Origin: Candidatus Binatia bacterium
GTDB lineage: Bacteria; Desulfobacterota; Binatia; UBA9968
Assembly: GCA_041483675.1 (NCBI GenBank)
Contig: JBGPGE010000030.1
Coordinates: 1 to 32,000, forward strand
DNA length: 32,000 nt
Reading direction: 5' to 3'
Shown: one piece after another, positions 1 to 32,000 of the stretch
Position numbering within the stretch: the first letter of the stretch is position 1
Layout of the letters: the number at the start of each line of letters is the position of its first letter
Program-made: the position numbers and the translations under genes
Notes under the pieces: generated by a model
Databases searched by the model: none
Told to the model about the DNA's origin: nothing
Seen by the model: the letters and a program-made list of their open reading frames with translations, nothing else

Positions 1-89
1 AGCATCACAGCGGCCTCATGCGGTGGGAAGCCGAGATCAAGGAACACATTGTTTGCGCCCTTCACTTGCCGTGCTTGTTTCTTCTTCAT
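1..89 (-). CDS. XRE/HTH antitoxin-like protein, N-terminal 29 codons only (runs off window start)
   Basis: Minus-strand ATG at 89..87 is preceded by GGAGAG. The translation MKKKQARQVKGANNVFLDLGFPPHEAAVM.. resembles N-termini of HigA/XRE-type antitoxins. The ATG overlaps (ATGA) the stop of an upstream toxin-like remnant. It is absent from the ORF track because the window edge truncates it. Confidence 0.4.
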   Translation of the reverse strand, partial: MKKKQARQVKGANNVFLDLGFPPHEAAVM

Positions 90-165
90 GACTGCTCTCC
101 GATTAACCTGTAACGCTGCACTGCCAGCTCAATGTCCGCCCGGGACCCGTCGCCGAATACCGGAA
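86..165 (-). pseudogene. C-terminal remnant of a RelE/HigB(Gp49)-like toxin
   Basis: The frame ending at TGA 88..86 reads ..PVFGDGSRADIELAVQRYRLIGEQS*. An ..IELAxxRY.. tail is typical of HigB/Gp49-type toxins encoded upstream of HTH antitoxins. No N-terminal part or start codon is present. The upstream sequence is replaced by the PIN-fragment block that begins at 160. Confidence 0.3.
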
Positions 166-369
166 TTAAAGCGGGCCGATCTTGGCGAGGTGGCGGACGC
201 GAGGAAGCGAGCGGGCGCGGTCGAAGAACGGCCGGTTGGCGGTGATAAACGGACAATCAAGCTCTACGGCGAGTGCTAGGAAAGAGGCATCGTAGAAGGT
301 AAGCCTCAGATCCCTTCCGAGCCGGGCGGCCCTTTTGCGCAACGGCATGGCCGGCGGGGCAAAGGACAA
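166..369 (-). pseudogene. PIN-domain (VapC) gene fragment, C-terminal ~67 codons
   Basis: The translation ..FAPPAMPLRKRAARLGRDLRLTFYDASFLALAVELDCPFITANRPFFDRARSLPRVRHLAKIGPL* aligns with the C-terminus of the intact PIN protein at 4264..4698. Nucleotide identity is about 88% by eye over 160..365 vs 4260..4465. An in-frame TAA lies immediately upstream (373..375), so the catalytic N-terminal half is missing. Confidence 0.75.
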
Positions 370-469
370 CGTTTACAACAAGGAAGTCATCCCGTAGTGG
401 CAGAGCCGCTTCGGTGGAAAGAGTGTGCTGTGAAAAAAGGGTTATTGAGAGAGGCGTGGAGTCGTCATT

Positions 470-1417
470 TTATGCATCCGGAAAACTGCCGTTTGATGCC
501 GGTTCTCTTCGCGGCGCGACGAGAGAAGCTACGATAGAAAGAGTGAGTATGCCAAGGATCACGGCGAGCGACAAACCAATGGGAATCTTGTAAACAGAGC
601 TGAGTAGCATTTTGATGCCGACAAATCCGAGGATCACGCCGAGCCCGTATCTAAGATAAATAAACAGGTCAACTACCCCAGCCAAAAGAAAGTAGAGCGA
701 CCGAAGGCCCAAAATCGCAAATACGTTTGACGTATAGACGATGAAGGGGTCCTGGCTGACCGCGAAGATGGCCGGAACCGAGTCCACCGCAAAAATCAGG
801 TCCGTCGTCTCAATAACCGACAGGACGACAAAAAGTGGGGTGACGGCAAGTTTGCCGTTCTTCCTCACGAAAAAACGTTTACCATCGTATTCGGTCGCGA
901 CCGGCATGAAGCGGCGCAGCAGCTGGAGTAGAGGATTTTTCTCCGGTGTAACGGTAATTTCCTGTTTCGAGAGCATTTTGATTCCCGTGAAGACTAAAAA
1001 TGCGCCGAAAATGTAAATGATCCAGTGAAACTGCTGCAGGAGCAAAGCGCCGGTCCCAATGAAAATCCCGCGCATAACGAGCGCGCCGAGAATGCCCCAG
1101 AAGAGCACGCGGTGTTGGTACGCCGGCGCCACGGAAAAATACGAGAGGATGATGATGAAGACAAAAATGTTATCGACGCTTAAGGAATATTCGATCAAAT
1201 AGCCGGTCAAAAATTCGAGTCCCTTTTCCGGTCCGAGAAAAATATAGACTCCGGCATTAAATATCAGCCCGAGCGTGACCCAAACTGCGCACCAAGTCGC
1301 GGACTCTTTGGTCGTGGCCGCGTGAGCTTTTCGGTGAAACACGCCCAGATCGAGGGCCAACATGCCGAAGACAAAAATGTTAAACACAACCCAAAGCATT
1401 ATCCGGTCCGTTGCCAT
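470..1417 (-). CDS. TerC family integral membrane protein (paralogue 1)
   Basis: 315 aa and multi-TM. Motifs LALDLGVFHRKAH, EYSLSVDNIFVF, ETTDLIFAVDSVPAIFAV and SNVFAILGLRSLYF are TerC-family hallmarks. ATG at 1417 has a GGAAGGA RBS. Confidence 0.9.
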   Translation of the reverse strand: MATDRIMLWVVFNIFVFGMLALDLGVFHRKAHAATTKESATWCAVWVTLGLIFNAGVYIFLGPEKGLEFLTGYLIEYSLSVDNIFVFIIILSYFSVAPAYQHRVLFWGILGALVMRGIFIGTGALLLQQFHWIIYIFGAFLVFTGIKMLSKQEITVTPEKNPLLQLLRRFMPVATEYDGKRFFVRKNGKLAVTPLFVVLSVIETTDLIFAVDSVPAIFAVSQDPFIVYTSNVFAILGLRSLYFLLAGVVDLFIYLRYGLGVILGFVGIKMLLSSVYKIPIGLSLAVILGILTLSIVASLVAPRREPASNGSFPDA

Positions 1418-1511
1418 AGCTTTTCCTTCCTGTAGTTTCCGTCATGGGTCTCGCAAACACTCATTTGCCGGTTCATAAGGCCGTGGTTGTCATGGTCGCG
1501 GCTCGGCGTTG

Positions 1512-2003
1512 TTACTCCCACTTGCCGGAGAGCGCGAGCATCATCATTGCGCCAGTTGTCGCTGCGACGACTGCGCCGATGACCCAATGGCGGCGTCTGT
1601 TCCGCAATAGTTCGTCGGTCAGTATTCCGCGCAGGGTCGTTTCGGCCTGGCTTTGGAACATGCCTTCCGTAATGGCCACCACCAGGTGTCTGGTGCCGCC
1701 TCCCACGACGTAGGCAACTTCATCTTTCCCGGGCAGCAAACATAGCTTGGGCATCCTAATCCGGTGCCGTAGCGTCAGTTCTTCCACAAGGCCGTAGAGC
1801 CACGGTGCCTCCGATGGGTGAATTTCCCTCGCGCCACGCAGATGTAAAATCACATCGGCAGTTGCCCGCCGGCTCATCCCGTGCAACACCAAGACAAGAA
1901 GGACGGCGATAAGGGCACCGGCTTGATCCTGTAGCCCGATAGTGGCCTTAACGAGGTACAACGCGAAAACCGCGACTAAAAACGCAATCGTCAGGATGTT
2001 CAT
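1512..2003 (-). CDS. HtpX/M48-like small membrane protein lacking the HExxH zinc site (pseudopeptidase?)
   Basis: I chose the internal ATG at 2003 (RBS GGAAGGGAG) rather than the track start at 2174. The N-terminal TM is followed by ..PWLYGLVEELTLRHRIRMPKLCLLPGKDEVAYVVGGGTRHLVVAITEGMF..ETTLRGILTDELLRN. This aligns by eye to the HtpX segment that ends in HEISH, but here the site reads TDELL. The protein ends after one more TM. Confidence 0.55.
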   Translation of the reverse strand: MNILTIAFLVAVFALYLVKATIGLQDQAGALIAVLLVLVLHGMSRRATADVILHLRGAREIHPSEAPWLYGLVEELTLRHRIRMPKLCLLPGKDEVAYVVGGGTRHLVVAITEGMFQSQAETTLRGILTDELLRNRRRHWVIGAVVAATTGAMMMLALSGKWE

Positions 2004-2198
2004 GCGAACTCCCTTCCGGCTCCGAATCAGCGCCCACGGTTCTATCGGTCCAATTTCCGGGTCGGCGCTGGGAGACGCGATAACGAGTCCCGGTCGCGGC
2101 CGTACAGCTGCAGCAGAGGGCAAACTCTGACTAAAGCGATTCGGACGCGTCGAAACTAACGCGGGTCCAAACAATTGGAGGGAAAAGGAGGAGGGCTG

Positions 2199-2519
2199 CT
2201 AAATGCGAAAGACCATCTGAAAGCTATGGAGATCCTGCTGTGAGAAGCCGAAGGGGTTTTTGATCCTTCCGAGAGCAAGAAAATATTCTCGACGGGGCGA
2301 GGCCCCGATCGACATCCTGGCCGACGATCTATCCCTTTGTGGACGATTTCGGACGACTGCTGACCGCGGTGGCGTGACGTAAGGATCGAGATCGTCCGCG
2401 TCGAAGGTGTCTTGCTCGCTGATATCGTTGGGGTTGGCAGCGACGTCGACGGCGTCTCCCAGCATTGCGCTGGCAAGCGGCAGGAAAAGCAGAAAGATAA
2501 GATTAACTCTGGCTCTCAC
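2199..2519 (-). CDS. hypothetical small secreted protein
   Basis: GTG start. The N-terminus RARVNLIFLLFLPLASA|ML looks like a signal peptide and the rest is acidic or low complexity. The RBS is weak and I recognise no homology. Confidence 0.3.
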   Translation of the reverse strand: MRARVNLIFLLFLPLASAMLGDAVDVAANPNDISEQDTFDADDLDPYVTPPRSAVVRNRPQRDRSSARMSIGASPRREYFLALGRIKNPFGFSQQDLHSFQMVFRI

Positions 2520-2608
2520 TGTAAGATCTTTCTACCAAACGCGTGTGATAGGGTCAACACTCGCTGGAAGGAATGGAAGAGTAAAGGAACAACAGACGGC
2601 ATTCTCGC

Positions 2609-2760
2609 AGTTCTTCTGTTCGTTGCTAGTGCTCCACTGTTCTATTGCTCGAATGCTCTAAAAATAAGAAAGCCCGGACACGGGATCAGTAGAACAGTAG
2701 ATCAGTGGACCGCATTGTCGCATTTTCCATTGTTCCAATGTCGAATGCTCCAATGCTCTA
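2609..2760. repeat. hairpin-type repeat whose arms are built from 8-nt periodic units
   Basis: One arm reads ctccactg/ttctattg/ctcgaatg/ctctaaaa and faces cagtagaa/cagtagat/cagtggac. A further block follows: ttccattg/ttccaatg/tcgaatgc/tccaatgc. The last two units lie inside the 91-bp direct repeat. Confidence 0.5.
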
Positions 2761-2833
2761 AATTTTTTGCGGCGCAAAAAATTTGGTGGTCCCAACGGGA
2801 ATCGAACCCGTGTTACCGACGTGAGAGGCCGGT
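2743..2833. repeat. 91-bp direct repeat, left copy (att-like)
   Basis: Base-for-base identical to 4985..5075. The flanking bases differ (c2742/a4984 and c2834/g5076). Confidence 0.95.
2784..2833 (-). pseudogene. tRNA-Glu(CUC) 3' fragment (anticodon loop to CCA, 50 nt)
   Basis: Identical to the 3' 50 nt of the intact tRNA-Glu at 5026..5100. The 5' half is absent and the sequence diverges after 2833. Confidence 0.9.
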
Positions 2834-2944
2834 CTGTCACTTGTTGGATAACGGATGGCGGCTAAGCTGCGGCCGCGCGTGATGCTACCATGCCTTGTGT
2901 CGAGCTGAGGCCGCCCGATTGGCTGAAGCCCGCGGCCGGCGGCT

Positions 2945-4021
2945 TCAGCGGCTTGTTGGGCGGCTCATGCGACGACGCTCCGCAAGTACGGATGCTGCCA
3001 CGCCGCCTGCCAGGACCGAGAGTATCAAAGCCAGCAAGTACAAGTTGAAGTGCTTCCCGAGGGCGAGCTTCAGCCATTCGGCAAGCAGCATCTTCACGCC
3101 CACTATCATAAGGACCAGTGCGAGCGAGACCTTCAGGTATCGGAACTTCTTCACCAGGCCGGCCAATGCGAAGTAGAGTGATCGCAGACCGAGAATCGCG
3201 AACACGTTGCTGGTGAACACCAAGAACGGGTCGCTCGTGATGGCGAAGATGGCCGGGATCGAGTCGACAGCAAAGATCAGATCGGTCGTCTCGACCATGA
3301 CGAGCGCCAGCGCCAGAGGCGTGAGGAGCAAGGTACCCGGCTGCGCCTTGTTCACGACCTCATCTGGGACCGTGGGTGCACCCGGGACCTCGCTCTCGTA
3401 CGACGCGGGTGCACCGGCGCGAACGACAAAGTGCTCGCCGTGGAACCTGGCGGTCACCGGGAACAAGCGGCGCGTCAACCGAACGACGATGTTCTTGTTC
3501 GGATCGGTGTGATCCGTCTTGAGAAAGAGCATCTTGATAGCCGTCAGGATCAGGAACACGGCGAAGAGGTACAGAATCCAGTGGAACTCTGCGATCAGCT
3601 TCGCTCCGATACCGATCATCGCACCGCGCAGGAGCAGAGCGCCGAGGATGCCCCAGAACAGCACGCGGTGCTGGTAGAGTGGCGGCACCGCGAAAAAGCC
3701 GAAGATCATCGCGATCACGAAGATGTTGTCCATGCTGAGGGACTTCTCGACGACGTAGCCTGTCAGGTACTTCTCCGTTGCCGTTGCGCCGCCGTTCGTC
3801 AGCCCATCGACCGCGTCCACCGTGGTGCCAAGGCCGAACCACTGGCCGTCGTAGGCGAAGTACACGAATACGGAGAATGACAACCCCATGCCTAGCCACA
3901 CGGCCGACCAAGCGAGCGTCTCCTTAACGCTGACCACATGGGCTTTGCGGTGAAAGACCCCCAGGTCCAATGCCAGCATCAGTAGGACAAACGCTATGAA
4001 TGCTATCCAGACCCACATCAC
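2945..4021 (-). CDS. TerC family integral membrane protein (paralogue 2, with two insertions relative to paralogue 1)
   Basis: 358 aa carrying the same TerC motifs (LALDLGVFHRKAH, EKSLSMDNIFV, ETTDLIFAVDSIPAIFAI, SNVFAILGLRSLYF). The start is GTG 4021 or ATG 4018, with GGAGG upstream. Confidence 0.9.
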   Translation of the reverse strand: MMWVWIAFIAFVLLMLALDLGVFHRKAHVVSVKETLAWSAVWLGMGLSFSVFVYFAYDGQWFGLGTTVDAVDGLTNGGATATEKYLTGYVVEKSLSMDNIFVIAMIFGFFAVPPLYQHRVLFWGILGALLLRGAMIGIGAKLIAEFHWILYLFAVFLILTAIKMLFLKTDHTDPNKNIVVRLTRRLFPVTARFHGEHFVVRAGAPASYESEVPGAPTVPDEVVNKAQPGTLLLTPLALALVMVETTDLIFAVDSIPAIFAITSDPFLVFTSNVFAILGLRSLYFALAGLVKKFRYLKVSLALVLMIVGVKMLLAEWLKLALGKHFNLYLLALILSVLAGGVAASVLAERRRMSRPTSR

Positions 4022-4115
4022 TCGGCGTGTGCCTCCGTCATGGACTTGAGCCGCCTAACTAATAATAGGTGGGCAGGTCAATCTATCTCCATCGACGATT
4101 TCATAATTGCCAAAA

Positions 4116-4144
4116 ATTGTACATTTATTTTCGGCGCCTGCCAA
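4116..4144 (-). promoter_or_regulatory. sigma70-like promoter for TerC paralogue 2
   Basis: The minus strand reads TTGGCA-N17-TACAAT (-35 at 4144..4139, -10 at 4121..4116). This leaves a leader of about 90 nt before the start codon. Confidence 0.4.
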
Positions 4145-4263
4145 CGAAAAACTTGACCCGACGAACACTGCATGATTGTCAGCCTTTGCCAGCTATGCTC
4201 GACCCAAATCGATCCCAAGTTGGCCCGGGCGGGCTGACGAAGCTAGACGTGCTGAGGCCGGAA

Positions 4264-4698
4264 TTAAAGCGGGCCGATCTTGGCGAGGTGGCGAACGCGA
4301 GGAAGCGAGCGAGCACGGTCAAAGAAGGACCGGTCGGCGGTGATAAGCGGGCAGTCAAGCTCTACGGCGAGCGCCAGGAAGGAGGCATCGTAGAAAGTGA
4401 GCCTGAACTCCTTTCCGAGCCGGGCGGCTCTTTTGAGCAACGGCGTGGCCGGCGGAGCGATGGTAAACGGCAAGGCCTCGACATCGGAAAGCGCAGCGTT
4501 CAAGCCGGCGGCGTCAAGGTCGGTCTTTAAGAGCAAGATGTTGCCGACCTCGTACAACAGCAAGGCGGGCACATGGACTTCCAGAGGACGGCGTTCTATG
4601 TCGGTGAGCAGGCGGCGGGCTTCGCTAACGAGTTCTTCGTTTCTGGTCTTGATCCACTTGATCAACACCGAAGTGTCAACGACGATTTTCTGCGCCAT
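4264..4698 (-). CDS. vapC: PIN-domain ribonuclease toxin VapC
   Basis: I used ATG 4698 (MAQKIVVDTSVLIKW..) rather than the track start at 4788. The N-terminal D in VVDTSV, then ..YEVGN.., then ..FYDASFLALA..PLITAD.. match PIN acidic residues. It overlaps the upstream antitoxin by 23 nt. Confidence 0.85.
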   Translation of the reverse strand: MAQKIVVDTSVLIKWIKTRNEELVSEARRLLTDIERRPLEVHVPALLLYEVGNILLLKTDLDAAGLNAALSDVEALPFTIAPPATPLLKRAARLGKEFRLTFYDASFLALAVELDCPLITADRSFFDRARSLPRVRHLAKIGPL

Positions 4699-4939
4699 GT
4701 CGGGTATCCCGGTAGTACCGGATGATGTCGGCCGAGTCCCACTGGCCGACCCAATGCCGCTCAAGCTCGCGCAGCGGGGCAAGCGCACGCTTCCAGGATT
4801 GCAGCCGCGAATTCTTGCCGTTGACGACGGTTCGGAGGGCCGCGCGAATCAACTCGCTGCGGGAGCGGCCCTGGGCATGGGCGGTGCGATCCACCTTTTT
4901 GAGGAATTCATCGGGAAGAGAAATCATCACTTTGGCCAT
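4676..4939 (-). CDS. vapB: ribbon-helix-helix (CopG/VapB-type) antitoxin
   Basis: 87 aa. MAKVMISLPDEFLKKVDRTAHAQGRSRSELIRAALR is a classic RHH N-terminus. A GGAGGT RBS precedes it, and it overlaps vapC. Confidence 0.8.
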   Translation of the reverse strand: MAKVMISLPDEFLKKVDRTAHAQGRSRSELIRAALRTVVNGKNSRLQSWKRALAPLRELERHWVGQWDSADIIRYYRDTRHGAENRR

Positions 4940-4984
4940 TGCAGGTCGACCTCCGAAAAGAGCGCAGCAGCAGAAATCTCGAAA

Positions 4985-5075
4985 GAATGCTCCAATGCTC
5001 TAAATTTTTTGCGGCGCAAAAAATTTGGTGGTCCCAACGGGAATCGAACCCGTGTTACCGACGTGAGAGGCCGGT
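4985..5075. repeat. 91-bp direct repeat, right copy (contains the 3' half of the intact tRNA-Glu)
   Basis: Identical to 2743..2833. It also contains the palindrome ttttttgcggcgcaaaaaa directly 3' of the tRNA. Confidence 0.95.
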
Positions 5076-5100
5076 GTCCTAACCGCTAGACGATGGGACC
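5026..5100 (-). tRNA. tRNA-Glu (anticodon CUC), CCA encoded
   Basis: The reverse complement is GGTCCCATCGTCTAGCGGTTAGGACACCGGCCTCTCACGTCGGTAACACGGGTTCGATTCCCGTTGGGACCACCA. It folds by hand into a cloverleaf with a 7-bp acceptor stem, anticodon loop CT-CTC-AC and T-loop TTCGATT. Confidence 0.9.
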
Positions 5101-5102
5101 TA

Positions 5103-5178
5103 TGGCTGAGGAGGTAGGACTCGAACCTACAATCGCCTGATCCAGAGTCAGGTGGCTTACCAGTTAGCCGACTCCTCA
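5103..5178 (-). tRNA. tRNA-Gln (anticodon CUG), CCA encoded
   Basis: The reverse complement is TGAGGAGTCGGCTAACTGGTAAGCCACCTGACTCTGGATCAGGCGATTGTAGGTTCGAGTCCTACCTCCTCAGCCA. It has the U1:A72 pair typical of tRNA-Gln, anticodon loop CT-CTG-GA, and is 76 nt long. Confidence 0.9.
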
Positions 5179-5191
5179 ATCGCAGTTAATT

Positions 5192-5220
5192 AAATTAAAA
5201 GAATCAGGAGGGAGAGTCAA
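5192..5220 (-). promoter_or_regulatory. sigma70-like promoter of the tRNA-Gln/tRNA-Glu operon
   Basis: The minus strand reads TTGACT-N17-TAATTT. The -10 ends 13 nt before the tRNA-Gln 5' end. Confidence 0.5.
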
Positions 5221-5221
5221 G

Positions 5222-5254
5222 CCGCTTACGGCCCGCTTACGGCCCGCTTACGGT
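5222..5254. repeat. 3 x 11-nt tandem repeat (ccgcttacggc)
   Basis: The units are ccgcttacggc, ccgcttacggc and ccgcttacggt. They lie exactly between the divergent tRNA promoter and ilvC promoter -35 boxes. Confidence 0.8.
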
Positions 5255-5268
5255 CCGGCCTGTTTTGG

Positions 5269-5298
5269 TTGACATAACCGCCCTTCGACGGCTATTCT
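5269..5298 (+). promoter_or_regulatory. sigma70-like promoter of ilvC
   Basis: TTGACA-N18-TATTCT lies about 25 nt upstream of the ilvC start. The RBS is GGAGGAG. Confidence 0.5.
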
Positions 5299-5323
5299 TA
5301 AGGTCCACGTTTGGAGGAGTACG

Positions 5324-6340
5324 ATGCAAGTTTATTATGACCGGGATGCGGACCTGAAATATCTCAAAGGCAAGAAGGTGGCGGTGTTGGGCTACGGTAG
5401 CCAGGGCCATGCGCACGCTAACAATCTGAAGGACTCGGGGGTTGAGGTCGCCGTCGGGCTGAAAAAGGGGAGCGCCTCGTGGCCCAAGGCCGAGAAGATG
5501 GGCCTCAAGGTCATGGAGACCGCCGAGGCGGCGAAGTGGGGCGATATCGTAATGATTTTGCTGCCGGACGAGCTCCAAGGCGAGGCTTACGAAAAGGAGA
5601 TTCGTCCGGGGCTGAAAGACGGCAATTACCTCGCCTTCGGCCACGGATTTAACATCCACTTCAAGAAGGTCGTGCCGGACAAAGGGGTCAACGTCTTTAT
5701 GGTCGCGCCCAAGGGGCCGGGCCATCTCGTGCGGAGCGAGTTTGAAAAGGGGCGCGGCGTGCCGTGTCTGCTGGCTGTCCAGCAGGATCCTTCGCGCGAC
5801 ACTAAACAGGTCGGCCTCGCCTATGCGAGCGCGCTGGGTGGCGCGCGCGCCGCGGTGATCGAAACAACTTTTAAGGACGAGACGGAGACCGATCTGTTCG
5901 GCGAGCAGTCGGTGCTCTGCGGCGGCCTTACGTCGCTGATCCAGGCCGGGTACGAAACGCTCGTCGACGCGGGTTATCCCCCGGAGATGGCCTACTTCGA
6001 GTGCGTCCACGAAGTGAAGCTGATCGTCGATCTCATTTATGAAGGCGGTTTGACCAACATGCGCTATTCGATCAGCAACACGGCCGAGTATGGCGATCTC
6101 ACGAGGGGCAAACGAGTGATCGGTCCCGAAGTGCGCCAAGCGATGAAAAAAATCTTGGCCGACATTCAATCCGGAAAATTCGCCGAGGAGTGGATCACGG
6201 AATGCCGCGCCGGCATGCCGCATTTCCGGGAGCTGAGAAAAGAGGCGGCGAATCATCCGCTGGAAAAAGTCGGCGAGCAGTTGCGGTCGATGATGCCGTG
6301 GTTGGGGCAGAACCGGCTGGTGGACAAGAGTAGAAATTAG
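5324..6340 (+). CDS. ilvC: ketol-acid reductoisomerase (class I)
   Basis: 338 aa. [34 protein letters not shown].. is the canonical IlvC N-terminus with its NADPH site. Confidence 0.97.
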
Positions 6341-6353
6341 GGCGACAGTAAGG

Positions 6354-6369
6354 GCGACCGGCCGGTCGC
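6354..6369. repeat. perfect 16-nt GC palindrome after ilvC (possible terminator or REP hairpin)
   Basis: The palindrome is gcgaccggccggtcgc, inside taagggcgaccggccggtcgcgcctaca. No T-tract follows it. The same 'tgtaggggc..gcccctaca'-type motif recurs at 21276..21343. Confidence 0.4.
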
Positions 6370-6399
6370 GCCTACACCGACGCCGCCGGCCTATCTAAA

Positions 6400-7017
6400 A
6401 TGAAGATCGCGAAAGAGGGTTATCCATTTATTCTGCCCGTGGCCGGGTTGGCGCTGCTGGCGTTTCTCGTCGGCTGGGCGTGGATCGGGTGGTGTTTTGC
6501 GCTGATCGCGTTTGCGTTTCTGGGCTTTTTCCGCGATCCTGAACGTATTGTGCCGCAGGGCGAAGGGCTGGTCGTATCGCCGGCGGACGGGAGGGTGATG
6601 GCGACTCGGGATTTGAGAGGCGAAGGGTTGCGAACCAGGGTCAGTATCTTTTTGTCGCCTCTCGATGTCCATATCAACCGCTCGCCGGTCGAAGGAAAGG
6701 TCGAGGAGGTTCGCTATCAGGCGGGCAAATTCTTCGCCGCCTATAAGGAAGCGGCCTCCGAGGCCAACGAGCGCAACGCCGTCACGGTGGTTGACAAGCA
6801 GGGCAGGAGATTCGGAGCGGTGCAGATCGCCGGCGTTGTGGCGCGGCGCATCGTCTGCAAAACTAAGGAAGGGGATTGGCTGGAGCGCGGCCAGAGATTC
6901 GGATTGATCAGGTTTGGCTCCAGGGTTGATTTGTATTTGCCCGACGGAACGCGAGTGGAAGTGGCGGAAGGGCAGCACGTGACGGGCGGCGAGACGATAA
7001 TCGCGAGGATGACATGA
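6400..7017 (+). CDS. psd: phosphatidylserine decarboxylase proenzyme (short, archaetidylserine-decarboxylase-like form)
   Basis: 205 aa with an N-terminal TM. It shows ..LSPLDVHINRSPVEG.. and the self-cleavage-type motif FGSRVDLYLP. Confidence 0.9.
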   Translation: MKIAKEGYPFILPVAGLALLAFLVGWAWIGWCFALIAFAFLGFFRDPERIVPQGEGLVVSPADGRVMATRDLRGEGLRTRVSIFLSPLDVHINRSPVEGKVEEVRYQAGKFFAAYKEAASEANERNAVTVVDKQGRRFGAVQIAGVVARRIVCKTKEGDWLERGQRFGLIRFGSRVDLYLPDGTRVEVAEGQHVTGGETIIARMT

Positions 7018-7868
7018 GCGGACTCAATGAACCGCAAGACGACGGACCGGCGAGGCCGAAGGTCCGGCTGCTGCCGAGGAGAACCGCGCCGCGCGTTCCG
7101 CTCCGGCAGAGAGTGCGCTCGGCCCAGCTCCAGCGGGGCGTCTATCTCATTCCCAGCCTGTTTACGACTGGGAACCTGATCTGCGGCTTTTTCTCCATCA
7201 TCTCGACTTTTAACGGCGCGTACATGCGCGCGGCGGTGTTTATCATCCTGGCTCATCTGATGGACTGCCTGGACGGCTATGTGGCGCGGCTGACCAAGAC
7301 CACGAGCCAGTTCGGCATCGAACTCGATTCTCTGGCGGATCTGGTTTCCTTCGGCGTCGCGCCGGCGATCCTGGCCTATTACTGGGCGCTCGTCCCCTGG
7401 AGCACCTGGGGCTGGATGGCCGCCTGTCTTTTCGTCGTCTGCGGCGCTCTTCGATTGGCCCGCTTCAACGTCCAGGCCCGGACCGTGGAGAAAACTCATT
7501 TCGTCGGCCTTCCCATTCCAGCGGCGGCGGAGATGATCGCGGCGACCGTGGTGATGTATTATTATCTGCACGGCGAGGCGGCGGGCAACAAGCCGCTGAT
7601 TTTGCTGCTGGTCATCTACCTCCTGGCGGGCTTGATGGTGAGCAACATTCAATATTCGAGTTTCAAGCATCTCTCGCTCAAGAAAAGGCATCCGATCTGG
7701 ATCTTGATCTCCGCGATCCTGTCGATCAAGGTGACGATCCTCTATCCGGAGGTCGTGTTTTTTACGGTGTTTGTCCTGTATACTTTATCGGGTCCTCTCT
7801 TATGGTTCCTGAGCGCCTATAAACGGCGGCGGGCGAAGAGAGGGGAACTCGCAGACGCTCTGCCCTAG
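7014..7868 (+). CDS. pssA: CDP-diacylglycerol--serine O-phosphatidyltransferase
   Basis: The CDP-alcohol phosphatidyltransferase motif DCLDGYVARLTKTTSQFGIELDSLADLVSFGVAPA is present. The start overlaps the psd stop (ATGA). Confidence 0.9.
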   Translation: MSGLNEPQDDGPARPKVRLLPRRTAPRVPLRQRVRSAQLQRGVYLIPSLFTTGNLICGFFSIISTFNGAYMRAAVFIILAHLMDCLDGYVARLTKTTSQFGIELDSLADLVSFGVAPAILAYYWALVPWSTWGWMAACLFVVCGALRLARFNVQARTVEKTHFVGLPIPAAAEMIAATVVMYYYLHGEAAGNKPLILLLVIYLLAGLMVSNIQYSSFKHLSLKKRHPIWILISAILSIKVTILYPEVVFFTVFVLYTLSGPLLWFLSAYKRRRAKRGELADALP

Positions 7869-7895
7869 TTCCCGTCTCTCCATGTCGGTCTCACA

Positions 7896-7929
7896 CTCCC
7901 GCGGGCCAGAGTCGCGGGAGTTTTTTTTT
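7896..7929 (+). terminator. Rho-independent terminator (8-bp GC stem, 9-nt loop, T9)
   Basis: The stem is ctcccgcg (7896..7903) paired with cgcgggag (7913..7920), followed by ttttttttt (7921..7929). It lies 28 nt after the pssA stop and 14 nt before the leuA ATG. Confidence 0.85.
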
Positions 7930-7943
7930 ATGGAGGATGAACG

Positions 7944-9512
7944 ATGTCGGAGAAAATTATGAACGATCAGATCGTGAAAATATTCGATACCACGCTCAGG
8001 GACGGCGAGCAGTCTCCCGGGGCGAGCATGAACATGGAAGAAAAGGTGGTGATCGCGCGCCAACTGGAGAAGCTCGGGGTGGACGTGATCGAGGCCGGCT
8101 TTGCCGCGTCGTCGGACGGCGACTTCGAGTCCGTCGAGCGCGTCTCCAAGGATGTCAAGCGACCGCGGGTGCTGAGCCTGGCGCGCGCCCAGGAGGGCGA
8201 TATCAAGCGGGCGTTGAAGGCGGTCGAGCACGCGAAGCATCCGGGGATTCATATCTTCATCGCCACGTCCGATATCCACATGAAGCATAAACTCCGGATG
8301 TCGCGCGACGAGGTGGTGGACGCCGCGGTGTGGGCCGTGAGCTACGCCAAGAAGCATATCGACTATATCGAGTTTTCGGCGGAGGACGCGTCGCGGAGCG
8401 ACTGGGGGTTTCTGGTGAAGGTCTTCGGCGAGGTGATCCGCGCCGGCGCAAGCACGCTTAATGTTCCGGACACGACCGGCTACGCGATCCCCTCGGAGTT
8501 CGGCGCGCTGGTGCGCCACCTGATCGAGCACACCGACGGCGCGGATCGCGTCATCTGGAGCGCGCACTGCCACAACGATCTGGGGCTCGCGACGGCCAAC
8601 TCGCTGGCGGCCGTGGCGAACGGGGCGCGGCAGGTGGAGTGCACGATCAACGGCATCGGCGAACGCGCGGGAAACACTTCGTTGGAAGAAGTCGTGATGG
8701 CGATTAAGACGAGAAAGAATCTTCTCGACGTGGACACCAACGTCGTGACGGAGCAGATCTATCCGACGTCGCGTCTGCTGTCGCAGATCACGGGGATTGC
8801 GATCCCGATCAACAAGCCGATTGTCGGCGACAATGCCTTCGCGCACGAAGCCGGCATCCATCAAGACGGCGTGCTGAAGCATAAGTACACCTACGAGATC
8901 ATGACGCCGGAGTCGATCGGCATTCCCGGCAACCGGCTGGTGATGGGGAAGCACTCCGGCCGCCACGCCTTCGGCGAGCGGTTGAAGGAGTTGGGATTCA
9001 ATCTCGAAAAGGAAGACATGAATCGCGCGTTTCTCCGCTTCAAGGAGCTGGCGGACAAGAAGAAAGAAGTTTACGACGAGGACATCGAGGCGATCGTGGC
9101 GGAGGAGATTCTGAGACTGCCCGGACAACCGGACGCCTTCGAGCTGCTCTATTTGAACGTCAGCTCAAGCTCCAACGCGGTCCCGTCGGCGACGGTGAAG
9201 ATGCGGGTCAACGGCGACGAGCGCACCGAGCCCGCGACGGGCGACGGCGTGGTGGACGCCTGCTACAAGGCGATCACCAAGCTGACCGGCGCGCGCGCCA
9301 ACCTCGTGCGCTACTCGGTCAAGGCGATCAGCGGCGGGACCGATGCCCAGGGAGAGGTCTCCTGTCTGCTCGAGGACGGCGGCATTCGGGTCTCCGGGCA
9401 GGGGTCGCACACCGACATCATCATGGCGAGCGCGCTGGCCTACATCAACGCGCTCAACAAGCTTGAGTATCGCAAGCAGTACCGCCAACTGGTGGAGCGG
9501 GAAGGACCGTAA
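7944..9512 (+). CDS. leuA: 2-isopropylmalate synthase
   Basis: 522 aa. IFDTTLRDGEQSPGASM.., HCHNDLGLATAN.. and a C-terminal LeuA dimerisation/regulatory region are present. The RBS is GGAGGA. Confidence 0.95.
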   Translation: MSEKIMNDQIVKIFDTTLRDGEQSPGASMNMEEKVVIARQLEKLGVDVIEAGFAASSDGDFESVERVSKDVKRPRVLSLARAQEGDIKRALKAVEHAKHPGIHIFIATSDIHMKHKLRMSRDEVVDAAVWAVSYAKKHIDYIEFSAEDASRSDWGFLVKVFGEVIRAGASTLNVPDTTGYAIPSEFGALVRHLIEHTDGADRVIWSAHCHNDLGLATANSLAAVANGARQVECTINGIGERAGNTSLEEVVMAIKTRKNLLDVDTNVVTEQIYPTSRLLSQITGIAIPINKPIVGDNAFAHEAGIHQDGVLKHKYTYEIMTPESIGIPGNRLVMGKHSGRHAFGERLKELGFNLEKEDMNRAFLRFKELADKKKEVYDEDIEAIVAEEILRLPGQPDAFELLYLNVSSSSNAVPSATVKMRVNGDERTEPATGDGVVDACYKAITKLTGARANLVRYSVKAISGGTDAQGEVSCLLEDGGIRVSGQGSHTDIIMASALAYINALNKLEYRKQYRQLVEREGP

Positions 9513-9519
9513 AAAATAG

Positions 9520-9730
9520 TTTTTAGTGTCCCCTTCGGGGATGGTGGAAACCCCTCGCCTTTAGGCGAAGCAAAAGTTCGTCATGCCCGCGGAAGCGGGC
9601 ATCCACGGCGGTGGCGGAGCGGGCCATGAGGCAAAGACTGGATTCCCGCTTGCGCGGGAATGACGGAGTGGGGAGGTAGCCGACTTCCAGTCGACAGTTT
9701 TGGAACCCCTCGGCTTGGAGCCGAGGGTTG
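9520..9730. repeat. cluster of at least 5 GC hairpins (REP-like) in the leuA-leuB spacer
   Basis: One hairpin is tccccttcgggga. Two related ones are tggaaacccctcgcctttaggcgaag and tggaacccctcggcttggagccgaggg. A further motif occurs as an inverted pair: gtcatgcccgc-ggaa-gcgggcatcc (9580..9604) and ggattcccgc-ttgc-gcgggaatgac (9640..9664). Confidence 0.65.
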
Positions 9731-9789
9731 TTCAGTTTTGAGTTGAACTCGAAATCAGAAACCAGAAACGCGGATCGAGGGAGGGATAC

Positions 9790-10878
9790 TTGAATTTCAA
9801 TATTGCAGTTTTGCCGGGGGATGGGATCGGGCCTGAGGTCGTTCGCGAGGGGACGCAGGTCTTAAAGCAGGTGGCGGGGCTTTATCGCTTTCAGGTCGAG
9901 TTGGAAGAGGGGATCGTCGGCGGCGCTTCCATCGACGCTCATGGGAAGCCGCTCACGGAGCCGGTGCTCAAGTTGGCGAAGGAGAGCGACGCGGTGTTGC
10001 TCGGCGCGATGGGCGGCCCCAAGTGGGACGCGCTGGATTATTCCATCCGTCCCGAGCGGGCGCTGCTGGCGCTGCGGCAGGAACTTGGGCTGTTCGCCAA
10101 CCTGCGTCCGGTTAAGCTCTTCTCCGCTCTCGCCTCGGCCTCGACTTTGAGACGCGAGATCGTGGAGGGAACGGATTTGCTGGTGGTGCGGGAGCTGACC
10201 GGCGGCATCTACTTCGGCCAGCCCAAGGGGATTACCAAGCTTCCCGACGGCACCGAGCGCGGCGTCAATACGGAGGTCTACACCACGCCGGAGATCGAGC
10301 GGATCGCCAAAGTCGGCTTCGACGCGGCGAGGCGGCGTCGGAAGAAAGTCACTTCGGTGGACAAGGCTAATGTCCTGGAGGCAACCGAGCTGTGGCGCCG
10401 GGTCGTCACGCGGGTGCACAAGGAGCAGGGCTACACCGATGTCGCGCTCGATCACATGCTGGTGGACAACTGCGCGATGCAGTTGATCCGCGATCCCAAG
10501 CAGTTCGACGTCCTGGTGACGACGAATATGTTCGGCGATATCCTGAGCGACGAGGCGGCGATGCTCACGGGCTCGATCGGCATGCTGCCGTCGGCCAGCC
10601 TCGGCGGAAAAGTCGGGATGTATGAGCCGGTCCACGGCAGCGCGCCGGATATTACCGGAAAGGATTTGGCGAATCCGCTGGCGACGATCCTGAGCATCGC
10701 GCTCATGCTGCGCCATTCCTTGGATCAGGGAAAGGCCGCCGATCGCGTCGAAGCGGCGGTGGAGAAGGTGCTCGACGAGGGCTACCGCACGGCGGATATT
10801 AAATCGGAAGGCTGCAAACTCATAGGCTGCAAGGAGATGGGGCGGCTGGTTCGTGACAAGATAGAAAAGCTCGGCTGA
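9790..10878 (+). CDS. leuB: 3-isopropylmalate dehydrogenase
   Basis: 362 aa with a TTG start after [24 protein letters not shown].., ..[11 protein letters not shown].. and ..[25 protein letters not shown].. are present. Confidence 0.95.
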
Positions 10879-10892
10879 AGAGCCGAATGCAA

Positions 10893-10955
10893 TTTTAGAT
10901 TTTAGATTGCCGATTTCCGATTAATAGAAAATCCAAAATCGAAAATCCAAAATCG
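10893..10955. repeat. AT-rich hairpin with 7-nt periodic arms
   Basis: One arm reads ttttaga/ttttaga/ttgccga/tttccga and faces aaaatcc/aaaatcg/aaaatcc/aaaatcg. It lies between leuB and asd. Confidence 0.55.
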
Positions 10956-10965
10956 GGGAGGGGTT

Positions 10966-11988
<1,023 letters not shown>

Positions 11989-11998
11989 AAAGGTTCTC

Positions 11999-12190
11999 AT
12001 GATGACTGCTTTGCGCAAGGCCGGACGCAAGAACGCTTCACTGTCGGTCAGCCAACGGCGGCGTCCTCGTCCGTCCCGGATCAAGCCGGCCGCCGTTTCT
12101 CCCTCGACTGCGGCCGGACGGCTCGGCCTCGCCCTGGAACTTTCCGACCTCTGTCTTGCCTTGCGCGACGCCGCGCGCCGGAAGCGGTAA
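11999..12190 (+). CDS. small basic protein (63 aa), possible partner of the downstream nucleotidyltransferase
   Basis: Its stop overlaps the next ATG (TAATG at 12188..12192). It has an Arg/Pro-rich N-terminal part and a C-terminal helix GRLGLALELSDLCLALRDAARRKR. The RBS is weak and it may not be translated. Confidence 0.35.
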   Translation: MMTALRKAGRKNASLSVSQRRRPRPSRIKPAAVSPSTAAGRLGLALELSDLCLALRDAARRKR

Positions 12191-12798
12191 TGGAGCCACG
12201 CTTCGTTCCGGCGCTCGCCACGCTGCGGAAGGTCTTCGAAGACGCCTCGCAATCTCTTCAGGTTCCAATCCATTTTGCCGTGATCGGGGGACTGGCGGTA
12301 TCGACGTGGGGAGCGGTGCGAGCGACCCAGGACATCGATCTCCTGGCCGATAGTGACCCGAGTCCCCTAAGTGACAGGCAATTTCGTGTTCGCTTGCAAA
12401 AGCACTTGGAAGAAGAGGGGTGCGTGGTGGAGTGGCGGGTAGGTGACCCCGACGACCCCATTCCTTTGCTCTTGCACATTGAGTTGCCGCGTCCGGCGCG
12501 TGGCATGGGAGTCGATATCCTCTGGGCTAATAATCGCTGGCAGCGAGAGGCGCTCGTTAGGAGCATATCTCTAAAAGTCTCTCGGCTGGAAGTGTCCGTT
12601 CTCCATCCGGAAGACCTGATTCTCATGAAGCTGGAGGCCGGTGGTCCGCAGGACCTGCTGGATGTGGAGAGGTTGCTTGCCAATCCCCCGACGCAACTGA
12701 ACCTCAGGGGTCTCCGAAACAAGGCCGCAACGCTACGCCTGGCCAGGGTATTAAACAATTGCTTGCGTGGCGCCGGGATGGAACCGAAGAAATCGTAA
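12190..12798 (+). CDS. minimal nucleotidyltransferase-fold protein (MNT/DUF6036-like)
   Basis: 202 aa. IGGLAVSTWGAVRATQDIDLL matches the GG..G..R.T.DxD signature of pol-beta-fold NTases. The C-terminal PEDLILMKLEAGGPQDLLDVERLL is as in NTase components of TA-like pairs. The family name comes from memory. Confidence 0.65.
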   Translation: MEPRFVPALATLRKVFEDASQSLQVPIHFAVIGGLAVSTWGAVRATQDIDLLADSDPSPLSDRQFRVRLQKHLEEEGCVVEWRVGDPDDPIPLLLHIELPRPARGMGVDILWANNRWQREALVRSISLKVSRLEVSVLHPEDLILMKLEAGGPQDLLDVERLLANPPTQLNLRGLRNKAATLRLARVLNNCLRGAGMEPKKS

Positions 12799-12862
12799 CC
12801 GCAAAGGCGCCGCCCTGAACGCCGTCCAAATCGCGGAGATTTTGATCCGGGACTATATTTGA
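12799..12862 (+). pseudogene. duplicated asd 3' end, copy 2 (last 20 codons + stop)
   Basis: 56 of 64 nt are identical to asd 11925..11988. All 7 sense-codon differences are synonymous, the 8th changes TAA to TGA, and both copies encode RKGAALNAVQIAEILIRDYI*. It starts right after the NTase stop codon. Confidence 0.85.
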
Positions 12863-12880
12863 AAGAAACCAGATTTACGG

Positions 12881-13090
12881 TCAGGCTCTACGCGAATCTT
12901 TCCGTTTGGCAATCAGTTGCCGTATCTCGGGGAGGAGGTCCCTCGGTACTTCGATGACGGTTTGAGTGGAGTTCTCAAAAGCGGCCTCGTCTTCCGCCAC
13001 TGCTTCTTCTTCGGTCTGCTGCTCGTAGTGGGCGAGTACCTTCCGTACCCTCTCCTGGTTCCAACCTGATGGAAATTTATTCTGTCTCAT
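12881..13090 (-). CDS. small acidic hypothetical protein (69 aa), antitoxin-like
   Basis: I used ATG 13090, because the track start at 13225 would run into asd copy 3. MRQNKFPSGWNQERVRKVLAHYEQQTEEEAVAEDEAAF..VIEVPRDLLPEIRQLI resembles a widespread small-protein family that I cannot name. Confidence 0.5.
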   Translation of the reverse strand: MRQNKFPSGWNQERVRKVLAHYEQQTEEEAVAEDEAAFENSTQTVIEVPRDLLPEIRQLIAKRKDSRRA

Positions 13091-13198
13091 CCAAGGATTT
13101 CGGGATCGGTGTGAATCACGCTTTTTCGGGCGCCCATAAGACCACCTCCGCAAAGGAGGATAGCACCGGTTCCTCTGGAAATCTAATTGAGGCCTTTT

Positions 13199-13280
13199 CT
13201 GGATCATCGCCGACAATCTCCGCAAAGGCGCGGCGCTGAATACCGTCCAGGTCGCGGAGATACTGATCGGGGGTTATCTG
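13199..13280 (+). pseudogene. duplicated asd 3' end, copy 3 (more diverged)
   Basis: About 68 of 82 nt are identical to asd 11906..11987. It encodes [26 protein letters not shown], compared with [26 protein letters not shown] in asd. It then reads on to a TGA at 13317..13319. Confidence 0.75.
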
Positions 13281-13440
13281 TGGGCTGTATCGCGAGCCTC
13301 ACTCCTAGCTGGAGCCTGAACTAGCAAGATTGCAATGTCTGACCCCCAGGCCAAAGTTGCCGTAGTGCATCCCTGTTTTGGCTGGGCAAGCTCAAATAAC
13401 CTGACTCCAAACATGCTGTGCTCCCCTACGCTGCAGAGGA

Positions 13441-14238
13441 TTAGTGCACTTTCGATAGCCGCTCAATAAGCCTCCTATACACGGTCGAAAGTTGTCCATC
13501 CAACTCAAATTGATCGCGTGCGTGGGCCGTTTCGAGAACAAGCCTAATGGAGGTACAGAGTGCGAGGGATTGGGCGCGTGGGTCATTTCGGGGATTCGGA
13601 TGGATAAGGTCCGGTTGATCTCGGAACAGTCCCAGCCCAAAAAACCCGCCGTGGGCCGCGCTTGATAACGTGGCATAGTAACGAGCCATCTCCGGGGGCA
13701 GGAGCTTATCCGCAGCTTCCTGGGGCCGGTGGTAGTACTCGGGCGCATACCAGTAGCCTGATACGCGCTCCTTGAAGATGAAACGTCGCGCTTTCTCCTG
13801 GTCAGATCCGCTCAACCGTGCAATACCGGAGTCGATTTGTCGCCGGCAATCCTTGTGCAATTCATCATTGGCGTCAGTTGAACGGAGCGTCACTTTAAGA
13901 AAAAAGTGTGTGCAACGGAACCCGCGTATTTCGGCTTCTTCGTGGAGCTCGACGATAATGGCCGTGCTCAGCAGTAGGTCTAAGAGCGTGCGCAAGATTG
14001 GCGCAGAACAAGATACCCATCCTGTAGCACACAGCGCTAGAAGCGCCTGATGAAAGGCTATTATGTCGGCCTCGAGACGGTACAACGCGCCACCCGCAAG
14101 GGGATATGGGTGGTTACCGTTGAATTGTTCGACGATCGCAGCGTTGACTGCTACCGCGTATGAGGATGCAGCGTCGTGAAGCCGCACAAGCGCTTCGTCG
14201 ATAAGTGGTTTAGCCCGCTCTATTATCTTCCCGGTCAT
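13441..14238 (-). CDS. hypothetical all-helical protein (265 aa), possibly DUF5677-like
   Basis: ATG 14238 (GAGG 7 nt upstream) is preferred over 14247. The surrounding 13281..14347 is visibly more AT-rich than the rest of the window. The segments ALLALCATGW..APILRTLLDLLL and LSSAAHGG recall DUF5677, from memory. RLVLETAH is an Rx6H string. Confidence 0.55.
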   Translation of the reverse strand: MTGKIIERAKPLIDEALVRLHDAASSYAVAVNAAIVEQFNGNHPYPLAGGALYRLEADIIAFHQALLALCATGWVSCSAPILRTLLDLLLSTAIIVELHEEAEIRGFRCTHFFLKVTLRSTDANDELHKDCRRQIDSGIARLSGSDQEKARRFIFKERVSGYWYAPEYYHRPQEAADKLLPPEMARYYATLSSAAHGGFFGLGLFRDQPDLIHPNPRNDPRAQSLALCTSIRLVLETAHARDQFELDGQLSTVYRRLIERLSKVH

Positions 14239-14347
14239 GCGCCTCATTCATTCGGTAAACTTTGAGACTCTGGCGATTGTCATGCGTCCCTAAGTTGTTG
14301 TCAAGGCAGCTTGGCAACCGCTGTCAGTTTAAGGTAGAAAACAAATC

Positions 14348-15499
14348 ATGGCTCAGCCTTTCGACATCTCTCTCATCACCCGTGGTGCGAGGCTTCGCAG
14401 ATCCCCGTTTTTTGAGGCGACGCAGCGGTATGGGTGTAAGAGCTACACGGTTTACAACCATATGCTGCTTCCCAGCTACTACGACGATCCGGTGAAGGAG
14501 TACTGGAAGTTGATCGAGGGAGTGACGCTTTGGGACGTGGGCGTCGAGCGGCAGGTGGAGATTACGGGGCCTGATGCTTTCGCGTTCACGAACATGTTGA
14601 CGCCTCGGGATTTGAGCCAGTGCAAAGTCGGGCAGGGGAAGTACGTGCTAATCACGGACGAGAACGGCGGGATTATCAACGATCCGGTGTTGATGCGGCT
14701 GGGAGAAAATCATTTCTGGCTGGCGGTGGCCGATAGCGACGTGCTGCTGTGGGCCAAAGGTGTTGCGTTGAACTCCCGCATGGACGTACAAATCCAAGAG
14801 CCCGATGTCTCGCCGATTCAAATTCAGGGACCGAGATCGAAGCAGGTCATAGAACGGCTCTTTGGTCCGGAAATCCTAGAGATGCCGTACTATCATTTCG
14901 TCGAGACGAAGTTGGACGGCCTCCCTTTGATCGTGACCCGCACAGGCTGGACGGGCGAAGTCGGCTACGAGATTTATCTACGCGACGGAAGCCGTGGCGT
15001 GGAGTTGTGGAAAAAGGTGATGGAGGCGGGGAAGCCGTACGGCATCGCGCCGACAGGCCCCTCGGACATTCGCCGTATCGAAGCGGGCATACTCAACTAC
15101 GGCATCGACATGACTCTCGCTGAAAACCCTTACGAGGTCGGGTTGGATCGGCTGGTCGATCTCGAAAAGAAGGGCGACTTCATCGGCCAAAAAGCGCTGC
15201 AACGAATAAAGACGGAAGGCGTGAATCGCAAGCTGGTCGGAGTCGAGATCGACGGCGCATCGCTGGATCTCAATCTCACGCGCTGGCCTGTGAGCGGGGA
15301 TGGCAAGCAAGTTGGACATGTGACGTCTGCCGTTTACTCACCGCGTCTCAAGAAAAACATCGGCTATGCGATGGTGCCGGTCGAATGCGGTGAACTGGGG
15401 ACGAAACTAAGCGTGACGGTCCCGGATTCCGGCGAAAGAAATGCCACCGTCGTCAAAAAGCCTTTCCTCGATCCCGAGAAGACAACCCCCAAATCCTAG
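14348..15499 (+). CDS. aminomethyltransferase (GcvT/DmdA/LigM) family protein
   Basis: 383 aa. ..VTLWDVGVERQVEITGPDAFAFTNMLTPRDL..GKYVLITDENGGIINDPVLMRL.. and ..TRTGWTGEVGYEIY.. are present. The specific substrate cannot be called. Confidence 0.85.
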   Translation: MAQPFDISLITRGARLRRSPFFEATQRYGCKSYTVYNHMLLPSYYDDPVKEYWKLIEGVTLWDVGVERQVEITGPDAFAFTNMLTPRDLSQCKVGQGKYVLITDENGGIINDPVLMRLGENHFWLAVADSDVLLWAKGVALNSRMDVQIQEPDVSPIQIQGPRSKQVIERLFGPEILEMPYYHFVETKLDGLPLIVTRTGWTGEVGYEIYLRDGSRGVELWKKVMEAGKPYGIAPTGPSDIRRIEAGILNYGIDMTLAENPYEVGLDRLVDLEKKGDFIGQKALQRIKTEGVNRKLVGVEIDGASLDLNLTRWPVSGDGKQVGHVTSAVYSPRLKKNIGYAMVPVECGELGTKLSVTVPDSGERNATVVKKPFLDPEKTTPKS

Positions 15500-16686
15500 C
15501 TCGCGGCGCGCGTTCGGCTGATGAATTTGCAGCTCCAGAGTGAAGCAAAGAACATCGCGATGACCATCACCGGGCCGAAAAAAAACAGCCGCTCGATGCC
15601 GGTGAACGCGGCGATCAAGCCGCCGAGGCTCGGGCCGATGATGTTTCCCACGTCGCCCGCGGCGTTGAAGAGGCCCGAGGCCACTCCGCGGCTCACTTTG
15701 GTCTCGTCCACGTCCTCCACCATGCCGATCGTGTTGCTCACGATCGCCACCGCCCGCATGAACCCTGAGATAACGAACAGCGTGAGCACCGGCCCGAAGC
15801 CGTGAAACAGCGGGACAAGGGTCAGGAAGAGCGCTTGCAGCGGCAACGTCACGACGGCGAGATTTCTCTGGGAGAAGCGCTTGACCGCCATCCCGCTGAG
15901 CGGACGGGTAATCGCGTTGCACATCGCGTAGAGGCCTTTGATCACACCGACTTTCGTCAGCGAGATGCCGACAGCCAGGCCATAGAGCGGCAGGAACACG
16001 TTGCCCATCTGGTGCATCAGATTGAGGAACAGCGCCACGACGACGATCCCCGCGAGCTTGGGATTTAACAGATTTTTGAGCGAGCCGACAAATGTCTGCG
16101 GCGTCGTCACCCGGAGCGACCCGCTCGTCCCCACCGCTGAAGCCGGGACTTTCAAGAAAAAAAGCAGCGCCACGCAGGCGAGCGCCAGGATGCCCGAGAA
16201 GTTGAATGTAGCGGCATAACTCAGCCGGTCGGCGATATAGCCCGCTAAAAAACCTCCGGTCGAATAGCCGATGGCGAGACAGCCGGCGTAGTAGCCCATC
16301 GCGTGGTGGCGGTCTTCGTCCGGCGGCAGCGCGTCGACGTAAAACGCAAGATAAATCGTAGTCGCTGCGCCGTAGGCGAATCCGTTCAGGGCGTGGATGA
16401 CCGCAAACTCAAACGGTCTCACGGTGAAACCATAGAGAAAGTTGCACAGCGCCATCGTCGAGATCGCCGCCATGAGCAGCCACCGCGCGCGCTCGCGGTT
16501 GTAGGCGATGCCGGAGGGCACGCGCGCGACGAGGGCGAAGACCGGCGCGAGAGAGACCAGCGTGCCGATGGCCGAGACCGGATATTTCAAGTCGTCCAAG
16601 AACGGCGGGATGATAAACTGCGCCGCGTTCTGCTGCGCCGTCATGGCGGCGACGGGAAGACAGAGCTTCAGCGTCGCCATCTTCAT
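15496..16686 (-). CDS. MFS transporter
   Basis: I used ATG 16686 (MKMATLKL..), since the track start at 17028 would overlap the divergent gene. It is about 12-TM and hydrophobic throughout. It is convergent with the previous gene and shares a palindromic CTAG stop (15496..15499). Confidence 0.85.
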   Translation of the reverse strand: MKMATLKLCLPVAAMTAQQNAAQFIIPPFLDDLKYPVSAIGTLVSLAPVFALVARVPSGIAYNRERARWLLMAAISTMALCNFLYGFTVRPFEFAVIHALNGFAYGAATTIYLAFYVDALPPDEDRHHAMGYYAGCLAIGYSTGGFLAGYIADRLSYAATFNFSGILALACVALLFFLKVPASAVGTSGSLRVTTPQTFVGSLKNLLNPKLAGIVVVALFLNLMHQMGNVFLPLYGLAVGISLTKVGVIKGLYAMCNAITRPLSGMAVKRFSQRNLAVVTLPLQALFLTLVPLFHGFGPVLTLFVISGFMRAVAIVSNTIGMVEDVDETKVSRGVASGLFNAAGDVGNIIGPSLGGLIAAFTGIERLFFFGPVMVIAMFFASLWSCKFISRTRAAS

Positions 16687-16816
16687 GAGCGAGCCTGCGC
16701 GGAATATTTTCTTGCGTGCATTGTCCGTGAGTCTTATCCCAAGCCGCCGCCGAGTTCCAGCCGTGATGGACAATTTTGCCGGCTTGCGATAATGAAACTT
16801 TGATCGGAGGTCCTGG

Positions 16817-17704
16817 ATGGAACTGAAGCGCTCGTGGATGTTTGTGCCCGGCCATCGGCAGAAGATGATCGACAAGGCGCTGGGGCTGAGCGCCGACGTC
16901 GTCATGCTCGATATCGAAGACGGCGTGGCGCCGAGTGAAAAAGATACGGCGCGGAAGTTGATCGGCGAGGCGCTCGGCCGCGAGCGGGCGCCCGGAACTC
17001 CCGAGCGCTTCGTGCGCGTCAACGCCATCGGTCACGCGCGGATGGACGCGGACCTGGAGGCGGTGCTGCGCCACGGACTGAACGGTCTCGTCCTGCCCAA
17101 GGTTGAAACCGTGGAAGAAGTTCTCAAGGTTGCGTCGATCGTGACCGAGCGCGAACCCAAGCTCGACATCGCACGCGGAAGCATCCGGTTGCTGATCGCC
17201 ATCGAAAGCCCGCGCGGGTTGCTGAATGCGCCGGCCATTGCATCTTGCTCGCCGCGCGTCATCGGCTTGATGTTCGGCGCCGAGGACTACGGCCGTGAAA
17301 TGGGTCTGCCGACAAAACGGGAAGGGGAGGCGCAGGAGTTGCTCTACGCGCGCTCGGCGATGGCGGTCGCCGCGGCTTCCGCTCACGTGCAGCCGGTCGA
17401 CGGCGTGTGGGTCGATCTCAAAGACATGGACGGGCTTTTCGGATTCGCCCGCCAGTCGCGCCGCCTGGGATTCTCCGGCATGTCGCTGATCCATCCGTCG
17501 CAGATCGATCCGATCAATTCGGTTTTCAGTCCCACGCCGGAGGAGATCGAATACGCCAGGCAGGTCGTTCAAGCCTTCGAAGAGGCGAATGCCCGCGGCG
17601 ACGGCTCGATCTCATTGGGCGGCCAGTTGATCGACCGGCCGATCGTCGAGCGCGCCAGGCGCGCGCTGGAGATGGCGAAGATGTTGGGGATCAACAAGGG
17701 ATGA
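16817..17704 (+). CDS. HpcH/HpaI aldolase / citrate-lyase beta (CitE)-like CoA-ester lyase
   Basis: 295 aa. RSWMFVPGHRQKMIDKA..ADVVMLDIEDGVAPSEKDTAR is the CitE-family N-terminal signature. The RBS is GGAGG. Confidence 0.9.
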   Translation: MELKRSWMFVPGHRQKMIDKALGLSADVVMLDIEDGVAPSEKDTARKLIGEALGRERAPGTPERFVRVNAIGHARMDADLEAVLRHGLNGLVLPKVETVEEVLKVASIVTEREPKLDIARGSIRLLIAIESPRGLLNAPAIASCSPRVIGLMFGAEDYGREMGLPTKREGEAQELLYARSAMAVAAASAHVQPVDGVWVDLKDMDGLFGFARQSRRLGFSGMSLIHPSQIDPINSVFSPTPEEIEYARQVVQAFEEANARGDGSISLGGQLIDRPIVERARRALEMAKMLGINKG

Positions 17705-17723
17705 GACTGGGATTCCATCGCCA

Positions 17724-18149
17724 ATGAGCGGGAAGTTGGCAAAGATGCGACAGAGCGTGGCGGGTTTGTTTTGTGTCCTCCTGTGGACGACAGCCGCGTT
17801 CTCGCAGGAAACGCCCTGGACGCGCTATATGGCTGAAGCGGCAAAGGCAGACCAGCAAGGCCGCTTTATGGGGGCGGAGATGCACTTGTTGGCGGCAGTA
17901 AAGGAGGCGGAGGGATTTGGGCCAGAAGACCCCCGCCTAGCTGCAAGCCTCATGGCCTTGGCGCTGCTCTACCACGCCCAGGGTCAGTACGCTGAGGCGG
18001 AGCCGCTCTACAAGCAGGCTTTGGCGATCAAGGAAGATGTGGTCGCGGCATTGGAGAACTATGCCGACTTGCTCCGGAAGACCAACCGGCAGACCGAGGC
18101 GGAAAAAATGGAAGCGCGCGCCAAGGCAATCCGGGCGAAGCAACGTTAA
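17724..18149 (+). CDS. secreted TPR-repeat protein
   Basis: 141 aa with a signal-like N-terminus (GLFCVLLWTTAAFSQE). TPR-like LALLYHAQGQYAEAEPLYKQALAI is present. Confidence 0.65.
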   Translation: MSGKLAKMRQSVAGLFCVLLWTTAAFSQETPWTRYMAEAAKADQQGRFMGAEMHLLAAVKEAEGFGPEDPRLAASLMALALLYHAQGQYAEAEPLYKQALAIKEDVVAALENYADLLRKTNRQTEAEKMEARAKAIRAKQR

Positions 18150-18180
18150 GCGAGCCAGGCGCGCATGGAGATGGCGAACA

Positions 18181-18450
18181 GGCTGCGGGGTATCGACAGA
18201 CGTCTGTGATATGTTTCCCGAAAGTTGTCACCCCGAATGTTTTTATAGTGGTTCGACTGTGCTCACCACGACTCTGAGCCACGTCGAATGGGTCGGGGGT
18301 CCAGTCAGAGTTCGCCTGGATTCCCGCTCACGGTTCGATCTTCCTCACCGTGACCCTGAGCCACGTCGAATGGGTCAAAGCATGCGGGAATGACGGCGTA
18401 AGAATTCACCATTGCGCAGCAAGCTGCGGGGAATTAACCCGCAGCTATTC
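18181..18450 (+). repeat. composite intergenic repeat, copy 1
   Basis: It aligns with 21093..21405. Shared modules are gtcaccccgaatgtttt.., ggttcgacNgtgctcaccacgacNctgagccacgtcgaatgggtcgggggtccagtc, cgcctggattcccgct..gcatgcgggaatgacgg and cgcagcaagctgcggggaatt. The core is about 90% identical by eye. Confidence 0.75.
18329..18376 (+). mobile_element. 48-nt miniature element inserted in the loop of the ggattcccgc/gcgggaat hairpin
   Basis: The sequence is cacggttcgatcttcctcaccgtgaccctgagccacgtcgaatgggtc. It is present here but absent from the otherwise collinear copy at 21231..21264. A near-identical solo copy lies at 30689..30737. Confidence 0.6.
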
Positions 18451-18475
18451 AAGGTTCAGCAAAGGAGGTCGGATC

Positions 18476-19405
18476 ATGAAGCATTTCATAGTTGCAGGTT
18501 TTGTTTTGGCGCTCTCGCTATTGCCGGGCGTTTCGTCGGCTCAAGTTACGATGGCGATGACGAAGATCGCGGACGGAGTCTATTTCATGCAGAACTCCGC
18601 CGGCTCGAGTAAACCCACCTTCGTCATTACCAACGACGGCGTGCTCGTCTTCGACTTCGATATCCGCACCGCCGACCAGACGCTCGCCGCGATCCGCAAG
18701 CTCACGGACAAGAAAGTCAAATACTTGATCGCCTCGCACGCGGCCGGCGATCACGCGACCGGGGCGTGGCATTTCCGCGAGGACAAGCCGGTCTATATCG
18801 CAACGAAGAACGTTGTGCAGGATCTCTTCATGCAAGAGGCGAAGGAATTCGAGGAGCGCGCCAACGATCCTAAAATCGTCGGCTACAAGGGCAGAGAGCT
18901 GGTCCGGCCCGATATCGGCTTCGATGGAACGATGTCGCTGCACTTCGGCGGGCTGACCTTTATCGTCACCGCCGAGGGCAGAGGGCACAGCACCGGCGAT
19001 CTCACGATTTTTATTCCGCAGAAGCGCCTCATGCTCATGGGCGATCTGCTCGACACGGAGATCCATCCGGGGCAGGGCGAGTCCGCGGAGGTCTGGTATT
19101 CCAACGTCAAGGGATGGATCGAAATCCTCGACAAAATCATGGCGCGCAATCTGCCTGTCGAGACATACGTTCCGGGTCATGGGCCGGTGCATCTCGGGAG
19201 GGGGGTCAAAGACCTCGAAGAGCAAAAACGCTATTTCGTCGTCATGCGCGACGAAGTGGCGAAGATGATCGCCGCGGGCAAGACGCTCGAACAGGTCGAA
19301 AAGGAATTTAAAATCCCGCAGGAGTTCGCGCACTACAAGCGGCCGGAACGGCTGAAGACGTTCTACAAGCTGTTCTATAATCAGTTGCTTGAGCGAGGAT
19401 ATTAG
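18476..19405 (+). CDS. secreted MBL-fold metallo-hydrolase
   Basis: I used ATG 18476 (RBS AAAGGAGG), because the track start at 18350 reads through the repeats. The signal peptide is MKHFIVAGFVLALSLLPGVSSA. A metal-site-like SHAAGDH and ..VPGHGP.. are present. Confidence 0.85.
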   Translation: MKHFIVAGFVLALSLLPGVSSAQVTMAMTKIADGVYFMQNSAGSSKPTFVITNDGVLVFDFDIRTADQTLAAIRKLTDKKVKYLIASHAAGDHATGAWHFREDKPVYIATKNVVQDLFMQEAKEFEERANDPKIVGYKGRELVRPDIGFDGTMSLHFGGLTFIVTAEGRGHSTGDLTIFIPQKRLMLMGDLLDTEIHPGQGESAEVWYSNVKGWIEILDKIMARNLPVETYVPGHGPVHLGRGVKDLEEQKRYFVVMRDEVAKMIAAGKTLEQVEKEFKIPQEFAHYKRPERLKTFYKLFYNQLLERGY

Positions 19406-19424
19406 ATCGGAGGGGACCGGGAGG

Positions 19425-19880
19425 CTACATGATCCTCTGCGATTCCTCGTAAACTCGCAGCTCGAAGTGGCGAATTTCACGGATGCGCTCAAAATCTCTG
19501 CGGTTTCGGGTAAACACGACGGCGCCGACTTTTCGAGCGGAAAGCGAGATGAGCACGTCGTGACTCAATCGCGCGAGCCCGGTCTCCTCGAAGCCATGCC
19601 GGGCGCCGAGCTGTTGCAGGACCTCCGCGGTGTCGAACCAAACCTGCTTGTCCGGCGTGACGACTCGATTCAAGCGATCAAAAGTTCGGAAGAGCGTTCG
19701 CAGAGCGTTGCGCGTGGGGTGATCCTTGGCGCCGGCGAACAGTTCGGCGAAGACCACGCTGCTCATATAAAGCAGCGTCGGTCGCAGGAGAAACCCCAAG
19801 TCCGCAATCTGTCCGCCTTGTTTCAGGAATGAAAGGTAGATCGAAGTATCGATGATCGCTTTAGCGGGGAAGGCGGCCAT
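19425..19880 (-). CDS. vapC: PIN-domain toxin VapC (second TA locus)
   Basis: 151 aa. ..AIIDTSIYL.., ..VVFAELFAG.. and ..VVFTRNRRDF.. match PIN acidic positions. It overlaps the upstream antitoxin by 20 nt. Confidence 0.85.
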   Translation of the reverse strand: MAAFPAKAIIDTSIYLSFLKQGGQIADLGFLLRPTLLYMSSVVFAELFAGAKDHPTRNALRTLFRTFDRLNRVVTPDKQVWFDTAEVLQQLGARHGFEETGLARLSHDVLISLSARKVGAVVFTRNRRDFERIREIRHFELRVYEESQRIM

Positions 19881-20070
19881 ACACGTCTTCGAGATTGCAC
19901 CGGCCCTTCATGGAGAGAAGCATTTTCCGGATCTCGCCGTCCGCTATGACAAGATCCAGCGCTCGCTCCACGGCCTCTGTCTCCGTCTTGGCGGCGAGGA
20001 GTTCTTTGGCCTTTTTGATCTTTGCGAGCGGCAAAATAAATTGCTTCCGCGCTCTTGCTTCCGGCTTCAT
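19861..20070 (-). CDS. vapB: VapB-type antitoxin
   Basis: 69 aa. ..AKIKKAKELLAAKTETEAVERALDLVIAD.. resembles the VapB (DUF2191-type) family. It is coupled to vapC. Confidence 0.75.
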   Translation of the reverse strand: MKPEARARKQFILPLAKIKKAKELLAAKTETEAVERALDLVIADGEIRKMLLSMKGRCNLEDVYGRLPR

Positions 20071-20098
20071 GGCGACGTCCCAGACGATTCAGTTTACC

Positions 20099-20130
20099 CA
20101 TGTGTATACTAGCTTCCATCTATACACATG
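20099..20130. promoter_or_regulatory. perfect 10-bp inverted repeat (catgtgtata-N12-tatacacatg), probable VapB operator/promoter
   Basis: It lies 29 nt upstream of the vapB ATG, in the divergent spacer, and contains TATACA -10-like hexamers on both strands. Confidence 0.5.
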
Positions 20131-20211
20131 TCAAACGAGGCCGAGGAGCGCGCAAGAAACGGCGGTGTCGTTAACTCTTTGAATCGCACGTGTTATATAA
20201 AGCCACGAACG

Positions 20212-21066
20212 ATGCAGAACTTGGACCCCATCCGCTCCTTCACCGCCGCCAATCCGGGTTACATGACCTTGGAGGGGACGAATCAGTACCTCCTGGGCAA
20301 AGACGAGATCACGGTCATCGACGTCGCGCTCTCTTCGCCGGCCAACATCGATGGGATTATCGAGCAGGCCGAGGCGAGCGGCGGCAGGAAGATCGAAAAG
20401 ATTCTCCTCACCCACATCCACAGTGACCATTGCGGCGGCGCGCTGGCATTGAAAAAGCGGACCGGCGCCAAGCTGGGAATCAGCCTGCTACGCGCCAATG
20501 CGCTGAGCGGAATCGACTTCACGTACGCCGACGGCGACGCGATCCCCTACGACGGCGGCGAGTTGAGCGTGGTCCATACGCCGGGCCATGAATCGGGCCA
20601 CTGTTGCTTCTATGAGGGGAAGCTCAAGACGCTCTTTACCGGCGATCACATCCTCGGCCGGGGCACGACGGTCATTCCGCCACCCGACGGCGACATGGCG
20701 CTTTATATTCACTCGCTGGAAAAACTGCTGGCGCTGGAGCTCAAACGCCTGCTACCCGGCCATGGGCCGACGATCGGCGATCCCTACGGCAAGATCCGCG
20801 AATACATCGAGCATCGCCTGATGCGCGAGCGGCAGGTTCTAAAATGTCTGCAAGACGGCTTTCAAACCATACCGGCGATCACCGCGCAGATTTACACCGA
20901 CACGCCGCCGGCGCTCATGTCGATGGCGGCGTACTCGGTCGAAGCGCACCTCGTCAAGTTGGTCGGGGAACGAAAAGTAATAAAAGAAGGTTCTTCAAGC
21001 TTCCGTGTGGCTCACCGCAGAGGTGTGGTTCGACGCGGCTCACCACAGGCTCCGGGCGCGGAGTAA
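20212..21066 (+). CDS. MBL-fold metallo-hydrolase (glyoxalase-II-like, with C-terminal winged-helix-like tail)
   Basis: LTHIHSDHCGG is the HxHxDH motif. ..VVHTPGHESGH.., ..FTGDHIL.. and ..LLPGHGP.. are present. ATG 20212 is preferred, downstream of TTAACT-N17-TATATA. The alternative ATG 20128 lies inside the operator palindrome. Confidence 0.85.
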   Translation: MQNLDPIRSFTAANPGYMTLEGTNQYLLGKDEITVIDVALSSPANIDGIIEQAEASGGRKIEKILLTHIHSDHCGGALALKKRTGAKLGISLLRANALSGIDFTYADGDAIPYDGGELSVVHTPGHESGHCCFYEGKLKTLFTGDHILGRGTTVIPPPDGDMALYIHSLEKLLALELKRLLPGHGPTIGDPYGKIREYIEHRLMRERQVLKCLQDGFQTIPAITAQIYTDTPPALMSMAAYSVEAHLVKLVGERKVIKEGSSSFRVAHRRGVVRRGSPQAPGAE

Positions 21067-21083
21067 AGAGTTTTTGAATGAAT

Positions 21084-21405
21084 CACCCCGCAGCAAGCTG
21101 CTGGGTATCAAGAGGCCCTCGGATGACTTTTTCCCAACTGGTCACCCCCGAATGTTTTAATCGTGGTTCGACGGTGCTCACCACGACCCTGAGCCACGTC
21201 GAATGGGTCGGGGGTCCAGTCCGAAATTCGCCTGGATTCCCGCTAAAAGCATGCGGGAATGACGGACTCTGCATTTGTAGGGGCAGGCCTGCGTGTCTGC
21301 CCTGGGGCAGGAGGGCGGACACATAGGTCGCCCCTACACAATCCGGCTCTTCGTTTCAAAGGAAATAAATTCTACGCAGCAAGCTGCGGGGAATTGACCC
21401 CAAAG
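21084..21405 (+). repeat. composite intergenic repeat, copy 2
   Basis: It has the same module order as 18181..18450. It lacks the 48-nt mini-element. It carries an extra ~110-nt insert (~21265..21374) whose core is the tgtaggggc...gcccctaca palindromic module (21276..21343). Confidence 0.75.
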
Positions 21406-21490
21406 AGATTAAAAAATACTCCGAACTCTGTACCTCTGTGGTGAAAACTCCTTCACAGGAAACCCTGAGGAGCCTAAGAGAAAGCGACGG

Positions 21491-22879
21491 TTATCGCCTG
21501 ACCGGCGAGCGTTGAAAACTCCGCCGGGTGATTTCATAGGGGACCGGATCGGCGCCGGTTTCGAGATCGCTCCACAGATCCTCGGCGATCTCGACGGAAC
21601 GCGGAGGCTCGACGCCGTCTAAGAAAAACACGAACTCGCCTCTAAGCTGCAAGACCAAATGGCGCCGGCTGTCGCGCGGCGTGAGCAGAAAATCGCCGCT
21701 TCCCGGCCCGGCGGAGAGGGAAGTGTCGTGGCGGCGCTCCAGGGCCCGGCGGTAGCTGCGAAAAAATTCCGCCGCCTCTTGGCGATTCTCCCAAGCCGTG
21801 ATCCACGCGAGGGCGATTCCATTGTCTTGTCGAAACAGCAGCAGGCTGTCGCCGGCCCAGCCCTTTGCGGCGCCGGCGGCTTCGTCTCGCGACAGACTTC
21901 TCCCGAGGAGAACCTGTGTGAGGAATTCTCCCAACGTCTCCTCCATGAGCTTGTTGTCGCCCAACTGCCTGAGCAGGTTCCACGGGGTAATCCTGACCGG
22001 CTCCTCTCGCTTCCCGTAGTACTTCTCGGGATGAAGAATCTGTTTGGTCGAAGCGGGGGGATTGGCATAAAGGCTGTTCACTCCCTCCCAGCCCCGCGCG
22101 GAAAAAGCCCAGGAGACGAACCGCGTACCCTCCATCGTCGAGAACACCGCCTGCCGGCGAAGCGGCTCCGGGAGATAGGCAAGATCTCTCTCCAGCTGGG
22201 AGGCGGACCGGGAAACGGCTTGCGCCGCGTCGAGGATTCGTTGCCTGTGGGTTCCGTAAGGCTCCTGAAGGAGCGCGAGACTCGCGAGCACCGCGTCTCC
22301 CTTCCGAAGCGCGCGCTGGGCCAGGGCGGCGTCTTCCGTAGGCTTGCGCACGAGCTTTTCGCCTGTGCGGAAATGCTGTTCTTGCAGCAGGCGTATCAAG
22401 CCATGCACTTGAACGAGCTGTCGGTCCGTCTCTCTATCCCGGCTTCCGGGGAAGGCGAGCAGCGGAGGTTCCGGTTTTATTCCCTGCCGCGGCATAAGGA
22501 GTGTTTTCTGTTGAGCATCCGGGAAGGCGCCCGTCAAGGCCGTCTCCAGCTCGGCCAATGCCTTGGAAAAATCGGTCCCCTCCGGCAGCAGCCCCAGCCG
22601 GGCGAAGAGCGCGCCACGGAGATCGAGGCTCTCTTTTCCCTGTTCTTCCAGGATGGAGCTCTCAGCCAGCGCGTGAAGTTCCTTCGGGTCGCGCGCCGCT
22701 ACAGCCACGTCTCGCTGAAAAGCGAGGCCTCGGAGACGGGCCACCGCTTGTTTAAGCTCGTCGAATGACAGCGAGCGTGCCGTGGCGATAGAGCGCGGCT
22801 CCAGCAGCTGGCAGCCGAAGATGAGCGGCAGCGCAGCGAGCCAAAGCATGCGCGCAAGAGATTTGATCCTTCGCGTCAT
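21491..22879 (-). CDS. hypothetical lipoprotein (462 aa), co-operonic with rlpA
   Basis: The signal/lipobox is LAALPLIFGC. Its start overlaps the rlpA stop (TAATG). It contains ..VHGLIRLLQEQHF.. and ..TKQILHPEKYY... Confidence 0.75.
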   Translation of the reverse strand: MTRRIKSLARMLWLAALPLIFGCQLLEPRSIATARSLSFDELKQAVARLRGLAFQRDVAVAARDPKELHALAESSILEEQGKESLDLRGALFARLGLLPEGTDFSKALAELETALTGAFPDAQQKTLLMPRQGIKPEPPLLAFPGSRDRETDRQLVQVHGLIRLLQEQHFRTGEKLVRKPTEDAALAQRALRKGDAVLASLALLQEPYGTHRQRILDAAQAVSRSASQLERDLAYLPEPLRRQAVFSTMEGTRFVSWAFSARGWEGVNSLYANPPASTKQILHPEKYYGKREEPVRITPWNLLRQLGDNKLMEETLGEFLTQVLLGRSLSRDEAAGAAKGWAGDSLLLFRQDNGIALAWITAWENRQEAAEFFRSYRRALERRHDTSLSAGPGSGDFLLTPRDSRRHLVLQLRGEFVFFLDGVEPPRSVEIAEDLWSDLETGADPVPYEITRRSFQRSPVRR

Positions 22880-23559
22880 TATTTCTCCATGATGATCACG
22901 GGGAACCCCTGCCGCGCCAACCGGCGGGCTTCGTCCTCGGCCGCGCGGCGATCGGAAAACGTCCCGACGCGCACGCGGTAGTAAGCGCCGTTCCGGGTTT
23001 CAAATGGAATGACGTTGATCTCCGACCCCTGGCCCACGGTTTTTTCCACCTGCTCCCGTAGCCTCTTTGCGTTGCCGATATCCGCGAAGGAGCCGAGTTG
23101 CAGGGTATAGTCCAGCCGATCGCGAATGCGGTCCACCCGTTGAGGCCCGCCATCCAATACCTCGATGCGCACCGGGATCGTGCCGGGCCCGATCATCCCC
23201 AACGTTGTCGCGGCGGCGTAAGAGAGATCGAGGACGCGCTCTTTAAGAAACGGGCCGCGGTCGTTGATCGTGACCTCGGTCGATCTGCCGTTTTCCAGGT
23301 TGGTCACAATGACTCTCGTGCCCAGCGGCAACGTTTGGTGAGCGGCGGTAAGCTCATGCTGATCGTAGACAACGCCGCTTGCGGTCGCCCGGCCGTGAAA
23401 GCCCGGGCCGTACCACGACGCGATCCCGGTCTGCGTTACGCGCCCCTCGGGCGGCGGCGAAAAAATCACTTTGCTGCGCGTCGGCGGAACGGAGCAGGCG
23501 ATGAGGGCGACGAGGGCAAGAGTGAGAGTTCCCCAGGATAGGGCGGGTGTCTGAGTCAT
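22879..23559 (-). CDS. rlpA: septal-ring lytic transglycosylase RlpA family protein (DPBB + SPOR)
   Basis: GIASWYGPGFHGRATASGVVYD..LTAAHQTLPLGTRVIVTNLENGRSTEVTINDRGPF is the DPBB domain. The C-terminal YTLQLGSF..YYRVRVGTFSDRRAAE is the SPOR domain. Confidence 0.9.
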   Translation of the reverse strand: MTQTPALSWGTLTLALVALIACSVPPTRSKVIFSPPPEGRVTQTGIASWYGPGFHGRATASGVVYDQHELTAAHQTLPLGTRVIVTNLENGRSTEVTINDRGPFLKERVLDLSYAAATTLGMIGPGTIPVRIEVLDGGPQRVDRIRDRLDYTLQLGSFADIGNAKRLREQVEKTVGQGSEINVIPFETRNGAYYRVRVGTFSDRRAAEDEARRLARQGFPVIIMEK

Positions 23560-23696
23560 TAAGCATTGTATTATACAGAAACAGCGTGCCTGGGGAAAGG
23601 CCGATGGAGCTGCTTGCCCGCCGTTTACCCAAGAAATGGATTGTGGTAGCTTAGGGCCAAGATAAAGAGGGTTGATTGTAAAGAGGGTTGATCTGT

Positions 23697-24443
23697 ATGT
23701 CCGGCCATTCCAAATGGAGTTCGATCAAACATAAAAAAGCCGCCAAGGACCAGAAGCGCGGCAAGCTGTTCACCAAGCTGATCAAGGAGATCACGGTCGC
23801 GGCGCGCATGGGCGGCGGCGATATCAACGGCAATCCGCGCCTGCGGAGCGCGGTGATGACGGCGAAAAGCTCCAGCATGCCCAACGACAATATCGATCGG
23901 GCGATCAAAAAGGGGACGGGGGAGCTTGAAGGGGTGACCTACGAAGAGGTGCAGTATGAAGGGTACGGCCCCGGCGGCGCGGCGATCATGGTCCAGATCC
24001 TGACCGACAACAAAAACCGCACGGTGCAAGAGATTCGCCGCCTGTTTGAAAAACACGGCGGAAACTTGGGCCAGACCGGCTGCGTGGCCTGGATGTTCGA
24101 TAAGAAAGGGCTCATCACGGTCGAGAAGTCGCAGGCGGAAGAGGATCGCCTCTTTAGCCTGGCGCTCGATGTGGGCGCCGAGGACGTGCGGGAGGAGGAA
24201 GGCCTCTTCGAGATCCTCACCCAGCCGGAAGACTTCCACAAGGTGAGAGATGTTCTGGAGCGCGAGAAGATCGCCACGGCCACCGCGCAGGTGACGATGA
24301 TTCCCAAAAACACGGTGACGGTCGATGCGAAGCATGTCGAGCAGATCTTGAAGCTGACCGAAGAGCTCGAGGACCACGACGACGTGCAGAGCGTGTCGGC
24401 CAACTTCGATATCCCGAACGAGTTTTTAGACAAGGCCAGTTGA
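23697..24443 (+). CDS. yebC: YebC/PmpR family DNA-binding regulator
   Basis: [42 protein letters not shown].. is present. ATG 23697 follows AAGAGGG. A 14-nt direct repeat taaagagggttgat occurs twice (23663..23676 and 23679..23692) just upstream. Confidence 0.95.
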
Positions 24444-25015
24444 TGGCGATCCGGCCTGAGCGGAGTCAAGGCGGCGATCCGGCCGCGGAGCCCGAGCGGA
24501 TTCTCGGCATCGACCCCGGCACGGTGGCGACCGGCTGGGGCGTGGTGGAGATGGTCGGCGGCTCGCTGGTTCACTGCGCCCATGGCACGATCCGCTCATC
24601 GCCAAGCCTGGCGCACGCCGGCCGCCTGCAACGCATCCACCAGGGACTTCTGGAAGTCATCGAGCGACATGGGCCGGCGGGAGCGAGTCTCGAAAGAGTA
24701 TTCTTCGCCCGCAACGCCCAGAGCGCGCTCAAGCTCGGGCAGGCGCGCGGCATCGCCCTGCTGGCCGTCGCTGAGAGCGGAATTCCCGTCCACGAGTACG
24801 CCTCCACGGAGATTAAGCTTTCCGTCGTCGGCTACGGCCAGGCGAGCAAAGAGCAGGTGCAGAAAATGGTCGCCTCGCTGCTCGGTCTCCCGGAACCCAT
24901 CCCGGCGGACGCCGCCGACGCTCTGGCGGCCGCGATCTGCTATCTTCATCAACGCGCCTTTCTTGCCCGAGTGCAGGGCGCGCTGCCGGCGCATGGGCGA
25001 GAAGCGCGCCGGTGA
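24443..25015 (+). CDS. ruvC: crossover junction endodeoxyribonuclease RuvC
   Basis: ILGIDPGTVATGWGVV.. is present, and ..YASTEIKLSVVGYGQASKEQVQ..ADAADALAAAICY. A ~20-aa N-terminal extension precedes it. The ATG overlaps the yebC stop. Confidence 0.9.
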   Translation: MAIRPERSQGGDPAAEPERILGIDPGTVATGWGVVEMVGGSLVHCAHGTIRSSPSLAHAGRLQRIHQGLLEVIERHGPAGASLERVFFARNAQSALKLGQARGIALLAVAESGIPVHEYASTEIKLSVVGYGQASKEQVQKMVASLLGLPEPIPADAADALAAAICYLHQRAFLARVQGALPAHGREARR

Positions 25016-25084
25016 CCGGACTTCGCCGGCCATCGCGCGATTGCGTATCGACGGATACCGAATCGACCAACAACGATTGACGAA

Positions 25085-25669
25085 ATGATCGGCAAACTCA
25101 GCGGCACCCTCACGGACAAGGCCCCCACGGAAATCACCATCGACGTCGGCGGCGTCGGCTACCAGATTTTTATTCCGCTGAGCGTTTTTTACCGCCTGCC
25201 CGACCTCGGGGCGCGAGTCAGCCTCTACACGCACACTCACGTTCGCGAAGACGCGCTGCAGCTCTTCGGCTTTCTCGGGCCGGAGGAAAAGCAGGTCTTT
25301 CTGCTGCTGAACGGCGTCTCCGGCATCGGGCCGAAGCTGGCGGTCAATATCCTCTCCGGCATCCCGGCGGAGGATCTCGCCAAGGCGCTGAGAGAGGGCG
25401 ACCAGCCGCGGCTCCTCTCCATTCCCGGCGTGGGGAGGAAACTCGCCGAGCGCATGATCGTCGAATTGCGCGACAAGTTTCTCTCGCTGCCGGCGGCGGA
25501 AATCGCGCAGCGGGACGGCACGCAGTTGACGCGGGACGCGGTGTCGGCGCTGGTCAACCTGGGCTATCGCCGGGCCGACGCGGAAAAGAGCGTGCGCGAA
25601 ATCGCGCGCAACGGCGAGGGCAGCCTGGGAGAGGTGCTGAAAGAGGCGCTCCGCAGGCTCAGTCAATGA
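25085..25669 (+). CDS. ruvA: Holliday junction DNA helicase subunit RuvA
   Basis: MIGKLSGTL..IDVGGVGYQIFIP.., then ..REDALQLFGF.. and the HhH motif GVSGIGPKLA. Confidence 0.95.
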   Translation: MIGKLSGTLTDKAPTEITIDVGGVGYQIFIPLSVFYRLPDLGARVSLYTHTHVREDALQLFGFLGPEEKQVFLLLNGVSGIGPKLAVNILSGIPAEDLAKALREGDQPRLLSIPGVGRKLAERMIVELRDKFLSLPAAEIAQRDGTQLTRDAVSALVNLGYRRADAEKSVREIARNGEGSLGEVLKEALRRLSQ

Positions 25670-25753
25670 AAAATGTAAATTGCAAAATGAAAAATGAAAA
25701 GTGAAGATTTAAAATTTGCAATTTGCATTTTACACTTTGCATTTTGCACTTGG
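25666..25753. repeat. AT-rich hairpin with 7-nt periodic arms (tgcaaaa family)
   Basis: One arm reads tgcaaaa/tgaaaaa/tgaaaag and faces tttgcaa/tttgcat/tttacac/tttgcat/tttgcac. It fills the ruvA-ruvB spacer. Confidence 0.65.
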
Positions 25754-25761
25754 CCTTAACT

Positions 25762-26787
25762 ATGGACCCCCAGCAAATCACGCCCAAGCAGACCGACGAG
25801 GACCTCAGTTACGAGGTCAATCTCCGGCCGCGCGGCTTCGACGAATACGTCGGCCAGGAGCAGGTCAAGGAGAATCTCAAAGTCGCCATCGCCGCGGCGC
25901 GCGGGCGTAACGACGTGCTCGACCATATTCTCTTTCATGGCCCGCCGGGGCTGGGAAAAACCTCGCTCGCCTATATCATCGCGCGCGAGATGGGCGTCAA
26001 CATCAAGGCGACCTCCGGTCCGGTCGTGGAGCGCGCCGGAGATCTTGCGGCGTTGCTGACCAACCTGGAAGAGGGGGACATCCTCTTCATCGACGAGATC
26101 CACCGGCTCAACCACGTGGTCGAAGAGGTCCTCTACCCCGCGATGGAAGATTACCAGATCGATCTCATGATCGGCCAGGGGCCGTCGGCGCGGTCGATCA
26201 AGCTCGATCTTAAACGGTTCACGCTGGTAGGCGCGACCACGCGCTCCGGACTTCTCACCTCGCCGCTGCGCAACCGCTTTGGAGCGACCTTCCGTCTGGA
26301 CTTCTATTCGACCGAAGCGCTGGCACAGATTCTTACCCGCTCGGCTGCCATCCTCGCCGTGGCCGGAGATCGGGAGGGGCTGGCGGAGATTGCCCGGCGG
26401 TCGCGCGGCACGCCCCGGATCGCCAACCGGCTGCTGCGCCGCGTGCGGGACTACGCGCAGGTGAAAGCCAGCGGCCGGATCACCAAAACAGTTACGGAAG
26501 AGGCGCTCAAGATGCTCGAAGTGGACCCGATGGGGTTCGACAAGATGGACACGTTGCTGCTGCTCACGCTGATCGATAAGTTTGCCGGCGGTCCGGTGGG
26601 GGTGGAGACGCTCGCGGCGGCTATCGGCGAGGAGAAGGACACGATCGAGGATGTCTACGAGCCGTTTCTAATTCAGGCGGGTTTTCTCAACCGCACCTCG
26701 CGCGGCCGGGTGGCGACGCCGCTCGCCTATGAGCACTTCGGCCGCAAGCCGGGAGAGACGCCTAAGAAACAGCCGACGCTGTTTTGA
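25762..26787 (+). CDS. ruvB: Holliday junction DNA helicase RuvB
   Basis: I used ATG 25762, because the track start at 25723 reads through the repeat. [13 protein letters not shown].., the Walker A motif ..[11 protein letters not shown].., ..LFIDEIHRL.. and ..[16 protein letters not shown].. are present. Confidence 0.95.
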
Positions 26788-26814
26788 AAGCCGTTCAAGA
26801 GTTCGAAGGCTCAA

Positions 26815-26925
26815 GGGAGAAAACGCAATGCAAATTGCAAAATGAAAACTGCAAAATGCAAAATCGAAGAAGGCCGGGATCTTAACTTTTGCAATTTTCA
26901 TTTTCCATTTTTCATTTTGCGGTTC
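26815..26925. repeat. AT-rich hairpin with 7-nt periodic arms (tgcaaaa family)
   Basis: One arm reads tgcaaat/tgcaaaa/tgaaaac/tgcaaaa/tgcaaaa. After the loop ..ggccgggatc.. the other arm reads cttttgc/aattttc/attttcc/atttttc/attttgc. Confidence 0.65.
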
Positions 26926-26977
26926 CCTTTCTATTTTCCCCTGGCAACCTGCCTCCTTATCAGCGCAATCTTAACCC

Positions 26978-27006
26978 TTGTTCTTTACCTGTTTCGACGG
27001 TAAAAT
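26978..27006 (+). promoter_or_regulatory. possible sigma70-like promoter of the kinase/REC-LpxC operon
   Basis: TTGTTC-N17-TAAAAT lies about 30 nt upstream of the first candidate start (TTG 27035). Confidence 0.3.
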
Positions 27007-27034
27007 CGCATAGTTTCACTAAGGCGGCGCCGAG

Positions 27035-29281
27035 TTGCGCCGCTGCAGGGTATTTTCGTTGGACACGGATACGAATATAGAAGACAGCCTCAGGCTTGAA
27101 GAGGCGAAGCGGAGAAAGCGAGAGGGGATCGTGATCCTCATCACCACCCTGATGGTGGTGCTCTTTGCCTTTTTCGAGGCCGATCTTCCGGAAAGCCCGA
27201 CCGACAGCTCCCTCACCAAAAACATCGGCTTCTTTCTGCTGGTCAACATCAACATCATCCTGCTCGTCCTGCTCATCTTTCTCGTTGTCCGCAATCTGGT
27301 AAAACTCATCTTCGAGCGGAAAAAACGCATCCTCGGCTCCCGGCTCCGCGTCCGGCTGGTGATCGCGTTCGTGTCGCTGTCGCTGGTTCCGACGCTGCTG
27401 CTGTTTGTGATCGCAGGGGGCATTGTGACGCGCTCGTTCGACCGGTGGTTCGACGTGCAGGTCGAAAACGCGCTGCAAGGGTCGTTGGAGATCGGGCAAG
27501 CGTACTATCAAAACTCGGCGAACAACGCCCTCTTCTACGCGCGCCAGCTAAGCCGGCGGCTGACCGAGGAGCGGCTGCTGGATTTCCGCAAGACGTCGGA
27601 CCTGAAGGAATTTATCCAGTCGAAGCAGAAGGAGTACAACCTCGGAACCATCGAAATATTTTCTTCCAACCAGCAGCTTCAAGTCGTGGCGTTCAATGAG
27701 CAGGTGCCGACCGGTGTCACGATCAAGCCCGACGGCGACTTCCTCACGCGGGCGCTCAGAGGGCTGGAGGTGACCACCACGCAGCCGTTCGGCGAAGGAG
27801 ACATCATTCGCGGCGGCGTGCCGGTTTACAGTGCCGACCGGAGAATCCTCGGCGTGGTCGTCGTCGATTACTTCGTGCCGAAGAGCATCACCAGCCGCGC
27901 CCTGGAGATATCGCGCTCCTATGAGCAGTACAAGCATCTCACGGCCCTCAAGAAGCCGATCAAAAACACCTATATTCTGACTCTGCTTCTTATCACCCTG
28001 GTCATTATCTTTTCCGCGACCTGGTTCGGGCTCTATCTCGCGAAAGGCATCACCGTGCCGATTCAACGACTGGCGGAGGGAACCCACGAGGTGGCGCACG
28101 GGAACTGGGACTACCGGATCGAGGCGAGCGGCGACGACGAGATCGGGACACTGGTCGATTCTTTCAACCAGATGACGCGGGACCTGAAACAGATCAACGC
28201 GGAGGTCGTGCGTAGAGGGCGCTACATGGAGACGTTGCTGGCCAACATCACCGCGGGCGTCATCTCGATCGATCCCGCGGGCGGAATCACGACGATGAAC
28301 AAAGAGGCCGCCCAGATGCTGGGTGTCAAGGCCGAGGAGGCGCTCGGAAAAAGTTACGGCGAGGTGTTTCAGCCGGAGCACCTCCGCGTGATGAGCGAGA
28401 TCATGGAGCAGGTCAAGGCGGGCGCCAGCGTGGAGCGCGAGGTCAGGATCCCGCTCCCCGACCAGATCCTCACGGCGATGGTGTCGGCGGCGACGTTGCG
28501 GGGGGAGGAAGACAATATCCTCGGCGTCATGGTTTTTCTCGAAGACATTACCCAGATCCAGAAGGTCCAGCGGATGGAGGCCTGGCGCGAGGTCGCGCGC
28601 CGCATCGCCCACGAGATCAAGAATCCGCTGACGCCGATCCAGCTCTCGGCGGAGCGGCTGCGCCGGCGCTACGCGAAGCTCCTGGACGGGGACGGAGCGA
28701 TTCTCGACAAATGCACCTCGACGATCATCAAGCAGGTGGAGGAGTTGAAAAACCTGGTCAACGAGTTTTCCCAGTTCGCGCGCCTGCCCGCGGCGGAGCC
28801 GAGTCCGAACGATCTCAACGAGATCGTGAAGGAGGCGCTTTTTCTCTTCAAGGAAGGCCACAAGGGAATCAACTTTCAGTTTCAGCAGCGCGAGTTGCCG
28901 TTGGTCGAGCTAGACCGCGACCAGATGAAGCGGGTGTTGATCAACCTGCTCGACAACGCGGTGGCCGCGGTGGGCGAGAAGGGGGAGATCAAGATATCGA
29001 CCTCGGTGAACCCCGTGTCGGGAGTGGTGTTGCTGGAGGTGGCCGACGACGGCAGCGGCCTGGCGCCGGAAGTGCGGGCAAGGATTTTCGAGCCCTATTT
29101 TTCGACCAAAAAGGAAGGGACCGGGCTCGGCCTGGCCATTGTGAGCGCCATCGTGGCCGACCACCGCGGCCATATCCGCGTGCGTCCCAACGAGCCGAAG
29201 GGAACCCGGTTCATCATCGAGCTGCCCGTGCGCGAGTACGCGAGCGTCGAGGACCGCAAGCGGAAAGCCGTTTATTCGTAA
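27035..29281 (+). CDS. ntrY: NtrY-like sensor histidine kinase (multi-TM, HAMP, PAS, HisKA, HATPase_c)
   Basis: There are three N-terminal TM segments, a ~170-aa extracytoplasmic region and a fourth TM. HAMP follows (PIQRLAEGTHEVAHGNWDYRI..DEIGTLVDSFNQM), then PAS (AGVISIDPAGGITTMNKEAAQMLG). The H-box RRIAHEIKNPLTPIQLSAERLRR is NtrY-type. The N and G boxes are NLLDNAV and DDGSGL..GTGLGLAIV. The start codon is uncertain (TTG 27035, TTG 27059 or GTG 27130). Confidence 0.85.
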   Translation: MRRCRVFSLDTDTNIEDSLRLEEAKRRKREGIVILITTLMVVLFAFFEADLPESPTDSSLTKNIGFFLLVNINIILLVLLIFLVVRNLVKLIFERKKRILGSRLRVRLVIAFVSLSLVPTLLLFVIAGGIVTRSFDRWFDVQVENALQGSLEIGQAYYQNSANNALFYARQLSRRLTEERLLDFRKTSDLKEFIQSKQKEYNLGTIEIFSSNQQLQVVAFNEQVPTGVTIKPDGDFLTRALRGLEVTTTQPFGEGDIIRGGVPVYSADRRILGVVVVDYFVPKSITSRALEISRSYEQYKHLTALKKPIKNTYILTLLLITLVIIFSATWFGLYLAKGITVPIQRLAEGTHEVAHGNWDYRIEASGDDEIGTLVDSFNQMTRDLKQINAEVVRRGRYMETLLANITAGVISIDPAGGITTMNKEAAQMLGVKAEEALGKSYGEVFQPEHLRVMSEIMEQVKAGASVEREVRIPLPDQILTAMVSAATLRGEEDNILGVMVFLEDITQIQKVQRMEAWREVARRIAHEIKNPLTPIQLSAERLRRRYAKLLDGDGAILDKCTSTIIKQVEELKNLVNEFSQFARLPAAEPSPNDLNEIVKEALFLFKEGHKGINFQFQQRELPLVELDRDQMKRVLINLLDNAVAAVGEKGEIKISTSVNPVSGVVLLEVADDGSGLAPEVRARIFEPYFSTKKEGTGLGLAIVSAIVADHRGHIRVRPNEPKGTRFIIELPVREYASVEDRKRKAVYS

Positions 29282-29308
29282 GCTTGGACGTGACAACCTG
29301 GAGATAGG

Positions 29309-30598
29309 GTGAAAGGTAACGACAAAACAATCCTCGTGGTGGACGACGAGGCCGGTGTCCGCGAGTCGATTCGGGAGAGTCTCACCGACGAGGGCTATCG
29401 GGTCATCGACACGGCCGACGGGAGACGCGTCCTTGAGCTGATCCGCAGCGAGCGTCCGCGGCTGGTGCTGCTCGACATCTGGATGCCCGAAGTGGACGGG
29501 ATCGGGCTGCTCAAAGAGATCAAGAAGGCGGAGCCGGAGGTGCATGTCGTCATGATCTCCGGCCACGGCAACATCCACACCGCCGTGACGGCGACCAAGC
29601 TGGGAGCGTTCGACTTCATCGAAAAACCGTTGTCGTTAGAGGGGCTGCTGGTGACCGTGCGTCGCGCTCTGGGCGAGGCTGTATCCGTCAGGGGGAACGG
29701 CAGCAAGTTAAAGGCGGTGAAGGCGAGGCGGTCTCGTCAGGGATCGTTGTTGCAGCCCGATGCGGCGGGAGAGCTCAGACAAAAAACGCTCAAGAAGAGC
29801 GTGGTTTTTTCGGGGCAGGGTCTCCATTCCGGAATCAAGACGGGCGTGGTGCTTCATCCCATGCCGCCCAACAGCGGCATTGTTTTCAGCGGCATCTCCG
29901 CCGACGCCACGGTTCCGGCGCGCCTGGATTACGTCGCCTCGACCGGCTACGCGACCTCGCTCAGCGGCAAGGGATTTGTCGTCGGCACCGTCGAGCATTT
30001 TCTGGCCGTCCTGCACAGCTACGGCATCGGCAATCTGCTCGTCAAAATGCAGGGCGAGATCCCGATCATGGACGGCTCCGCGATCGAGTTCTGCCGCTTG
30101 ATCGAGGAGGCCGGCATCGAAGAGCAGGACGAGGAGTGGTCCGAGATCGTGATCGATCGCGCCTATTCGGTCGGCGACCATACCGGCGAATCTATTCGCG
30201 TGGAACCGGCCGCGACGTTCGGTGTGCGCTACATCCTGAACTATCCCCCGCCGGTGGGGATGCAGGAGCACACGTATATGTCTCACGGGCCCGAGTTCTT
30301 CAAAGAAGAGATCGCGCCGGCGCGGACGTTCGGTTTTCTCAAGGACATCGAGCAGCTGGAAAAGCTCGGGCTGGTGAACGGGGGAAGGCTGAGCAATTGC
30401 ATCTTGATCGACAACGACCGTGTCATCAACACCGATCTACGCTTCCCCGACGAGTTCGCCCGCCACAAGATTCTCGACATCATCGGCGACTTCTATCTGC
30501 TGGGCCGTCCGATCCGCGGCATGGTCACGGCCCGCATGACCGGCCACACGGACAATATCGCTCTGCTCAGGGAAGTCAGAAAAGGCATGGGGATCTAA
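29309..30598 (+). CDS. lpxC: fusion protein: response-regulator receiver domain + UDP-3-O-acyl-N-acetylglucosamine deacetylase
   Basis: A single 429-aa frame with GTG 29309 after GGAGAT. Residues 1-122 form the REC domain (DD12-13, D56 in VLLDIWMP, S84 in MISGHG, K106 in IEKP). Residues ~157-429 form LpxC, aligning by eye to E. coli LpxC from RQKTLKK (KQRTLKR). It retains GLHSG, TVEHF, IPIMDGSA, ARTFGF, EFARHKILDIIGDF and TGHTDN. Confidence 0.85.
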   Translation: MKGNDKTILVVDDEAGVRESIRESLTDEGYRVIDTADGRRVLELIRSERPRLVLLDIWMPEVDGIGLLKEIKKAEPEVHVVMISGHGNIHTAVTATKLGAFDFIEKPLSLEGLLVTVRRALGEAVSVRGNGSKLKAVKARRSRQGSLLQPDAAGELRQKTLKKSVVFSGQGLHSGIKTGVVLHPMPPNSGIVFSGISADATVPARLDYVASTGYATSLSGKGFVVGTVEHFLAVLHSYGIGNLLVKMQGEIPIMDGSAIEFCRLIEEAGIEEQDEEWSEIVIDRAYSVGDHTGESIRVEPAATFGVRYILNYPPPVGMQEHTYMSHGPEFFKEEIAPARTFGFLKDIEQLEKLGLVNGGRLSNCILIDNDRVINTDLRFPDEFARHKILDIIGDFYLLGRPIRGMVTARMTGHTDNIALLREVRKGMGI

Positions 30599-30605
30599 AG
30601 TACGA

Positions 30606-30688
30606 CGCAGTGCAAAATGCAAAGTGCAAATTTTAAAGTGCAGAAAGGGAAGCGGGAGGCAATTTTGACTTTTGCATTTTGCAGTTTT
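30606..30688. repeat. AT-rich hairpin with 7-nt periodic arms (tgcaaaa family)
   Basis: One arm reads tgcaaaa/tgcaaag/tgcaaat/tttaaag/tgcagaa. After the loop ..gggaagcgggagg.. the other arm reads attttga/cttttgc/attttgc/agttttc. Confidence 0.65.
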
Positions 30689-30737
30689 CATGGTTCGATC
30701 TTCCTCACCATGACCCTGAGCGTAAGTCGAATGGGTC
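30689..30737 (+). mobile_element. solo copy of the ~48-nt miniature element
   Basis: The sequence catggttcgatcttcctcaccatgaccctgagcgtaagtcgaatgggtc matches 18329..18376 apart from a few substitutions. Confidence 0.55.
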
Positions 30738-30758
30738 ATTTTGCAATGTATTAGACTA

Positions 30759-31205
30759 ATGGGTTCTTCACAGCAATTTCCCCGGCTCTTTACGGTCAAC
30801 GAGGCGAACGATCTGCTGCCGGAGTTGCGGCCGCTGATCCAGCGCGTATCTCATCACCTGGAGGGGTTGCGGGCGAAGAGCGAGACGGTGATTCGTGGCG
30901 AGCGGCTCTCGCCGGACAGCCCGGAGCTGATGAGGCGACTGCAAGAAGACACGGCGATCGCACGCATGATCCTCGAAGTCAAAGGGCTGGTGGAAGAGAT
31001 CAACAGCTACGGCTGCGTGTGCAAAGGGATCGAGGACGGGCTGGTCGATTTTCCCTGCCTGCTCGGCGGCGAGATCGTCTTTCTCTGCTGGCGCTACGAC
31101 GAGGAAAGCGTGGCCCACTGGCACCGCATCGAAGACGGCTTCGCCGGACGCAAGGCGCTGCTGGAGGCCGACGACGACAGCGGCGGCAACGTCTCGTACC
31201 ACTAA
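30759..31205 (+). CDS. DUF2203 domain protein
   Basis: I used ATG 30759. LFTVNEANDLLPELRPLI.., ..CKGIEDGLVDFP..GEIVFLCWRYDEESVAHWH..DGFAGRK match my memory of the DUF2203 pattern. Confidence 0.8.
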   Translation: MGSSQQFPRLFTVNEANDLLPELRPLIQRVSHHLEGLRAKSETVIRGERLSPDSPELMRRLQEDTAIARMILEVKGLVEEINSYGCVCKGIEDGLVDFPCLLGGEIVFLCWRYDEESVAHWHRIEDGFAGRKALLEADDDSGGNVSYH

Positions 31206-31233
31206 CAGGCCGGTGAAAAAGGCTCATCTCTAC

Positions 31234-31312
31234 GGAGTGGAGTAATGGAGTGATGGGGTAATGCATTTAGAACCCAATACTCCAATACTCCCATACTCAA
31301 ACACCTCACTCC
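31234..31312. repeat. hairpin-type repeat with 8-nt periodic arms (GC-richer variant)
   Basis: One arm reads agtaatgg/agtgatgg/ggtaatgc and faces aatactcc/aatactcc/catactca. The arms are complementary in motif, but pairing was not verified by folding. Confidence 0.45.
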
Positions 31313-32000
31313 GCCGGGCCGATCTTTCAGCGCAAATCAAAGAAGAGGCGCAGAGGTTGGGCTTCGCGCTGGTTGGCATCTCGCCGGTGAAGCTTGCTTC
31401 GCACGAGGAGTCTTTCGCTCAGTGGCTGAGAAAAGGGCTGGGTGGCGAGCTGGGCTACATGCAGCGCACGGAGGAGCTGCGCCGCGATCCGAAAAAGCTC
31501 GTTCCCTGGGCGGTTTCCGTGATCTCAGTGGGGATGAACTATCTCACGCCGTTGCCGAGACCTGAGAGTCCCGAAGAGACACAAGGTTGGATCTCGCGCT
31601 ACGCGTGGGGCGATGACTATCACGACGTTGTCAAACAAAAGCTCGATCTGTTGCTGGAGAAAATCAGGGAGCTTTATCCGAACTCTGTCGAGGGGCGGGC
31701 GTTCGTCGATTCGGGGCCCGTCCTAGAGAGAGGCATCGCGGGCGTCGCCGGTATCGGCTGGATCGGCAAAAACACTCAGCTCATCTCGCCGCGCAAAGGC
31801 TCGTGGTTTTTTCTCGGCGAGCTGTTTCTCAGCATCGAATTGGCGTACGACCGTCCCATCAAGGACCGCTGCGGCAAGTGCGATCTCTGTCTCAAAGCCT
31901 GCCCCACCGGCGCCTTCGTCGGCCCGTACGTGCTCGATGCGCGCCGTTGCATCTCGTACTTAACGATTGAACTCAAAGGCCCCATCCCGCGCCACTTGCG
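31261..32000 (+). CDS. queG: epoxyqueuosine reductase QueG (3'-truncated by window end)
   Basis: The frame is open from ATG 31261 to the window edge, so it is not in the ORF track. ..IKEEAQRLGFALVGISP.., ..WISRYAWGDDYH.., ..VDSGPVLERGIAGVAGIGWIGKNTQLI.. and the 4Fe-4S motif ..CGKCDLCLKACPTGA.. are present. Confidence 0.85.
   Translation, partial: MHLEPNTPILPYSNTSLRRADLSAQIKEEAQRLGFALVGISPVKLASHEESFAQWLRKGLGGELGYMQRTEELRRDPKKLVPWAVSVISVGMNYLTPLPRPESPEETQGWISRYAWGDDYHDVVKQKLDLLLEKIRELYPNSVEGRAFVDSGPVLERGIAGVAGIGWIGKNTQLISPRKGSWFFLGELFLSIELAYDRPIKDRCGKCDLCLKACPTGAFVGPYVLDARRCISYLTIELKGPIPRHL

Follow-up and report, generated by a model that had tools for sequence, protein, structure and literature searches.

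Introduction

Islander defines genomic islands by a regenerated tRNA gene together with the displaced 3' fragment of that gene, and 2083 of the 3919 islands are anticodon-centred (PMC4383910). The class of tRNA island compared here has a tyrosine integrase with an anticodon-centred attP. CIMEs (cis-mobilizable elements) are decayed ICEs or IMEs that have kept attL and attR and lost the integration and transfer genes; they were defined in Firmicutes beside known ICEs (PMC5704250). A CIME derives from an ICE or IME and can be moved in cis by one with the same site specificity. Outside integrons, a single cassette can be put by IntI at a genomic GWT site (attG), which gives a SALIN (Loot et al., bioRxiv 10.1101/2022.09.11.507474). 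Toxin-antitoxin (TA) modules, among them type II VapBC pairs, stabilise islands and integron arrays.

In the window analysed here, which is the whole stretch of 32,000 nucleotides from an uncultured Binatia bacterium, a 91-bp direct repeat at a tRNA gene brackets a segment of 2.15 kb. The preliminary description had considered this segment as one TerC plus vapBC unit, with TerC as its sole cargo. Comparisons at the sequence level showed instead a mosaic of a TA pair and an integron gene cassette, two modules acquired independently of each other.

The 91-bp repeat and the tRNA genes

4985..5075, minus strand: attL-like copy at the right end of the segment (direct repeat, 91 nt); tRNA-Glu nt 26-75 within the intact gene, and 41-nt trailer with a palindromic hairpin
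2743..2833, minus strand: attR-like copy at the left end of the segment (direct repeat, 91 nt); displaced tRNA-Glu 3' fragment and the same trailer, then native flank
5026-5100, minus strand: intact tRNA-Glu(CUC), CCA encoded (ARAGORN and Rfam, 65.2 bits)
5103-5178, minus strand: tRNA-Gln(CUG), directly upstream of tRNA-Glu (ARAGORN and Rfam); synteny with relatives ends here, at the ilvC start
2646..2662, unstranded: 17-nt partial third copy of the trailer start (16/17), 100 nt from the left repeat

The repeat search found 2743-2833 and 4985-5075 identical at 91/91 positions, with flanks that differ at once outside on both sides, as had been described. The repeat has the orientation of the tRNA, starts at tRNA nt 26, immediately 5' of the anticodon stem, and comprises nt 26-75 (the whole anticodon arm through to CCA) followed by 41 nt that include the palindrome TTTTTTGCGCCGCAAAAAA. 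The earlier assignment of the right copy to an intact tRNA-Glu(CUC), and of the left copy to a 50-nt 3' fragment with the 41-nt trailer, was confirmed: the tRNA gene is recognised by ARAGORN and Rfam, and the tRNA scan gave no call at the left copy. As in tRNA islands, one end of the segment is marked by a regenerated tRNA and the other by its displaced 3' fragment, both read in one direction, and the fragment boundary at the anticodon arm corresponds to the Islander class A sublocation of the crossover. A search for the 41-nt trailer that tolerated up to 3 mismatches gave exactly two sites in the window, and no match in 0/100 shuffles was exceeded, none of the 100 giving any. The score of the 17-nt motif at 2646..2662 was reached by 1/1000 shuffles and the similarity goes no further; a decayed third repeat copy in the left flank was rejected, the similarity beyond this motif being scored equally by 982/1000 shuffles.

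Content of the bracketed segment

4676..4939, minus strand: vapB-like antitoxin, ribbon-helix-helix (RHH_1, E 4e-9), with a 26-nt overlap with vapC
4264..4701, minus strand: vapC-like PIN-domain toxin (PIN, E 2e-17)
4262..4985, minus strand: vapBC DNA homology block, 81-84%, to copies in unrelated chromosomal contexts; starts where the right repeat ends on its inner side

The segment holds three genes (TerC, PIN/VapC and RHH/VapB), all on the minus strand, and only about 400 nt of non-coding DNA, which leaves no space for a recombinase; on this point the preliminary description was right. Neither the segment nor the larger ORFs scanned over the whole window yielded an integrase; the integrase gene expected inside a tRNA island is missing from these 2.15 kb. 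The tRNA integration footprint that had been proposed was recovered in its geometry, whereas the search for an integrase, an attP, a circular form or an empty tRNA-Glu site returned none. As in a CIME, attL-like and attR-like copies are kept and integration and transfer genes are absent.

The synonymous divergence of the interior from copies in unrelated contexts is much lower than that of ilvC from the closest available genome. The dS of TerC2 is 0.18-0.45 compared to copies in other contexts and that of vapC2 is 0.55-0.62 compared to copies elsewhere, against 0.97 for ilvC with the closest genome and about 2 or saturated with the three other genomes compared. Judged from these divergences, the segment interior is foreign, horizontally acquired DNA.

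The small RHH antitoxin gene and the PIN toxin gene overlap by 26 nt, as in type II TA modules, and both products match the NCBIfam VapB and VapC models below their cut-offs. VapC2 has 452 homologues at E<=1e-20, the best 120 of the 452 being 70-88% identical. The vapBC pair is a module separate from TerC2, with homology that stops at the repeat edge: the upstream sequence common to two vapBC copies (L168 and L172) is replaced here by the trailer. The junction cuts into the vapBC upstream region and would also suit illegitimate or homologous recombination. That vapBC is itself an integron cassette was rejected, no attC match being found beside it and the L168 and L172 homologues being without flanking direct repeats.

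The TerC2 cassette

about 2852..4058, minus strand: TerC2 integron-type gene cassette; junctions G|TT at 4059|4058 and G|TT at 2852|2851
2945..4021, minus strand: TerC2 ORF, TerC/Alx family (TIGR03718, 381.7 bits vs cut-off 246.4); its 3' end enters the attC R'' box
2850..2961, minus strand: attC-like site of the TerC2 cassette, best match of the attC model in the window
2834..2851, minus strand: 18-nt stretch TTATCCAACAAGTGACAG that separates the tRNA fragment from the cassette junction; taken to be what is left of the GWT target on its 3' side
4116..4144, minus strand: promoter-like TTGGCA-17-TACAAT (10/12 matches), in a 202-nt spacer of 50% GC, 57 nt upstream of the cassette junction

An attC site consists of R'' (RYYYAAC), L'', L' and R' (GTTRRRY) in an imperfect hairpin with an unpaired base. 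In the site at 2850..2961, R'' reads GCCCAAC, the L''/L' stem is conserved but for one mismatch and contains one unpaired base, the central loop holds 56 additional nt, and R' is the hybrid GTT|ATCC, which is expected after insertion outside an attC. A covariance model was built from 16 TerC-cassette attC sites, in whose alignment 90.6% of the cells pair vs 29-44% with the partners slid. Its best match in the 32-kb window runs from 2957 to 2850 and ends at GTT (29.4 bits, E 5.6e-5), a moderate match. No other significant attC was found in the 32 kb, apart from the opposite-strand reading of the same site, and no intI is present among the window ORFs scanned; TerC2 is, like a SALIN, a cassette with neither another attC nor intI nearby.

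The TerC2 homology block has sharp ends, which recur at window positions 4059/4060 and 2932 in dozens of loci, and the flanks in these TerC-cassette loci show G|TTAGGC... and R''-L''-L'-R' hairpins. The attC model placed a site straight after TerC in 26 loci and more same-strand sites in at least 15, with arrays on contigs L089, L090, L092, L094, L098, L107, L109, L122, L131 and L138. The DNA of TerC2 is 85-94% identical to copies in attC arrays across many metagenomes, and the host DNA surrounding the cassette ranges from 40% to 72% GC. The TerC-cassette loci yielded no intI in a crude tyrosine-recombinase motif search, and the ORF that precedes TerC in L091, judged by eye, looks unlike an integrase. 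Known plasmids show only distant TerC similarity (72-74% over 40% of the query) and were rejected as carriers of the TerC2 cassette, and a "tRNA-Glu" call adjoining TerC in L107 is a false positive that falls within a coding region.

The reconstructed target ...ATTAG|TTATCC agrees with the GWT attG consensus and with the SALIN concept (10.1101/2022.09.11.507474), and the most likely route of arrival for TerC2 is IntI-type recombination at such a GWT site. With a hybrid R' and 56 extra loop nucleotides in its attC, TerC2 may alternatively be the last survivor of a decayed cassette array. Since TerC2 has an attC and G|TT junctions of its own and vapBC is a separate module, TerC is not simply the cargo of a tRNA-targeting element, and the descriptions of TerC as sole cargo and of one TerC plus vapBC unit are abandoned.

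The promoter-like site at 4116..4144 probably drives TerC2. With TIGR03718, TerC2 (381.7 bits) and TerC1, a paralogue in the left flank (432.8 bits), both score as Alx-type metal-homeostasis proteins above the cut-off of 246.4. The tellurite-type resistance suggested earlier finds no support, "tellurite" being only a historical name of the family. No match to the yybP-ykoY (Mn) riboswitch leader was found by Rfam in 1-6000 at E<=1, though family models are named "R_switched", and neither TerC gene has a riboswitch or other Rfam element upstream.

Comparison with known elements and proposed history

With moderate confidence, we favour the view that the segment is a small decayed CIME-like integrative element in tRNA-Glu(CUC), without a recombinase of its own, which also holds a stray integron cassette. 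A tyrosine integrase would have recombined an attP made of tRNA nt 26-75 and the 41-nt trailer with the chromosomal tRNA gene, so that the element's copy would now complete the tRNA at 4985-5075 and the displaced chromosomal 3' half would lie at 2743-2833. The integrase may have been lost since, or may act from elsewhere. The vapBC pair adjoining the intact tRNA, as a putative addiction module, would penalise loss of the segment. A promoterless TerC/Alx cassette would have been placed by an IntI-type integrase at a GTT (GWT-type) site, as the junctions suggest, and would be transcribed from the resident promoter 57 nt upstream. The perfect 91-bp repeats would still permit excision by a matching integrase in trans, or by RecA.

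Like the tRNA islands of Islander, the segment has an intact tRNA with a direct-orientation 3' fragment, a repeat from the anticodon arm through the 3' end and a horizontally acquired interior; unlike them it is without an integrase, and would fail Islander's integrase filter, is merely 2.15 kb long and has an identity block that extends 41 nt past the tRNA. It resembles a CIME in lying between intact att-like repeats at a tRNA 3' end, without recombination or transfer genes, in a locus with signs of successive insertions. It differs in that no partner ICE or IME, nor mobilisation, is known for it and in that its interior is a TA pair and an integron cassette rather than ICE remnants. TerC2 itself is comparable to a SALIN, with one ORF and an attC, G|TT junctions, no intI or other attC nearby, a location just downstream of a resident promoter and a reconstructed target that contains GTT; in contrast to the described SALINs it occurs naturally, in the genome of an uncultured bacterium of Binatia type, where a role of IntI is deduced, the loop of its attC is enlarged and the R' box is hybrid, and it lies inside the footprint of another mobile element. 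As in stabilising type II VapBC modules, overlapping RHH and PIN genes form a pair in a small dispensable segment that could be deleted by recombination between the flanking repeats; unlike in these, the upstream sequence of the two compared homologous copies is missing here and the addiction role is putative. Since the segment combines known kinds of mobile DNA, it is not a new kind of element.

The left flank and synteny with relatives

164..371, minus strand: truncated vapC copy, 3' half only; DNA 87% identical to vapC2
470..2519, minus strand: left-flank cluster of orf106, truncated HtpX-like gene and TerC1, kept in the distant relative L085
2199-2519, minus strand: orf106
1512-2003, minus strand: truncated HtpX-like protein
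470-1417, minus strand: TerC1, native paralogue, Alx-type; about 47% amino acid identity to TerC2 cassette family members

The native TerC1 and the truncated vapC just left of the segment indicate a locus with a longer history of insertions. The left edge of the window lies 164 nt from the vapC remnant, so that an integrase may lie farther left. From 80 collected ilvC loci, synteny was compared in the 14 closest Binatia relatives, which keep ilvC, psd, pssA, leuA and the following genes and are collinear with the window from ilvC on. In the DNA covered around ilvC, which reaches 1.2-10 kb upstream of the gene, the 14 show no tRNA genes and neither TerC nor vapBC, and no relative with this tRNA-Glu locus was recovered. 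The DNA upstream of ilvC differs among the three relatives examined.

It is unlikely, yet deserves weighing, that the segment belongs to a larger, tandem island, one of whose internal junctions would be the left repeat. All DNA leftward of the tRNA, past position 1, would then be island, with the responsible integrase located beyond the left edge of the window. Tandem arrays have been described for individual tRNA genes (PMC4383910, PMC5704250). The whole of 1-5311 is non-syntenic with the 14 relatives, against collinearity from ilvC onward, and the orf106/HtpX-like/TerC1 cluster has a different upstream neighbour in L085. The left part also carries the truncated vapC and, at the window's left edge, an ORF start that we take to resemble XRE/HigA antitoxins, for which Pfam gave no match. 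Against a tandem island, 1-2742 holds no further tRNA-Glu fragment, just the 17-nt trailer motif, and the divergence of TerC1 from its L085 homologue (dS 1.26) is like that of vertical inheritance.

Origin of the repeat

Identity over 41 nt beyond the tRNA end is unexpected for a truly foreign attP, so that the donor would be a close relative, or the copies would have been homogenised. We regard as rather improbable that no site-specific recombinase was involved and that a circular DNA with the 91-nt stretch, for example from a sibling strain with vapBC downstream of tRNA-Glu, was integrated by a single RecA-dependent (Campbell-type) crossover that duplicated the 91 nt. A perfect repeat that reaches 41 nt into the locus-specific trailer is what a donor and a recipient sharing the locus would give, the vapBC junction truncates the upstream sequence common to the L168 and L172 copies, and the window has no integrase among the ORFs scanned. 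Such a crossover nevertheless needs an ad hoc circle closed precisely where the anticodon stem begins on its 5' side, the typical position of an integrase attP, and 91 bp is a short substrate for RecA; furthermore, duplication of a gene 3' end, a hallmark of elements that restore their target gene, is seen twice at asd in the same window.

The asd locus and the age of the repeat

At the 3' end of asd, two further repeats (about 87% and about 85%; about 85-88% over the clearly shared parts) bracket an AbiEii-type module and another small ORF, both TA-like modules, with no integrase. This arrangement is common to the closest relative (L001), and the asd 3' end is single-copy, that is an empty site, in seven other relatives. 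By this comparison, the asd arrangement is an old, diverged parallel to the tRNA-Glu segment, common to another species.

The asd locus bears on the possibility, to which we give little credence, that the tRNA-Glu arrangement is old and fixed as well, and that gene conversion from the tRNA copy under selection, rather than recency, accounts for the identity of the two copies. The arrangement is indeed present in all available contigs of this strain, and its asd analogue is old and shared with another species. However, the asd repeats have diverged to about 85-88%, so that in this lineage conversion fails to keep repeats of this kind alike. In addition, no selection is obvious on the trailer or on the displaced fragment, although the differences number 0/91.

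As a speculation that we hold to be equally doubtful, recombinase-less TA modules of this Binatia lineage might be minimal integrative elements moved by an unlinked integrase in trans into the 3' ends of conserved genes such as tRNA-Glu and asd, with a target duplication of 60-90 nt; the tRNA-Glu copy, whose repeats are perfect, would still be active and its spacer would serve as a cassette landing pad. If true, two site-specific recombination systems would be linked within one 2-kb element, and a promoter-bearing spacer would capture and express integron cassettes.

Occurrence in independent assemblies

An independent JGI metagenome contig (L086) is 99.92% identical across window positions 1686-14939 and reproduces the arrangement, with both repeat copies set in the unique flanking sequence found here. 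L087, a short contig of a different sample, matches window positions 4442-5351 at 100% and so independently includes the right junction. Both copies also lie on the contig of the window itself, and each junction has unique sequence on either side. An identical VapB2 is encoded on L086 and L087. Every contig that carries the tRNA-Glu/TerC2/vapBC locus is of the same strain, and all show the arrangement. Exact-protein look-ups of VapB2, TerC1 and orf163 matched only same-strain contigs, collinear with the window, and those of TerC2, VapC2 and orf106 found none on record. An exact-pattern scan of metagenome and viral contig collections for the trailer/tRNA junction gave 0 matches, as did that of viral contigs for the 50-nt tRNA half. 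An artefact or chimera, suggested by the short-read nature of the metagenome assemblies and by several contigs that break near the repeated vapC sequence, can practically be dismissed since these independent assemblies agree, and the duplication is regarded as real.

Significance

The locus is a natural example of an integron cassette outside an integron, beside a promoter, in an uncultured soil phylum, as predicted by the laboratory work on attG and SALINs. The 1.2-kb TerC/Alx metal-homeostasis cassette circulates among very different environmental bacteria (host GC 40-72%, dS 0.18-0.45). What looks like island cargo can be a patchwork assembled by more than one recombination system. Within one window, the tRNA-Glu repeats, which are perfect, and those of asd, which have decayed, form a young/old pair that may be used to study the persistence of integrase-less, TA-stabilised remnants.

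Sequence of the repeats and content of the segment

Positions 2743-2833 and 4985-5075 were identical at all 91 positions, and in a repeat search both flanks differed from the first outer base. The JGI contig L086 from the same strain, 99.92% identical across window positions 1686-14939, carries both copies and showed no difference from the window in 2743-5075, which bears out the exact repeat with immediate divergence outside it given in the preliminary description. In the tRNA orientation, the repeat corresponds to nt 26-75 of tRNA-Glu, from the complete anticodon arm through the variable region and T arm to the 3' acceptor strand with its encoded CCA. Beyond the CCA it runs on for 41 nt, and this trailer, containing the hairpin TTTTTTGCGCCGCAAAAAA, was found only twice in the window with three mismatches tolerated (shuffled controls matching, 0/100).

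Features of the segment and its flanks (window coordinates)
164-371, minus: vapC remnant (3' half, 208 nt), 87% DNA identity to vapC2, the intact vapC of the segment; directly downstream of TerC1
1512-2003, minus: 163-aa protein, matched by HtpX (M48) models over their N-terminal half alone, at scores far below the cut-offs
2945-4021, minus: TerC2, then 111 nt to the tRNA fragment
after vapC: spacer of 202 nt, 50% GC
4264-4701, minus: vapC (PIN)
4676-4939, minus: vapB (RHH), overlapping vapC
5026-5100, minus: tRNA-Glu(CUC)
5103-5178: tRNA-Gln(CUG)

All genes between the repeats are on the minus strand, and the non-coding DNA of the segment amounts to only about 400 nt, which leaves no room for a hidden recombinase. 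The larger ORFs scanned elsewhere in the window, including ruvA, ruvB, yebC, lpxC, a histidine kinase and an MFS transporter, are housekeeping genes with no integrase among them; the segment was thus rightly described as lacking one.

Left of the repeat are orf106, the HtpX-like gene, whose product appears from its profile matches to be a truncated protease homologue, and TerC1, which shares about 47% of its amino acids with proteins of the TerC2 cassette family. These three genes are kept together in the distant relative L085, next to another upstream neighbour and with no tRNA. Both TerC1 and TerC2 matched the profile of Alx-type metal-homeostasis proteins, so the tellurite-type resistance suggested earlier should not be assumed; an Rfam search found no yybP-ykoY riboswitch with either copy. 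At the window edge (1-83, minus), an ORF starting MKKKQARQVKGANNVFLDLGFPPHEAAV gave no match in a Pfam search; we take it to resemble XRE/HigA-type antitoxins.

Several smaller sequence features were also observed. The trailer contains a tandem 8-mer (AATGCTC C AATGCTC), and its start is matched at 16 of 17 positions by the motif TGCTCGAATGCTCTAAA at 2646-2662, 100 nt from the left repeat; a third, decayed repeat copy was rejected there, the likeness being limited to these 17 nt. The 11-mer GCCCGCTTACG occurs three times in tandem at about 5221-5253, between tRNA-Gln and the promoter-like site of ilvC (5269-5298). Seven of the 11 differences between L086 and the window are grouped within about 100 nt of pssA (7602-7697), which suggests a small recombination tract.

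TerC2 as an integron-type gene cassette

Close homologues of TerC2 number in the thousands, the best 120 having 84-92% protein identity, in MAGs named Polaromonas, Gemmatimonadaceae, Chloroflexota, Geobacteraceae and Nitrospirota. On three long contigs the gene neighbours were wholly different, and the DNA identity of about 87% was limited to the TerC gene itself. Among 80 metagenome loci, homology to the window recurrently started at 4059/4060 and stopped at 2932, because the flanks are a G|TT start (G|TTAGGCGGC) and an attC end (...GCCGCCTAAC AAGCCGATGAAGCTG ... CAGCTTATCGG ... GTTAGGCGGC). This end is a predicted attC site: it has the boxes R'' (RYYYAAC), L'', L' and R' (GTTRRRY), and one base of the L stem is unpaired. 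When 16 such sites were aligned, 90.6% of cells paired, compared with 29-44% with the partners slid, and both-sided changes were present in four pairs.

A covariance model built from these 16 TerC-cassette attC sites was then applied to the loci and to the 32-kb window. A site was found immediately after TerC in 26 loci. In at least 15 loci, extra same-strand sites made up arrays (seven sites in L090 and four in L098, for example). In the window the model scored highest on the minus strand, from 2957 to 2850 (29.4 bits, E 5.6e-5); this match has a 56-nt loop insertion, an L' sequence (GCAGCTTAGCC) identical to that of the cassette locus L131, and a terminal ...CCGTT. Past the G|TT junction, the window has ATCCAAC in place of the usual AGGCGGC, a putative hybrid R' as expected for a cassette joined to non-attC sequence. 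In the metagenome locus L091, too, a TerC cassette stands alone, and its R' is hybrid (GTTAG|ATTT). The 56 extra nucleotides of the loop hold an inverted copy of the site's own R''-L'' arm. Arm and inverted copy form a near-perfect 55-nt hairpin at 2910-2964, matched by the model on the plus strand too (19.8 bits); it has the look of an internal duplication extending the hairpin, or of the remains of a second attC.

Joining the outer flanks of the cassette reconstructs ...CCTATTATTAG|TTATCCAACAAGTGACAG, a target containing the GWT motif. This motif has been reported for the genomic attG sites at which IntI inserts single cassettes; such cassettes, named SALINs, are expressed on landing near a promoter (10.1101/2022.09.11.507474). 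The segment contains one such SALIN, the TerC2 cassette, and in agreement with that work a promoter-like site, TTGGCA-17-TACAAT (4144 to 4116, minus), is located 57 nt upstream of the cassette junction.

The listed TerC cassette copies have 84-92% DNA identity, about 90% for L091 (1654-2818). The cassette has a GC content of 58-63% at every site found, in host DNA ranging from 40-46% (L091) to 66-72% (L082 and L098). The dS of TerC2 against other copies is 0.18-0.45, well under that of the core gene ilvC (0.97 for the nearest genome of the collection; about 2 or saturated for the three other genomes compared); together with the hosts' 40-72% GC, this argues for recent transfer of the cassette between lineages. 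We found no close copy on known plasmids and, by a crude motif search, no intI in the related TerC-cassette loci; a tRNA call in one of these (L107) was false. TerC2 is thus very probably an integron-type gene cassette.

vapBC as a separate module

A search at E<=1e-20 gave 452 homologues of VapC2, and among the best 120 listed identity was 70-88%. The vapBC copies at 81-84% DNA identity occupy unrelated chromosomal settings, and the DNA retrieved around them contains no tRNA gene; vapC2 dS against them is 0.55-0.62. Their homology spans window positions 4985 to 4262, from the inner boundary of the right repeat to 2 nt past the stop codon; the trailer stands in the window where these copies share TATATAAAAAGTATTGC upstream. 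The attC model found no attC-like site beside vapBC in the 32-kb window, and vapBC was therefore rejected as an integron cassette. Judged from these homology limits, vapBC is a module separate from the TerC2 cassette, and the single TerC + vapBC unit proposed earlier has to be given up for a mosaic. In L168, a contig of a different genome with a vapBC homologue, an attC-like match (34.3 bits; 9578-9636, minus) is present about 1.1 kb downstream of this homologue, beside a 230-aa gene, and a 42-nt direct repeat (81%; 8493-8534 and 9457-9498) brackets a 222-aa ORF.

Origin of the repeats

tRNA islands are defined by an integration that splits the tRNA gene, an element that restores it and a displaced 3' fragment that marks the far end, and anticodon-centred sites are their commonest class (PMC4383910). 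The segment shares this geometry of a restored tRNA and a displaced 3' fragment; unlike a canonical tRNA island, it has no integrase. Since its interior is demonstrably acquired DNA, a site-specific integration footprint is the most economical reading. On the other side, no empty tRNA-Glu site was found: in the 14 closest ilvC relatives, the DNA retrieved around ilvC contains no tRNA genes, and in three relatives examined upstream of ilvC the DNA there differs. Exact-pattern scans of metagenome and viral contigs gave no circular or attP form. Look-ups of exact proteins gave no record of TerC2, VapC2 or orf106 and, for VapB2, TerC1 and the HtpX-like protein, same-strain contigs collinear with the window. 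The identity for 41 nt past the tRNA implies that the donor shared the same trailer or that the copies were homogenised. The footprint proposed at the outset thus keeps its geometry and acquired interior and lacks a cis integrase, an empty site and a circle; that an integrase made the repeats has, in our estimate, somewhat better than an even chance.

The asd gene offers an internal control. Its last ~80 nt (11903-11982) recur at 12799-12864 (~87%) and 13198-13282 (85%), no integrase was found at these repeats, and two modules stand between them.

Modules between the asd repeats
11999-12798, copies 1 and 2: 63-aa ORF and AbiEii/DUF6036 nucleotidyltransferase toxin
12881-13225, minus, copies 2 and 3: 114-aa ORF, no Pfam match

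All three copies are also present in the closest relative, L001, and seven other Binatia relatives have one copy, the empty site. The lineage therefore gathers small integrase-less modules between duplicated gene 3' ends.

An integrase placed left of the window, in a larger tandem island, is an unlikely source of the arrangement. Homologous integration of the Campbell type, by a circle that came from a sibling strain, is quite unlikely. An old duplication homogenised by conversion is very unlikely: old repeats do diverge in this lineage, as the asd copies did, which speaks for a young age of the perfect tRNA-Glu repeats. Of the two explanations first offered for their zero divergence, a recent event is thus favoured over gene conversion. 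An assembly artefact is extremely improbable: L086 independently reproduces the arrangement, and a second contig of the strain, L087, is 100% identical to the window over 4442-5351.

Proposed mechanism and significance

With modest confidence, we favour a CIME-like decayed element in tRNA-Glu carrying a stray integron cassette. A vapBC-bearing integrative element would have entered tRNA-Glu by a tyrosine integrase, since lost or located elsewhere. Before or after this, an IntI-type enzyme would have inserted the TerC/Alx cassette into the spacer of the element, at a GTT site. The promoter at 4144 to 4116 would drive the cassette. vapBC may penalise loss of the segment, which could otherwise occur via RecA across the 91 bp or a trans-supplied integrase. 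CIMEs (cis-mobilizable elements) keep their att sites and have lost their recombination genes (PMC5704250); the segment likewise has att-like repeats and no recombination genes. Reads with GGTTAGGAC + 91 nt + GACATTGG (excised chromosome or empty site) or GTGACAG + 91 nt + TTTCGAGA (circle) would show current mobility.

In the literature searched, no title or abstract pointed to an integron cassette encoding TerC, and no paper joins Binatia and integrons. The cassette and its host are fresh instances of established kinds, not a new kind; the locus holds little to surprise a specialist and is a tidy natural example of an escaped cassette and of a mosaic mini-island.

Follow-up and report, generated by a model that had tools for sequence, protein, structure and literature searches.

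The step that commits a cell to lipid A synthesis, and the most tightly regulated one, is catalysed by LpxC, which is also an antibiotic target. In Escherichia coli, LpxC is controlled through regulated proteolysis by FtsH/LapB/YejM via a C-terminal degron. Outside the Enterobacteria, regulation of LpxC is poorly understood (2025 review, PMC12444477). The DNA analysed here, a 32,000-nucleotide stretch of a Candidatus Binatia bacterium contig (JBGPGE010000030.1; hereafter the window), raises the question of whether LpxC can be placed directly under a two-component system, since it encodes an NtrY-type sensor kinase followed by an LpxC fused to a receiver (REC) domain. The reading we favor, with a probability of roughly 0.6, is that the kinase and REC-LpxC form a dedicated two-component pathway in which the LpxC enzyme itself would be the output. 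The features of the locus are listed in Table 1.

Table 1. Coordinates of the kinase-fusion locus in the window
Feature	Position	Strand	Details
TGCAAAA-heptamer inverted-repeat element	26829..26921	.	upstream of kinase gene
NtrY-type sensor histidine kinase	27035..29281	+	748 aa; ORF listing, Pfam domains, TM prediction
Shine-Dalgarno GGAGA	29300..29304	+	4 nt ahead of fusion GTG; direct sequence reading
REC-LpxC fusion gene	29309..30598	+	429 aa, GTG start; ORF listing
REC domain, NtrX-type	29324..29671	+	residues 6-121; profile matches, structure relatives, alignment
Linker	29672..29779	+	residues 122-157, 36 aa; variable sequence, predicted disordered
LpxC domain (UDP-3-O-acyl-GlcNAc deacetylase)	29780..30598	+	residues 158-429 plus stop codon
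Second TGCAAAA-heptamer inverted-repeat element	30611..30690	.	directly after fusion stop codon
DUF2203 gene	30741..31205	+	PF09969, E = 6.4e-33; start codon uncertain

Domain content of the fusion protein

REC, linker and LpxC lie in one uninterrupted frame, separated from the kinase stop codon by 27 nt and hence starting at base 28 beyond it, as the initial annotation had described. Its claim of a complete receiver plus LpxC in this single frame is likewise supported, both Pfam domains being present. Response_reg (PF00072) matches residues 8-117 (E = 1.3e-29, 103 bits against a cut-off of 30.2), and LpxC (PF03331) matches residues 158-423 (E = 1.2e-81, 274.6 bits against a cut-off of 27), covering profile positions 1-266 of 268.

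The receiver contains the complete set of phospho-chemistry residues, comprising the phospho-acceptor D56 (codon 29474-29476) together with D12, D13, S84 and K106. In an alignment of 26 Binatia-type homologues, these five residues, reported earlier for the window, are invariant; D12, D56 and K106 stay invariant once the long forms (~50% identity), described below, join the alignment. The proposed NtrX type of the receiver also holds. Among NCBIfam models that include a receiver, NtrX matches best (NF051870, 135 bits, residues 7-142); among solved structures, 4d6x and 5m7n of the Brucella NtrX receiver are closest, and unfused NtrX receivers share 48-60% identity with that of the fusion. However, the whole protein, at 135 bits, falls below the 600-bit cut-off of the NF051870 equivalog, and a profile search for a sigma-54-activator-type AAA+ domain found none in the window's fusion protein. 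Judged by these matches, the fusion protein is derived from NtrX, yet is not an NtrX.

The linker is basic (8 K/R versus 3 D/E), and its length agrees with the approximately 35 aa initially estimated. Linkers in homologues span 31-40 aa, carry a net charge of +3 to +11 and, with a pN of 0.33-0.63, are nearly unconstrained. Neither the HTH nor the AAA+ domain of NtrX has left a detectable trace in the linker; a search with an HMM of the C-terminal, Fis-type HTH of unfused NtrX yielded only E = 8.7. Rigid allosteric coupling is disfavored by a linker of such length, disorder and poor conservation. In the AF2 model of the whole chain (pLDDT 85.5, pTM 0.82), disorder is confined to the linker, where residues 125-154 have pLDDT < 50, and pLDDT is ~90 in both REC and the LpxC part. 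Because LpxC makes up 64% of the chain, the pTM of 0.82 hints that REC may be placed in a defined position against LpxC. Both domains have a pN of about 0.10-0.19 versus a pS of about 0.6-0.8 (REC alone, 0.11-0.19 versus 0.57-0.80), which indicates that both halves are under strong purifying selection.

The LpxC domain, by residue content, is catalytically complete. The zinc ligands of E. coli LpxC (H79, H238 and D242) correspond to H230, H386 and D390 in the fusion, and the catalytic residues E78, H265, D246, T191 and K239 correspond to E229, H413, D394, T340 and K387. The motifs noted at the outset, TVEH (E229/H230), RHKILDIIGD (H386/K387/D390/D394) and TGH (H413), are present and invariant across the 26 homologues, and T340/F341 (TFGF) are also retained. 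Across 129 fusions the zinc and catalytic residues are invariant, and they are at least 95% conserved in the fusion and stand-alone groups alike. Alignment to the LpxC structures of Pseudomonas aeruginosa gives E ~1e-50, and the model superposes on P. aeruginosa, Aquifex aeolicus and E. coli LpxC with target-normalised TM-scores of 0.83-0.95 and rmsd of 1.4-2.2 A.

Control of the committed step presupposes that the fusion is the LpxC of its host. Alternatively, an ordinary stand-alone lpxC may also be present in the genome, with REC-LpxC serving as a conditional copy or as an enzyme for a variant substrate. Such an accessory paralogue would be consistent with the neighbor-joining tree (midpoint-rooted, no support values), in which the LpxC domains of all fusions group in a single clade apart from stand-alone LpxCs, with only 36-43% identity between the two groups, and with a few clade-specific substitutions (G179, Y238, K246, C262 and L366). 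However, the fusion LpxC scores above the curated lpxC equivalog cut-off (TIGR00325, 240.7 bits versus 187.25) and retains all residues whose conservation among stand-alone LpxCs is 95% or higher. Of the seemingly stand-alone members P0145, P0162, P0167, P0191 and P0203 of the fusion clade, the first three are truncated or frameshifted fusions. Moreover, NCBI and JGI annotate the fusion as the LpxC of these metagenome-assembled genomes, and no second lpxC was found within the 32-kb window. An accessory role is improbable.

The partner kinase and its surroundings

The initial annotation of the upstream gene as a four-TM, NtrY-type kinase was confirmed. NtrY_N (35.4 bits, cut-off 23.2), HAMP, PAS, HisKA and HATPase_c all score above their Pfam cut-offs. 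Four hydrophobic TM segments (residues 28-52, 59-95, 104-135 and 308-337) accompany an extracytoplasmic loop of ~170 aa. The H-box histidine is His526 (codon 28610-28612), and the N, G1, F and G2 boxes are intact. The TTG start is the first in frame, and the true start may differ by a few codons. In its sensor half the kinase is homologous to the sensor halves of kinases that pair with unfused NtrX (HKN scores 94-260 bits).

The DUF2203 gene lies directly downstream of the fusion in Binatia-type loci (L001-L003 and L005-L007) and is possibly co-transcribed with it. A search for solved structural relatives of the DUF2203 protein found none. The two TGCAAAA-heptamer elements bracket the kinase-fusion gene pair.

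Distribution and origin of the fusion

A fused gene in a single assembly could reflect an assembly or frameshift artefact that joined separate ntrX-like and lpxC genes, and in the relative L085 gene calls at this locus are indeed distorted by a frameshift-ridden assembly. However, the error in L085 splits a fusion rather than creating one. Four independent sources (JGI, ENA, NCBI and Logan assemblies) together supply over 120 independent clusters of proteins with the REC-LpxC architecture, the named ones being mostly Candidatus Binatia, and the best 120 clusters (71-97% identity) all hold both Pfam domains in one protein. The same junction is found in 17 species-representative genomes. Given this recurrence in an uninterrupted frame, the artefact, for which the chance is negligible, was rejected. 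Short-form relatives reach down to 32% identity, and it is reasonable to conclude from this distribution that the architecture is old and widespread.

The kinase recurs with the fusion. Among the short-form loci that could be judged, 11 of 15 have a homologous kinase directly upstream (L001-L008, L011, L012 and L017), as do two long-form loci (L083 and L084), and this adjacency is kept while other neighboring genes vary. Co-occurrence of the fusion with an adjacent kinase, which the initial annotation had proposed as a check, is thus the common arrangement. Within the 1.2-6 kb of upstream sequence, no kinase was found in short-form L009, L010, L013 and L015 or in three Nitrospinota long forms.

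The long forms reveal the origin of the architecture. Some relatives (~730 aa) carry whole NtrX fused to LpxC, in the order REC-AAA+-HTH-LpxC, and others are intermediate (REC-AAA+-LpxC and REC-HTH-LpxC), with the window encoding the minimal REC-LpxC. On this comparative evidence REC-LpxC descends from whole-NtrX-LpxC fusions; AAA+ and HTH were apparently lost repeatedly, and in the window's protein the reduction is complete. The earlier proposal that the enzyme replaced the DNA-binding output of NtrX is correct in that AAA+ and HTH are absent from the window's protein. However, this was not a simple replacement, as relatives carry whole NtrX together with LpxC.

As a rule, a receiver domain feeds into whichever domain follows it C-terminally. 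It is conceivable that information flows the other way, with the LpxC domain sensing the substrate or product pool and modulating the receiver or kinase (NtrX in the long forms) as a feedback sensor. The long forms join a complete transcription factor to LpxC and could in this manner report pathway flux to NtrX, and published NtrX-type regulators affect lpxC expression. Yet LpxC is the sole output of the window's short form, its catalytic machinery is strictly conserved, which would be needless for a pure ligand sensor, and the direction runs counter to that usual for receivers. Reversed flow is very unlikely.

An association of lpxC with ntrYX extends beyond the fusions. In at least 24 other species-level genomes, representing several orders and phyla, a stand-alone lpxC immediately precedes unfused ntrY-ntrX, and two further genomes have ntrY-ntrX with only a partial lpxC upstream. 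The same lpxC-ntrY-ntrX order matches a published case: Syntrophobacter fumaroxidans lpxC lies directly upstream of an operon orthologous to DVU2931-DVU2934 of Desulfovibrio vulgaris, for which orthologues were also reported in Geobacter and Acidobacterium (PMC3333781). The single DAP-chip target of DVU2934 was lpxC (Rajeev et al. 2011, PMC3333781). The orthology of DVU2934 to the NtrX genes of the loci described here rests on the taxon list of that study and on synteny. DVU2931-DVU2934 differ from the fusion in that they are separate proteins exerting transcriptional control by DNA binding.

Proposed control of LpxC by phosphorylation

In the favored two-component reading, the kinase would phosphorylate D56 upon an envelope or periplasmic cue, and the phosphorylation state of REC would alter LpxC output. 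Receivers with C-terminal enzymes are well represented by CheB (REC-methylesterase), PleD/WspR (REC-GGDEF) and RpfG (REC-HD-GYP), which share the N-terminal receiver and flexible linker with the fusion; their outputs are signalling enzymes, whereas that of the fusion is an essential envelope-biosynthetic enzyme. The active site of CheB is occluded by its unphosphorylated receiver. The simplest design for REC-LpxC would be similar, with REC docking on and hindering LpxC in one state and freeing it in the other. Alternatively, phosphorylation may act through dimerisation or stability.

A close regulatory parallel is NtrY/NtrX of Rhodobacter sphaeroides, Caulobacter crescentus and Brucella, which shares the kinase architecture, the most similar receiver and a connection to lpxC and the envelope. 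NtrX itself is a DNA-binding protein (REC-AAA+-HTH) that acts on numerous genes and whose effect on lpxC is reportedly indirect; the window's fusion has neither AAA+ nor HTH, which leaves the enzyme itself as its output. In Rhodobacter and Caulobacter, lpxC expression is lowered by NtrYX (PMC7240162; PMC12444477), and deletion of ntrYX in R. sphaeroides raised lpxC mRNA 8.8-fold and LPS about two-fold (PMC7240162). Because of this direction of control, phosphorylated REC might be somewhat more likely to restrain LpxC than to activate it. The initial annotation knew of no characterised example of such a system. For the fusion itself this stands, as no description of REC-LpxC was found in the searchable literature; two-component control of lpxC is, however, already known at the level of transcription (PMC3333781, PMC7240162, PMC12444477).

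The C-terminal end of the protein points in the same direction as the kinase pairing. E. coli LpxC shares with the fusion the enzyme and the regulatory need, namely the balance of lipid A and phospholipid, and its C-terminal end is the FtsH degron (PMC3333781 ref. 22; PMC12444477). Unlike E. coli LpxC, the fusions have no C-terminal tail beyond the core and possess an N-terminal receiver instead. The window's protein stops where the LpxC core does, and the tail is absent in all 22 fusions compared, whereas all 24 stand-alone LpxCs neighboring ntrYX have tails of 9-73 aa. Phospho-control may thus have replaced control through the tail, and the adjacency of the kinase to REC-LpxC suggests regulation by phosphorylation instead of proteolysis of the E. 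coli type. Occurrence of LpxC as one domain of a larger protein is not itself peculiar to this fusion, as the bifunctional LpxC/FabZ (NF009667, PRK13188) illustrates. In that protein LpxC is followed by a metabolic enzyme, FabZ, rather than preceded by a signalling domain, and the window's LpxC, at 208 bits over residues 157-426 against a cut-off of 465, is not a member of that family.

Alternatively, phosphorylation may not gate catalysis. The substrate of LpxC is linked to lipid, and the enzyme meets it at the membrane surface. The fusion may only fix stoichiometry, or recruit LpxC to the membrane, with REC docked on the kinase or the basic linker as anchor, in which case REC would be a localisation handle or phosphate sink. 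The nature of the substrate fits such a tether, as do the long, disordered, basic and poorly conserved linker and the lack of an adjacent kinase in some fusions. In addition, comparison of REC with unfused NtrX receivers found no fusion-specific constrained positions and detected no new interface in that way. However, the invariance of the phospho-chemistry residues is more than a passive tether would need, pairing with the kinase is conserved, and loss of the tail in every fusion compared suggests that one regulatory device was swapped for another. Tethering or co-expression alone is an unlikely explanation, although the most serious of the alternatives considered.

If the two-component reading is correct, REC-LpxC and its kinase would relay an envelope signal to LpxC directly and post-translationally. 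Although the hosts are uncultured, purified proteins would allow this to be tested. The series from lpxC beside ntrYX, through whole NtrX-LpxC, to minimal REC-LpxC also links the pleiotropic envelope phenotypes of alphaproteobacterial NtrYX and the single-target regulator of Desulfovibrio in one hypothesis, namely that the purpose of this two-component family is to set LpxC output. On that hypothesis, interactions between NtrX and LpxC would be predicted in culturable organisms including Geobacter, Syntrophus and Acidobacterium. A bolder and doubtful proposal is that NtrYX is at root a system for lipid A (LpxC) homeostasis, that NtrX physically acts on separate LpxC as well, and that the only LpxC of the Binatota is phospho-switched. 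The fusion would then serve as a Rosetta stone for the NtrYX family, and it would be the first instance of a two-component system controlling an essential envelope-biosynthetic enzyme directly through covalent attachment, with degron-based proteolysis replaced.

The kinase and REC-LpxC gene pair

The kinase and the REC-LpxC fusion are encoded by two co-oriented ORFs separated by 27 nt; the fusion gene thus starts 28 nt after the kinase stop, as the initial annotation had described, and a Shine-Dalgarno sequence (GGAGA) can be read 4 nt ahead of the GTG of the fusion gene. The kinase contains NtrY_N, HAMP, PAS, HisKA, and HATPase_c domains (Pfam), four hydrophobic transmembrane segments with a TM3-TM4 loop of approximately 170 aa, an H-box (HEIKNPL, with H526), and N, G1, F, and G2 boxes. 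Its initial assignment as an NtrY-type 4-TM kinase stands. Residues 8-117 of the fusion match Pfam Response_reg (1.3e-29) and residues 158-423 match Pfam LpxC (1.2e-81). The latter match spans profile positions 1-266 of 268, and the score against the NCBIfam lpxC equivalog TIGR00325 is 240.7 bits (curated cut-off 187), which bears out the proposal of a full-length LpxC. All of the receiver phospho-chemistry and LpxC motif residues named previously were found in the sequence and the structure alignment: the receiver keeps D12, D13, D56, S84, and K106, and the LpxC part keeps TVEH (E229/H230), TFGF (T340/F341), HKILD..GD (H386/K387/D390/D394), and GH (H413). Against P. aeruginosa LpxC structures, the sequence aligns with an E-value of ~1e-50.

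Coordinates of the kinase and fusion genes and of other features in the window
Feature	Position	Strand	Location or description	Basis
TerC-family membrane protein	470-1417	-	one of two paralogues <3 kb apart	
TerC-family membrane protein	2945-4021	-	second paralogue	
psd (phosphatidylserine decarboxylase) and pssA-like CDP-alcohol phosphatidyltransferase	6400-7868		phospholipid-synthesis genes between ilvC and leuA/leuB	
ORF, 268 aa	13441-14247	-	candidate gene	no Pfam match at E <= 0.001
ORF, 462 aa	21491-22879	-	candidate gene	no Pfam match at E <= 0.001
TGCAAAA-heptamer inverted repeat	25667-25748		gap ruvA/ruvB	
TGCAAAA-heptamer inverted repeat	26829-26921		gap ruvB/kinase	
Kinase gene	27035..29281	+	748 aa	ORF listing
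REC-LpxC fusion gene	29309..30598	+	429 aa, GTG start	ORF listing
TGCAAAA-heptamer inverted repeat	30611-30690		gap fusion/DUF2203	
DUF2203 gene	30741-31205		downstream of fusion	domain match

The fusion is not confined to one assembly. In a search covering 5.8 billion proteins, both Pfam domains occur in one protein of 408-442 aa in all of the best 120 clusters (71-97% identity), which derive from JGI, ENA, NCBI, and Logan assemblies. Where a name is given, it is LpxC, from MAGs labelled "Candidatus Binatia bacterium" or "Deltaproteobacteria bacterium"; the candidate phylum Binatota includes Binatia as a class. A frameshift or assembly fusion, against which the initial annotation had advised a check, is ruled out by the uninterrupted frame and by the same fusion in at least 120 clusters from independent assemblies. 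When 26 of these clusters were aligned, neither the receiver phospho-chemistry residues nor the LpxC catalytic residues varied. The linker (residues 122-157) is variable in sequence, yet has 31-40 aa and a net charge of +3 to +11 in the homologues. A codon comparison with six homologous genes, in which synonymous sites are largely saturated, gave pN of 0.10-0.19 versus pS of 0.57-0.80 for REC and LpxC, and pN of 0.33-0.63 for the linker, indicating that both halves, but not the linker, are kept by selection. Together, the homologues show an NtrX-derived receiver joined covalently to a predicted catalytically complete LpxC, as a conserved and selected unit.

An AF2 model of the fusion was built from a 129-sequence alignment; a shallower 26-sequence alignment gave a pLDDT of 52 and was discarded. 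The model has a mean pLDDT of 85.5 and a pTM of 0.82, with REC and LpxC confident and pLDDT below 50 for residues 125-154 only. Its LpxC part overlays solved LpxC structures with TM-scores of 0.83-0.95 (normalised to target) and rmsd of 1.4-2.2 A. A PDB fold search confirmed the LpxC fold and returned no solved chain spanning both domains. By every criterion of sequence and predicted fold, the window protein is an LpxC; it is not an NtrX, because it has no AAA+ or HTH domain and scores far under the equivalog cut-off. Given that LpxC makes up 64% of the chain, the pTM of 0.82 suggests some confidence in how the model positions REC against LpxC. A search for fusion-specific constrained positions marking a REC-LpxC interface found none on the REC surface and only five clade-specific substitutions in the LpxC domain. 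Alternatively, REC may merely tether or localise LpxC instead of gating catalysis.

Architectures and origin of the fusion

A second search covered 1.84 billion representatives clustered at 50% identity and revealed longer relatives. Among the top 150, 15 representative clusters have the architecture REC-AAA+(Sigma54_activat/AAA_lid_14)-LpxC, with 650-740 aa. Others are intermediate: P0133 is REC-HTH_8-LpxC (491 aa), P0125 has a spacer of ~116 aa between REC and LpxC, and in P0128 and P0129 the AAA+ domain is partly deleted. The REC-LpxC forms have spacers of ~27 to ~70 aa, and the most divergent share 32% identity with the window protein. When the long form P0122 was used as query, all of the best 120 clusters had the long architecture, a few of them N-terminally truncated; these proteins are named "NtrX" at JGI and "LpxC" of Desulfobacterota or Thermodesulfobacteriota MAGs at NCBI. 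An HMM of the Fis-type HTH region at the C-terminus of 56 unfused NtrX proteins matches the pre-LpxC segment of long forms whose spacers have 76 aa or more (E 1e-9 to 2e-20), as well as P0133 and P0125, and has no match in the Nitrospinota long forms or the short forms. The matches in the long forms indicate that LpxC fusions to whole NtrX (REC-AAA+-HTH) exist. As judged from these domain matches, the series runs from whole NtrX-LpxC via every intermediate to the fully reduced REC-LpxC. The window linker was also considered as a degenerate HTH or AAA+ remnant, a reading rejected with E = 8.7 against the HMM of the unfused-NtrX C-terminus.

In a neighbor-joining tree of 150 LpxC domains, midpoint-rooted and drawn without support values, the fusion forms all group in a single clade, separate from the stand-alone LpxCs, with long and short forms interleaved. 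This pattern provisionally favours one fusion origin followed by repeated internal loss. Five "stand-alone" LpxCs (P0145, P0162, P0167, P0191, and P0203) lie inside the fusion clade. P0145, P0162, and P0167 were considered as unfused housekeeping orthologues and turned out to be truncated or frameshifted fusions. P0167 is a false stand-alone LpxC in protein databases that stems from ENA ERZ25039586 contig_25414 (L085), where the synteny is that of the window and ruvB, the kinase gene, and the fusion gene are each split into fragments, likely from indel errors in a long-read assembly.

Genomic context and kinase pairing

The window is ordinary chromosome, containing ilvC, psd, pssA, leuA, leuB, asd, gcvT, an MFS transporter gene, HpcH, two MBL-fold genes, rlpA, yebC, and ruvCAB, with the kinase, fusion, and DUF2203 genes next in order. 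The order yebC-ruvC-ruvA-ruvB-(DUF2905)-kinase-REC-LpxC-DUF2203-queG is shared, at 77-78% identity, by a JGI contig of 174 kb and by GCA_035495775.1. No further REC, AAA+, or LpxC coding region lies within the 32-kb window, and a promoter and terminator scan of 25600-31400 gave signals at background level only. DUF2203, for which no relative was found among solved structures, lies directly downstream of the fusion in L001-L003 and L005-L007 (4-20 nt in most relatives, overlapping in L006); it adjoins the fusion in Binatia-type loci only and was not found beside long forms or other short forms. It may be part of the kinase-fusion operon. The TGCAAAA arrays, with 4-5 units per arm, form a REP-like hairpin element (22 matches with <=2 mismatches versus 0.63 expected; 0 of 100 shuffles). 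All three occupy gaps between co-oriented genes, and two copies bracket the kinase-fusion pair. Relatives encode a 70-aa DUF2905 protein between ruvB and the kinase (L001 7490-7702, L002 7456-7668); the corresponding window gap (26788-27034) has no DUF2905 ORF and contains the repeat element in its place.

The gene immediately before the fusion usually encodes an intact NtrY-type kinase, a pairing that persists although the remaining flanking genes differ completely. The co-occurrence that the initial annotation had proposed to test is common, not universal: 11 short-form loci (L001-L008, L011, L012, L017) and two long-form loci (L083, L084) have an NtrY-type kinase gene directly ahead of the fusion, and the flanking sequence examined contains no kinase gene at four loci of the short form (L009, L010, L013, L015) and at three Nitrospinota loci of the long form (L016, L018, L019). 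When the kinase-less loci L010, L015, L016, and L019 were checked for dcw/lpx clusters, envelope neighbours (rlpA, lolA, rseP) were found only at the Nitrospinaceae locus. At that locus (L016, MAG JAJDBF010000038.1, 2430-9716), a REC-AAA+-LpxC without HTH or adjacent kinase has rlpA, greA, and trmB upstream and purN, lolA, and rseP downstream. The sensor half of the window kinase is homologous to that of kinases paired with unfused NtrX (HKN scores 94-260 bits), so it probably senses the same kind of signal.

NtrYX-type systems and LpxC

Stand-alone lpxC genes also adjoin unfused ntrYX. Species-representative genomes were scanned and the loci classified by an ORF and phmmer script; the order lpxC, ntrY, ntrX was found in 24 genomes, and two further ntrYX loci have a partial lpxC only. 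These genomes belong to Syntrophales, Desulfobacterales, Geobacteraceae, Desulfuromonas, and three Acidobacteriota, with one MAG labelled Limnocylindria. At a lower bound of ~26 of ~600 candidate stretches, in a set enriched for lpxC-ntrYX loci by ranking on similarity to the fusion, this adjacency is far above chance. Because the order differs from that of the fusion loci (ntrY, then ntrX::lpxC), the fusion is no simple read-through product; tandem duplication of an lpxC-ntrY-ntrX unit would bring ntrX beside lpxC.

The two LpxC types differ at the C-terminus. Each of the 22 fusions in the loci, 17 of them short and 5 long, stops -1 to +3 residues from the C-terminus of the window protein, at the edge of the LpxC core and without a tail, versus 9-73 further residues in 24 of 24 stand-alone neighbour LpxCs. 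The C-terminal end of E. coli LpxC is the FtsH degron; the LpxCs of other groups have none and are subject to different regulation (PMC12444477). Among the stand-alone LpxCs encoded upstream of ntrYX (L020-L082), several tails finish in short non-polar motifs, such as ...KSLAI, ...KALAI, and ...SLAIS in the Desulfobacterales group, which are reminiscent of C-terminal degrons. Loss of the tail and gain of a receiver would fit the replacement of one regulatory device by another.

The D. vulgaris response regulator DVU2934, which shares an operon with the kinase DVU2931, has lpxC as its single target; orthologues occur in Geobacter and Acidobacterium, and in S. fumaroxidans the orthologous operon is directly preceded by lpxC (Rajeev et al. 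2011, PMC3333781). In R. sphaeroides, deletion of ntrYX raised lpxC mRNA 8.8-fold and increased LPS, with no NtrX site at lpxC (Lemmer et al. 2020, PMC7240162). A 2025 review of lipid A regulation mentions NtrYX solely as a pleiotropic influence on lpxC transcription and contains neither "fusion" nor "response regulator" (PMC12444477). Nothing relevant on Binatota lipid A was found in the literature. The earlier statement that no characterised example is known agrees with the searchable literature, where no REC-LpxC or NtrX-LpxC fusion was found described. The architecture is already in automated annotation, yet, as far as could be searched, undescribed and uncharacterised.

The fusion is real, and richer than could be seen initially. 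It is a response regulator with enzymatic output, from a two-component family already tied to lpxC, and its design is most like that of other enzyme-output regulators, for example CheB. The NtrY-type kinase would phosphorylate D56 of the receiver, which would change the activity, assembly, or stability of LpxC. The REC-LpxC fusion provides a Rosetta-stone argument that NtrYX-type systems may be regulators of LpxC more generally.
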